Of a stretch of DNA of 64,000 bases, positions 1 through 64,000 are shown piece by piece (within the stretch, counting starts at the first letter, position 1; each line of letters begins with the position of its first letter). The stretch is from Phyllobates terribilis. Taxonomy: Eukaryota. The notes beneath the pieces were generated by a model. The model was not told where the DNA came from. It made no database searches and was given only the letters and a program-made list of their open reading frames with translations. Position numbers and translations under genes: made by a program. Location of the stretch: assembly GCF_046119375.1 (NCBI RefSeq), contig NW_027362769.1:143406001-143470000 (forward strand), given 5' to 3'.

Positions 1-1599
1 ATGACCCCTATAAATGGCTTCTAGCATGTGGTTTAGGAGCTTTACCTGCTACCTTCCCTAAAAAGTCTAAAAGCGTCTGGTCTGCCCCATCGGAGTTGCT
101 AAAGCCTACCAATACCTCTTGGAAAGAAGTAATCCTGACATTTTTCTTGCATGTCGCAGCAGGATGGTCCATCACAAGACGGAGCGGTATCCCGCAGGGG
201 TGTGAAATTGGGGCGTGGAAAGGGAGTGGCATTTAAAAAGTGGATGCGTTGTGAAAATGTTTTTCAGAAGTGCACGTTCCAGGATCTCTTGCACCACCTC
301 TTCCAAAACTTGGCAAAGAACATAATATAAATGGAGCTTTCGACAGAATGTTTAACGAAGTATGGCATGTTTGTGTTTAATCAGCTTTGATAAGGTGTCC
401 ATAGGTAGTCCTTTGCTAGTAAGTAGCCCGTACTTAAGGATTAGGCCAAAAATTGTATTGGTTGAGATAAACTTCTATGCTGTACAGTAGATACAGGAAC
501 TGTCTACTCATTGGAAGTTCATATAGATGTTACAAAAGTCAAAGTGGGCAATGATTAGGTCATTAGTAGCATCTAAAAATGGTTGAGTAAAACTTGCTTC
601 AGACAACGTTCCTGACTGTGGGGGGGCTTCTGTCTGAACCCCTGGAAAACAGGATTTAGATGTGCCAACAGAGCCATAGATTTCAATTAGGCAAATGGAG
701 CCCAAAACATGCAATTTAGGACTCCATTTGGCCTCTTTTTTTTTTTTGGGTGGTGTCTGTCGTTTAAGTCCGACATAATAGTCTCAATTTTGGATGTTGT
801 CTGCCTTTATTGATGTCCATGGCTCATGTTTTTCGGGATTTAAGATGGAAATATTCAGATTAAGTTAGGAATGTGACCCGAACTCCGCCTATAGAGGATA
901 TAGCAAGTCTGAATGAAAGGGCTGGAGGTGAAACGTACCTCCAACCAGAGAGCTATGTCAATAAGGATATGCTCCGATAGCGCACAGATCGCAGGGCTCC
1001 AGATCATTGTTTGCTCTTGGTTTTCTCATACACTGTACGTGTGGAACCTGCCTCTCCAAAGTTTTATTATTTTCAGAATTCTGTATACACCACGTACGAG
1101 GAGAAAAGTCTGCCCTGAAAGCAAACACATTGCAGCCCCACAATGAGCAGCCAGCTAGTAAGCATTCACAGAAGCCTGTAAAACAGGAAAAACAACAAAA
1201 AAAAACCCTCCACGAAGATGGACGAGGGTGGCAAAGCTCAGAAGCATTAAGAGTAATTATAGAATAAATTCATGCAGTGAGAACAATTACAGCACACTAC
1301 GGCTGACTCATAAAACACCATAGAAAACCACAATCTACAAAATATCCCAGAAGCCGGCAGGAGGATTGTTAACAATTCAATTAGAAAAGAACTATAAAAC
1401 AATCACTATGTCAAGGTTACTACCATCTATTTTTTTTATAATTTTATAATTTCTCTTTACTGGATTTTTTTCAAACTTTTCTATAACTTTTGCATAGTAC
1501 TGTATGTATATGAAAAAAAAATCAGAACAGTGCACAAAGTCTTATACTAGACTCACTTGTCTTATTCTTTACAGAAAAGTTTTCATCAGTCTTACAAAT

Positions 1600-1911
1600 C
1601 ATACAGTAGATAACACAGGATCCATCATTCACAATAGGTGATATCACAGCTCACCTCCTCCTGTACAATGACTGATATCACCTCTATATACAGTAGATAA
1701 CACAGGATCCACCATTCACAATAGGTGATATCACAGCTCACCTCCTCCTGTACAATGACTGATATCACCTCTATATACAGTAGATAACAGGATCCACCAG
1801 TCACACAAGATGATATCACAGCTCACCTCCTCCCCCCTCCTGTACCGATAACACCTCTATATACAGTAGATAACAGGATCCACCATTCACAATAACTGAT
1901 GTCACAGCTTA
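1600..1911. repeat. ~87-bp satellite-like tandem array, about 3.5 units
   Basis: Unit atacagtagataacacaggatccaccattcacaataggtgatatcacagctcacctcctcc... recurs at 1601, 1688, 1775 and 1861. Confidence 0.9.
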
Positions 1912-3096
1912 CCTCTTTTGCCCTTAGATAACGCTTCTATACAAACAAACTGGGTCAGAATCAGTCTATTGCTGCTAATATCCATATAAAGAACAAGGTG
2001 TAATAGTTTAATATTAGGCCTAGTGTTCATGGTGAATTTTTTTTCCTTTAAATTTTTGGGTAATGATGAATAGAAAAAAAAAAAAGTCAAAATAAATGTA
2101 AAAATAATTTAACATAAACACCTGACACTAACGATTGTGTCGTCAGAGAATGACCTTTCTGTTTTAACTCTTCAGTCCAAGGTGCACATAGTTCCCTATA
2201 AGACTTGGATGCTTTTTCTCCGTCCTACAAAATTATGAAGCTCCTTTATTCTATAACGACCTCTAATTACGTCAGATCATCTCCAGATACACAATCAAGC
2301 GTTATAAATAGACGGGACACCAAAATGACAGAACTAGGTCACTTCTACCTGCACAGATCTCATCTGTAGCTCCAGGTGAAGATCCGCGCAGGTCACACAA
2401 CGCAGCAGCTACTAGTGATTTACCGGTAAACCATAGCAATAATCACAAGGAAATGCATCAAGACAAAAAAAAAGAACCAAAACAAGTTCTGTTCATCTCT
2501 GCAGTTCGCCATACTAAAAACATTAAAAGGGAATGCAGACGTCGAGTGCTGGACAAGTTCTTATACTTTTCTAGTATTTTTACAACATACATTGAGTACG
2601 CTGCATTGTCAGACTGTACTACTAGATGGTTGGCCAACGAAACATGCGCGGTACCAAAATGGCAACACATCGCCCATCAACAGGATTAGTTCTGAGCATG
2701 TGATTGCCAGGGGGTCTGTCCACTAGGACCCCCATCGGTCAAGAAAGCATGGGGTCCCCAAGTTTCCCATCTGAGCATAGCTGCTTTATGCAAAGTCCAG
2801 GGGATTGGTCGAGGTAGCAGAGTGCAGCGCCCTGGAGTGGCCGAGTACCCCGGAGTAACCATATGCATGTTCATCATCAGTTCCATTCAAATGGAGTTGG
2901 GACTGCAGTTCCCCTGATCGGTTGAGATCCCAATAGTCCCTACCCTGTGGATAGGTTCAAAGCTGTGCCATTGGTACACCCCATTTAAAAGGCTTTGTTT
3001 ATATTGGACCATCTTTTTTTTGTAGAAAAAAAATCCTAGACAATAAGCCAATTAGCAATTATCCAGCTGCTGGGACGCCCAGAAATTAGTGGGGAC

Positions 3097-3312
3097 TAGT
3101 GATGAGCGAGTATGGTCGGTTAACCCTTTCGGCGAGTATGCTCGGGCGAGTACCGAGTATCTTCAGCGTACTCGGTGTTATGTTTGAATCACTCCCGTGT
3201 GCATGATTTGCGACTGTTTGACAGCTTTAATACATGTGAGGAATGCTTAAGAAACAAGAATACTTGCCCGAGCATAGTCGCAGAAAGGGTTAACCGAACA
3301 TACTCCTCACTA
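3097..3312. mobile_element. hAT-type MITE
   Basis: Terminal inverted repeats TAGTGATGAGCGAGTATG.TCGGTTAACCCTTTC / GAAAGGGTTAACCGAACATACTCCTCACTA; exact 8-bp TSD GTGGGGAC at 3089-3096 and 3313-3320. Confidence 0.85.
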
Positions 3313-4776
3313 GTGGGGACCCGTCATAGGGTGTTTAAATTCATTGAAGCTGCATCAAAAGCGGAAGTGAAGTGTTACACAGTTCACATTGAACTCAATG
3401 GGTGTAAGTGTAATGCACTGACGAGCCTTGTCCTTCGGAGTGAAACGCGTTGTATATCAGTGTATCCTATTCAAGACTGATAGTCAGTCTTGAATAGGAG
3501 TTATAGTGCTCAAGCCACTTTATATTGGGCGGTTATGGTCGTATTACACAGTTGCCAAATACCGTGCCCATACACAGCTATGAGCCCCTACTGTACACAC
3601 TTTGTGCATCTAATTCCATAGAGTCACATTGAGTCTTTTTGCAGCTTTACTTGCTTTATCATGGAAGCATTGGTTAAATTTCCAACAGGTCTATCACATA
3701 GGACCATTAATTTCCATTCATAATTTAGGCAGTAATGCTGGACTAGAGTCACCTTCTTCCTTTAAAAAGGTTAACCCCACAAGTAATATTCATCATCCAC
3801 CAACACTAAATCTGATAATGAGGGTCCAAAGTCCCCTGTGTGAATGGAGTGGTAGTGAGCATGTGCGACCAAGCGAATAGAGCAGTGGTCGCACATGCTC
3901 ACTACTGCTCCATTTACACAGAAGAACTTTGAGACCACCATTCTCATAAATTGTTGGGGGCCCGGTGGCTGGACCCCCTACGATTCATACAATCATCACA
4001 TATAATGTTATTTATGGGAAAACCCCTTTTAAGTTTCTTATAAACAATAGTGTAAAATACCTTGTATAATGTGCATATAAGAAACAAGCACTCGCTGGAC
4101 GTTCTCCATAAATAATAGACCAGACTGGTGTCACGGTGTATTATAGCATCATTTATACATTTTATAGCAGCCTTTCTGATGCATTAATCTACCGCAGCGA
4201 TCAGTTTCCTATTCACAAACCAGGTTAATGTGATATTCTGAGCTGCTCTTACATCATTTAAACTTCAGCACTTGGCAGTTTTGCACATGTGGTTTCTTTT
4301 ACTGCGCTGTTTTTCCCATTGAACTACAGCATACTGTAATAAGATCGTCAGTCTATAACCGTCTCACACCTACACATTTTCCTAACGTGGTTGTATGAGA
4401 TGAAAAAAGAAACATCTGCTTTCTTCCAGAAATATACATCTCCTGGGGCTGAATCTAGTATTCCTTTGAATGCTGCTGCAATACCTGAAACAGTCAGTGG
4501 ACAAAAGTGGCACTGTTTTGGTACTACTAGTTAGATATATATGTAAATTTAATTGTCTAAAATAATAATCAAAGCAAACTATAAATATTTACCATAACAG
4601 TTTGTATATTATTTTCTATTATTAAATGTTTTTTCAATTCTACATTGCTACTACCTAAGTGATAGAAATCTTGCCATTTTTTTCATTGGCCACTAAGCCC
4701 AACACTAGACTGAAACCTCCTGTTATGTTCAAAAGACCTTTCAGCAATTTGATCATTACAGGTAACACCTCTGTGC

Positions 4777-5131
4777 ACAGTAGATAAAACAGGAGCCACC
4801 ATTCACAATAGGTGATATCACAGCACACCTCCTCCTCCCCCTGTACAATGACTGTTTACACCTCTATATACAGTAGAAAACACAGGATCCACCATTTTCA
4901 ATAGGTGATATCACAGCTCACCTCCTCTTCCCCCTGTACAATGACTGTTTACACCTCTATATACAGTAGAAAACACAGGATCCACCATTTTCAATAGGTG
5001 ATATCACAGCTCACCTCCTCCTCCCCCTGTACAATGACTGTTTACACCTCTATATACAGTAGAAAACACAGGATCCACCATTCACAGTAGGTGATGTCAC
5101 AGCTCACCTCCTCCTCCTCCCTTCACAATGA
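4777..5131. repeat. ~93-bp variant of the same satellite as 1600-1911, about 4 units
   Basis: atacagtagaaaacacaggatccacc... recurs at 4868, 4961 and 5054. Confidence 0.9.
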
Positions 5132-5198
5132 CATTTGCTCAAATTTGAGCATGCCCAGTTTATACTTCTATACAAATAAATGGCATCAGTGAGTATAT

Positions 5199-5331
5199 NN
5201 NNNNNNNNNNNNNNNNNNNNNNNNNNNNNNNNNNNNNNNNNNNNNNNNNNNNNNNNNNNNNNNNNNNNNNNNNNNNNNNNNNNNNNNNNNNNNNNNNNNN
5301 NNNNNNNNNNNNNNNNNNNNNNNNNNNNNNN
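5199..5331. other. Assembly gap (run of N) in GALNT5 intron 1
   Basis: Run of N about 40 bp from the exon 1 splice donor. Confidence 0.99.
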
Positions 5332-5374
5332 ATATTTGGAAATCAAGATCTCAGGCACTTGAGAAACTTCTTAC

Positions 5375-7170
5375 CCTTTGGGTCTGGTATCCTCAATAGC
5401 TCGGTCAAGTGGGATAATGTCACTAAGGTAGACATTGAAGTTTCCTTCTTTCCACCGTCTGCCTGCTTCTTGCTCCTTATCTTTAGGGACCGCCATGGGC
5501 CTCCCAAACTGGCCCGGTGCTCTGGGATTTCTTGGACTCATAGTTAAATCAATAGTTAATACTTTATGTTTGGCGGTAAGTGGCTTCACTTTAATTACTT
5601 CACTTTCAATTTTTACTCCATGGTCGGAGCTGGTGTTGGTCACTTTACTTGAGCTTTTCTCCTTGACATTACCCGGTCTGTTCTTTTCTTTATCCGCCAC
5701 TTTTCCTAAAAACCCTTCTTTGATATTGAGCAGCAAGTTGGAGTTTTTCACATTTGCACTGATTTGAGAAATATTAGATCCCGGGTTCACTTTTTTAACC
5801 GTTTCATTCAGTGATTTGGATCCCTTGGCATCACTATTCGGTAAATCATTATTGACTGCATCATTAGGTAAAACGTCGGCAGAGACATTTTTGGGCGGCA
5901 GTTTATCCATTTTGTCATTATTGACATTTAATTTATCAATCAATACAACATTTGCATCAGGATGTTGATTGAGATTGTCTATTGGTTTAGCATTTTCATT
6001 ATCTACATTTTTAGGGGCTCCTACTTCTTTGGATTCCAAGGCATCTTTAGGAGCAGCTGCATCTTTGGCCGCCAATGCAATTTTAAGGGGACCTACATCT
6101 TTGGGTGCAGATTTATCATTTTGGGCCACAGCATCCATGTGCTTAGCTCCATCTTTGGGGGCTTCTGCAACCTTAGAATCTGCTCCATCATGTTTAGGGG
6201 CCATGGCATCTTTGGGGGCTTCTCCGTTTTCTTCCTTAGGTTTTTCTGCATTCTTAGGCACTGCAACATTATTAGGGGCCTCTGAATCCTTCTCCTTTTT
6301 AAAAGCCACATCATCCTTAGGATTTCCCACATCTTTAGAGTCCCCTGTATCCTTGGGCACGGCGGCATCTTTAGGGGCCCCTACTCCTTGCACCACAACT
6401 GCACCCTTTGGTTCTGTTCCATTTTTGGAAACCACAACATCGAGGGGCCCCACTGCATATTTTCCATCATTAGGGGCCACATCATCCTTACTTTCTACAC
6501 CATCTTTAGGCTCAACTCTAAATTTAGGTGTTACCATGTCTTTGCTTTTAACCATACTCTGAAAGTCTCCTGCACCGACAGGTTCTTCCTGATGGGGTAC
6601 ATCCCCCAACTTTACAACAGGGGGCGTATTTTTCAGTCTGACTATTAACCTTTCTTCTGCTGGAGGATTGGGAAATTGCCCTTTTGACAACAGAACATTT
6701 GTGACCTTTGCAACTTCCAGCTTTTTTCCCTCCTCAGCTCCAAGTTCAAGATTCAAGTTTTTGGCTCGTTGATCCCCCAACGGAGATAAAGTTTGATTAA
6801 ATATCCTGGGCTTTATAGTCCTTTTTCTATTTTTGGCCATAATTTTAGCGTTACTGTCAAGTGCATGAGCTGGTCCAGCAAGTTCATCCGCAGGAGGGTA
6901 AAATATGCCTTTTAACTTAGTAACGTCCTTTCCCAGGGGTTCCCTTGCCTCTTTCCATTTACTGTCCTCGTTGCCCCTTCCTGGGGGATTCCAGGATTCG
7001 GATCCCACTTTATCCCTGCGGAAAAGTTCCTCTTTTTGCAACTTGCTATTGACCTCATTGAAAGAAAACCTCAGAGCTGCCATGTCAAATATCAGCCAGA
7101 TGATAGAGGCGACGAATATGAACGCCAGGGCTCTACCGCTGCCCCTAAAGTACTTCCTTACCCTGTGCAT
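5375..7170 (-). CDS. GALNT5: Polypeptide N-acetylgalactosaminyltransferase 5, first coding exon (cytoplasmic tail, TM anchor, long stem, start of catalytic region)
   Basis: ORF starts [37 protein letters not shown], which closely resembles the GALNT5 N-terminus ([37 protein letters not shown]). It ends PGQFGRP...WKEGNFNVYLSDIIPLDRAIEDTRPKG at a GTAAGA splice donor (minus strand, starting 5374, phase 2). ATG at 7170 has A at -3. Later exons were not found in the window. Confidence 0.95.
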
Positions 7171-9684
7171 CCTTGCAGTGGCTGGGAGTTGTAGTACTTG
7201 CTGTCACACAGCAGCCTCTTTGTACAAGCACAGGGGTTGCCTGCTCACTGCTGCCTGCGTGGCATTTCTTGGTGCTTTCCTCCTCTCCGCTCTTCCTGGC
7301 ACTTGGGCACCACTCTGGGGGTGATGATCTTCAGGGCAGCACATCTGCACTGCATGGCTACATTGTATCACATCCCATATCCTGCTTCTTGGAGACACTT
7401 CTCTGGGAAGGTTGCAGGGCAGCAGACGTGTACTCTCTCCACCCATCCTTGTGTTGAAACTTGAGAAGCCGCCACATATGAGGAAATTGTGTCAGTGCAT
7501 AAAGCCAGCAGTGCAGTGCAGAAGCCCTCACCTTGCAAGGCTTGTGTAACCCTTTCCTGGCTGGAAGAGCCCATGTGGATGGGAGGAGGACTGCAAAAGC
7601 AATTAGTGCACAGGTTAACCCCTTCACGGCCACACTTTACTCCTCACGTAGAACTTTGTCTGACTTGCAAACAATATGGGGTCTGTGTGACTAGGGACAA
7701 TTAAGAAATAGACTTTGTTTAAAGTGATTTCCAAAGTGAATTTTGTTACTTTGTTTTTCTATTTCTTGTCTAAGGGTAGGCGCATACGTTAAGTATTTGG
7801 TTGAGAAATTTCTGCATAAAATGGGCGTGCTTTTGATGCGTTTTTTTTTTCCCCCCAATCATTAGCATAGTTGAAATCTGTAGCAAAAATGCCAAAAGAA
7901 TTGGCATGCTGCAGGTTTAAATCTGCATGTCGAAAATAGGGAACGTGTGCATGAGACTTCAAGACTCTCATTCACTTTGCTGAGACTAAGAAAACCTTCA
8001 GGTTTTATGACAAAACTGTGCAGGAAAAAAAAGTGACATCTGCATTCTATAGCTACTCTGACATGGATTTTAAAAGTAAGTACACCAGCCTGATCAGGTC
8101 TAGGATGTTTATGTAATAATGTACACATTTCGTATTGTGAAATTTGGTGACTGACAAGGACAGTTATCTCCCTGTAGGCATTATGCGTGAAACTTATGGT
8201 CCCTCTGTGGCCAAACAGCGTTTCTAAAGGTTTATGAAAAATGGCTGGAATTTCATGTTTTGTTTTTTTTTTCTTCAGAATTTTTTCAGGTGTTTTAGAA
8301 AAAAAAACTATGAAAAATAGAACAACAAAAAAACAACAACCTGGAACATGCTAAACTATGAAATGAAAAAAACAAAACTACAATGGATCCCCAAGACAGG
8401 AAAACCAACACAGAAGTGTACTGTTTGTAGAGCTCTTGAAGGGGTTTTCCAAGTATAAAGTTTTTCATCTTTGAAATGTAGCCATCAACTTTACAATTTA
8501 CATACGTTAGTAAAAGTGCCTGCTTTGCCTACTCCTTAAAGGGGTTTTCCAGTTATGGAAAACTTGTGTGTTGTGGCTGCAGATAGTTTAAAGGGAACCT
8601 GCCAGCTGATACATGCTTCCTGATCCACAGGCTGCATATATCAGGCACTGGCTGTATGATTTCAACTTGGAATATTTCACTCTGAAACATCGCACCATTT
8701 CAGAGAAAAACATACGTTAAAAGCCGCCTGGGACCAAGCTACATGTGAGACTAGTCAGGTGGGCCCCCCGGCGACTTCTCCACACCCACTGCCAGTGACT
8801 GACTGGTTTCTCTGTTGTTGGAAACTAGCATAGTGTCATAGAGAAAAATTAAAATCCATAAGACCTCTCCGGAGAGGGGACATATCATCATCACGCTGAA
8901 TATATGGGATTAATTATAACTAGGGGAGAGAAAAACTAGTAATAACTGACGAAGTGAGAAAAAGAGCTGACACTTTGCTCTCCATTGAAGCCTCCTGCAG
9001 TGACCAGGTAATCACAGCAGGAAGAATAGCTGGGAAGAAGGCTGAGATTTGTTTAAGCAGAGGCGGGGAAGTACGCTTCCAAACCAAAGAGCTTCCTCTG
9101 ATCAAAGCACTGATCGCAGACCAGCTGGAGCCAGTGGCCATTGATGAATATTGCGGTTTACATTGATCCAATATTTATGGACCATATATTTTTGGCGTTG
9201 CAGAGAAGAGACGGAGATAACTCTCTTTCACTCGCATCACCATAAGGCCGGCAGAACCCCTCCAACTTAATATTGGTCTGATGGATGGTGCTATCCATGC
9301 CATGATCCATCTCTATAAAAAGGTAAAATGGTGATAAGAAACACGAAGACAATATCTACTGCCTGGGAACTCCAGGGGCAAAAATATCCTGAAAGTTAGG
9401 GATCTAATAAAATTCTATAAGCTCACCAAGGGGAGGTATGAGGGCGTAACCTTGATCTAATAAAAAGAAGAATTTGGGTGTCTGTTTTTGTCATTCTGGA
9501 AGACACAGCTTGCTGTGAGTATTCGATTTAATCAATCTAAGTGCTTCCCTCCATAAAGATTAGAGCCATTCCTGTAACATCAGGTTTAGTAATTCTCTTT
9601 TGTTGTTCCTTTTCATTTTATGTAATTGGATTTACCGGATTGTTTTGTTCCCATTTTGTATCATCTTTGTAAATTCCTTTTCCT

Positions 9685-11062
9685 CTAGTCACCGGAAATG
9701 GTCTTCCAACAATCTTGAAGGAGTTCCCAGAGATGCTTAGCACTTGTTGGCCCTTTTGCCTTCACTCTGCGGTCCAGCTCACCCCAAACCATCTCGATTG
9801 GGTTCAGGTCTGGTGACTGTGGAGGCCAGGTCATCTGGCGTAGCACCCCATCACTCTCCCTCTTGGTCAAATAGCCCTTACACAGCCTGGAGATGTATTT
9901 GGGGTCATTGTCCTGTTGAAAAAGAAATGATGGTCCAACTAAACGCAAACCTGATGGAATAGCATGCCGCTGCAAGATGCTGTGGTAACCATGCTGGTTC
10001 ATTATGCCTTCAATTTTGAATAAATCCCCAACAGTGTCACCAGCAAAGCACCCCCACACCATCACACCTCCTCCTCCTCCATGCTTCACGGTGGGAACCA
10101 GGCATGTAGAGTCCATCCGTTAACCTTTTCTGCGTCGCACAAAGACACAGTGGTTGGAACCAAAGATCTCAAATTTGGACTCATCAGACCAAAGCACAGA
10201 TTTCCACTGGTCTAATGTCCATTCCTTGTGTTCTTTAGCCCAAACAAGTCTCTTCTGCTTGTTGCCTGTCCTTAGCAGTGGTTTCCTAGCAGCTATTTGA
10301 TCATGAAGGCCTGCTGCACAAAGTCTCCTCTTAACAGTTGTTGAAGAGATGTGTCTGCTGCTAGAACTCTGTGTGGCATTGACCTGGTCTCTAATCTGAG
10401 CTGCTGTTAACCTGCGATTTCTGAGGCTGGTGACTCGGATAAACTTATCCTCAGAAGCAGAGGTGACTCTTGGTCTTCCTTTCCTGGGGCGGTCCTCATG
10501 TGAGCCAGTTTCTTTGTAGCGCTTGATGGTTTTTGCAACTGCACTTGGGGACACTTTCAAAGTTTGCCCAATTTTTCATACTGACTGACCTTCATTTCTT
10601 AAAGTAATGATGTCCACTCGTTTTTCTTTACTTCGTTGCTTTTTTCTTGCCATAATACAAATTCTAACAGTCTATTCAGTAGGACTATCAGCTGTGTATA
10701 CACCAGACTTCTGCACAACACAACTGATGGTCCCAACCCCATTTATAAGGCAAGAAATCCCACTTATTAAACCTGACAGGGCACACCTGTGAAGTGAAAA
10801 CCATTTCCGGTGACTACCTCTTGAAGCTCATCAAGAGAATGCCAAGAGTGTGCAAAGCAGTCATCAAAGCAAAAGGTGGCTACTTTGAAGAACCTAGAAT
10901 ATAAGACATATTTTCAGTTGTTTCACACTTTTTTGTTAAGTATATAATTCCACATGTGTTAATTCATAGTTTTGATGCCTTCAGTGTGAATGTACAATTT
11001 TCATAGTCATGAAAATACAGAAAAATCTTTAAATGAGAAGGTGTGTCCAAACTTTTGGTCTG
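9685..11062 (-). mobile_element. Tc1-like DD38E (Intruder-type) transposon; 3' TIR lost, transposase pseudogenised
   Basis: TIR begins TA|CAGACCAAAAGTTTGGACACACC at 11062. Transposase ATG at 10653 with in-frame stops (one CGA>TGA, and GAA>TAA at 10120). Motifs WSDESKFE, FQQDNDPK and SPDLNPIE, with 38 residues counted between the second D and E. Confidence 0.88.
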
Positions 11063-11097
11063 TACTATGTATGTGTCTGTGTATGTGCGTGTGTATG

Positions 11098-11101
<4 letters not shown>

Positions 11102-11158
<57 letters not shown>
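11102..11158. repeat. (TA)n microsatellite
   Basis: Direct reading; Tc1-like elements lie on both sides. Confidence 0.97.
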
Positions 11159-11161
<3 letters not shown>

Positions 11162-11165
11162 ATTA

Positions 11166-11360
11166 CAGTGGGGAAAAAAAGTATTTAGTCAGCCACCAAT
11201 TGTGCAAGTTCTCCCACTTAAAAAGATGAGAGGCCTGTAATTGACATCATAGGTAGACCTCAACTGTCAGAGCCAAAATGAGAAAACAAATCCTGAAAAT
11301 CACATTGTTTGATTTGGAAATAATTTTTTTTCAAATTTTGGTGGAAATTAAGTATTTTAC
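11166..11360 (+). mobile_element. Tc1-like left-end fragment
   Basis: TA|CAGTGGGGAAAAAAAGTATTTAGTCAGCC terminus typical of Tc1 TIRs; no matching right end seen. Confidence 0.55.
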
Positions 11361-12500
11361 ATACATACAGTGGGGGAAATAATTATTTGATCCCTTGCTG
11401 TTTTTGTAAGTTTCCCCACTCACAAAGACATGAACAGTCTATAATTTTAAGGGTAGGTTAATTTTAATATTGAGAGATAGAATATCCCAAACAAAAAAAA
11501 TTAAGAAAATCACATTGTATAACTTAGATAAATTTATTTGCATTTTTCATTGAGAAATAAGTATTTGATCCCCTACAAACCATTATGAGTTCTGGCTCCT
11601 ACAGACCACTTAGACGCTCCTAATCAATTCGATACCTGCATTAAAGACAGCTGTCTTACATAGTCACCTGTATAATAGACTTCTGTCCATAGACTCAATC
11701 AGTCAGACTCTAACCTCTACAACATGGGCAAGACCAAAGAGCTTTCTAAGGATGTCAGATGTTACGGATCCGGATGGTGGAACCTCTGTGCTGCGGTGCA
11801 AGGAGGGACCAGAGGGGCATAACTAGGTATCAACTCGGACTGACCAAGGTCGCACGGCGACTAAATCGACTCGAGGGACCAGGTGCTACTCTGGGCCAGT
11901 CCTTGTATGAGAGCAGGTGACTCCCACGGGTAACTGTTTGGAGCCTCCAGGTAGGCTGGCTGATAGGCACGGCAGGTAACTGGTGTAGGAGCCTCCAGGT
12001 AGGCTGGCTGGTAGGCATGGCAGGTAACAGGTACGTTCTCCAGGTAGTCAGGCAAGCCTGGCCCATAGACAGACTGGCAGGTTAGGACCGTAGGCAGACC
12101 GCCTGGCTGGAGAGTGCACTTGGCTGGTGGAGACAGGTAGTCAGGCTGGCGGACTGGACTGGTAGTCAGGCTGGCGGACTGGACTGGTAGTCAGGCTGGC
12201 GAACTGGACTGGTAGTCAGGCTAGCAGCGGGACCTGAGGGCTGAAGCAGAGTTTAGAACACAAAGCTACAACCTTGCACGGGCACCTCCATTTTGGAGGA
12301 GGTGCCTTTTATATGACGGCGCGCGGCCCCTTTAAGAGGGAGGGAGAGCGCGCGCCCTAAGCACAGTACCCAGGAAGCTGCGCGTGCCGGCAGCAGCAGC
12401 AGGAGAGCCGGAAGACGCTAGGCCAGGAGCGTGGTGGTAAGGGGGACGGCGTCTCTGCCTGTCAGAGGGCAGAGACGCCGATGCTACAATACTCCCCCCT

Positions 12501-13274
12501 TTACGCCCCCTCTTTTTTAGGCCTGAAAAATTTTTTAAGGTGAAGCGGGTCGTGGATGTTCTCCCTCTGTTCCCAAGTTCTCTCCTCTGGGCCAAACCCT
12601 TTCCAATCCACTAGAAAAAAGGTTTTTCCTCTTACCCTCTTGGTGGCCAGAATGTTCTCTACCTCATAGATGTCTTCAGCGGAGACCGGAGCTGGGGAGG
12701 TACCTGGATCGTCGGGGAAAAAAATTAAGCACAACTGGTTTGAGGAGAGATACGTGGAAGGAGTTGGGAATCCGTAAGGTGGCCGGGAGTTTTAACTTGT
12801 AGGCTACTGAATTGATTTGCTTGAGGACTTCAAATGGACCGATGAACCGTGAACCCAACTTATAGGAGGGTATTTTGAGACGAACATGTTTGGAGGAGAG
12901 CCAAACCTTGTCTCCCGGATGGAATTGAGGTGGGTCCAGACGTCTCTTGTCGGCATGTCTCTTCATCCGCTCGGAGGATTGAAGAAGTGCGGATCTAGTG
13001 TCCTCCCAAATGGTGGCAAACTCGCTGACCAGAGACTCCGCGGCAGGGTTGTCCACTGAAGCGGAGACGGGAAACGGAATCCGGGGATGTTGACCGTAGA
13101 CCACAAAGAACGGGGACTTGGAAGAAGATTCGCTCTCATGGTTGTTATAGGAGAACTCGGCCCATGGTAGGAGCTCTACCCAATCCGTATGGTGAGCGTT
13201 GACGAAGTGCCGGAGGAAGCTGGTAAGGATTTGGTTGATACATTACACTTGGCCATTGGACTGTGGATGATAAG
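12501..13274 (-). pseudogene. Gypsy Pol, C-terminal part (integrase C-terminus/GPY-F and chromodomain)
   Basis: RFIGPFEVLKQINSVAYKLKLP...FHVSLLKP; YEVENILATKRVRGKTFFLVDWKGFGPEERTWE chromodomain. The SSAYHPQSNGQ motif is split by the nested LTR element. Confidence 0.88.
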
Positions 13275-14945
13275 TGACGCGCCCCCTGGGCCAGTGCTGT
13301 TGGGGATACCCGGAGCCGGATCAGATGGGGGTTGTAGTCTCTGAGTGGCTGTGACCCGGTCCGTGCCCAGGGTGTCAAACTCAGTGTGTGGCAGTCCTTG
13401 TGATGTTACTAGATGTTCTTTTGTGTCGACTACGCCACCCGTTGATTTGCGGTCAGTATGGCCGCCGCTGCAGCAGGGTCCACTGAGGCTGGTGATGTGT
13501 GTGCAGCTTAGGTAGTATAACCCCCAACGGGAGGGGTATAGCCTCAGGGGGTCAGTTGCAGAGGATGGGGGTTGTGGTGGTGCAGCGAGGATGGAAATGA
13601 GACTCAGAGTCGGGCTGTGCAGTTCAGGGTTTGTTTACTTACTGCAGTTGTTCTGGTCACTCCGGCCTTAAGTGACCACCCGAGCCGCGCTGCGTCCACC
13701 AGGTCCTGGACTCGGCCAACCCCCAGGTGATTCTGGAGCGTGGTCCTGAGCTCCCTTTCTGTCCTGTCCTCTTCTCTGGCCTTCCCCACCAGGGATCCAC
13801 CTTTGTCCGGCTCCCTCGGGCCTCTTGGTGGTAAACCCTTGTCTCTGGGTTCCCTGACCCTATTCCTGGTCTGCCTTCCGGGTGGATTTAGTGGGTGATC
13901 GTGGCAGATCGGTCCTGCCCACGACCTCCGGTTCCTGGCTAAGGTGTGCTGTAGCCTCTGCCAGCTTGGGATCCGGTACCCTGTTGCCAACTCTTCACCC
14001 TCTGGTCTAATTTGGGCTCTTGGAGTTCCTTCGTTCTCCCCCTCTGGGTCTTTCTTTCTCCTCTCTCTCTCTCTTGGCCTTGGAGCTGCTCTTCTCCTCT
14101 GCTCTCTTCCTCTGCTCTGCTCTGACAAAAGACTGACAGACTGACCCTGATCTAAGATGGTTCCCACCTTATATACTCCCTCTATGTGTGAGCTCAGGTG
14201 ACCAGCACCCAATGAGCTCCTAGCACTACCCAGACTGCTCCCCCTATCTGCCCCTACACTACTGGGATGTTCCACCCCCCTCCCACTCCAGCCAGGAACA
14301 GACACTGTTGTACCTGCACATTTCTCTAGTGGGAGTACCATCGGTCTGTTCCCCGGAAATGGGATGTGTGTAGTGCATGCAGCCAACTGAGCTCAGTTCC
14401 ACACTCCATCCTTACCCGGGAGTGGAATATCACACCTCTGGGTTGAGGTGCAATACCCCTGTAGCAGCCGAATCCTCAGGGTGCTACATTCCCCCCTGGT
14501 AAATCACAGCACGTCCTCGGGCTGCAAGATACAAACATCCAAAAACATACATTTATTTTTCATAAAACATAAACATATAAAACTTATAAAACATCATCAG
14601 CAGCAATAAACTTTTCATATAAACATTCTTGTTTCTGGTTCCTCCGGTCACGGTGCAACTTGTGACCGGGTAAAGTGCGACAGTCTCTCTTGGAATAAAA
14701 CAGTTTCCTATCAAACCAGTAGGGGGCGCTTTAGGAAGCGCAACTATATACAAGGGGATATGGCCGCTCTCAGTCCTCGGCCAGGTATTAGGGAGGATTG
14801 ACCGCTCTCGGTCCTCGGTCAGTGGGAATAGGGACACACGGGGTTAACAGTTCACTCTTGGCTGGTCCCAACGGGGACTATATTTTAACTAGAACAGTTC
14901 TTATACCCTGACGGGTAACTTTATACAGTCTCTCTCTACCGTACT

Positions 14946-16097
14946 TCAACGACGGCGTCCTCCTGCTCCTTCTTTAGATTCTTCAGACCCGTCCGGGCAC
15001 TTATGCTGGGCAAATAGATTTTCACCCAGGTGCGGCACTCTAGATGTTGAGGGCGCGTTGATGGTAGCGGCGCCCGGGTCGACCAGGCCTTGCGACCAGG
15101 CTTGGGGCACCCTAAAGGCAAAGGGCACCGTAAGAACGGCGGCGCCCTGGGTTATTCGGCCCTGCGACCAGGCCGGTGGCTCCGCGGAGGTAGGGGGCGC
15201 TGTTGGTATTGCGGCGCCCGGGGGTACTAGGCCTTGCGACCAGACCGGTGGTATTTCCTGCTTGGCCACGCTCGAGGTCGAGGCGTGTGACGTCACAGGG
15301 GTCGCGGCCGCGGTTTCCGGTTGAGGCCTAGTCGGCGGCGGTGACGATGCAGCGACGGGCACGGCAGGGGGAATTTCGGGCTCTGCGACGGGGAGCTGGG
15401 GCAGGCACGCGGTTTCCCGGCTCGGGGTAGAGACGTCCCCTTTACCTGCCTCCGTCCGTTCAGCTCCCTTCTCGGCGCCGTCTCCTGCCTTCATTCCTCC
15501 TGCGCCATCCTCAGAGGCGGTCTGTCTCCTCGTCTCTGGCGGCGTGCTCCGCTGACGGGTGCCGGTCTGCTGGGCCATCTCTCGGCTCCACTCCGCCAAC
15601 GTCTCTCGCTGTACCCGGGCCATCCTCCGTGCGAGGTCCTCCAGCGCGGTCTGTGCACACTCCCGGTCTCGGGGGAGCTGTGCTAGGATCTCCAGCAGGC
15701 CTTCTGGAGTGGCGACCTGCAACAGGCTCCTGACCACTGGGTCGGTGCTGCCTGGAGTGGCGGCCCGCATCAGGCTCCTGACCGCTGGGTCGGTGCTGCC
15801 TGGCTCTCCCTCCATCTCCGGGTAGGCTCTCTCTGGACTCTCTTCCAGACGTCTTGTCTCCGGGTGCGCTCTCTCCAGACTGCTCCAGGCAACACCCATC
15901 TTTGTTCTCTTCTTCTGTCTCCGCCCACATCGAGGGTGGTCCCGGGGCAACTTCAGTTCCAGGGGCAGTTCTCTTACGCTGATGGACACTTCCAGCATCA
16001 CAGTCTCTGTTGGTGGGCGCGGTTTCCGCTTTTGGCGCCATTCTTCGACCTGGCCCACGATGGGAGGTGGCCTCTTGCCACCCTCTGGCACGCCCAT
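14946..16097 (-). CDS. Uncharacterised protein of LTR element copy 1 (383 aa from the conserved ATG; frame open back into the LTR)
   Basis: Uninterrupted ORF homologous to the copy 2 ORF: basic RRQKKRTK stretch, helical LAQLPRDRECAQTALEDLARRMARVQRE block and three WSQG repeats. The ATG of MGVPEGG is shared by both copies and has A at -3 and G at +4. Confidence 0.6.
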   Translation of the reverse strand: MGVPEGGKRPPPIVGQVEEWRQKRKPRPPTETVMLEVSISVRELPLELKLPRDHPRCGRRQKKRTKMGVAWSSLERAHPETRRLEESPERAYPEMEGEPGSTDPAVRSLMRAATPGSTDPVVRSLLQVATPEGLLEILAQLPRDRECAQTALEDLARRMARVQRETLAEWSREMAQQTGTRQRSTPPETRRQTASEDGAGGMKAGDGAEKGAERTEAGKGDVSTPSRETACLPQLPVAEPEIPPAVPVAASSPPPTRPQPETAAATPVTSHASTSSVAKQEIPPVWSQGLVPPGAAIPTAPPTSAEPPAWSQGRITQGAAVLTVPFAFRVPQAWSQGLVDPGAATINAPSTSRVPHLGENLFAQHKCPDGSEESKEGAGGRRR

Positions 16098-16331
16098 AAT
16101 GGCGTCCGCTCTTCCAAGGCGGGAAATCTTCGGAAATGGCGGGAATCGTCTCCCAGTGGCGGGAAACTCCATGGATGGCGGGAAAAAGCTGCAAATGGCG
16201 GACAACCGGCGGGAAACGACCTGTGATGGGGCCCGATGGCGGGGACCCTCCGGAACCGGCAGGAGACTTCTTTTTAAGGTAACGATGAACTTTTCTTCAG
16301 GCACGCAGTACCCGGTTGTTGCGGGCACGTT

Positions 16332-16349
16332 ATCCTGCCGACTACGCCA
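16332..16349 (-). promoter_or_regulatory. Primer binding site complementary to the tRNA-Ser 3' end
   Basis: TGGCGTAGTCGGCAGGAT, 4 nt after the 5' LTR. It is the complement of ATCCTGCCGACTACGCCA, the 3' 18 nt of vertebrate tRNA-Ser (from memory of that tRNA sequence). Confidence 0.9.
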
Positions 16350-17573
16350 AAGTTGACGCGCCCCCTGGGCCAGTGCTGTTGGGGATACCCGGAGCCGGAT
16401 CAGATGGGGGTTGTAGTCTCCGAGTGGCTGTGACCCGGTCCGTGCCCAGGGTGTCAAACTCAGTGTGTGGCAGTCCTTGTGATGTTACTAGATGTTCTTT
16501 TGTGTCGACTACGCCACCCGTTGATTTGCGGTCAGTACGGCCGCCGCTGCAGCAGGGTCCACTGAGGCTGGTGATGTGTGTGCAGCTTAGGTAGTATAAC
16601 CCCCAACAGGAGGGGTATAGCCTCAGGGGGTCAGTTGCAGAGGATGGGGGTTGTGGTGGTGCAGCGAGGATGGAAATGAGACTCAGAGTCGGGCTGTGCA
16701 GTTCAGGGTTTGTTTACTTACTGCAGTTGTTCTGGTCACTCCGGCCTTAAGTGACCACCCGAGCCGCGCTGCGTCCACCAGGTCCTGGACTCGGCCAACC
16801 CCCAGGTGATTCTGGAGCGTGGTCCTGAGCTCCCTTTCTGTCCTGTCCTCTTCTCTGGCCTTCCCCACCAGGGATCCACCTTTGTCCGGCTCCCTCGGGC
16901 CTCTTGGTGGTAAACCCTTGTCTCTGGGTTCCCTGACCCTATTCCTGGTCTGCCTTCCGGGTGGATTTAGTGGGTGATCGTGGCAGATCGGTCCTGCCCA
17001 CGACCTCCGGTTCCTGGCTAAGGTGTGCTGTAGCCTCTGCCAGCTTGGGATCCGGTACCCTGTTGCCAACTCTTCACCCTCTGGTCTAATTTGGGCTCTT
17101 GGAGTTCCTTCGTTCTCCCCCTCTGGGTCTTTCTTTCTCCTCTCTCTCTCTCTCTTGGCCTTGGAGCTGCTCTTCTCTTCTGCTCTCTTCCTCTGCTCTG
17201 CTCTGACAAAAGACTGACAGACTGACCCTGATCTAAGATGGTTCCCACCTTATATACTCCCTCTATGTGTGAGCTCAGGTGACCAGCACCCAATGAGCTC
17301 CTAGCACTACCCAGACTGCTCCCCCTATCTGCCCCTACACTACTGGGATGTTCCACCCCCCTCCCACTCCAGCCAGGAACAGACACTGTTGTACCTGCAC
17401 ATTTCTCTAGTGGGAGTACCATCGGTCTGTTCCCCGGAAATGGGATGTGTGTAGTGCATGCAGCCAACTGAGCTCAGTTCCACACTCCATCCTTACCCGG
17501 GAGTGGAATATCACACCTCTGGGTTGAGGTGCAATACCCCTGTAGCAGCCGAATCCTCAGGGTGCTACATAAG

Positions 17574-20253
17574 CAGAGGAGAAATCCAGGGAGACATCCA
17601 GCAGCTTACACATAGCTCTTCAGAAGCGCGAAGTAAACTGGACCCCGCGATCAGACACAATGTGAAGGGGTAGGCCGTGGAGACGAAAGATGTGATGAAT
17701 GAAGTCCTTAGCCAGCACAGATGCAGACGGGAGACCAGGCAGAGGGATAAAGTGGGCCATTTTAGAAAAGCGGTCAGCGACCACCCAAATGACAGTACAT
17801 CCGGCAGAAACAGGGAGATCAGTAATAAAGTCCTTAGCAATGTGTTGCCACGGGGCAGCAGGTACGGGAAGAGGCCGGAGACGGCCGGCTGGAACATGTC
17901 TGGGAACCTTGTTGCGGGCACATGAAGAACAGGCCGTGACGAAGTCTACAACATCCTTGCACAGGGAAGGCCACCAGTAATGCCGGGTAATGAGCAGGAA
18001 GGTCTTTCTCTGACCAGCATGGCCGGCTAGTTTAGATGAATGACCCCAGTGAAGAACCTTCTTATGATCCGGAACCGCTACAAACGTCTTACCGGGTGGG
18101 AGACGAGACAGGTCCAAGGGAGCCACATTCATCACTTTGGAGGGATCGATGATATGCATAGGCTCCTCCTCTTGATCGGAAGGCAGGAAGGATCGGGACA
18201 AAGCGTCGGCTTTAACGTTCTTGTCCGCAGGGCGGTAATGTAGTTAATGTAGGGTAAAGTTGAAACGGGCGAAGAACAAAGACCACCTGGCCTGACGCGG
18301 ATTGAGTCTTTGGGCATTTTGTAGATATGCCAGGTTTTTGTGGTCAGTGTAGATGACCACCGGGTGCAGAGCCCCCTCTAGCAGGTAACGCCACTCCTCC
18401 AGCGCCAATTTGATGGCTAGCAGTTATCCGTCTCCTATGGAATAGTTGCGCTCAGACGAGGAGAAGAGCTTGGAGAAGAAGCCTCAGGTTACCATTCTCC
18501 CGGACAGAGATTTCTGGGTGAGCACCGCTCCGGCTCCGGAAGAGGAAGCATCAACCTCCAGAAAGAACTGTTTGTTGCAATACAGATGGTGCAGCACCGG
18601 GGCAGAGGAGAAGTCTTGTTTTAAGGAGAGGAAGGCCTCCTCCGCTTCGGACGTCCATTCCTTAGCATTTGCTCCCTTACGGGTGAGCACAGAGATGGGT
18701 GCAGTCCGGGAAGAGAAATGTGGGATGAAGAGACGGTAATAGTTAGCGAAGCTCAGGAATCGCTGAATCGCCTTCAACCCCTCCGGACGGGGCCACTTTA
18801 AGACGGCAGAAACTTTCTCGGGGTCCATCCGTAGACCTGTCTTAGAGATGGCAATGTAGAAAAAATATTTCAGCTCACCTGGGTCAGCCTGCTTTCTCAT
18901 GAGTCACGGTGCTCGGATTGTAAAGATCCCGTCTGGGAGACATTAGGCAGTGATGAAGAGGTAGTTATCCAGCAACTCCTGAAAGTGACTTAAAAAATAG
19001 CCTTTATTTTGAAAAAATTAAAACCATGAGACCATGGTGCAAATAAAAGCATACAGAGGCTTTTATTTGCACCATGGTCTCTTCATCACTGCCTTAGAGA
19101 TAATATAGCCCAGGAACGGAAGAGAGGTCTGCTCGAAGAGGCATTTTTCAAATTTTGCGAATAGGTGATTCTGCCTGAGCCTAAGCAGGACCTGACGAAC
19201 ATCCCTCCGGTGTGTGGGAAGATCCGGAGAGAAGACCAAGATGTCGTCCAGGTACACCACCACGCAAGAATATAAGAGGTCACGGAAGATGTCATTAACT
19301 AATTCTTGGAAGACGGCTGGAGCATTACTGAGGCCGAAGGGCATCACACGGTATTCATAGTGACCGTCCCAGGTATTGAATGCCGTCTTCCACTTGTCTC
19401 CTTGGCGGATCCAGACCAAGTTATACGCCCCACGAAGATCAAGCTTGGTGAAGATCTTCGCGCCTTTAAGGCGGTCGAACAGCTCTGAGATGAGCAGCAG
19501 GGGGTATTTATTTTTGATAGTAATCTGGTTGAGTCCTCTATAATCGATACAGGGGCGTAGTGAACCGTCTTTTTTTTTTTTACGAAGAAGAATCCAGCTT
19601 CAGCCGGGGAGGTAGATTTCTGGATGAATCCCCTAGCCAGATTTTCTTCGATGTACTCCCGACATGGCCCGGGTTTCGGCCAACGACAAAGGGTAGATAT
19701 GCCCACGGGGTGGAGTGGCACAGGGTACCAGGTCAATAGGGCAATCATATGGCCTATGAGGTGGCAGTGTCTCGGCTTCCTTCTTGTCGAAGACAACTGC
19801 ATAGGACCAGTAAGGTGCCGGTAGACCAGGTAAATTAGCCGGAGTAGACGGAGGTCGAGCCGGGCGAACTGGGACCAGGCAGGTCTCATGGCAATCCTGC
19901 CCCCAACGGAGCACCTCACCAGATTGCCAATTCAGAACGGGTTCATGTCTCTGTAGCCAGGGTAGACCTAGCAAAAGGGAGTGAGAGAGGCCGGATAGCA
20001 CATGGAAGGAGATCCTCTCCGAGTGCAGCATTCCCACCTGAAGGGTTACAGGCTCAGTGACGAGCAAGATGGTCACCAGAAGGAGTCTTCCATCCACGGA
20101 AGCGACTGCCAATGGTTCAGCCAGAGGTTTGGTAGGAATCTGATACTTCTCTACAAGGGACTGGGAAATGAGATTCCCAGCTGCTCCGGAATCCAGGTGG
20201 GCGGTTTCAAAGAAGCGGTTCTCTCCACAGGAAATAGAAACGGATAAAGTCAA
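17574..20253 (-). pseudogene. Gypsy Pol, N-terminal part (protease, RT, RNase H, integrase N/core), frameshifted
   Basis: LDSGA protease; [16 protein letters not shown] and [14 protein letters not shown]; FFLEVDASSSGAGAVL RNase H; HSSKLAGHAG...CSSC, DFITDLP and VSDRGVQFTS integrase, spread over several frames. Confidence 0.9.
18850..19093. mobile_element. 244-bp MITE-like insertion in the Gypsy RT
   Basis: TSD TTAGAGAT at 18842-18849 and 19094-19101; imperfect TIRs GGCAATGTAGAA / rc GGCAGTGATGAA; internal perfect 23-bp inverted repeat. Confidence 0.75.
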
Positions 20254-20300
20254 GAACGGAGAGGGTTTACTCTTGCCTAGGACGACCTCTCTGAGCGGTC

Positions 20301-21251
20301 CTAGACACTGGAGTTTCCCGGCTTCACCAGACAGGAACGGATCAGATGCTCCTTACTACCACAGTAGAAACTGCTCCCCTCGGCCCGGCGTGTTTCTTGA
20401 CGAGACTTGACCATCTTAGTCTGGTCGATCTGCATGGGTTCGGGCGAGCGTGCCCGGGGAGTTTCTGGTTGGGAGGCAGGTTTCTGGAAAACAGGAGCAA
20501 GACGAGGAAATCTTCTCTCCTGGGTAGTCTCCTTAGCACGTTCCAGGAAACGGATGTCAATCCGCGTAGCTAGTGACACTAGGTCATCCAGGGTGATAGG
20601 AATGTCCCGGCCGGCTAGCTCGTCCTTAATCCGACCGGAAAGACCCTCCCAGAAGGTGGACACCAGGGCCTCATTGTTCCAGGCAAGCTCAGAAGCGAGG
20701 GTATGGAACTGTATGGCATACTGGCCCACCGTGAGACTCCCTTGGCGGAGACGGAGCAATGAGGAGGCAGTAGAAGTCCTTCGTCCGGGCTCATCGAAGA
20801 CCCTCCGGAAGGCAGTGAGGAAAGCCGGAAGATCGGACACCAGGGGATCCCCTCTCTGCCATAGATGGTTTAGCCATGCCAATGCTTCCCCGGTGAGGTG
20901 AGACATGATGAATGCCACCTTGGCCCGGTCGGAGGGAAACTGATGTGCCAGTAGTTCAAAGTGCAGCGTGCACTGGTTCAGAAAACCCCGACATAAGACG
21001 GGGGCACCTCCAAAATGAGGAGGCGCAGAGAGCCGGGGTCCAGAGCTGGATGCCGTGGTACTGGTAGGCCGCGGCGCCGCCGGAGCGGGTGTCGCTCGGC
21101 TCGAGGCGGGCACAGGTGGGACAGACAGCGTGTCCAGGCGAGAGTTGACAGACCGCAGGTAGGTCAGGATGGTTTCCTGTTGGGATCTCTGATGAGAAAC
21201 CTCCTGGTACAGGTCAGCAAGCGAAGGAGCCTGGGGACCACCGGGTTCCAT
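20301..21251 (-). CDS. Gypsy Gag (retrotransposon gag domain, degenerate CCHC knuckle)
   Basis: CRGFLNQCTLHFEL...AKVAFIMSHLTGEALAW...LRQGSLTVGQYAIQFHTLA; FYCGSKEHLIRSC at the C-terminus. ATG lies just after the 5' LTR. Confidence 0.85.
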   Translation of the reverse strand: MEPGGPQAPSLADLYQEVSHQRSQQETILTYLRSVNSRLDTLSVPPVPASSRATPAPAAPRPTSTTASSSGPRLSAPPHFGGAPVLCRGFLNQCTLHFELLAHQFPSDRAKVAFIMSHLTGEALAWLNHLWQRGDPLVSDLPAFLTAFRRVFDEPGRRTSTASSLLRLRQGSLTVGQYAIQFHTLASELAWNNEALVSTFWEGLSGRIKDELAGRDIPITLDDLVSLATRIDIRFLERAKETTQERRFPRLAPVFQKPASQPETPRARSPEPMQIDQTKMVKSRQETRRAEGSSFYCGSKEHLIRSCLVKPGNSSV

Positions 21252-24200
21252 GGCCCATGCAAACTGTTACAGATACGGGTAGTGCTGCGGTGCAAGGAGG
21301 GACCAGAGGGGCGTAACTAGGTATCGACTCGGACTGACCAAGGTCGCACGGTGGCTCAATCGACTCCATGAACCAGGGAAGGACCGAGCAGAGGGACATT
21401 CTCCGGGTAGGCAGGCAAGCCTGGCCCATAGACAGACTGGCGGGTTAGGACCGTAGGCAGACCGTCGGGCTGGAGAGTGCACTTGGCTGGTGGAGACAGG
21501 TAGTCAGGCTGGCGGACTGGACTGGTAGTCAGGCTGGCGGACTGGACTGGTAGTCAGGCTGGCGGACTGGACTGGTAGTCAGGCTAGCAGCGGGACCTGA
21601 GGGCTGAAGCAGAGTTTAGAACGCAAAGCTACAACCTTGCACGGGCACCTCCATTTTGGAGGAGGTGCCTTTTATATGAGAAGTCCTCTGGCCATTGGCC
21701 GGTGACTCCTTAGGATGGCGCGCGCGGCTCCTTTAAGAGGGAGGGAGCGCGTGCGCGCCCTAAGCACAGTGCCCGGGAAGCTGCGCGCGACAGCAGCTGG
21801 AGAGCCAGAAGACGCCGGGCCAGGCGGTAAGGGGGATGGCGTCTCTGCCTGTCAGGGGGCCGAGACGCCGATGCTACATCAGGGACAAGATCATAGACCT
21901 GCACAAAGCTGGAATAGGGCTACAAAACCATAAATAAGACGCTGGGTGAGAAGGAGACAACTGTTGGTGCAATAGTAAGACAATGGAAGAAATACAAAAT
22001 GACTGTCAATTGACATCGATCTGGGGCACCATGCAAAATCTCACCTCGTGGGGTATCCTTGATCATGAAAAAGGTGAAAGTTCAGCCTAAAACTACACGG
22101 GGGGGAACTTGTTAATGATCTCAAGGCAGCTGGGACCACAGTCAGCAAGAAAACCATTGGTAACACATTATACCTTTAAAGGTTTAAAATCCTGCAGTGC
22201 CTGCAAGGTCCCCCTGCTCAAGAAGGCACATGTACAGGCCCGTCTGAAGTTTGCCAATGAACACCTGGATGATTCTGTGAGTTATTGGGAGAAGGTGCTG
22301 TGGTCAGATGAGACAAAAATTTAGCTCTTTGATATTGACTTAACTCGCCGTGTTTAGAAGAAGTACAACCCTAAGAACATGGTCCCAACCGTCAAGCATG
22401 GTGGGGGAAACATTATACTTTGGCGGTGCTTTTCCAGCAAGACAATAACCCAAAACATACAGCCAAGCCAACAAAGGAATGGCCCAAAAAGAAGCACTGT
22501 AAGGTCATGGAGCAGCCTAGCCAGTCTCCAGACCTTAATCCCATAGAAAACTTATCAAGGGAGCTGAAGCTCCGAGTTGCCAAGCGACAGCCTCAAAATC
22601 GTAATGATTTAGAGATGATCTGCAAAGAGTAGTGGACCAAAATTCCTCCTGACATGTGCGCAAACCTCATCATCAACTACAAATAATGTCTGACTGCTGT
22701 GCTTGCCAACAAGGGTTTTGCCACCAGGTATTAAGTGTTTGCCAGAGGGATCAAGTACTTATTTCTTACTTAAAAATGCAAAAAAAAATATTTAATTTAT
22801 ACAAAGTGATTTTCTTGATTTTTTTTTTTTTGGGATATTCTACCTCTCAATATTAAAATTAACCTACCCTTAAAATTATAGACTGTTCATGTCTTGGTCA
22901 GTGGGCAAACTTTCAAAAACAGCAAGGGATCAAATACTTATTCCCCCCCCCCTCTGTGTGTGTGTATGTATATATTAATATTCCATGAGCTGGAATCGGA
23001 GGTGTATTTACCATACGCTCACGGTGACTTCCCCAATAACCGGCCTAGTAGTGGAAGCAGTTGCGGCCTCGTCCATTACTTGTCAGTCATTTGTGTAATT
23101 GTCCTGACGAATGAAGGCAGCGTCCCTTCATAAATTGGTGTTAGCAATGGGATCTGTGTGACTCACACGGCTGCGTCTCATTGACAACTGGTGGCAGCGG
23201 TGGGATTTATGCGATTTCCCCAGTGTCATCTTTGACAAACTGGTGACAGCAGTGGGATCTGTGTGACACCCTCCCCGATGTCCTCCTAGACATATAGGAT
23301 CTGTAATACTCATTTTCTTATGTGGATCCAAGGAGGCGTGCTTCTTCCAAGTGCACTGACACACCCCCAGTGCACCTTCAGCCTGATTTGCATATGACTT
23401 CTACGCTTGATTTCTCATGACTGGTACATCAGATCTCTACAAAAAAGGTATCTTTTTAATTGGGGGACAGACATACCACTTCTTATATATTTAAAAAAGC
23501 GCTGATAAATTCCCTTCGAATCAGAGCTTTAATTTCTCTTTTGAGTATAGGATATTTCAATTTTAGTAAGTTGTTTTTTGTACACAAGTTATAAAATCAA
23601 TGCTACATAATTGAATTTTACAGTTTGCTGCAATGGGAAGTCTGATTGTGAAGCTTTATGGAGTATCGTTATTGTAGAAATTATTACTGCGATTAGTATA
23701 ATTTGAAGCATACACAAACAATGTGTATACATAGCATAACATAACATAACATACAATGTTTCCTGTCTAGGAAGTACAGAATTGTGCATGCTTGGGGGGA
23801 GAGTGGTCCCACTTTTATAAGACATTCTCATGTCTGTGAGTTAATCATGCAGGTTTGCAATGAATGAGCACCAAGACCTACACACTGTGATACTGGCAGC
23901 TGCTGATCTAAAAGAGATTTGCACCCCCTGTTGGACACTTCTGGAAAAACAAAAATTTGAGTATATACGACTTTATATGTCTATCGCACTGTATTGTCCC
24001 ACTCCTATAGTAAATCACATAACTACACTTTCATCATCTAGCAAATTACAATGTAAATCAGTCATTACAATTGTCTGCAAGGAGCTCTTTAATAACCTTG
24101 TAGTTATTCTTGTGCCTCCCGACAAAAAAAGGAAATCACAGCACATGCTTGGTTTAGTTCCCAATATCCACCACAAGAAAACAAGTAGCACATCATAGTT

Positions 24201-24589
24201 TTTTAGGGCTACGTCTTAAAGAAAAATTCATCCCCAATACCAATATGGTGATAAGAATGAATCCCTGCATCATGGGTGTCACTACCGGGGTGCAGTCATA
24301 GCAGCAACTATGGAGACCCACAACTAAGAGGGTCAATGTCTACTCAGAGATAAAGTAATTAGTGATGAGTATAGACATGGGATGGGAGGAAGAGGAATGC
24401 ATGTGGCCCTATTCTAAGTTTTTTTATTGTGGAGCCCCTTATTTCCGGCTGATGGGTGTACTATCCCTTGTAAATGATGATACTTTTTGCATTCTTCCTG
24501 TTCAGTGACATAATTTGTGCATGTGCATTGTACATGCATGTTACATGTCTTGTGTGTATTATTCTTATGCTCTGATACCTTGATGCACA

Positions 24590-24960
24590 TTATCCCTGTA
24601 CTGTGACATCACTGTGTGTATTATCCCTGTACTGTGACATCACTGTGTGTATTATCCCTGTACTGCGACATCACTGTGTTTATTATCCCTGTACTGTGAC
24701 ATCACTGTGTGTATTATCCCTGTACTGTGACATCACTGTTTATTATCTCTGTACTGTGACAGCGCTGTGTTTATTATCCCTGTACTGTGACATCACTGTG
24801 TGTATTATCCCTGTAGTGTGACATCACTGTGTTTATTATCCCTGTACTGTGACATCACTGTGTGTATTATCCCTGTACTGTGACATCGCTGTGTATGTTA
24901 TCCCTGTACTGTGACATCGCTGTGTGCGTTATCCCTGTATTGTGCATTATCTATGTACTA
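24590..24960. repeat. 31-bp minisatellite (tattatccctgtactgtgacatcactgtgtg)n
   Basis: Period 31 (24591, 24622, ...), about 11 units. Confidence 0.93.
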
Positions 24961-26031
24961 CATCACAGTGTCATGCTGAGGGTGGTCATACTGGGCCCTA
25001 GTACAAGTTTTGCTGTTATAACCTATGGCCCTCCAGCTGTTGAAGACCTACAACGCTCAGCACGCCTGGAAGCTGTTTCTGTGAAAGCTAAAAGGTGAGA
25101 ATTTATGAAACGAGTCCTAGTAATATCGGACGCCATCATGGATCTGCTGATAGCATGTGCGTTTCACATAGCTTGTGATTGAATACCTGCATGTAGTGAA
25201 TCTGCTGTGCAATCAGTGACACGGCCGGCTTACTGCGGGAGCTGATGAGGCTGCCTCAGGCCAAATTCTCAAATAAATGCACATAAATAATAGATCTGTT
25301 GTATCCCAAATTACAGGCACATCCTTGGTAACAGCTGCACATTATACCGAGGCCTAAATTATTCAGTACGAAAATTACTACAACTTTTTTTATATATACT
25401 TTTATGTTTTATCATGGAGGGAAATCCTTCACTCTTAAAGAAAAAATAAACTTTCATTTTTATTTTATTTTTACATTTTGACCAGCATGGAAAGTAATGA
25501 AATTTTGCAAATCCCTAGGATTTGTCTTCAACCCTGCAAGTGGCTTCCAAATCCTTGCATTTCCACAATCTATTTGTCTGCCTTCAGCTACATTGATATA
25601 GGAGAGACGTGTCAATCTTGGGCAGTGGGCGGGGAGAAGATGCCGGGGACACTCCTGTCCGACTAGTTTATAGCACGGTCTCAATCCCCGGCGGCTTTTA
25701 AAGTATGTTTTTTATGAATTGCCGCAAAGTTTTCAGAGTTGAACGTACCTGGCAGAGATAATATAGCTAATGTTTAATACATGCTACCTATGGATTTGGC
25801 AGCATTTATCAGCTGACAGGTTCTCTTTAAAATCAATAAGAAAACCAGTCTTCAGTAAGCTCTTCAGCTCCCTCTAGTGTTGACTACAGGCAGATGGAAT
25901 TTTATCATTTACATCTGTGACAAGTGAAGCAGGGAATTTAATGTTCTGTATCTGAGAAGCAGAATCACCAGCCCTGTAAATAAATATTTTTAAATTAATT
26001 TTATCCACTTAACTAAAGACCATGGTATATA

Positions 26032-27677
26032 CAGATAAGTCCATATATATTTGGACAGAGACAACATTTTTTATAATTTTGGTTCTAGACATTACCACAA
26101 TGAATTTTACACAAAACAATTCAGATGCAGTTGAAGTTCAGACTTTCAGCTTTCATTTGAGGGTATCCACATTAAAATTGGATGAAGGGTTTAGGAGTTT
26201 CAGCTCCATAACATGTGCCACCCTGTTTTTAAAGGGACCAAAAGTAATTGGACTATTGACTCCAAGGCTATTTCATGGACAGGTGTGGGCAATCCCTTCG
26301 TTATGTCATTCTCAATTAAGCAGGTAAAAGGCCTGGAGTTATTTGAGGTGTGGGGCTTGCATTTGGAAGGTTTTGCTGTGAAGTAAACATGCGGTCAAAG
26401 GAGCTCTCCATGCAGGTGAAACAAGCCATCCTTAAGCTGCAAAAACAGAAAAAACCCATCCGAGAAATTGCTACAATATTAGGAGTGGCAAAATCTAGTT
26501 TGGTACATCCTGAGAAAGAAAGAAAGCACTGGTGAACTCATCAATGCAAAAAGACCTGGGCACCCACGGAAGACAACAGTGGTGGATGATCGCAGAATAA
26601 TCTCCATGGTGAAGAGAAACCCGTTCACAACAGCCAACCAAGTGAACAACACTCTCCAGGAGGTAGGCGTATCAATATCCAAATCTACCATAAAGAGAAA
26701 ACTGCATGAAAGTAAATACAGAGGGTTCACTGCGCGGTGCAAGCCACTCATAAGCATCAAGAATAAAAACGCTAGACTGGACTTTGCTAAAAAACATCTA
26801 AAAAAGCCAGCACAGTTCTGGAAGAACATTCTTTGGACAGATGAAACCAAGATCAACCTCTACCAGAATGATGGAAAGAGAAAAGTATGGCGAAGGCGTG
26901 GTACAGCTCATGATCCAAAGCATACCACATCATCTGTAAAACACAGCGGAGGCAGTGTGATGGCTTGGGCATGCATGGCTGCCAGTGGCACTGGGTCACT
27001 AGTGTTTATTGATGATGTGACACAGGACAGAAGCAGCCGAATGAATTCTGATGTATTCAGAGCCGTACTGTGTGCTCAGATCCAGCCAAATGCAGCCAAA
27101 CAGATTGGTCGTCGTTTCATACTACAGATGGACAATGACCCAAAACATAAAGCCAAAGCAACCCAGGAGTTTATTAAAGCAAAGAAGTGGAATATTCTTG
27201 AATGGCCAAGTCAGTCACCTGATCTCAACCCAATTGAGCATGCATTTCACTTGTTAAAGACTAAACTTCAGACAGAAAGGCCCAAAAACAAACAGCAACT
27301 GAAAACCACCGCAGTGAAGGCCTGGCAGAGCATCAAAAAGGAGGAAACACAGCGTCTGGTGATGTCCATGAGTTCAAGACTTCAGGCAGTCATTGCCAAC
27401 AAAGGGTTTTCAACCAAGTACTAGAAATGAACATTTTATTTACAATTATTTAATCTGTCCAATTACTTTTGGTCCCTTTAAAAACAGGGTGTCACATGTT
27501 AAGGAGCTGAAACTCCTAAACACTTCATCCAATTTTAATGTGGATACCCTCAAATGAAAGCTGAAAGTCTGAACTTCAACTGCATCTGAATTGTTTTGTT
27601 TAAAGTTCATTGTGGTAATGTCTAGAACCAAAATTAGAAAAATGTTGTCTCTGTCCAAATATATATGGACCTAACTG
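26032..27677 (+). mobile_element. Full-length Tc1-like DD34E transposon, copy A (one 2-bp deletion near the N-terminus)
   Basis: TA-flanked long TIRs (CAG.TA.GTCCATATATATTTGGACAGAGAC). ATG at 26389, frameshift at ~26498, then open to 27424 with WTDETK and MDNDPKH-(34)-E motifs. Confidence 0.93.
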
Positions 27678-28391
27678 TACCATATTTTATGCTTCTTCTA
27701 CTAATACGCCCCCTTTTTTTTACAGCTTTGCTTCTGAAGAAGATGGCAGCGTTGTGCCCTGCATGTCCATTATATATCCATCATGGAGCATGTCAGGGAC
27801 TTCGGAGCGGGCTCAGAAGCATAGCCACAGAGGACAGATGCCAGCTGTACTATATAGCTGACATCTGCTTCTAACAACAGCGGGCAGTGAACCTGGCGAT
27901 TGCTGCTGTTAACCTCCTTAAATGCCGCTGTCAATTGCTAACAGTGGTATGTAAGCGCTGCAATCCAGCCCAGATGTCAGTTTGGGCAGCCATTGGCTTC
28001 CATGCAATGGAAATGCGGGGAACCGATGGGCTGCAATGACAACCAGGGGCCGGCTGCATGCCCCCGTGTTTGTCATGTGATCTACTATGTGATGTCCAGT
28101 CTGTAGCTGGACATCATGGAAGACAGTGATTTTTACTATGTACAGCAATGCTGTGGTATTGCTGTACATAGTAGAGGCGATCAGATGATCTTAGGTTGAA
28201 GTCCCCTAAGGGGACTAACAAAGTAAAAAGTAAAAAAGTTTTTGAAAAAGTTAAAAAAAAATATATAAAAATTCTAATCACATCCCTTTTCCCCGGTTAA
28301 CAATAAACAAAGGTAACACATTTGATTGAATAAACTTCCAGTCCTCAAAGTGTTCAACCCTTTTATATGCCACGATAAATGGTTCCTCTAA

Positions 28392-28605
28392 GGTCACGGC
28401 CCCGCTATCAGTATTTGGTCAGTATTCGGTCAGTATTTTTTCTCAGGAGTGGGAGCCAAAACCAGGAGTGGGTGATAAATGCAGAATTGGTGACTTGTTT
28501 CTATTATACTTTTTCTCTGATTGTTCCTCACCTGGTTTTGGCTCCTACTCCTGAGAAAAAATACTGACTGAATACTAACCAAATACTGATAGTGGGGCTG
28601 TGGCC
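28392..28605. mobile_element. PIF/Harbinger-type MITE
   Basis: About 80-bp inverted arms with GG...CC termini; TAA on both flanks (28389-28391, 28606-28608). Confidence 0.75.
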
Positions 28606-30169
28606 TAAGATGCCGGGAGCTGCCCGTCTCCGACACTGAGGATGAGCCCAATAAAAATTCTATGGCCCTGGTTCATGGCATTTCGTACCCCAGTCCGAAT
28701 GTGGACCGTGTAGGAATTATAAATTTGCATGCATCTCACCAGAAATGTTACTCCAGTCATAGATGCCGCCACTTATGATAAATATGTTGGGCGGGTGTAG
28801 TCATGTCCTGGCTCCTCCCCAGCTCCGCCCACTTTAACACCAGCCCAAAATTCTCAATTTCTTTGTGCAGCTTTGTGTTGTTCAAAAATTTTGTAACTTT
28901 TCAAAGTGTTTTATGTGATAATTCTGATTTTTGGATTTTGATGCATCATTATGTATTTGTCTGTCTTCAGTTTCGGAGGAGAACAGCGCTCAGATGAGTG
29001 CATTATGCCTTTGTTTCAGCAATCATGGGGGTCTCTGCACCTGGACTGTCACCAATCAAAACTTTTGACTTGTGTCTATGTCCACAGGATCTTCAACCAA
29101 GTAAAAAAAAAGTTCCATGTGTTTCCATATATGGCTGGTATTCTTTGTGTTTTAGCATTGACTTCTCCATGCTTTTCTTGCCCTATTTTTTCGTTAAAAT
29201 TACTTTCTTGTAGTAGCGGCATATAGTGATCTTTAGCTGTGCAACCAATGTTGTGTTCAAAGTCGCCGCTTAGCTCCAGATGGAGGGGCTGATTCATCAA
29301 TGTGTCTTACCCCAGTTTTCTGGGATTAAAACACTTTAAAAAAACATCTAAATTTTTGCACAACGAGAAGTTGCGCAAAAATTTTGTGACTTTTGGCATT
29401 TTTTGCACCAGTCTCCGCCAAAGTGGGCGGAGCATGGGAAAGATAAGACATGGCAACTGCCTGCCAAATTTATCAAAGGATTCACTACTTTAGTGGCATA
29501 ACTTATGCCAGTAACTTTTCTGGCGAGGTGCACGGAGGCGCACGCCACTGAGACAATGCGCCGTTTTATTTAGTGGAGTGCACCTTTTGAAGGGTTATTT
29601 GCATTTTACTCCTGCTCGCCCCTCATTTTTGATTTGTAGGATGTCATAATGTCGTCATCATCGTGGCATGGCACACACACACACACACGTCGTGCCAGGC
29701 CGGTTAATCAAAAAAGGCACCAGGGTTGCGTGTAGTTACGAAGTGGTTCACCAGGCTTCCATTCAGCAGCCACAGAATACAGACCTGACTGCTGGACCAG
29801 GGTCTGGCAAATCAATTTGCTCATCTCTACCTTTAACAATATAGGTTGCTCATATCCTGGAACAGATGTGTAGTGTCTGATCGGGCAGATTGACATGCAG
29901 TAATTTTTTATTGTCATTTTTTTCATTTCCATAGTGTACAGTTATATAAGAAACTCTGTATATACCCAGCAGAGAAATCTGTTTCTTTTACCTTCTGGAT
30001 TCATCATTCATTCTCAATTCATGGGTAAAATTTATGCTCAGTGAAAAGACATTTTCCCATTAATGACAAAGGAGATGACAGTTGGTGCTTTCAGAATTCT
30101 ATGGAGGGGGAGGAGCTAGAGGCGGAGACAGACATTCTGCTGCAAGTTCTCCAGAAAGACAGTTGGGGT

Positions 30170-30769
30170 AGGTGCAGACGGCCTTAGATTCTCTCATCCG
30201 AGAGGATGGGGCCGATTATGCAAATAACACTCCGATCAAATCAGAGTGTGAGCATCGTGTGATCCGATTCTCTCGAATGAGGATAAGATGGAGGAAAAAA
30301 AATGTCTCCATCTTCTCCATTCTGTGATTGCACAAATATCGGACTGCACTCAGATGAGGGAGAAAAAGTATCCAGCTTTGGAGATCCCATAAAAATCAGA
30401 AGTTTTATTTAAATATGTTAAAAAATTCAATAATGGATGTCAGCATAAAGTCACAACCCCCGATGGGACAAAGTAGGCCAGACGCATTTCAGACCATCCG
30501 GTCTTTAATCATTGCTTAAAAAATGTCTCCATCTTCTCCATTCTGTGAGTACACGAAAATCGGACTGCACTCAGATGACATCCAACGGAATCATTGACTT
30601 GCATGAATATCGGATCAAACTCGGCCATGCAGTGATTTATTTCCTTGGACAAAGTCTGTCCGAGTAAAAAATCGCACATGTGCACGGCCCCATAGACTAA
30701 CATTGGTCCAAGTGTGATCCTATGTTTTATCGGATTGCACTCGGACACCAAATACACTCGTCTGCACCT
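30170..30769. mobile_element. MITE-like repeat carrying an internal ~160-bp insertion
   Basis: Terminal inverted AGGTGCAGACG / CGTCTGCACCT; ~62-bp imperfect direct repeats at 30296-30358 and 30518-30578 flank an unrelated segment. Confidence 0.5.
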
Positions 30770-31075
30770 TTCCTAACAGTTCTCTATAGAACTTTATTAG
30801 CACTAACTGTCATCACCTCTCTCAGTAATGGAAAAGTCTGAATTCACTGAAGACACATTTTTACTTGTGAATTCAGAATTTTGAGAATGAAAGATCAGTC
30901 CAGGGGGAGAAAGAAGCAGGTTTCTCTGATAATATACGTTACAAAGTTTCTTATTTTCATGTGTACTATTAATTTATGAAAAAATAAATAAAATGATGGT
31001 TACATTAAGTAGCAGAGTGGCTGGTTTACTCTGGATAAGTGACTGCAGAGCAAAGACTTCCTAAGTTCTCCCTAA

Positions 31076-31218
31076 GGCTACGTTCCCACAATGAGTTTTC
31101 GGTGAGTTTTTTATATGCTGCGTATTTTCTAAAAAATGAAAATAATTTTTTTTTTTTAATGGGTGCAGAAAATCTGCAACATCAAAAGCTCACCCAAGAT
31201 CATTGAGGGAACGTAGCC
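31076..31218. mobile_element. PIF/Harbinger-type MITE
   Basis: TIRs GGCTACGTTCCCACAATGA / TCATTGAGGGAACGTAGCC, flanked by TAA and TTA. Confidence 0.75.
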
Positions 31219-31919
31219 TTAGCGTAAGAGTGTGACCTTACCTGCAGATATACAGTATCTGCAGGCAGCTTCACTCCTCTGCAGTTCTCTCGCTGTGATT
31301 GATTTCCGGCAGGTGTCTATGCCATATGTGCTATCATTTATCAGCAGTGTGAGATGAGAGCGCTGAACATGGCACCCGATGTTGTTATCTAAACTAACAG
31401 TAGGAATTCTGCGCGGCGATTCCTCTCATGTGAAATATGTTTTCAGACACAAATGCAATGATCTGTTTCCTGCGATGATGTATTCATGTGCGATAGACAT
31501 TAGTGTTATAGACCTGTGCTTACAATGCACGTGGGGAGTATCCCATTACATACTTCTGCAATGTACAGATACTCTGTATACTCTGTATACAGGACTGTAC
31601 AGTTCGAGTCTCTAGCTGCTTCATGTATTTATGTTTGTTCTATACAATGTGGTGACCAGCCAGTATTGTCCGCTAAACATCATATATTGCATATCCACAG
31701 GACCGGTGATAAACATATGGGTATCCGACTTCTGGAGCTATGTAACCGGGGTTGTGAAGACTTCTGTGAAAATGATTTGTTAGTGAGCATATTTTTGGAA
31801 TCGGAGCCCCAGAAATCACGTATTTATCATTTATCATATGGGGCAACCTGTTTCATGCAGAGGATTGCCTTGCAGGCACCGTTTCCAACAAAAATGTTCC
31901 TTTGTGGTAAAAACTCTTG

Positions 31920-32720
31920 CTATACCAGTCATTGCTAATCAAGCTCTTTAACAGCCTTTGCCAAACAAGCTCTTCTTCACCAGTCATTTCTGATCCAGCT
32001 CTTCTTCACCAGTCATTTCTGATCCAGCTCTTCTTTACCAGTCATTTCTGATCCAGCTCTTCTTTACCAGTCATTGCTGATCCAGCTCTTAAACAGCCTT
32101 CGCAAATCCAGCTCTTCTTTACCATCCATTGCTGATCCACTTCTTCTTCACCAGTCATTGCTCATCCAGTTCTTCTTTACCAGTCGTTGCTGATCCAGCT
32201 CTTTCACAAGTAATTGCTGATCCAGGTCTTTCACCAGTCGTTGCTGATCCAGCTCTTTCACCAGTCGTTGCTGATCCAGCTCTTTCACCAGTCGTTGCTG
32301 ATCCAGTTCTTTCACCAGTCGTTGCTGATCCAGTTCTTTCACCAGTCGTTGCTGATCCAGCTCTTTCACCAGTCGTTGCTGATCCAGTTCTTTCACCAGT
32401 CGTTGCTGATCCAACTCTTTCACCAGTTGTTGCTGATCCCGATCTTCTTTCACCAGTCGTTGCTGATCCAAGTCTTTCACCAGTCGTTGCTGATCCAGAT
32501 CTTCTTTCACCAGTCGTTGCTGATCCAGATCTTCTTTCACCAGTCGTTGCTGATCCAGATCTTGTTTCACCAGTCGTTGCTGATCCAGATCTTGTTTCAC
32601 CAGTCGTTGCTGATCCAGATCTTGTTTCACCAGTCGTTGCTGATCCAGATCTTGTTTCACCAGTCGTTGCTGATCCAGATCTTCTTTCACCAGTCGTTGC
32701 TGATCCAGATCTTCTTCCCC
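31920..32720. repeat. Polarised 27/29/30-bp tandem array (core caccagtcgttgctgatccag)
   Basis: Degenerate 29-bp units at left, 27-bp units in the centre, 30-bp units at right. Confidence 0.92.
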
Positions 32721-34163
32721 AATACATCTCTGCTTTACTAATCTTTTGCTACATCAGCTTGGCAGTACCCTTACAGCCCACTCCTCTGCTTGATCCTCCA
32801 GTAACACTTGTTGGTTCTGCTCAAAAACTGGTCTTTTGGTTAAGTGGCTCTGAGGATCCACGTCATCGGGTGAGAAATAGCAAACTAAACAATACATAGT
32901 GTCTAAATAATCCGCAGCTGATCCTAGTACAATCGTTTACTGCTTCTTCAGCCATTGTATCAGTGTCTGCAGCACATATGTGAATGATTCTCTGTGAATA
33001 ATCATATAATCACCTCCTCAGAACGTGCTCGTCAGCACTCCAAATAAAAAAAGCAGCGGGTCCTTATCATTTGCATAGAGGTCATGTTTTGTTAATATGT
33101 ATCTTGTAGGAACAGACAGCGTGTAAAAAGGAATGGTAAAATCTGACACAGTGACATTTTTAAATTTCAAATTATGCAGAAAGTGATCATTAAATTAATT
33201 AGCGAATTAATTAGGAAAGAAGAGGGAAAAAAAAGAATCTAGTTAGCCCTATGCAATATTTAAGTAAGCAGGTCAATTTCTATAATTGTGATCTGTAATT
33301 TGTTGCATAACATTATGATTTAGTCATTTGTTGCAGCATAATGGGATGTTTATTAACAGTTTTATTAATTACTTGTTCATTGTTCATTTTAATAGAAAAG
33401 TCTTAATGAGTTCATTTTAGAACCATGATATTGAACAACCTTATTAGATTGGGATTAGTTACTGTTTTTACAGTACAAGCAGTCTTGATTAAAAATCTCT
33501 TACCGTTTTGTGTATACAGCTCCTACGAAAACCTATGTGTTGCCATGGTTACAGATTACTAAATACAAAGTTTTCATTTTTTTTTCATTTTATTTTTCAT
33601 TTTAGATGCAAGAAAATGAGACAGAAAGAAAATGAATGCAAAATTGTACAAAACATTTTTTTTTATCTAGGATTAGACCCAGAGAATGAAAACCCCATAA
33701 AGAAATCAAAATAAGACTGTTTCCACTTAACACAAATGTTATGTTTTTTTGTGCTACATTTTGTTGTGCCCACGGTGCATTTTTAACCCTTTGCTGATCG
33801 GGCAAATTTTCATTTTTGACCTTATGATTTTTTTTTTCCACTTTTTCCAAGAGCCAGAACTTTTTTTTATTTTCTCGTCCACATAACCGATGGCTTGTTT
33901 TTTGCGGGATGAGTTGAAGTTTTGAATAGCGCCATTGATTTTATTACTCAATGTACTAGAAAATGTGAAAAAATGTCAAGTGTGGTTAAATTGCGCAAAA
34001 AAAAAAAAAAAAAGATTATGGCGATACCAAACTTGTATATTTTTTTAAGTGTCAAAAAAACAAAACAGAAATTCATAAAAAGATTTACGTGTCACCATTT
34101 TCTGGCTGATGGAGCTGTGTGGGGGTTTGTTTTTTGCGCCCTGAGCTGACATTTTAATAAATA

Positions 34164-34993
34164 TGTGACATGCAGAAGTAGTGCTGTTGCTTCAAAAGCA
34201 TCCAGCAACTGTTACGAATAACACAAGCACAGGAGACAGGAAGTGTTGTGCTTCAGAAGCATCCAGCAACTAGAGGGGTTAGCACAGTCACAGGAGAAGG
34301 AGAGTGTTTTAGCAGAGCCCCAGGGGGATTGTGGGGAACTTGTTATTGTAGTCTGGTTGAAGCCAAAGAGAAAGGTGGTATGTTGTATGGATCTGAGAAA
34401 ATGTAACTGAACAGGATTCAGATCAGGAGAGAAACTAAACAGAGGTCAGATAAACTCCCTGAACTAACAGTGCAGAGTATTATCGGGCAGGAAGATAAGG
34501 ACTGGAAGGAATTGTGTCACAGGGATCATCTCCCTCATCACCCCCCCACCCCATCTCCATGCAGAATAAAGAATGCTGTTTACTATTGAGTCCTTGTGAA
34601 GGAAAAGCCTGTGGTTGTGTATGCATAGAAGTGTGCTGTTAAGAAATCTAATCTATGCTGAATTATGCTACTGAAGAGACTGTAATACTGTGCCTTGTGA
34701 AGAAACTACTGTATTGTTACTGGAGCCGGTTGCTCAAGCAACTCAGACTGTACTGTAATGAAGATTGTTGCTGTAATATCCCTGAATTGCACTGGCCGTG
34801 CTTCAGATTAGTTTCCACTGTTAAACTGTTGAAAAAGACTCTTGTCAGATGTGTCTGGTCAGCAATTGAATCTAACGTATGCCTGTGAGAAGCTGCAGCC
34901 TATAATCACCCTGAGTAACAGTTCCCCCAGGATTCCAAAGAATTCATGAAACCTGTCTCGCCCCTATCTGAACCTAGCGGCGTGCGTGTAACA
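34164..34993. mobile_element. Solo LTR (830 bp)
   Basis: TGTGACA...TGTAACA termini; 4-bp TSD AATA at 34160-34163 and 34994-34997; AATAAA at ~34564. Confidence 0.75.
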
Positions 34994-35123
34994 AATACCA
35001 TTTTAGATTACAAGCAACATTTTTAATGACTTATTCTGTCATTTTTTTGTAGTGTCCAAAAAAAACCCAGAAACCTTCATATTCTTTTTTAGTTTCTTTA
35101 CTGTAAGGGGGGCAGGGGGTCAC

Positions 35124-35384
35124 CATTTCTGGTGACTACCTCTTGAAGCTCATCAAGAGAATGCCAAGAGTGTGCAAAGCAGTCATCGAAGCAAAAGGTG
35201 GCTACTTTGAAGAACCAAGAATATAAGACATATTTTCAGTTGTTTCACACTTTTTTGTTAAGTATATAATTCCACATGTGTTAATTCATAGTTTTGATGC
35301 CTTCAGTGTGAATGTACAATGTTCAAAGTCATGAAAATACAGAAAACTCTTTAAATGAGAAGGTGTGTCCAAACTTTTGGTCTG
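35124..35384 (+). mobile_element. Isolated TIR of the DD38E Tc1-like family
   Basis: Matches 10801-11062 and 40433-40680; ends CCAAACTTTTGGTCTG|TA. Confidence 0.85.
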
Positions 35385-35410
35385 TACTGTGTATATATAT
35401 ATATACACAT

Positions 35411-36470
35411 TACAGCCACTCTTACTGCGTGGAAAGTTGATTAAAATGGCGGTGGATGAGGGACTTGTGAATTGGATAATTGACTACCTGTCGGATAGGC
35501 CACAGTTTGTTAGGTGGGGGACGGCTACATCAGATAGTGTACTGAGCAGTGTCGGAGCCCCGCAGGGAACAGTGCTGTCGCCATTCCTCTTTACATTGTA
35601 CACAGCTGACTTTCAGTATAAATCAGACCGTTGTCACCTCCAGAAGTACTCGGATGACTCTGTGATAGTTGGCGGTATTGGGAAGGACCAGGATGAAGAG
35701 GAATATAGAATGGTGGTTGCGGACTTTGTAGTATTGTGCCCGGCTAACTATCTAGAACTAAATGTTAAGAAAACCAGGGAGTTGGTGATGAGCTATGGAA
35801 GGTGCAAGAAGGTATGCCTACCTGTTACCATTGACGGTCAGGATGTGGAGATGGTGGACAGTTTCAAATATTTGGGGGTTTACCTGGATAGCAAGCTAGA
35901 CTGGAAGTGCCACATGGAGAAGGTCTACAAGAAGGGGATGAGTAGATTGTACTTCCTAAGGAAGTTAAGGTCTTTTAATGTGTGTGGCAAAATGCTTGAG
36001 GTGTTCTACCAATCCATTGTGGCTAGTGCCACCTTTGCGGCAATAATTTGCTGGGGTAACAGTGTGCGTGTTGCTGACGCCAACAAGCTCAACAAACTTA
36101 TAGAGAAGGCTAGCGCGACGGCGGGCCTACAGCTTGGGATTTTTGAAGAGGTGGTAGAGGATAGGATTAAGAAGAAGTGCAGAGCTATAATGGGCAACAA
36201 CACACACCCGCTTTATGAACTGTTTGCGAAACAGAAGAGCACATTCAGCAATCGCCTAATACAACTAAGGTGTAAAAAGGAAAAATACAGGAGATCGTTT
36301 GTTCCAACAGCTATGGGGGTGTTTAACAAATGTCTGAAAAGCAATGTCTAAAGCATTCCAAATGTTATGTTATTATATGTGTCATGTTCGAGATCTGTGT
36401 TCTGCTGCTGTGATACCGCAATTTCCTCCGGGATAAAAATAAAGTATATCTTATATCTTATCTTATCTTA
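35411..36470 (+). mobile_element. 5'-truncated non-LTR retrotransposon (Rex1/Babar-like), RT C-terminal half
   Basis: GAPQGTVLSPFLFTLYTADF, KYSDD, LNVKKTREL, FKYLGVYLD and SRLYFLRKLRSF motifs; stop at 36351; AATAAA followed by a (TCTTA)n tail. Confidence 0.85.
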
Positions 36471-36481
36471 TATATATATTA

Positions 36482-38127
36482 CAGTTAGGTCCATGTATAT
36501 TTGGACAGAGACAACATTTTTCTAATTTTGGTTCTAGACATTACCACAATGAATTTTAAACAAAACAATTCAGATGCAGTTGAAGTTCAGACTTTCAGCT
36601 TTCATTTGAGGGTATCCACATTAAAATTGGATGAAGGGTTTAGGAGTTTCAACTCTTTAACATGTGCCACCCTGTTTTTAAAGGGACCAAAAGTAATTGG
36701 ACAATTGACTCCAAGGCTATTTCATGGACAGGTGTGGGCAATCCCTTCGTTATGTCATTTTCAATTAAGCAGCTAAAGGCCTGGAGTTGATTTGAGGTGT
36801 GGTGCTTGCATTTGGAAGGTTTTGCTGTGAAGTAAACATGCGGTCAAAGGAGCTCTCCATGCAGGTGAAACAAGCCATCCTTAAGCTGCAAAAACAGAAA
36901 AAACCCATCCGAGAAATTGCTACAATATTAGGAGTGGCAAAATCTACAGTTTGGTACATCCTGAGAAAGAAAGAAAGCACTGGTGAACTCATCAATGCAA
37001 AAAGACCTGGGCGCCCACAGAAGACAACAGTGGTGGATGATCACAGAATAATCTCCATGGTGAAGAGAAACCCCTTCACAACAGCCAGCCAAGTGAACAA
37101 CACTCTCCAGGAGGTAGGCGTATCAGTATCCAAATCTACCATAAAGAGAAGACTGCATGAAAGTAAATACAGAGGGTTCACTGCACGGTGCAAGCCACTC
37201 ATAAGCATCAAGAAGAAAAAGGCTAGACTGGACTTTGCTAAAAAACATCTAAAAAAGCTAGCACAGTTCTGGAAGAACATTCTTTGGACAGATGAAACCA
37301 AGATCAACCTCTACCAGAATGATGGAAAGAGAAAAGTATGGTGAAGGTGTGGTACAGCTCATGATCCAAAGCATACCACATCATCTGTAAAACATGGTGG
37401 AGGCAGTGTGATGGCTTGGGCATGCATGGCTGCCAGTGGCACTGGGTCACTAGTGTTTATTGATGATGTGACACAGGACAGAAGCAGCCAAATGATTTCT
37501 GATGTATTCAGAGCCATACTGTGTGCTCAGATCCAGCCAAATGCAGCCAAACTGATTGGTCGTCGTTTCATACTACAGATGGACAATGACCCAAAACATA
37601 AAGCCAAAGCAACCCAGGAGTTTATTAAAGCAAAGAAGTGGAATATTCTTGAATGGCCAAGTCAGTCACCTGATCTCAACCCAATTGAGCAGCATTTCAC
37701 TTGTTAAAGACTAAACTTCAGACAGAAAGGCCCACAAACAAACAGCAACTGAAAACCACCACAGTGAAGGCCTGGCAGAGCATCAAAAAGGAGGAAACAC
37801 AGCGTCTAGTGATGTCCATGAGTTCAAGACTTCAGGCAGTCATTGCCAACAAAGGGTTTTCAACCAAGTACTAGAAATGAACATTTTATTTACAATTATT
37901 TAATCTGTCCAATTACTTTTGGTCCCTTTAAAAACAGGGTGGCACATGTTAAGGAGCTGAAACTCCTAAACCCTTCATTCAATTTTAATGTGGATACCCT
38001 CAAATGAAAGCTGAAAGTCTGAACTTCAACTGCATCTGAATTGTTTTGTCTAAAATTCATTGTGGTAATGTCTAGAACCAAAATTAGAAAAATGTTGGCT
38101 CCGTCAAAATATATATGGACCTAACTG
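36482..38127 (+). mobile_element. Full-length Tc1-like DD34E transposon, copy B
   Basis: Near-identical to 26032-27677. ATG at 36838, N-terminus intact, CGA>TGA stop at 37342-37344 and a 1-bp deletion at ~37692. TA flanks. Confidence 0.93.
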
Positions 38128-38146
38128 TATATATATACATACAATA

Positions 38147-40680
38147 CAGACCAAAAGTTTGGACACACCTTCTCATTTAAAGATTTTTCTGTATTTTCAT
38201 GAGTATGAAAATTGTACATTCACACTGAAGGCATCAAAACTAAGAATTAACACATGTGGAATTATATACTTAACAAAAAAGTGTGAAACAACTGAAAATA
38301 TGTCTTATATTCTAGGTTCTTCAAAGTAGCCACCTTTTGCTTTGATGACTGCTTTGCACACTCTTGGCATTCTCTTGATGTGCTTCAAGAGGTAGTCACC
38401 GGAAATGGTCTTCCAACAATCTTGAAGGAGTTCCCAGAGATGCTTAGCACTTGTTGGCCCTTTGCCTTCACTCTGCGGTCCAGCTCACCCCAAACCATCT
38501 CGATTGGGTTCAGGTCTGTTGACTGTGGAGGCCAGGTCATCTGGCGTAGCACCCTATCATTCTCCTTCTTGGTCAAATAGCCCATACACAGCCTGGAGGT
38601 GTGTTTGGGGATAGGCTAAGGACAGGCAACAAGCAGAAGAGACTTGTTTGGGCAAAAGAACACAAGGAATGGACATTAGACCAGTGGAAATCTGTGCTTT
38701 GGTCTGAGGAGTCCAAATTTGAGATCTTTGGTTCCAACCACTGTGTCTTTGTGCGACGCCGAAAAGGTGAACGGATGGACTCTACATGCCTGATTCCCAC
38801 CGTGAAACATGGAGGAGGAGGTGTGATGGTGTGGGGGTGCTTTGCTGGTGGTGACACTATTGGGGATTTATTCAAAATTGAAGGTATACTAAACCAGAAT
38901 GGCTGCCACAGCATCTATTCCATCCGGTTTGCGTTTAGTTGGACCATCATTTATTTTTCAACAAGACAATGACCCCAAACACACCTTCAGGCTGTGTAAG
39001 GGCTATTTGACCAAGAAGGAGAGTGATGGGGTGCTACGCCAGATGACCTGGCCTCCACAGTCACCAGACCTGATCCCAATCGAGATGGTTTGGGGTGAGC
39101 TGGACCGCAGAGTGAAGGCAAAGGGCCAACAAGTGCTAAGCATCTCTGGGAACTCCTTCAAGATTGTTGGAAGACCATTTCCGGTGAATGTGACGCCCTT
39201 CCTGAGCTTTGGGGTTACACGGAGCCGAGTCAGTGTCGGGGTCGCGGGGAGGGATGTAATCGTGGCTTCGACCCGGTCCGTGCCCAGGGCTGTCACATAA
39301 AAATATTGGGCTTTCAAGGATGAGTGGTATTTCGACTACGCCACCTGCGGATCCTGGTGACGGCCACCAGCGCTGCGTCAGTCCTCTGAGGCCGGTGTTC
39401 TAGCAGCTCAGATGTTACTACTCCCCACAGGCGGAGTAGGCCTCAGGGCAGAGAGAGTAGGAGGACTATGTGGAAGTATGATGGGTGCAGTGCCGGGCAG
39501 GAATAAACAAGCTGAGGCGGTGTATGAAGTCATCCGGGTCTTTACTCACTTTATGTGAACTTTCAGCCGCAAAGCTTCTCTCTGCTACACACGGCGTACT
39601 GCGGCCACTAGGAAGGGGGTTCAGCACTTCCCAGGTAGATCAGGAGCACCTGTCGAGACCCCGCTGGTGTGTGTTCCTCTCCTTGGTAAGTTCTCCCACT
39701 GAGTCTTCTCCTGACTGTGTGTGGTACGAACGTGGTGTAAGGCCGGGTCCCACTGGATAAACGCAGTGTGAGGGATACAGGTGGCGACTCCGCTCCATCT
39801 GTATCCCCCTGGGATCCACTAAGCCTCTTCCAACTGAGACGTGAAGTAACAAAGTCAGATGTCGGGGGCTGGTTACCCCTTTTGCAGCAGGAATCCCTCT
39901 GGCTTGGCCAGAATAGAGAATACAGGTGGCAACTCCGCTCCGTCCGTATCCCCCTGGGATCCTTTTGCCTGTGGAGCTCCACTCCCAGGCCTTCTTAGGA
40001 CAGGACCTTGACCGGGTAGAAACAGTGGTTAAATCTGACCCGCTCCTCGTCTCAAGGCCAGAGTACGAGGATCGCGAACCTTCGGCCAGCTACAGCCTCT
40101 TGCTGGACCCTGACAGAAGACCCTCAATCAAAGACGTTGAACCTAAGATGGCCGTAGATTAAATATGAATCAATAAGTGTTTCCTAAAAGTGTGTCCTCC
40201 ACTCTCACCCACTACATGGTTCCCCCTATCTTTTGGTTCCCCCCATCTCCTCTATCCCGGGCCGGGGCAGCACCCTGGTGCATTCAGGCCCCCTACAGGA
40301 CAGGAGTGGTGTAGTGTTGAGTGGTGAAGTGGGGTCCAGAGTGATGCTCCATCCTTACCCGGAAGAAGAGATACCACACCTCTATCTGAGGTGCAGTACC
40401 CTTGTGGCGACTGAACCCTCAGGGGCGCCACAACTACCTCTTGAAGCTCATCAAGAGAATGCCAAGAGTGTGCAAAGCAGTCATCAAAGCAAAAGGTGGC
40501 TACTTTGAAGAACCTAGAATATGAGACATATTTTCAGTTTATTCACACTTTTTTGTTAAGTATATAATTCCACATGTGTTAATTCATAGTTTTGATGCCT
40601 TCAGTGTGAATGTACAATTTTCATAGTCATGAAAATACAGAAAAATCTTTAAATGAAAAGGTGTCCAAACTTTTGGTCTG
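38147..40680 (+). mobile_element. Rearranged DD38E Tc1-like element with extended inverted arms, interrupted by a solo LTR
   Basis: TA-flanked TIRs at both ends. 38147-38610 is the inverse of 38973-39186 plus 40433-40680. QQDNDPKH-(38)-E spacing. Confidence 0.85.
39191..40432 (-). mobile_element. Solo LTR related to the tRNA-Ser non-autonomous family
   Basis: TGACGCCC...GGGGCGCCACA termini. Shares GACCCGGTCCGTGCCCAGGG, CGACTACGCCA, CTCCATCCTTACCCGG and CCTCAGGG blocks with the LTRs of copies 1 and 2. TSD is degenerate (aatg/acta). Confidence 0.75.
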
Positions 40681-40685
40681 TACTG

Positions 40686-41440
40686 TGTAAGGCAGCACTA
40701 GACATCACAATGGGGAATGCTCGCTTCGCTGCGACAATCAATGCACATGTGCAATGTCTTTCCGTTTTTTAAACAGTGCTCAGCAGTTTATTACTTCATA
40801 AACCGCATATGACCGGGTCCAACTCAGTGGCACGCCGACACACATATATATAATATTCACGAGCCAAGTGACCCACCGGCCCACTTGCTCCAGGTACAGC
40901 CTTCAGCAAGGTAATAACATAGCAATGTCCATATTAATGTCCATATAACACAGGGTATTACCTTTGCCGGGTTTAGCTGTCTCAGTCCATTACTCCGCCA
41001 CCACTGTGGCTTTGCGGCTTCCCAGGTGGGGGTCTCCAGCCGTCGTTCCCTCAAAGGACTATTCATCAAAACCTCTGCCTTCCAAGGCCACTAGCATCCA
41101 CACAGGATCCAGTCTCGACCTTTCAGGCACCAGGCTTCACTCGGCCTCACTAGGCCTCACGCGGTCAGTGTCCCACACACACGGGAACAGGCCTTACGCC
41201 TCTCTCACAGAACACACCTGTCTCCCATCAAGCAGGGTTTATATATGCATCCCGTGCACACACAGACACACTGACAGGACCTTGCTGATGTCACAGTCAT
41301 GTGATCAGACAGACATTCTGTGCGGCCAGGACCTGTGCTATGTCACAGTCATGTGACCAGTCACCTGAGGGGGAAGGTACATGGTCAGGTGAAACACATC
41401 CTGGACCATTACCGTAATGCCAGCAAGTCGCTGCATTACA
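40686..41440. mobile_element. Solo LTR (755 bp)
   Basis: Terminal inverted TGTAAGGCAGC / GCTGCATTACA; exact 4-bp TSD ACTG at 40682-40685 and 41441-41444. Confidence 0.8.
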
Positions 41441-41468
41441 ACTGTATGTATGTATGTGTGTATGTATG

Positions 41469-41504
<36 letters not shown>

Positions 41505-42450
41505 ATGTATATATGCATATATCTATTTTTTTTACTTAGTTAGTCCCCTTATAGGATCTGAACCTGCAATTGTCCGATCGCTTGTACTATATACAGTAAT
41601 ACTATAGTATTGCAGTATATGGTAAAACTCACGGTCTCCAATGAGACCATCCACGGGCAAGGGAATGTTCTGCAGACCCTCAGGGGGGGGCAATGAGCAT
41701 TTGGAATGGTGCTTCCCCCAGATTGTGTGCTGTAAATGCTGCTCTCAGAGATTGACAGTAGCATTGAAAAAGTTACCAGCAGCGAGTGGAGCTTTGCTCT
41801 GCTTGCTGCTGTTAGTGGCAGATGATGGCTGTGTAGCACACCCATTAAATGTAGGCAATGATTCAAGCTCCGTTTCTGAGCTTGCATCAAAGACTAGAAC
41901 CTGACGTATGAAGCAAATGTATGTCAAATGGTAGGAAGGTGATCAGTGCAGAATTACTACTTCTTAAAAAATGCATTGCAAAAGTGCCACATTGTTTCTG
42001 CATTAGAAAAAGATAAAATGCATTTAATAAAGCAACAAAGCAATGAAGAGAGCGGATTGTTTTTCATATTTTGGTATGAATGAACACAAGCAGAAAAAAT
42101 GCAGCATTTCTACAAATGGGAACATGGCCAAAGACTCCTATCTGTAGCTGGTATAAATACTGGGATTATAAAGCGACTCTGATGACTCTTTTGCATCATT
42201 CAGTCTTTTACCATTAAATAAAATACGTACATTCTGACTGGGCCACCGGCTGCCATTAAACAACCCATCGGGTTCCCACGTTCATATCACAATGGCTAAA
42301 TGGGGGTGACAGAAGGTCCCACCTATTTTACCGCTTAGATGCCACGGTGTCTGTTCACCACAGCATCTAAGGGGTTAAACCAGCTAGCTTCAAGTACAGA
42401 AGTTACTGGCCAGTGTCTGCTCTGTAAAATAGTAGTTATATACTGTATGC

Positions 42451-45400
42451 TGTGGTAAGTCGTCTGCTTCCGGAAGTAGATTCAGGAACCGTATTTTCTC
42501 TGCAGGCTTTATTATGTGGCATAAAGCCCTGCAGCTCCAGCAGAAATAAACCCAGCCTTACTGGCAAAACAACAGAACAAAAGATAAACTATAGCACAGT
42601 CCATAGCAGTGTGGGATTCACCCACACAGGTTGTAGTCCCAGCTTTCAGCTCCTCTCTGATCTGTGGCTTTTCCAGTCTGGAGACCTTGCCTCTCCAGAC
42701 AAAACAACAGAAAAAAAAAATGGTGACTGAGCATTTAAACCTTGCTCAGTCACACCCTGATGGGAGGTAGTGTGAATGGCTTCCCACCCTCTTTGCCATT
42801 CACATAAAACCACACACCCTTTAGTGAGTTGACCCCTAGCATATAACTTGCTGGCAGAAATTTTGCAGGTTTAGTTCACACAGGCTAGCAACCTGAGTGA
42901 CACATACCTCCCCTCGTATATCACACCTGTGACTCTGTCACATATTTCCCCCCTCTGCCCAAAGCCCCAGGTTTGGACACCTTCCAATACCAGACAGGGA
43001 ATTCTAGAAAGGGCATCAGCGTCCCTGTGTAACTTCCCTGGCCTATGCTCCGCGTGAAAGTTAAAGTCCTGAAGAGCTAGGAACCATCTAGTTACCCTGG
43101 CATTTTTACCCCTCTTTTCCCTCAACCATCTCAAAAGGGCATGGTCTGACATCAACTTAAACTTCTGGCCTAGTAGGTAATATCTTAGTGTATCTACGGC
43201 CCACTTTATGGCTAAACACTCTTTTTCTACTATAGCGTAGTTTTTCTCGCAGGACGAGAGCTTCCGGCTTAGATAGAGAATGGGATGTTCTTACCCATTT
43301 ATCTCTTGAGAGAGTATGGCTCCTAGGCCACCTTCTGAAGCATCTGTGTGGACCACAAATTCTTTCTTAAAGTCTGGTGCAACCAGGACCGGCTTCTTAC
43401 ACAGTGCTAGCTTCAACTGTTGAAACGCCGTCTCTGTTTCCTCCGTCCACTTCACCATGGTTGATCTGGTGTCTTTTAGGAGATCCGTCAGTGGCGTGGC
43501 CATCGTGGAAAAATTTGGGATAGACCGGCGGTAATATCCCACCATTCCCAGGAACGCTCTTACTTGCTTCTTGGAGAGTGTTTGCGGCCAGGTCTGGATT
43601 GGCCCCCTGTAGTCCGAACGGCATCCGAGTGTATTGAAAGCACCCATCAGGTGTCGTGAAAGCCGTCTTCTCCTTGGTCATCTGTGACATGGAGATCTGC
43701 CAATAACTCTTCGTCAGGTCAAGGGTGGTGATATACCTTGCTGGTCCCAGCCTCTCGATGAACTCGTCGACGCGGGGCATTGGGTATGCGTCGCACTTAG
43801 ATAACTCATTCAGCCGGTGGTAGTCATTACAAAACCTCCACTATCCATTGGGTTTTGGCACGAGGGCGATTGGGCTCAACCAACCAGTCTTTGACTCCTC
43901 TATCACACCGAGGTCTAACATCCTCTTCACCTCGGCCGAGATCACCTCTCGGCGTGCTTCAGGAATCCGGTACGGCTTCAGGTTCACTCTTTCATATGTG
44001 GCTCTGTTAGCACGTCATGCTCTACCACTTGAGTATGCCCCGGCAACTCTGAGAACAGATCACAATTCTGCTGTAGCAGTTCTCGACACTGTTGCTTCTG
44101 GGCCGGCGATAGTCTCTGCTATAGTGACCTCTTATACCTTGCCTTCGGGAGCGGCTCTCAGACAAGGAGCTCCCACGGGTTCCTGATCTCGCCACAGCTT
44201 GAGAAGGTTTACATGGTACACCTGGTGCGGCTTTCTTCAGCCAGGCTTGTGGACTTGGTAGTTCACTTCATTAAGTTTCTCCACCAACTCATACGGGCTT
44301 TGCCACTTGGCCAGGAACTTACTTTCGACAGTGGGAATGAGAACCAGAACGCAATACCCAGGCTGGAACTGTCTCAGTCTGGCTGACCGGTTATACACCC
44401 TCGCCTGGGCTTCCTGCGCCCGGAGATGTTCCTTCACAAGGGGTATCACTTTCGCCATTCTCTCCTGTAACTGTTCGACATGTTCGAAGATGCTCTGGTG
44501 AGGCGTGACCTCAGCCTCCCAGGTTTCCTTGGCTATGTCTAGGAGACCCATTGGATGTCAGCCATACAGAAGTTCGAACGCAGAGAAGCCAGTGGAGGCT
44601 TGAGGAACTTCTCTGATGGAGAAGAGCAGGAACGGTAGCAGATAGTCCCAGTCACATCCATCCTTCTCGACGACCTTTTTGAGCATTGCTTTCAGGGTCT
44701 TATTAAAGCGCTCCTCCAGGCCATCGGTCTGCGTATGGTAAACGGAGGTTCACAGCTGGGTAATCTGAAGAACTTTACACATCTCCTTCATCACCTTGCT
44801 CACCAATAGGGTTCCTTGTCCGTCAGGATTTCATTCGGCAGGCCGGTCCTGGCAAAGATGTGGACAAGTCCTCGGGCTATGTTACTACTGGACGAGTTCC
44901 TTAAGGGTACCACTTCGGGGTACCGGGTCACATAGTCCATGCCCACCATGATGTACTGGTGGCCCCGGGCCAATTTAACTAAGGGACCCATGAGGTCCAT
45001 GGAAATCCTCTCAAAGGGAACTACGGAAGTGGAAGGTGGGCACGGTTATCTGGCAGGTGGGGCAGGATCTACAATTGTTTATGATCTCCAGGTGACATCC
45101 TGGCCAGTAAAACCTCCTCACTATTTTCTCCTGAGTTTTTTCAAATCCTAGCGGTCCCCCCAGAATATCTGAGTGGGCCATGTCCAATACCCTCCGACGG
45201 TATGGCCCTGGAACTAACAGCTGTTCCACTACCTCTTCACCTTTTAATTTGGCTACCCGGTATAATTGCTCCCCCTGAACTCTAAAGTGTGGGTACCTGG
45301 TGTCCGCCCCTGGCTCTAGAGCAACACCATTACAAACCGTAATATTGTACCACGCCTCTTTCAAGGTCAAGTCCCGAACTTGAGCTGACCCAAAGTTCTC

Positions 45401-45990
45401 TCCGGGCACCTCTAATTCAGGGACGTCGACTCCCTTGGTCACAGTCTCGTCCTCATCGCCGACAAGGACACACAGTGGGAACTCATCCACTTCCGATGTC
45501 AACCGGGGTATTTCTCTAGGGTCTTGGCTTTTGTCCCCGTGACTCAGTCTGGATCCCTTCCCCCACAAGTCCCAGAGCAAGGGAAAATTGCGCCCCAATA
45601 CGACCTTGTGGGATTGGGCGCCACAGTCTGTTCCGACTGTCACTCTGGCCACCGGGTAGTTCTTGGTGTCCCCATGTATACAGCGGACGGCCACAGATTT
45701 GGTAGGGATCAGCTGGTGGGGAATGGTGACACTGATTAAGGTTACCAGACTCCCGGAGTCCAACAGCCCCAGGACCATCACTCCATTAACGGATACGGCA
45801 CACGTCTGCGGCCCTTCGCCGGGTTGACAGTCCACACTGCAGGCTGGGTAAGCATAGTAAGAACATCGTCTGCCTAGGCTGCAGTCCATTGGCTCAGCTA
45901 ATGTATGACACTGGGCGGCTACCTGTCCCGGATTGCGACACCGCCAACAGATCACATCCTTCACAACAGTCCTTGCAGCCCCTTCAGTGG
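42451..45990 (-). mobile_element. 5'-truncated Gmr1-type Gypsy element (gag knuckle-PR-IN-RT-RH), decayed
   Basis: CWRCRNPGQVAAQC knuckle and LLDSGS protease; integrase Zn-binding region (45000-45200) and core MDLMGP...MDYVTRYPE (44800-45000) lie upstream of RT (43400-43950) and RNase H (TDASEGGLGAIL, DADALSR). PPT at 42943-42957; 3' LTR 42451-42942. Confidence 0.88.
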
Positions 45991-46075
45991 AAGTGAAATA
46001 ATGAGCGGTGTGAGAAAAAGAAGAAAGAGAAAGAGCAAAGGAGCAAAAAGAGACAAAGACAAAGAAGAAGAAAGG

Positions 46076-46079
<4 letters not shown>

Positions 46080-46112
<33 letters not shown>
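46080..46112. repeat. (AG)n microsatellite within a purine-rich tract (~46010-46170)
   Basis: Direct reading. Confidence 0.95.
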
Positions 46113-46117
<5 letters not shown>

Positions 46118-47224
46118 CAGAAGAGAGAGGTACACAAGAGAGAAGGGGGAAGGAAGAGAAAGAGAGAAGTGTAGTAGACACGTTATTGTACTAGGTTACC
46201 ATTATTGGTATAAACATGGTTTTGTAAAAATGATATAAGGTTACTTTTGTTAAAAAAAATAAAAATATCCATATTAAAAAAAATCAATATGATGTCTTTG
46301 TTTACATGCCGCTGGCATGTGTCTGCTGCAGCCAATCAGTTGCTGCAAAGGTCATATCTATGCTGAACTCCGGCATCATGGCTCCCATCGCTGAGCGGTG
46401 ATGTCAGCTTTGTATCTACATGGACCCATTCCTTTGCTCAGCTTAACTCCTTCTCCACTGCTAGGATGTGACAGAGCTGCCGGTGAAGCAAATATGTGTA
46501 ATGTGTCTAGTTACATATGTATGTGTGTGATGTGTTTGTATGTGTAGTGTGACATATCCTAAGATGGAAAAAAAACATACATGTTTGTGCAATACTCTGT
46601 CACGAGATGATATATGTGGCGCCATCCAGTGGTTGTAATTTGTTTTGCAGCCTGTGAAAGGTTTTGCTAGCATTTTGCATTATTTTAATTGCATGTGTAT
46701 TACATATGTGTGTGAATATATATGTATCACATTACAGTAGTATGTACATTTATGTATAACACTTTTTCTTTTAGTGTACCAATTCTAAAAGTTATATACG
46801 GTATGTTTGCATGTGTACATTTTATGTTGATGGCCACTGTACCTGTGCACCAGGTGAAGAAAAGCTTTGTTACATGTTTGCTGTACCATATAGTAGTTAC
46901 TATCAATAGTTCTAATTTTTTGTAAGCCTTTTGTTTGGTTAATTATTGGGATTTTTCTAGGTAGATAACAGAACTAATGAGAATTAAATGGTAGTAAATA
47001 AAAAAAATAATCTGTAATGTATTTTCAGATGGAGATTCTCAGTAGTTTTCATTTGTCCATTACAATAGACTTGGATTGGAGCAAATGGTAAAAGAAAACA
47101 CCTTTTGGAATCCTGGCAGTGTGCCATAGGAAATATTTTTCTTATTATTGTCTTATTACTGTGTGGCCACTGGGTGTCACTGCAGTGCCATATATACATT
47201 TATGTTCGTCTCTTGGTCTGCTGC

Positions 47225-48070
47225 ATGGGAAAACATACACTATATGAGCACAAGTATTAGGACACCTCCAGGAGCTTTTCTGACCTCCAATTGTAATTCC
47301 ATAGACATTAATATGAAGTTAGTCTCTTTGCAGATATAACAGCTCCAACTCTTCTGGAAAGGATTTCTATGAGAGTTCATAATCTCTGTTTTAGTTCTTC
47401 CCACCAAGCTCCCCTAACATGTCTGTATGGACCTTGTGCGCTGGACAAAGTCACGGGGAACAGAAAAGGGTCTTCCCTAAACTACTCCCACAAAGCTGGA
47501 AACTACAATTGGGACCTATTCCAACCCCTGAAAAACAAGCCCATAGCATTATCCTTTCTCCACCAAACTGTACAGGGGCACAATGCTGTCAGGGGGTAAC
47601 GTCCTCCTGGCATCCACAAAACCTAGACTCCTCCATCAGACACCAGATAGAGAAGTGTGATCCATCACTGCACAGAACACGTTTCCTCCAGAGTCCAGTG
47701 GTGGCAGCTTTACACCACTTCATCCAACGCTCGGCATTGTGCTTGGTGATGTACGGCTGCATGCAATTGCTCGGCCATGAAGCTCCCGGCAGGGGCGTAG
47801 TTTTTGTGCCAATGTTAATACCAGAGGAGGTCTGGACTCTTCAGTTATGGAGTCAGCAGAGTGGTGGTGACTTTTCTGCCCTCTGCTCCTGAGCACCTCG
47901 GCCCCCCGGGGTCACCACTTTGTGGCTGAGTTGCTGCGGTTCCTTCCACTTCTCAATAATATCCCTCACAGGTGATGGGGGAAGATTTAGGAGGAAGAAA
48001 TGTCATGAACGGACTTGTTACCCCGGTGGCTCCTATTACAGGACCGCGCTGGTATCAGTGATCTCTGCAT
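47225..48070 (-). mobile_element. Old, degenerate Tc1-like transposase remnant
   Basis: Minus strand retains a decayed WSDES-RF-IW-SDG-VWVWRMPG-like segment (~47600-47690) with many stops. Confidence 0.5.
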
Positions 48071-48109
48071 CACTGGCAGTTCTTTCACACATTAGTAATG
48101 GCAGAAGTC

Positions 48110-49790
48110 ATTGCGAGGGGCCGGATGTTATACACCAGGGGCAAAGACCAGATGTTATACACTTGGGACGAGGGGCCGGATGTTATACACCAGGGGCGAA
48201 GGCCAGATGTTATACACTTGGGACGAGGGGCCGGATGTTATACACCAGGGGCGAAGGCCAGATGTTATACACTTGGGACGAGGGGCCGGATGTTATACAC
48301 TGGGGAGCGAGGGCCCGATGTTATACAATGGGAGGCGAGGGCTGGATGTTACACACTGTACACATTGGGGGGGCGAGGGCCGGATGTTATACTCTGGGGG
48401 GCGGGAGGCCGGATGTTACACACTGTACACATTGGGGGGGCGAGGGCCGGATGTTATACTCTGGGGGGCGAGGGCTGGATGTTATACACTGGGGGGCGGC
48501 GGGCCGGATGTTATACACTGGGGGGCGGGAGGCGGGATGTTATACACTGGGGGAGCGAGGGCCGAATGTTATACACTGGGGGTGAAGGCAGGATGTTATT
48601 CACCAGGAACGGGGGGCCTTATGTTATACACTGGGGAGCAAGTACCTGACGTTATATACCGGGGGGACGAGGGCTGGGTGTTATACACAGGGGGCGGAAG
48701 GCCGGATCTTATACACTGGAGGGCGAGGGCTGGATGTTATACACCGGGGATGGGGGATGGATATTATACACTGGGGGGCGAGGGTCGGATGCTATACACA
48801 GGGGAAAGGGGGCCAGATGTTATACACTGGGGGGCGAGGGCCAAATGTTATACACTGGGGACGGGGGCCAGATGTTATACACTGGGGGGCAAGGGCCGGA
48901 TGTTATACACTGGGGGGTGAGTACCAGATGTTATGCACTGGGGGTGAGGGCCGGATGTTATGCACTGGGGGGCGAGGGCCGGATGTTATGCACTGGGGGT
49001 GAGGGCCAGATGTTATACACTGGGGGGGTGAGTGCCGGATGTTATACACTGGGGGGCGAGGGCCGGATGTTATACACTGGAGGATGAGGGCCGGATGTTA
49101 TGCACTGGGGGCGAGGGCCAGATGTTATACACTGGGGGGTGAGGGCCGGATGTTATGCACTGGGGGGCGAGGGCCAGATGTTATACACTGGGGGGGTGAG
49201 TGCCGGATGTTATGCACTGGGGGTGAGGGCCGGATGTTATGCACTGGGGGGCGAGGGCCGGATGTTATACATCGGGGGGTGAGGGCCAGATGTTATGCAC
49301 TGGGGGGGTGAGTGCCGGATGTTATGCACTGGGGGGCGAGGGCCGGATGTTATGCACTGGGGGTGAGGGCCGGATGTTATGCACTGGGGGTGAGGGCCGG
49401 ATGTTATGCACTGGGGGGCGAGGGCTGAATGTTATACTCTGGGGGGGTGAGTGCCAGATGTTATACACTGGGGGGCGAGGGCCGGATGTTATGCACTGGG
49501 GGGCGAGGGCCGGATGTTATACACTGGGGGTGAGGGCCGGATGTTATGCACTGGGGGGCGAGGGCCGGATGTTATACACTGGGGGGCGAGGGCCGGATGT
49601 TATACACTGGGGGGCGAGGGCCGGATGTTATACACTGGGGGGCGAGGGCCGGATGTTATGCACTGGGGGGCGAGGGCCGGATGTTATGCACTGGGGGGCG
49701 AGGGCCGGATGTTATACACTGGGGGGCGAGGGCCGGATGTTATACACTGGGGGGCGAGGGCCGGATGTTATACACTGGGGGAAAAGGGGA
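48110..49790 (+). repeat. G-rich 28-bp minisatellite (actggggggcgagggccggatgttatac)n
   Basis: Period 28 (for example 49561 and 49589); more homogeneous toward the right end. Confidence 0.95.
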
Positions 49791-52700
49791 CTGAATGAAA
49801 ACCTGAGTTCAGAGTGTGTCCCAATACTTTTGTCCATATAGTATAATTTCATACTGTTTATTATAATACTAGCTCTGTCATTTCATGCACAGTTGAAGTT
49901 TTTCTCATCTTCTGACATGTTTTATGACTTCACACTTATGGGCTAATTTAAGATACCAAAATTGTATCCCCACACATGAAAAGGAAAAAATATTTTTAGT
50001 TATTTTGTTTATTCTATATGTATTTATTTGTATTTTACGCTTAATCTACGTTCACACGTTCAGTATTTGATCAATATTTTACCTCCGTATTGAAGGGAAC
50101 CTGACAGTTGATAGATGGTCATCATGTATCAGACACTAGCAGCATGATTTCAGCCGTTACAGTATGTTTAACTCTGAAATGCTGCAACGTTTCAGAGAAT
50201 AATATACACTGTAAAAGCCACCGGGGACTGAGCTACACAGGAAACTAGTCAGATGGGCGGATCCCCGGTGGTTTCTCCCCGCCCGCTGCCAGTGACTGAC
50301 AGGTCTGTCCCTATACATGCACACAGGGAGAGACCTGTCACTCCAGGGTAGCAGGCGGGGAGAAACCGCCGGGAATCCGCCTGTCCGACTAGTTCCTTTG
50401 CAACTCGGTCCAAAAATTATTTAAATTAATATTTGCTTTTGTGCTGTTTTTTTGCTAATATGTCGAAAACAGTAGATCCTAAAATGCTGAGACCCGATGT
50501 TAACCCCCCACCAAGTGCCTGTTCTACCTATGTGACAAATTTAGGGCAGATTGGTCTGGAGAAAGGGCAGCCGCTGTGTTGCCCCCCATTGTTTTCACTG
50601 CACAGTAGCTTACTTTGGGTGGGACGATGTTGATGACATCACTGCTCTAAAACTACAGGTCCCGTAATGACATTGTGTTGAGTTGGTAGATCACGACCAC
50701 AAACATTAATATAAATTCTCTTTAAATTGAATCTATCACTAGATTTCAAAATAACTGCAATGATATTAAATAGATTCTGGGGTACTTACTTGGAAACTCC
50801 ACATCAGATTGTATAATACTGATATTAAGATGAGTGTTTTATGCTTATTTTAATATTCGGTAGGAAAAGTTACATAATGAATTATTTATAGTGCTTCTCT
50901 TGCAGGAATTTTCAAAATAAGTATATCAGCTTCATCAGGTCCAAGAGATCCATAATAATTTATGTATCTTATATTATAAAATCTAATGACATCTGCTTGA
51001 CTGCTTGAAATATAACTCATTGGACTTCATTTATCTCAACCTTCTAAGAGAAAAACTGTCTTTGTTATCCACAGCAACTAATCAGAGCTCAACTCTCATT
51101 TTTTAACCCTTTACTGTCAAGGCCAGTTTTAATTTTTGGACTTCCGTTTTTTTTTCCCTTCTCCTTTTTCCAAGAGTCATGACTTTTTTTTATTTTTCTA
51201 TTTCATACCCATGTGAGGTCTTGTTTTTCTCTGTCGTTTTGAACTACAGCATTTCCTTTACCAAATAATGTACTGAAAAATGCAAATAAAATTTCAAGTG
51301 AGGTGAAATACTGGAAAATATATAATTCTGTTATTGTTTTTTGAGGTTTTGTTTGTACGGTGTTCACTTTGCAGTAAAATGGACCTGATTACCTAATTCT
51401 CCAGGTCAGTATGATTACGACAATATTAACCCCTTTCTGACCCAAGGTGTACTAATACATACAGTATATGCTGCTGCATCTCTATGCTACTGTATATAAG
51501 CAATCAGGCTGCAAAAAGTGAAAGTCCCATAGTGGGACATAGTGTACAAGTAAAAAAAAGTGCTAGAAAGTGAAAAAAAAAATGTAAATATATATATATA
51601 TATATAAAAAATCCCCCATGAAATAAAAATATACTGTACCCATAAATACATATTATTATGAAAAAAACAAAAAAAACAATAAAAGTACACATTTTGTATC
51701 GCTGCGTCCGGTACGACCTGACCTATAAAAATGTCCCACTAGTTAACCCTTTTAGTGAACACGGTAAAAAATAAAAATAAAAGACGAAGCAAAAAACAAT
51801 GCCTGATCATACCATCAAACAAAAAATGGAATAAAACGCGATCAAAAAGACGAATATAAAAAAAAATGGTACCGCTAAAAACGTCATCTTGTCCCGCAAA
51901 AAACAAGCTGCCATTCAGTGCCATTAGCCCAAAAATAATAGTTATAGCTCTCAGTATAAAGCGATACAAAAAAAAATATTTTTTTCTATAAAATAGTTTT
52001 TATTGTGTAAAAGCGCCAAAAAAAAAAAATGGTACCACTGTAAACATACTGACCCAAAGAATAAAGCTGCCTTATCCATTTTACCACACGCAGAACGGCA
52101 TAAAAAAAAAAAAAAAAATTCCTGAATTGTTGGTTTTTGTTTAGAATGCCTGCCAAAAATCGGAATAGAAAGCAATCAAAAAATGTCACTTGCCCAAAAA
52201 TGGTACCAATAAAAACGTCAACTTGTCCCGCAAAAAACAAGCCATCACATGACTGTCGGCCGAAATATGGAAAAATTATAGCTCTCAAAATATGGCTATG
52301 CAAAAATTAGTCTTTGCAAAAAATATTTTTTTTAGTGTGTGACAGTGACGCGCCCCCTGGGCCATATTCGTTAGTGGGAATATCCGGAGCCGGATCAGAT
52401 GGGGGTTGTAGTCTTCCGAGTGGCTGTGACCCGGTCCGTGCCCAGGGTGTCAAACTGAGTTGTATGTGGCAGTCCTACAGATGTTATAAGTTCTTTATTT
52501 GTCGACTACGCCACCCGTTGTGTTGCGGTCACTGTGGCCGCCGCTGCAGCAGGGTCCGCTGAGGCTGATGGTGTAGGTGCAGCTCTGGTGATATAACCCC
52601 CAACGGGTGGGGTATAGCCTCAGGGGGATCAGGTGCAGAGGATGGGAGTTGTGGTGATGCAGTGTAGACGGCAATCAGAGACAGAGTCGGGTTATGCAGT

Positions 52701-53975
52701 TTAGGATGTTTACTCACTGCTGATGTTCTGGTCACTCCAGCTTCGAGTGACCTCCCGAGCCGTGCTGCGTCCACCAGGTTCTGGATCCAGCCAACTCCCA
52801 AATAAGTCCGGAGCGTGACCCTGAGCTCTCCTTCAGTCCTTTCTCTGGCCGTCCCCACTATTGATCCACCCAGGTCCAGCTCCCTCGGGCCTTCTGTTGG
52901 GACACCCTTGGCCTTGGGTTCCCTGACCCTCCACGTGGTATGCCTTCGTGGTGGATGTGGTGGGTGACCGTGGCAAACGCTGCCCACGGTCTCCGGTCTC
53001 TGGCTGGGGAGTGTTTTTACCCCCACCAGCTTGGGTTCCGGTACCCTGTGCCGACTCTTCACCCGGGGATTTAGTTTGGGGTCTTAGAGTCCTTTTCTTC
53101 TGTGCCTCTGGGTCTCTCTCTCTCTCCTCTCTCACTCTGGGTCTCTCTTCTCCTCTGCTCCTGACTTTCTCTCTGCAACTGACCCTGTTCTTAGTTGGTG
53201 CCCACCTTATATACACCCTCTATGTGTGAGCTCAGGTGACCAGCACCCAATGAGCTCCTAACTTTACCCAGGCTGCTCCCCCTATCTGCCCCTACACTAC
53301 TTGGGATGTACCACCCCCCTCCCACTCCAGCCAGGAACAGACTCGGTCGTACCTGCACATTTCTAAGTGGGAGTACCGTCGGTCTGCTCCTCGGAAATGG
53401 GATGTGTGTAGTGCATGCAGCCTACCGAGCTCAGTTCCACACTCCATCCTTACCCGGGAGTGGAATATCACACCTCTGGGTTGAGGTGCAATACCCCTGT
53501 AGCAGCCGAATCCTCAGGGTGCTACATTCCCCCCTGGTAAATCACAGCACGTCCTCGGGCTGTAAGACATAACACCAAAAACATACAAATTTTTCATAAA
53601 CATATAAAACATATAAAACAACATATATATATATATCAATATAAAACATTCTCGTCGCCTCTGGCTCCTCCTCCGGTCACTGTGCAACGTGTGACCGGGT
53701 AAAGTGCGACAGTCTCTCTGGAAAACTGGTTTTCCTATAAAACCGGTAGGGGGCGCTTTAGGAAGCGCAACTATATACAGGGGAAGTTGGCCGCTCTCAG
53801 TCCTCGGCCAGGTAAAGGGAAGGGAATGGCTGCTCACAGTCCTCAGCCTGGTATGAATACGGAATAACGGGTAAACAGTTCACTCATGCTGGTCCCAACG
53901 GGGACTATATATATGTAGCAACAGTTTCTTTGGTACCCGGTCGGGTAACTATTTACATCTACTGCTCTGCCGCAC

Positions 53976-55803
53976 TCAACGGCGTCTTCCTCCTGCTCTT
54001 TGCTTGTAGCTGGTTGTAACTTCAGACCCGTCCGGGTCCTCTTGCTCCTCCTCCTCGCACCGCAACTCCTCCTCCGTCAGGCGATGCACATGGAGGGCGT
54101 AAGGTCCTTTGGCACACTTGTGCCGGGTAAAGGTGACCTCGTCCCCGATATAAAGGTCACGACCTCTGTGCCCCTCCGGCAGATGGGACTCCACATCTCT
54201 GCGCGTGACAAAGACGCCGCCGGGGGTGTTGTTGTCTCTGATGAAGCCCCACCCATGCTGCAGGTTAAACTTTATTACAGTCCCGGTGGTACGGGGACTG
54301 TGCGCTGCACGGGGGTCCCTCCTGGTTCGGCTCTTCTGCTCGGCGCTCCATACTTGGGCCTGTTGCTCCCGGACCCGCCTCTCTCTCCGCTCCCTCGCAA
54401 ACTCTTCGAGCTGCTGTCGGCAACACTCAGCACGCTCCGCTGCAGCTGCCCTGGTTTCCTGAGTGAACCCCATTAGGTCTTCTCCGGTGGGGTCCCACTC
54501 AAATTGGGCTTCTTCCAGAGGAGGCGAGACCCGTGCCACGGGCTTCGGAGCCGGAATCAGGGGCTCACACAAGGGCCCTAGTCTCTGCTGCCGTTCCAGC
54601 TCATGGAATTCTTCGGGCCAGATGAAGGGCCGCCCGTCCGGCCATGTGAGCTGGCTGAACAAGTCCTCCCCCAGGTGTGGCACCCTTGGTTTTACGGGCG
54701 CGGGCGCGGTGGTGGTGGCGCCCGGATTGCCCAGGCCTTGCGGCCAGGCCTGGGGCACCTGGAAGGTGAAGGGCACCGTTAATACGGCGGCGCCCTGGGC
54801 TACCTGGCCTTGCGACCAGGCCGGAGGCTCCGCGGAGGTAGGGGGCGCTGTTGGTGATGCGGCGCCCGGGGGTACTAGGCCTTGCGACCAGGCTGGTGGT
54901 ATTTCCTGCTTTGTCACGCTCCGGGTCGAGGCGCGTGACGTCACAGGGGTCGCTGCGGCGGCTTCCGGTCGGGGCCTAGTCCATAGCGGTGACATGGCGG
55001 CTACGGGCACAGCAGGGGGACTTTCGGGCTCTGCGACGGGGAGCTGGGGCAGGTGGGCGGTTTCCCGGCTTGGGGTATAGGCGTCCCCTTTACCTGCCTC
55101 CTTGCGTCCGGCTCCCTTCTCGGCGCCGTCTCCGGCCTTTGGTCCTCCCGCGCCATCCTCAGAGGCGGTCTGTTTCCTCTTCCAGGGTAGCGTGCTCCGT
55201 TGACTGGTCTCAGCTTGCTGGGCCATCTCCCGGCTCCATTCCGCCAATATCTCGCGCTGTACCCGGGCCATCCTCCGTGCGAGGCCCTCTAGGGCAGTCT
55301 GTGCACACTCCCGGTCTCGGGGGAGCTGTGCAAGGACCTCCACTAGGCCTAGTGGGGTCGTGGTGTCTAGCAGGCTCCTGACCAACGGGTCAGCTGCTCT
55401 GCTCTTCTTCCAGCAGGCTCCTGGCCAGCGGGCCGGTGCTGCTCCGCTCTCCTTCCTCGGTCTCTAGCAGACTCCTGGCCAGCGGGCCGGTGCTGTTCTG
55501 CTTTCTCTCCATCTCCGGGTAAGCTCCTCCGCTACTCCTCTCCAGGCTTCTTGCCTCCGGGTGCGCTCGCTCCAGACTGCTCCAGGCGGCACCCATCTTC
55601 GTTCTTTTCTTTCGTCTCCTCCCACTTCGAGGGCGGTCCCGGGGCAACTCGGTGACTGTCAGCTCCAGGGGTAGTTCTTTCACGCTGACAGACACCTCCA
55701 GCATCACAGTCTCTGTTGGTGGGGGCGGTTTCCACTTTTGGCGCCATTTTCTGTCCTGGCCCACGATGGGAGGCGGCCTCTTGCCCTCCTTTGGCACGCC
55801 CAT
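53976..55803 (-). pseudogene. ~609-codon ORF of LTR copy 2 with one frameshift (~55390) and a C-terminal cold-shock domain
   Basis: ORFs 55390-56082 and 53976-55385 join into one protein collinear with the copy 1 ORF. CSD at ~54078-54290: TTGTVIKFNLQHGWGFIRDNNTPGGVFVTRRDV...LYIGDEVTFTRHKCAKGPYALHV. Confidence 0.8.
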
Positions 55804-56040
55804 AATGGCGTCCGCTGCTCTTCCAAGGCGGGAAATCTTCGGATTTGGCGGGAAGAGTCGCCCAGTGGCGGGAAACTCTGCAGATGGCGGGAACAAGCTG
55901 GAAATGGCGGACAATCGGCGGGAAACGACCTGTGATGGGGTCCGATGGCGTGGACCCTCCGGAACCGGCGGGAGACTTCTTTCTGAGGTAAACTTGCACT
56001 TTTCTTCAGGCACGCAGTACCCGGGTGTTGCGGGCACGTA

Positions 56041-56058
56041 ATCCTGCCGACTACGCCA
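56041..56058 (-). promoter_or_regulatory. tRNA-Ser primer binding site
   Basis: Same 18-nt TGGCGTAGTCGGCAGGAT, 4 nt from the 5' LTR. Confidence 0.9.
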
Positions 56059-57361
56059 AAGTTGACGCGCCCCCTGGGCCATATTCGTTAGTGGGAATAT
56101 CCGGAGCCGGATCAGATGGGGGTTGTAGTCTTCCGAGTGGCTGTGACCCGGTCCGTGCCCAGGGTGTCAAACTGAGTTGTATGTGGCAGTCCTACAGATG
56201 TTATAAGTTCTTTATTTGTCGACTACGCCACCCGTTGTGTTGCGGTCACTGTGGCCGCCGCTGCAGCAGGGTCCGCTGAGGCTGATGGTATAGGTGCAGC
56301 TCTGGTGATATAACCCCCAACGGGTGGGGTATAGCCTCAGGGGGATCAGGTGCAGAGGATGGGAGTTGTGGTGATGCAGTGTAGACGGCAATCAGAGACA
56401 GAGTCGGGTTATGCAGTTTAGGATGTTTACTCACTGCTGATGTTCTGGTCACTCCAGCTTCGAGTGACCTCCCGAGCCGTGCTGCGTCCACCAGGTTCTG
56501 GATCCAGCCAACTCCCAAATAAGTCCGGAGCGTGACCCTGAGCTCTCCTTCAGTCGTTTCTCTGGCCGTCCCCACTATTGATCCACCCAGGTCCAGCTCC
56601 CTCGGGCCTTCTGTTGGGACACCCTTGGCCTTGGGTTCCCTGACCCTCCACGTGGTATGCCTTCGTGGTGGATGTGGTGGGTGACCGTGGCAAACGCTGC
56701 CCACGGTCTCCGGTCTCTGGCTGGGGAGTGTTTTTACCCCCACCAGCTTGGGTTCCGGTACCCTGTGCCGACTCTTCACCCGGGGATTTAGTTTGGGGTC
56801 TTAGAGTCCTTTTCTTCTGTGCCTCTGGGTCTCTCTCTCTCTCCTCTCTCACTCTGGGTCTCTCTTCTCCTCTGCTCCTGACTTTCTCTCTGCAACTGAC
56901 CCTGTTCTTAGTTGGTGCCCACCTTATATACACCCTCTATGTGTGAGCTCAGGTGACCAGCACCCAATGAGCTCCTAACTTTACCCAGGCTGCTCCCCCT
57001 ATCTGCCCCTACACTACTTGGGATGTACCACCCCCCTCCCACTCCAGCCAGGAACAGACTCGGTCGTACCTGCACATTTCTAAGTGGGAGTACCGTCGGT
57101 CTGCTCCTCGGAAATGGGATGTGTGTAGTGCATGCAGCCTACCGAGCTCAGTTCCACACTCCATCCTTACCCGGGAGTGGAATATCACACCTCTGGGTTG
57201 AGGTGCAATACCCCTGTAGCAGCCGAATCCTCAGGGTGCTACAACAGCTGTCAATCATAAAAACCCGATATGAATCTGGCATCACTCTAATCACACCGAA
57301 CCAAAGAATAAAGTCGTCTAATCACTTATACCGCATGAGGAAAGGAGTAAAAAATAAACTC

Positions 57362-58190
57362 TAGGGTTAGGGTTTTGTAGGGTTAGGGTTTTGCTAGGGT
57401 TAGGGTTTTGCTAGGGTGAGTGTTTTGCTAGGGTTAGGGTCATGCTAGGGTTATGGTCGGGCTAGGGTTAGGGTCGGGCTAGGGTTAGGGTCGTGCTAGG
57501 GTTAGGGTTGTGCTAGGGTTAGGGTTGTGCTAGCGTTAGGGTTGGGATAGGGTTAGGGTTGGGCTAGGCTTAGGGTTGTGCTAGGGTTAGGGTTGTGCTA
57601 GGGTTAGGGTTATGCTAGGGTTAGGGTTGTGCTAGGGTTAGGGTTGTGCTAGAGATAGGGTTGGGCTAGGGTTGGGCTAGAGTTAGGGTTAGGGTTGGGC
57701 TAGGGTTAGGGTTGGGCTAGGGTTAGGGTTGGGCTAGGGTTAGGGTTGTGCTAGGGTTAGGGATGTGCTAGAGTTAGGGTTGGGCTAGGGTTAGGGTTGG
57801 GCTAGGGTTAGGGTTGTGCTAGAGTTAGGGTCAGGGTTGTGCTAGGGTTAGGGTTGTGCTAGGGTTAGGGTTGTGCTAGAGTTAGGGTTGGGCTAGGATT
57901 AGGGTTGTGCTAGGGTTAGGGTTGGGCTAGAGTTAGGGTTAGGGTTGGGCTAGGGTTAGGGTTGGGCTAGGGTTAGGGTTAGGGTTGGGCTAGGGTTAGG
58001 GTTAAGGTTGGGCTAGGGTTAGGGCTAAGGTTGTGCTAGGGTTAGGGTTAAGGTTGTGCTAGGGTTAGGGTTAAGGTTGTGCTAGGGTTAGGGTTAAGGT
58101 TGTGCTAGGGTTAGGGTTAAGGTTGTGCTAGGGTTAGGGTTGGGTTAGGGTTGGGGTTGGGCTAGGGTTAGGGTTGTGCAAGGGTTGGGA
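57362..58190 (+). repeat. Interstitial telomere-like array: TTAGGG alternating with TTG(T/G)GCTAGGG
   Basis: Dominant 17-bp composite ttagggttgtgctaggg, with 23-bp variants carrying an extra TTAGGG or TTAAGG. Confidence 0.95.
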
Positions 58191-60475
58191 TGTTTTCAAA
58201 AGTAAAGAAAAAAATGACGACGATATGGTGACTAGTGTTGAGTGCAAGTGCTTGCTACTTGAGTTTTCATCGGGTGCTCGGGTATGCACAGAGTATCACG
58301 GGTGCTCGAGTGACATGCTTGAGTCTCGGCCCCATATGTTTTGCAGCTGTTATACAGCCAGAAAGCCTAGCAGGGATTGCCTGCAATGTACGAGCGATCC
58401 CTGCCATGTTTTTTTGGGGTGTCTAATAATTGTGAAACATGCAGAACGGGGACTTGAGCATGTCATTTGACCACCCGTGATACATGGTGTATACCTGAGT
58501 ACCCAATACAAACTCAAGTAGTGAGCAAATGCGCTTTTTTATTTAAATTTTACATTCAAAAAGTCAAATCACTCTCCTTCCCTTCCGAATCCTGCCGTGC
58601 GCCCAAACAGTGGTTTTCTCCCACATATGGGGTATCAGCATACTCAGGAGAAATTGCACATCAAGTTGCATGGTGCAATTTCTCCTGTTACCCTTATGAA
58701 AATGCAAAATTGGGGGCTGAAAAAACATTTTTGTGAGAAAAATGTGAACATTTTATTTTTACGGCTCAATGTTATAAACTTCTGTGAAGCACCTGGGGGT
58801 TCAAGGTGTTCCCCACACATCTAGATAAGTTCCCTGAGGGGTCTAGTTTGCAAAATGGTGTCACTTGTGGGGGATTTCCACTCTTTAGGCACATCAGAAG
58901 CTCGCCAAACGCGTTGTGGCGTCCGCTAATTAGTCAAACAAATTTTACATTCAAAAAGTCAAATGGTGCTCCTTCCCTTCCGAGCCCCGCCATGTGCCCA
59001 AACAGTATTTTTTTCCCCACTTATGGGGTATCTGCGTGCTCAGGAGAAATCGCACAACAAATTTTGGGGTCCATTTTTTCCTGTTACCATTACGAAAATA
59101 AAAAAAATTGGGGCTAAAGTAACATTTTTGTCCAAAAAAAAAATGTTAATTTTTTCCTTCCACATTCCAAAAATTCCTGTGAAGCACCTGAAGGGTTAAT
59201 AAACTTCTTGAATGTGGCTTTGAGTACCTTGAGGGGTGCAGTTTTTAGAATGGTGTCACTTTTGGGTATTTTCTGTCATAAAGGCCCCTCAGAGTCACTT
59301 CAAATATGATGTGCTCCCTCAAAAAATGGTTTTGTAAATTTTGTTGGAAAAATGAGAAATCGCTGGTCAACTTTTAACCCTTTTAACCCTTATAACTTGC
59401 TAACTAAATTTTTTCTTCCAAAATTATGCTGATGTAAAGTAGACATGTGGGAAATGTTATTTATTAACTATTTTGTGTGACATATCTCTCTGATTTAAGG
59501 GCATGAAAATTCAAATTTTGAAAATTGTGAAATTTTAAATTTTTTGCCAAATTTCCGTTTTGTTCACAAACACAAGCGATATCGAAGAAATTTTACCACT
59601 ATCATGAAGTACAATATGTCATAAAAAAACAATCTCAGAATCAGTGGGATTCATTGAAGCGTTCCAGAGTTATTACCTCATAAATTGACAGTGGTCAGAA
59701 TTGGCCCAGTCATTAACGTGCAAACCACCTTGGGGGGTAAAGGGGTTAAACTTGCTTATCTTTTTTTTAAGTAAAATAGTAAAAACAATTCAGAACTTTT
59801 ATAAAAAAATAATTGTTTAGTATTGGAATTTTTTTAGACCCGGAACTTTTTAATATTTCCATTTTGTGGTGTATATGATGTTGTGATTCTTTTTCATTAC
59901 ATTGTTTGAGTAGTGTGGCGTTTTGATAGTTTTCTCTTTACAGCATTTATAGTAGGGAGGTGATTTAAATTTTTACATTACTTATTTACATTTTTAACCT
60001 TTTTTTTCTTTATTCTCCCTAGAGGGTTTGAACCTGTGATCGTTTGATGTACTATGTACTGCAATATTACTGTGGCTAGGCTTCACAGGAAGACAAAGAT
60101 GGCAGCCATGGGGGACTTCAGCAGGATTCCCGCTAATATGACAACCCCTTTGGTAGCCCATGATCGTGCCGTGTGGGGCCGTTGGGAGCCAGAGTGAGTG
60201 CATATTGGCAATCTCATCATTTAAATGTCGCTTTCAGGGATGAATATCAGGATTTAGAAATAAGCCAGAAGTGATCGGAGCCAGCGTTCATGTGTTTTCA
60301 ATGGGAAGAGCAGAGCAACCCGCTGCCAGACAGCTCCAGAGCGCAAAAGGGATGGTTGATTCAACTATTGGGTCCCAACATACATTAGATTGTAGGCAAT
60401 CCCAACAATACCGGTGGGTACAGCTGGCTTTAATTTAATGTTATGGGGACTATACAGCTAATTTTAAAGGGACAT

Positions 60476-61060
60476 TGTCATCGCATTGAGTGATGACTTA
60501 TCGTTAGGATACACTATCTATCTGGACCTGTTCCAGCGACGTCTGCTTCTGTCACCAGGCACCCACTGTATTCACCCTGCGGGAAGTGCTGATGATGGAG
60601 GAGATGTTATTATTCGGAGGCACCGGCACTGTCTAGCCAGAGATACTGGTGTGGCAGCTCAACAGGTGTAATCAACTCCCTTCTGTGGCCAATGGGGCCG
60701 TACCTGACCCTACATAGTCTTGCAGAACACTGTGAGTAGTTGCCAGTTATTTCTTGGATTTTCCTGATGCTATTCCTGATGCCCTTATTCTGATTCTGAC
60801 CCAGCTTGTGACCATGGCCAAGTTTTTTCCTTAATCCCTCCAGACTCTGACCCTCGCTAGCCTGACTTTCCTTTTAATGACCACCTGATATCTGACCCTG
60901 ACTGTGGTTTTGTCTCCTATTTCTGTCCATCCAGTACCTTGAGCCACTAATTATGACTCCTCTAGCCAGCAGCTACTTGGTAGATGCAACCCAGGGGCCC
61001 TGTTGTATATCCAAATCCCTGTATAAGGATTAAAGGTTGAAGGCCAGTATTCCTATGATA
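60476..61060. mobile_element. Probable degenerate solo LTR
   Basis: Begins TGTCA; contains ctgaccc-type short repeats and a gg(a)ttaaaggttgaag block of the kind seen in amphibian Gypsy LTRs. Ends and TSD not resolved. Confidence 0.3.
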
Positions 61061-61419
61061 TCTGTGCTATATACCTTTTTTGAGGTTACAGCCTCAGAGA
61101 GATTTAATCAGTTTATGATCGGTGAGGTTCTGACTTCTAATCCCCCACCAATCTTGGGATAAAAGGGCCACAGCCAGGGGCGTACATAGAAGTCATGGGG
61201 CCCCATAGCAGAAGCTCTAATTGCCCCCCCCCCTACAAAAAAATAAATATTTGTCAGTGTCACAGAAGAGCAGATCTCATAACTTTCCAGCCTTTACATA
61301 GTAATTTACCTCCTTCTGAAGTCGTAGATTCCTCCTTCGTTGCCGCCATAAAGTATGATACCAACAAAAGTGCCCCCCAAACAGTATGATACCCCTATGG
61401 TGCATTCCTCCACATGCAC

Positions 61420-61940
61420 AGTATAATGACCCTATTGTACCCCACTTCAACTCCCACGGCAAAGTATGGTGACCCTAACACAGTATGATCCCCCAACTGT
61501 GACTCCCACACAGCCCACCATACACTCTCATGGCCCCCACACAGCCCTCCAAACAGTATAATGGCCCCCACACAGCCCTCCAAACAGTATAATGACCCCA
61601 CACAAACATTCACACTGTATAATTGCTTTCATACAGTATAATGGCCCCCCACATAGCCCTCAAAATATTATAATGGCCCCACATAGCCTTCAATATAATA
61701 TAATGCACCACCAATAATCTTCCGTATAGTATAATGCGCCCCCATAATCCTCCATATAGTATAATGCTCCCCCCATAAACCTCCATATAGTATAATGCGC
61801 CCCCCATAATCCTCCATAAAGTATAATGAACTTCCCATGGTCCTCCATAGAATATAATGCACTCCCCATAGTCCTCCATACAGTATACTACACACCCCAT
61901 AGGGTAAAATGCAGCCCCCATATAGCATAATGCACGCCAC
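61420..61940 (+). repeat. Degenerate ~30-bp tandem array (agtataatg...cccccacatag...)
   Basis: Recurring agtataatg(g)ccccc motif. Confidence 0.8.
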
Positions 61941-61984
61941 AGTCCTGCAGTATTATGGGCACCACGTACTCACTGATTTTAAAA

Positions 61985-64000
61985 TACTGTATATTTTAAA
62001 TAAGCCGACCCGAATATAAGTCGAGGCCCCTAATTTTACCACATAAAAATGGGAAAACCTATTGACTTGAGTATAAGCCTAGGGTGGGAAATGCAGCAGC
62101 TACTGGTAAATTTCCCCATCCTCGTATGTGTGGCCCCCTCAATCCCACAATCCCTGGTATGTGTGGCCCCCACAATCCCTGGTATGTGTGGCCCCCACAA
62201 TCCCTGGTATGTGTGGCCCCCACAATCCCTGGTATGTGTAGCCTCCTCAATCCCCAAATCCTGGTATGTGTGGCCTCCTCAATCCCCCAATTCTGGTATG
62301 TGTGGCCTCCTCAATCCCCCATTCCTGGTATGTGTGGCCTCCTCAATCCACCATTCCTGGTATGTGTAGCCTCCTCAACCCCCCAATCCTGGTATGTGTG
62401 GCCTCCTCAACCCCCCATTCCTGGTATGTGTGGCCTCCTCAACCCCCCAATCCTGGTATGTGTGGCCTCCTCAATCCCCCATTCCTGGTATGTGTGGCTT
62501 CCTCAACCCCCCAATCCTGGTATGTGTGGCCTCCTCAATCCCCCATTCCTGGTATGTGTGGCCTCCTCAATCCCCCAATCCTGGTATGTGTGGCCTCCTC
62601 AATCCCCCAATCCTGGTATGTGTAGCCTCCTCAATCCATTTATCCTGGTATGTGTGGCTTCCTCAATCCCCCAATCCTGGTAAGTGTGGCCTCCTCAATC
62701 CCCAAATCCTGGTATGTGTGGCCTCCTCAATCCAAGTATCCTGGTATGTGTGGCCTCCTCAATCCCCTAATCCCTGGTATGTGTGGCCTCCTCAATCCCC
62801 AAATCCTGGTATGTGTTGCCTCCTCAATCCAAGTATCCTGGTATGTGTGGCCTCCTCAATCCCCCATTCCTGGTATGTGTGGCCTCCTCAATCCAAGTAT
62901 CCTGGTATGTGTGGCCTCCTCAATCCCCCATTCCTGGTATGTGTGGCCTCCTCAATCCCCCATTCCTGGTATGTGTGGCCTCCTCAATCCCCCATTCCTG
63001 GTATGTGTGGCCTCCTCAATCCCCCATTCCTGGTATGTGTGGCCTCCTCAATCCCCCATTCCTGGTATGTGTGGCCTCCTCAACCCCCCAATCCTGGTAT
63101 GTGTGGCCTCCTCAATCCCCCATTCCTGGTATGTGTGGCCTCCTCAATCCCCCAATCCTGGTATGTGTGGCCTCCTCAATCCTCCAATCCTGGTATGTGT
63201 AGCCTCCTCAATCCAAGTATCCTGGTATGTGTGGCCTCCTCAATCCCCCAATCCTGGTATGTGTGGCCTCCTCAATCCAAGTATACTGGTATGTGTGGCC
63301 TCCTCAATCCCCTAATCCCTGGTATGTGTGGCCTCCTCAATCCCCAAATCCTGGTAAGTGTGGCCTCCTCAATCCCCCATTCCTGGTATGTGTGGCCTCC
63401 TCAATCCCCCATTCCTGGTATGTGTGGCCTCCTCAATCCAAGTATCCTGGTATGTGTGGCCTCCTCAATCCCCCATTCCTGGTATGTGTGGCCTCCTCAA
63501 TCCCCCATTCCTGGTATGTGTGGCCTCCTCAATCCCCCATTCCTGGTATGTGTGGCCTCCTCAATCCAAGTATCCTGGTATGTGTGGCCTCCTCAATCCC
63601 CCATTCCTGGTATGTGTGGCCTCCTCAATCCCCCATTCCTGGTATGTGTGGCCTCCTCAATCCAAGTATCCTGGTATGTGTGGCCTCCTCAATCCAAGTA
63701 TTCTGGTATGTGTTGCCTCCTCAATCCAAGTATCCTGGTATGTGTGGCCTCCTCAACCCCCAATCACTGCACACAAAACAATAAACACTTATACTCACCT
63801 GCCTTCCTCACCTCTGCTCCAGCGCTGCGTCCTGTCTGCAGCTGCTGCCGGCACATTCACTCCTCTGCACTGACAGCAGGAGCCGCGGCTCAGCGCTCCT
63901 CTGTGCCCGCTACTAAAGAGAATGAATATTCCGTCTTCTCCACACCCATGGGAGTGGAGAAGAGGGAATATTCATGTCCCTTTAGCAGCGGGCACACGTG
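61985..64000 (+). mobile_element. Probable non-autonomous Tc1/mariner (pogo/Tigger-like) element, left part, carrying a minisatellite
   Basis: Degenerate TA-C(C/T)GTATAT...TAAGCCGACCCGAATATAAG.CGAGG terminus with an internal GAGTATAAGCC repeat; right end not in the window. Confidence 0.4.
62120..63762 (+). repeat. C-rich 32-bp minisatellite (cctggtatgtgtggcctcctcaatcccccatt)n, with 25-bp units at the left end
   Basis: Period 32 (62941, 62973); interspersed caatccaagtat variant of equal length. Confidence 0.95.

Follow-up and report, generated by a model that had tools for sequence, protein, structure and literature searches.

The window, a 64,000-nucleotide stretch of Phyllobates terribilis DNA, contains on its minus strand two copies of a family of LTR elements, one of which encodes a protein with a cold-shock domain (CSD). 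The features of this copy, and the position of the second, are:

57244..57247, plus strand: right-hand TSD, ACAG, flanking the element
56063..57243, minus strand: 5′ LTR, 1181 nt with TG...CA ends, 2 differences from the 3′ LTR
56923..56930, minus strand: TATA-like box in the 5′ LTR, marking a putative promoter
56220..56232 (also 52503-52515), minus strand: second tRNA-Ser-complementary motif, within the LTR
56041..56058, minus strand: 18-nt PBS for tRNA-Ser(AGA/TGA), 4 nt after the 5′ LTR
55390..56082, minus strand: 5′ part of the family ORF, reading through the PBS and leader and ending at a frameshift near 55,393
53976..55463, minus strand: 3′ part of the family ORF, 495 codons from stop to stop
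54320..54464, minus strand: long charged helix ahead of the CSD, dN/dS ~0.06-0.16
54084..54287, minus strand: CSD (PF00313), from Pfam, phmmer, AlphaFold and Foldseek
53979..54075, minus strand: acidic tail with a basic tip, dN/dS ~0.5
53527..53537, minus strand: PPT, near-identical in the autonomous partner
52346..53526, minus strand: 3′ LTR, 1181 nt with TG...CA ends, from comparison of the LTR pair
52342..52345, plus strand: left-hand TSD, ACAG, flanking the element
13275..17570, minus strand: second family copy, 82% identity, lacking the helix and CSD through an in-frame deletion; its LTRs differ by 0.33%

An earlier sequence-only reading had described LTRs, a tRNA-Ser PBS, a PPT and a TSD around an interior devoid of gag, protease, RT, RNase H and integrase. 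All of these signals are confirmed, with exactly 2 differences between the LTRs, and a Pfam scan of 8 frames finds none of the absent genes. Contigs of public runs include joints that skip ~52323-57244 and fit uninterrupted copies of the flanking repeat. The PBS matches the last 15 nt at the 3′ end, plus CCA, of host tRNA-Ser AGA/TGA genes called by ARAGORN (6/6 loci); an earlier set of 6 loci was set aside, its sole ARAGORN call being the PBS of another element. Folding of the U5-PBS RNA yields no significant structure (z -1.36). With paired TG...CA LTRs and TSD, a tRNA PBS, a PPT, no pol, numerous dispersed young copies and an autonomous element that has cis signals in common with it, the element is a non-autonomous LTR retrotransposon. 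The canonical features of Metaviridae (PMC7879559), namely a gag capsid/nucleocapsid and a PR-RT-RH-IN pol, are both missing from it, and the partner alone has both.

The reading frame and its cold-shock domain

In most family copies, we observe one frame of 600-720 codons that is open from within the 5′ LTR, and in 25/32 CSD copies it remains open from there to the stop. The copy in the window, which had been read as having a single intact long frame, instead has a frameshift near 55,393 that divides it into 55390-56082 and 53976-55463. Its 5′ part opens at an ATG (56082) that lies 20 nt ahead of the end of the LTR and is the sole LTR ATG downstream of the TATA-like box in this copy. This U5 ATG is a candidate start: no more than 15 of 24 intact copies have it, and dN/dS over codons 1-120 is 0.5-1.3. 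Across the leaders of 24 non-independent copies, sense ATGs are depleted (36 observed vs 189 expected), with 270 antisense ATGs observed vs 193 expected. In one divergent lineage (L142-L144), the first Met of the frame lies at the CSD itself.

The 3′ part encodes, in order, a helical hairpin, an Ala/Pro-rich disordered stretch, the charged helix, the CSD and the acidic-basic tail. A single-sequence model of the full-length protein (mean pLDDT 44) predicts the hairpin and a single long helix but no capsid bundle. Derivation of the ORF from the gag or pol of the partner was considered and is unproven: the best BLAST match, to the pol tail, has E=0.023, hhalign probabilities are below 1%, and the shuffle test gave 25/500 for the pol tail and 419/500 for gag. 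A search of the ESM Atlas with residues 205-310 returned no match.

The CSD itself, read by eye in the sequence-only reading, is borne out both by profile and by fold. PF00313 matches the window copy with E=4.3e-7, and scores above the cut-off of 27 bits are 30.2 (this copy) and 33.7 bits. Among solved structures, phmmer places the YBX1 CSDs best (E=2e-4), while AlphaFold, given a 19-row alignment, predicts a five-strand barrel (pLDDT 92.8) whose top Foldseek matches are CspA (E 8e-7), YBX2 and YBX1 (range 8e-7 to 7e-6). Like these proteins, the element has a five-strand CSD fold, an RNP1-like GWGFI, which is retained along with VFV, a long loop, an Ala/Pro-rich region ahead of the CSD and a charged tail behind it. 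In contrast, its identity to solved YBX and bacterial Csp structures is uniformly only ~30-35%, and the phmmer alignment with YBX1 places Lys at the conserved Trp and Thr/Asn at the RNP2 His. These Trp and His residues of CSDs have a base-stacking role, and with both replaced, nucleic-acid binding may be weak or non-canonical. In a tree of 75 columns with an unresolved backbone, in which one YBX-like match from the same genome is the sole vertebrate YBX representative, the CSDs of the elements group in a long-branch clade of their own (support 98/96) that is not nested among the YBX-like rows. Neither the tree nor the identities speak for or against a YBX-type origin. The ESM Atlas places the CSD in generic CSD clusters only (<0.9), and no longer protein fusing it to RT or integrase appears among the matches, one search having scored 8000 candidates. 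The element protein is of cold-shock type and probably RNA-binding.

Copies, partner and selection

Exact matches to a CSD codon motif put the family at no fewer than 14,087 CSD-bearing copies genome-wide, and exact matches to PPT-LTR junctions number 21,423 for the CSD-family type and 26,889 for the partner type. On contig C1, the first 60 LTR-PBS junctions divide into 32 copies with the CSD, 18 with gag and a pol of >1000 aa, 3 with an incomplete gag, 4 family copies lacking the CSD and 3 others. LTR divergence is 0-1.0% in CSD-type copies and 0-1.8% in partner copies. At ~4.9 kb each, 14,087-21,423 copies amount to ~70-100 Mb, and the partner contributes more, so that the pair bears on the large size of poison-frog genomes. 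Related proteins are seen solely in poison frogs (Phyllobates, Ranitomeya and Anomaloglossus), and those of the latter two genera, judged by homology, appear to reside in LTR elements as well. Annotation pipelines already convert family copies to false or fused host genes.

The autonomous Gypsy partner postulated by the sequence-only reading could be identified through its common cis signals. It is an abundant and equally young Ty3/gypsy element with a PNMA-like gag and CCHC knuckle followed by PR-RT-RH-IN. The two have the PBS, LTR ends, PPT and target preference in common, with 73-78% identity across the ~370 nt that surround the end of the LTR and the PBS, whereas their U3 and internal regions differ. 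Of the resolved copies of both classes together, 45/48 have 4-bp TSDs, and a G precedes the TSD in 20/28 and 10/15 copies of the two classes. The second tRNA-Ser-complementary motif is likewise found in both (30/32 CSD copies and 15/21 partner-type copies), and at one locus (L144) it is altered together with the PBS. A poly(A) signal in the window LTR was discarded, as only 3/32 CSD copies have it. From the common cis signals, we infer that the partner is the likely helper and would mobilise the family in trans.

The second family copy in the window, nested within another Ty3/gypsy element, represents a further class. Its deletion junction occurs 580 times in the genome (≤2 mismatches), which indicates that individual rounds can proceed without the CSD in cis, and further CSD-less junctions are present in the 60-junction sample. 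Helper, CSD satellite and derivatives lacking the CSD together form a three-tier system in nature.

When element lineages are compared, both the CSD and the charged helix show purifying selection. Each dN/dS value is a pairwise NG86 estimate, and the 119 matches were reduced to 82 by removing 5 with stops and merging duplicates. Values near 1 across copies had been named as grounds for abandoning the idea of a functional CSD; between the window copy and 7 subfamily members, we instead obtain 0.10-0.14 (dS 0.4-1.15), which argues that the CSD is not a passenger. Over 83 measurable pairs, the median is 0.15 and no pair exceeds 1, while the remaining two sense frames give 0.96-3.2. Residues 517-676 of 24 intact ORFs have values of 0.06-0.16. 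Differences are concentrated at third codon positions, and synonymous sites are saturated between subfamilies.

Possible roles of the protein

We put at about even the prospect that the family encodes a cis-preferring RNA-binding protein that aids the survival of its own RNA and its entry into helper particles. The family would then be a non-autonomous Ty3/gypsy satellite of poison frogs, relying on the partner's Gag and Pol for packaging, reverse transcription and integration of its RNA, as the common signals suggest. Translation of its ORF would proceed from a long leader poor in AUGs and yield a mostly disordered protein that leads into the charged helix, CSD and acidic tail in a YBX-like layout, and this product would bind its own RNA, shield or mask it and help it compete for helper particles. 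Purifying selection between lineages suggests that the benefit falls mainly to the RNA encoding the protein, and since CSD-less derivatives can spread for a while, this benefit would be partial or shared. In HIV and MLV, host YB-1 reportedly makes the genomic RNA more stable and also supports the production of particles (PMC6040738).

On a somewhat unlikely reading, the protein would counter silencing or control translation by binding, in the germ line, precursors of small RNAs or components of repressive RNPs, to the advantage of the family, its deletion derivatives and the partner in a two-part mutualism. If a product acted purely in trans for a family of thousands of copies, it would be expected to drift near-neutrally within a genome, and the dN/dS near 0.1 points instead to a cis benefit. 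Trans action would nevertheless fit the spread of CSD-less copies and the likeness of the two classes in copy number and age, and for another poison frog, high expression of Gypsy RNA is reported from the ova (PMC6278860). We regard as quite improbable a role as an in-particle nucleic-acid chaperone that works beside the partner nucleocapsid in tRNA-Ser annealing at two complementary sites, strand transfer or RNA dimerisation. The CSD fold and the conserved second motif, which covaries with the PBS in one divergent locus, are consistent with it, as is the use of a bipartite PBS in Ty3 (PMC4974528). However, the partner has the second motif and a zinc knuckle without a CSD, so priming works without this domain, and CSD-less copies replicate.

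A single ORF of 600-720 codons at the gag position with a C-terminal RNA-binding module could also be a highly diverged Gag in which the CSD stands in place of the nucleocapsid, the family building its own particles as is thought for TR-GAG elements. We hold this to be highly unlikely given that there is no Pfam gag or capsid match, that neither BLAST nor hhalign detects significant similarity to the gag of the partner, that the model (albeit at mean pLDDT 44) has no capsid bundle, and that the L142-L144 frame has its first Met at the CSD. The least credible reading, to which we give almost no weight, takes the CSD for a piece of host sequence that was transduced and is carried along neutrally, with the open frame only guarding the RNA against nonsense-mediated decay. 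Near-neutrality of the N-terminal 120 codons and one recurrent deletion that keeps the frame agree with it, but for the CSD and helix it is contradicted by dN/dS ~0.1 with saturated synonymous sites, by differences mostly at third codon positions and by the identity of only ~30-35% to solved YBX CSDs; the N-terminal third may still be explained in this way.

On a bolder view, unlikely as we consider it, the family is more than a parasite and forms the accessory half of a two-part retrotransposon. The other element would give Gag-Pol, and the family an RNA-binding factor of cold-shock type by which retrotransposon RNA is protected or germ-line silencing blocked. Over tens of millions of years, such a pair would have helped to inflate the genomes of poison frogs, while cheaters without the CSD arose repeatedly as a third tier.

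Comparison with known systems

The sequence-only reading knew of no vertebrate LTR family of this kind. As to carriage of a CSD, this no longer holds, as 46 bird ERVs, classed by RT, are described as encoding pfam00313 domains acquired in multiple captures, which their authors suggest to be convergent and possibly adaptive (PMC12287698). As to a gag/pol-less family built on a selected CSD gene, it stands, none having been found in a search of the literature, with Repbase and Dfam outside its scope. The bird elements are, like the frog family, vertebrate LTR retroelements bearing pfam00313, but two of their table entries (E ~1e-24) lie far nearer the Pfam model than the frog domain does, and in the accessible part of that paper no selection test was found (PMC12287698). 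In the frog family, by contrast, the CSD is the sole gene, is far diverged, shows measured purifying selection and occurs in >14,000 copies.

Plant TR-GAG elements are likewise short, active, non-autonomous LTR elements that retain one ORF, which in their case is Gag (PMC4350172). In the frog ORF, no Gag homology is detected, although the low-confidence full-length model leaves a very remote capsid possible, and the selected part is the CSD. The Xenopus elements 1A11 and Xretpos are also frog LTR elements expressed in the early embryo, with one ORF described for 1A11; the latter differs in encoding a 71-kDa Gag-like protein and in having 20-30 ORF-related copies, and "cold shock" has 0 occurrences in that paper (PMC4585706). 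PNMA-type vertebrate Metaviridae resemble the partner in their PNMA-like capsid, CCHC knuckle and PR-RT-RH-IN order, whereas the CSD element has none of these features, and the extra RNA-binding domain described for PNMA-type elements is RRM-like and lies within Gag (PMC11011659). LTR elements of bdelloid rotifers and plants with additional ORFs similarly keep non-retroviral accessory genes, but mostly beside gag and pol (PMC5408684, PMC7264820), and the bdelloid ORFs are reported to show no significant departure from neutrality within a genome (PMC5408684). Non-autonomous LTR elements usually have no gene or gag only, whereas the frog family retains a host-type RNA-binding gene under strong selection and probably relies on another element for its enzymes, which raises the question of what a parasite must make itself to win helper particles or evade silencing.

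Anatomy of the window copy

The minus-strand element at 52346-57243 carries the following terminal and priming features.

56063-57243 and 52346-53526, minus strand: LTRs of the element, 1181 nt each, with 2 differences between them
both flanks of the element: target-site duplication (TSD), ACAG on each side
56041-56058, minus strand: primer-binding site (PBS), complementary to host tRNA-Ser AGA/TGA genes at their 3′ end

The sequence-only reading had described these LTRs, TSD and PBS, together with a polypurine tract (PPT), which we observe directly adjoining the 3′ LTR. The PBS match is to tRNA-Ser AGA/TGA in 6/6 host loci called by ARAGORN. At 2.5e-9 substitutions per site each year, a rate taken from an excerpt of bioRxiv 2023.11.06.565769, the LTR differences give an age of about 0.3 million years. 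When eight frames are scanned, the cold-shock domain (CSD, PF00313) is the sole Pfam family above cut-off (E=4.3e-7), in agreement with the earlier claim of an interior lacking gag and pol motifs. The CSD itself, previously aligned by eye, is upheld by this profile match and by structure: its AlphaFold model is a five-strand barrel (pLDDT 92.8) with CspA, further Csps, YBX2 and YBX1 as top Foldseek matches (identity about 30-35%). Lys and Thr/Asn occupy the positions of the YBX1 Trp and His that contact bases. The single long frame reported earlier does end in the CSD, but in the window copy it is broken in two by a frameshift near 55,393.

Immediately right of the element, at 57360-58100, lies a degenerate array of 17-nt period rich in TTAGGG-like units. 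Elsewhere in the window are two Tc1-like transposon copies (26026-27679 and 36475-38129; 97% identical), of which the first has kept a long transposase frame. A minus-strand frame of 610 codons (5374-7203) begins like a membrane anchor, has no Pfam match and may be a host gene's large first exon.

The family and its autonomous partner

Genome-wide collection of copies, as the sequence-only reading had proposed, reveals a very large family. The C-terminal 141 residues return 39,694 candidates from the 10.57-Gb genome, the best 150 of which are 96-100% identical and free of stops. Exact matches number 34,822 for LTR-PBS junctions, 14,087 for an 11-codon CSD motif and 21,423 for PPT-LTR junctions of the CSD-family LTR type; PPT-LTR junctions of the partner type number 26,889. 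Our content-blind sample, the first 60 LTR-PBS junctions listed, all at the start of contig C1, comprises 32 copies that carry the CSD, 18 in which gag is accompanied by >1000 aa of pol, 3 in which gag is partial, 4 family copies without the CSD and 3 others. In 25/32 CSD-bearing copies, the frame is uninterrupted from within the 5′ LTR to a stop past the CSD, and the ORF spans 601-723 codons in the 24 copies with a common frame. Older subfamilies are also present: the two LTRs of a pair are 79-98% identical in these, and protein identity over helix and CSD is 50-77%.

At loci L049 and L050, at least two internal regions are arrayed head to tail and have LTRs in common, and the spacing of matches indicates the same at L041. 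Loci L142-L144 (e.g. G000:C4:629337700-629346200) represent an older lineage that differs in LTR and PBS (73 exact junctions). Its frame is short and has no Met before the one at the CSD, and its CSD dN/dS is 0.09-0.18; the internal region of L143 is about 1.4 kb.

The partner is an autonomous Ty3/gypsy element. Its gag is PNMA-like and contains a CCHC knuckle, and is followed by protease, RT, RNase H and integrase; the partner elements of the junction sample lack a CSD. The two classes have PBS and PPT in common, their LTR termini are alike, and identity is 73-78% over some 370 nt around the end of the LTR. TSDs are 4 bp in 45/48 resolved copies, both classes pooled (14/62 unresolved), with a G immediately before the TSD in 20/28 CSD-family and 10/15 partner copies. 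LTR divergence is 0-1.8% for the partner versus 0-1.0% for the CSD family, and the two are equally young. The CSD family is non-autonomous in anatomy and co-amplifies with an autonomous element that has the same cis signals. The parasite of an autonomous Gypsy envisaged earlier now has its candidate helper, but mobilisation in trans we infer from the shared signals.

A second 13-nt motif complementary to tRNA-Ser, 160-175 nt before the LTR end (56220-56232 and 52503-52515), is present in 30/32 CSD copies and 15/21 partner-type copies, possibly marking a primer site that is bipartite or duplicated. At L144, this motif and the PBS are both replaced by another sequence, presumably that of tRNA-Ser(CGA). 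The same second motif occurs in what looks like a solo LTR from a related lineage (about 39190-40430, minus strand).

Selection, translation and possible function

The helix and CSD are under purifying selection. Over the 70 CSD codons, pairwise dN/dS is 0.10-0.14 between the window copy and 7 subfamily members (dS 0.4-1.15) and 0.09-0.24 inside older subfamilies; the median is 0.15 over the 83/120 measurable pairs, synonymous sites being saturated in several more distant ones. No pair exceeds 1, and the value near 1 named in advance as contrary to a selected domain is far from that median. As controls, the remaining two sense frames give 0.96-3.2, and the antisense frame with common third positions gives 0.15-0.28, as expected. 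Across 24 intact ORFs, dN/dS is 0.5-1.3 for codons 1-120, which also serve as U5, PBS and leader, 0.21 for a helical segment (245-284), 0.3-0.6 for the rest of the ORF middle and 0.06-0.16 for codons 517-676. Indels in multiples of three, alignment noise included, account for 79/154 in the ORF versus 74/291 in the 3′ UTR and 85/364 in the LTR.

From the TATA box to the end of the LTR, sense ATGs are scarce (36 observed vs 189 expected in 24 CSD copies; 2 vs 49 in 8 partner copies), the related copies not being independent trials, and the antisense strand of the same stretch shows no deficit. This scarcity is consistent with a long leader translated by scanning. The ORF start is uncertain because the U5 ATG occurs in only 15/24 intact copies, whereas Met127, Met163 and Met287 occur in 24/24.

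We infer that the ORF is translated and that its protein binds RNA. Its benefit would be biased to cis, because selection protects poorly a trans-only product of thousands of copies. The reading to which we give about half our weight is that the protein binds its own RNA, protects it and aids its entry into helper particles, by analogy with YB-1, which stabilises HIV and MLV genomic RNA according to an excerpt of PMC6040738. Anti-silencing or translation control is a distinctly less probable role and, acting in trans, would face this same weakness of selection. A chaperone within the particle is unlikely. A diverged Gag is less likely still; neither gag nor pol of the partner shows significant homology to the ORF. 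A neutral passenger, set beside the constraint on helix and CSD, is the least credible.

CSD-less copies, like the replaced Trp and His of the domain, speak against a strict requirement for it, and deletion derivatives are viable. The second window copy (13275-17570, minus strand) has lost helix and CSD in frame, through a deletion whose ends lie at two Pro-Asp-Gly repeats. Since this copy is young (LTR divergence 0.33%) and has a TSD, and its junction occurs 580 times in the genome at up to 2 mismatches, CSD-less RNA has been mobilised. A like junction occurs in another subfamily, and further, different junctions in three sampled copies. The copy sits in a Ty3/gypsy element that is degenerate and belongs to a different lineage (about 12000-21880), with Retrotrans_gag, protease and integrase pieces and about 33-38% identity to partner pol.

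Range, origin and comparison with known elements

We searched a profile of 19 genome copies against 1.84 billion proteins and made a separate search with a profile of 14 rows. Among the matches of the second search and the best 150 of 5850 matches to the 19-copy profile, which multi-CSD proteins crowd so that weaker relatives in other frogs are possible, close relatives from named species are confined to Phyllobates terribilis, Ranitomeya variabilis, R. imitator and Anomaloglossus baeobatrachus. A dendrobatid frog is therefore the probable source of the window. These frog relatives, four of which were profile rows, score 83-132 bits per domain versus 51 for the next protein, and several are alignable beyond the CSD. 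Three gene models (P0002, P0160, P0162) fuse a piece of the family ORF to unrelated domains (R3H; PF04827/PF13359; PF02854) and are probably annotation artefacts. In the CSD phylogeny (51 rows, 75 columns), 13/14 rows from elements and frogs group in a single long-branch clade (support 98/96), the divergent L141 row falling outside; the tree proposed by the sequence-only reading thus gives the element its own clade but identifies no donor lineage.

L141 belongs with L151 and L152 to a set of three related segments spaced about 17-19 kb from one another (G000:C4:791.48-791.52 Mb). They have a different, divergent CSD with the VHY motif kept, one open and two broken, and no recognised LTRs, and they lie outside the element clade of the tree. 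By eye, loci L111-L118 and L131 include CSDE1-like sequence, as intronless segments on C1 and as exons on C2, and on C11 a diverged CSD of YBX type.

The CSD family is real, large and selected, and is a novel form of non-autonomous LTR retrotransposon. We found no description of it in the full-text literature (Repbase, Dfam and most subscription journals lie outside this search), and the main text of the poison-frog and anuran genome papers searched by term, supplements aside, does not mention the cold-shock domain. The earlier remark that no described vertebrate LTR family like this was known to the first reading is in line with this literature, but capture of a CSD has a precedent: the closest is that of bird ERVs, 46 of which have captured CSDs according to an excerpt of PMC12287698. 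Unlike the CSD family, TR-GAG and Xenopus 1A11, in the portions of their descriptions consulted, retain a gag-like ORF.

Follow-up and report, generated by a model that had tools for sequence, protein, structure and literature searches.

Probable parallel loss of a conserved cold-shock domain segment between short direct repeats in a family of young non-autonomous frog LTR elements

In a family of frog LTR elements, an old and conserved segment that carries a cold-shock domain (CSD) has very probably been deleted at least twice independently, each time between two short direct repeats that encode Pro-Asp-Gly (PDG). The deletions likely occurred by reverse transcriptase (RT) template switching, and the shortened elements then kept transposing. 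Two copies of the family lie in the window (the whole 64,000-nucleotide stretch of DNA that was analysed), one with the domain and one without it. Their features are as follows.

52346-57243, minus strand: copy 2, a non-autonomous LTR element of the long (domain-bearing) form, 4,898 bp
53976-55463, minus strand: 3' part of the copy 2 open reading frame (ORF), 495 codons between stops; the 5' part is in another frame at 55390-56166
54027-54035, minus strand: downstream 9-bp repeat of copy 2, coding for PDG, the equivalent copy being retained in copy-1-type short junctions
54036-54641, minus strand: segment missing from short forms, 606 bp, comprising a proline-rich linker, a long predicted helix, the CSD and a short helix
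54084-54287, minus strand: CSD, from PF00313, sequence matches to YBX1, YBX2 and CspA, and Foldseek
54633-54641, minus strand: upstream 9-bp repeat of copy 2, coding for PDG, with 5,011 copy-2-type and 7,365 copy-1-type long borders genome-wide
56041-56058, minus strand: primer-binding site of copy 2, the same site following the LTR end in most loci that reach so far
13275-17569, minus strand: copy 1, 4,295 bp, a domain-less (short) element from a sister lineage
14946-16484, minus strand: ORF of copy 1, 512 codons without interruption, matching no Pfam family
14988-14996, minus strand: fused deletion junction of copy 1, a single repeat, with 278 exact junction matches genome-wide
16332-16349, minus strand: primer-binding site of copy 1

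Copy 1 and copy 2 are both young LTR elements of the non-autonomous kind. The LTRs of copy 2 (52346-53526 and 56063-57243) are 99.83% identical and the element is flanked on both sides by an ACAG target duplication, while those of copy 1 (about 13275-14488 and 16354-17569) are 99.5% identical, with the target duplication TAAG. The LTRs are paired and have TG...CA ends, a primer-binding site starting with TGG (which we take to match a serine tRNA) lies just 3' of the 5' LTR, and a purine run precedes the 3' LTR. Between the LTRs is an internal region of 1.9-2.5 kb with one ORF. Among six element ORFs scanned, the CSD of copy 2 was the sole Pfam family, and no gag or pol match was found in the two elements. 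The ORF of copy 2 is split by a frameshift; 25 of its 29 closest relatives are open from the primer site to the repeat. The ORF begins within the 5' LTR and continues through the LTR end and the primer-binding site, where it reads QLWRSRQD (window 16330-16484 and 56040-56166). Searches for an autonomous helper returned 19 loci by the primer-site pattern, all of them related non-autonomous elements, and no match among 30 PNMA-gag loci. Elsewhere in the window are two Tc1-like transposons (26026-27679 and 36475-38129) that are 97% identical and have 228-bp inverted repeats, a gypsy gag ORF (20301-21266), a protease-integrase pol fragment (45011-46195) and a LINE RT fragment (35359-36351). A 610-codon ORF on the minus strand (5371-7203) has a repeat-rich stem and no Pfam match, and presumably resembles the large first coding exon of a GALNT5-like polypeptide GalNAc-transferase.

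The 9-mer CCCGTCCGG occurs on the plus strand of the window at 14988, 54027 and 54633 and nowhere else. In copy 2 the two occurrences are 606 bp apart within the ORF at 53976-55463, and read on the minus strand as TWPDGRP and EDPDGSE; the single occurrence in copy 1 reads HKCPDGSEE. A preliminary description made from the sequence alone had given these positions, this spacing and these Pro-Asp-Gly readings, and had described the two copies as collinear on both sides with the segment absent from copy 1, all of which we confirmed. The BLAST match between the copies breaks precisely at the repeat, with 13273-14997 aligned to 52344-54036 and 14988-17569 to 54633-57243, both blocks being about 82% identical. 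The same junction as that of copy 1 is spanned by 39 other loci at 90-94% identity. We considered HKC in copy 1 as a remnant of the domain and rejected this, HKC being a private variant of the family's HTC. Taken alone, a 9-bp repeat around the domain is no more than chance would supply: six exact repeats of at least 9 bp bracket the domain in the internal region of copy 2, against 6.3 expected from first-order Markov simulations. What makes the repeat real is that 623 genomic copies have their junction exactly there.

These copies were counted by matching exact sequence patterns for junctions and borders across the 10.6-Gb genome. The upstream border of the module, as we refer to the segment, occurs 12,376 times and the fused junction 623 times (about 5%). 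Separated by type, there are 278 short junctions against 7,365 long borders (3.6%) for copy 1 and 345 against 5,011 (6.4%) for copy 2, the latter pattern being taken from copy 2's own upstream bases. Such counts of exact patterns are minimum values, and because the patterns are not quite alike, the short-form shares are approximate. Reversed-pattern controls gave no matches. The short form is therefore not a single copy genome-wide, which had been named as one way in which the preliminary reading could fail. The other, that the copy 1 junction is an assembly artefact, does not hold at the level of the family, since a single mis-join does not account for junctions that number in the hundreds, are dispersed and lie in elements with LTR pairs of their own. 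Contigs of three sequencing runs (X3, X9 and X12) covered copy 2 in short, uninformative pieces, with no joint across the module.

A CSD profile search of the genome gave 33,380 first-look candidates, of which 150 were scored and 30 loci fetched. Twenty of the fetched loci belong to this family or its relatives, eight to one multi-CSD gene and its processed copies (a gene that we take to be CSDE1-like), one is an unplaced YBX-like remnant and one lies in an unrelated context. In a search with the module, it lay within family flanks at all 30 of the best loci (from the best 40 scored of 2,575 candidates). Two observations concern CSDs outside the family. L061-L068 (C1:734.43-734.45 Mb; C2:702.79-702.81 Mb) represent a multi-CSD host gene, presumably resembling CSDE1/Unr; C2 carries exons of it, and C1 carries copies that lack introns and are partly duplicated. 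L071/L391 (C4:791520011-791520214) is a divergent CSD with a helix before the domain and has no DNA similarity to the LTR of this family; an RT fragment belonging to another class lies 4 kb away.

Was the segment lost or gained? The preliminary description had offered two readings: a deletion by microhomology or template switching, with later propagation, and the capture of a cassette with a 9-bp target duplication. Of these, the deletion and its propagation stand and the capture does not, and the recurrence of the deletion in the lineage of copy 2 had been missed. The 606-bp segment was lost by deletion, not gained by insertion, because short forms are nested among long ones, the module is kept across a distant subfamily, and the long kin of copy 1 carry a 600-bp module. 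The nesting comes from a tree of 880 upstream bases in 194 loci, the outgroups of which were located via the domain and are thus biased; a second set was accordingly chosen by LTR end and primer site. Twenty-three tandem-array copies and three duplicates were left out before this tree was built, and L061-68, L070, L071, L074, L081, L083, L085 and L086 were dropped as host genes or as unalignable at both borders. In a subfamily 70% identical to copy 2, chosen regardless of the domain, 15 of 19 loci have the whole module; two others share a 674-bp deletion, one has other deletions and one is unaligned, the PDG-to-PDG junction occurring in none of the 19. Copy 1 is 94-97% identical to its nearest long relatives in both flanks, against 80-81% to copy 2. 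Two long loci (L093 and L094) match the flanks of copy 1 at both borders except for its one private base. Because these nearest long relatives have a 600-bp module with CCGGATGGG upstream, a repeat that agrees with the downstream one at eight of nine positions, copy 2 is not the parent of copy 1.

Capture of a cassette with a 9-bp target duplication, with short forms either ancestral or precise excisions, could draw on the fact that both repeats read CCGGACGGG even in a member of the 70%-identical subfamily (L358, where they are 609 bp apart), and domain capture by retroelements is documented in bird endogenous retroviruses (ERVs; PMC12287698, in the part covered here). We nevertheless judge it extremely unlikely. 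Long forms are the majority, short forms are nested and not basal, the L069 group has degenerate repeats, the element's own target duplication is 4 bp, family flanks surround the module at all 30 loci examined, and the more distant elements L070, L083 and L085 have the domain without the module. By HMMER, named protein homologs came only from poison frogs, namely Phyllobates terribilis (86%, possibly the same species and so not independent evidence) and Ranitomeya and Anomaloglossus (30-40% over the aligned module), and the proteins of other frogs have the helix and domain in common but not the PDG borders. A word-index protein search with the module, limited in length, gave no match, and ESM Atlas gave only scores under 0.8. 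An ancient capture that predates the split of these subfamilies is possible.

The description of the domain as a swappable cassette also did not survive, as gain was never seen, the borders are not favoured crossover points, and deletions with other breakpoints remove the domain as well. Picking loci by the downstream border gave three such deletions among 30, and picking by the upstream border gave one among 60 (a locus that is also one of the three); further examples, some out of frame, occur in L092, L342/L345 and L352. L342 and L345 (C1:10755900-10765800 and C1:85088900-85098800) have in common the 674-bp out-of-frame domain deletion, which starts in an upstream repeat unit and not at PDG. 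A recombination scan of long copies had its lowest correlation (0.32) just upstream of the module, with lows of 0.37-0.47 elsewhere and values of 0.61-0.71 at the downstream border. The idea that the module is swapped as a unit was rejected on these values, as similar lows lie elsewhere and none lies at the downstream border. The set used here and for nearest-neighbour comparisons omitted tandem partners, three loci with a 49-bp duplication and two long loci with shortened modules. Selection for frame on the deletion was likewise rejected as unnecessary, since both repeats code for PDG in one frame and the shared out-of-frame 674-bp deletion is found twice.

How many times did the deletion at the repeat occur? 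Short copies of the two classes have different bases at position -1 and at three others of the nine upstream positions, each class resembling its own long lineage, and GTTAC/GTAAC tails are found in 25 of 30 copy-2-type shorts against two of 27 copy-1-type shorts. Because flanks of the copy-1 and copy-2 types are kept right up to the repeat, these sequences require at least two independent deletions. Rare short copies with a third upstream type (two of 100 among the matches listed) may represent a third event. A tree cannot count events beyond "at least two", since the family is mosaic along its whole length. This mosaicism would also be expected under a single deletion carried to other lineages by recombination between co-packaged RNAs, a process that probably explains most of the variety inside each short class, and exchange of the tails, which have 15 bp in common with the junction, is seen among long copies as well. 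A single deletion is nonetheless unlikely, as the two short classes differ at the very base that adjoins the repeat, and one could be converted into the other only by a crossover onto a long template within the 9 bp, an event no different from a new deletion.

On another reading, short copies would have arisen one by one after integration, through microhomology-mediated DNA repair, and would be dead ends. One-off short-homology deletions do exist in the family (L172 and L176), and short copies are scattered over the tree. The short copies are, however, not a random draw from the long ones. By hand count of the first 100 matches listed for each pattern, CAGCACAC of the copy-1 type was found in 29 long and no short copies (Fisher p 3e-10) and CACACGTGG of the copy-2 type in 43 long and two short copies (Fisher p 3e-13). 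Short copies also had short nearest neighbours in 19 of 25 cases (permutation p 0.001) and in 19 of 29 (p 0.0002). LTR pairs were present in 19 of 20 short loci, at 99.3-100% identity, and in 19 of 20 long loci, where two of the pairs were partial or nested, and an exact 4-bp target duplication was seen at 13 of the 17 short loci scored and at 16 of the 17 long ones. These near-identical pairs bear out the earlier view that both forms transposed recently. Long and short loci are equally young (median LTR identity 99.92 and 99.83%, p 0.19), leaving little time for 5% of copies to acquire the same junction separately, and L342 and L345 have another deletion in common. We thus consider copy-by-copy deletion very unlikely and conclude that the shorts transposed as short forms. 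From the haplotype skew and the short-to-short nearest neighbours, we infer that a few founders spread by transposition and recombination.

Several further arrangements were seen among these loci. The tail of 12-20 codons after the downstream PDG is hypervariable, with more than 15 types (window 53976-54026 and loci L241-L300), and such tails are exchanged between lineages in long and short copies alike. The short copies L194, L201 and L202 have a 49-bp duplication that restores a second PDG repeat directly after the junction. Long forms also occur in head-to-tail arrays with shared single LTRs and a period of about 3.7 kb, at C56:1822827-2353318 (L097-L120 and L360) and C285:137620-148615; C56 has 28 matches, and the two array units that were read have intact 712-codon ORFs. 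Short copies form tandem pairs at L034/L035, L049/L050, L203/L204 and L211/L212.

The bases of the repeat itself suggest how independent deletions could have arisen. Among copy-1-type long borders, the upstream repeat was CCGGATGGG, with T at position 6, in all 100 listed, and the downstream repeat is CCGGACGGG; copy-1-type shorts carry the C of the downstream repeat in 97 of 100 listed. In minus-strand synthesis, the polymerase of a helper element would copy the downstream repeat first and then jump to the upstream repeat, where 10 bases would pair with one G-U wobble and the C would be retained. Homologous recombination between co-packaged RNAs would later reshuffle flanks and tails, which would account for the many tail types on short copies. 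The C/T site is a CpG, and C is found in a few long copies (40 matches, most in tandem arrays), so the parent possibly had a perfect repeat. It is also possible that microhomology repair at the DNA level altered a source copy before it transposed, which would give the same junction. An exact and recurrent junction could also suggest an intron, with short forms made from spliced RNA, but GT...AG is found in no register within the repeat on either strand, which excludes splicing.

The mechanism of deletion is in itself ordinary; what is new is the parallel loss and the spread. Direct-repeat deletion by RT template switching is established in retroviruses, where deletion declines with repeat length and non-homologous recombination is at least 1000-fold rarer (PMC3187697, in the part covered here). 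Given this length dependence and rarity, events at 9-10 bp must be rare founders. As in the frog family, one repeat and the intervening sequence are lost and recombination between co-packaged genomes is heavy; the retroviral work measured repeats of tens to hundreds of bases in vectors, whereas the frog deletions used 9-10 bp of homology in an endogenous non-autonomous element, in two lineages in parallel, and are present in hundreds of copies.

We then asked what has been lost. The Pfam CSD (PF00313) spans residues 393-460 of the copy 2 ORF (E 4.3e-7, 30.2 bits against a cut-off of 27), and the copy 1 ORF matches no Pfam family. The predicted model (pLDDT 74) is a five-stranded OB barrel with Foldseek TM scores of 0.88-0.90 to CspA, and both borders of the segment fall in unstructured linkers that flank a 48-residue helix and the barrel. 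The same fold (TM 0.77-0.90) is found in YBX1/YBX2, Lin28 and bacterial Csp proteins, and the loop insertion of YBX is present in the frog domain, though identity is only about 30-36%. On the aromatic RNP1/RNP2 surface GWGFI and VFV are kept, whereas the Trp before RNP1 is replaced by Lys and the His of RNP2 by Thr, two residues with which YBX1 binds RNA. Of 60 long loci taken without selection, 57 have the module open and in frame. Across 15 pairs of real copies, which share ancestry, are not independent and do not include L089, dN/dS was 0.06-0.23 in the domain, 0.08-0.45 in the N-terminal part of the module and 0.35-0.63 upstream. These ratios indicate strong purifying selection on the domain, which is the most constrained part of the protein. 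Selection on the protein of an element that lacks enzymes would imply a benefit from the protein to its encoding element or to close kin. The domain is dispensable in cis for transposition, and because short copies still transpose, its help must be partial or supplied in trans. Its most likely role, in which our confidence is evenly balanced, would be to bind RNA and so stabilise or load the element's own RNA. A domain that binds this RNA and gives a partial copying advantage would make its loss tolerated but rare.

Non-autonomous LTR retrotransposons and their internally deleted derivatives keep LTRs, primer site, purine tract and target duplication, lack enzymes, and spread as shorter derivatives, but usually have no selected ORF. 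The frog family differs in that its ORF is under purifying selection and that the derivative drops the best-conserved part. The closest parallel in the domain itself is found in birds, where 46 ERVs, classified by RT, carry PF00313, which was captured several times (PMC12287698, in the part covered here). Both are LTR retroelements with this domain; the frog family, in contrast, has no gag, pol or env match, its domain ends its only ORF, it has more than 12,000 copies, and it loses the domain, while the part of PMC12287698 covered here reports no such loss. The part of PMC12208295 covered here does not mention cold shock, and our literature search found no description of this family or of the deletion, though article supplements may list such elements.

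The family thus offers a natural knockout repeated in parallel: one genome contains hundreds of matched elements, equal in age, that either have or lack the domain. We tentatively suggest, as a possibility that we hold to be less probable than not, a parasite of three tiers, in which the cold-shock protein of an enzyme-less element would protect its own RNA or load it into helper particles, domain-less hotspot mutants would cheat on the protein of their siblings, and a ceiling of about 5% would follow from the protein favouring the RNA that encodes it. Such a natural knockout allows direct tests of what a captured, predicted RNA-binding domain does in a non-autonomous element, in a family whose recent copies exceed 12,000 in a genome of 10.6 Gb.
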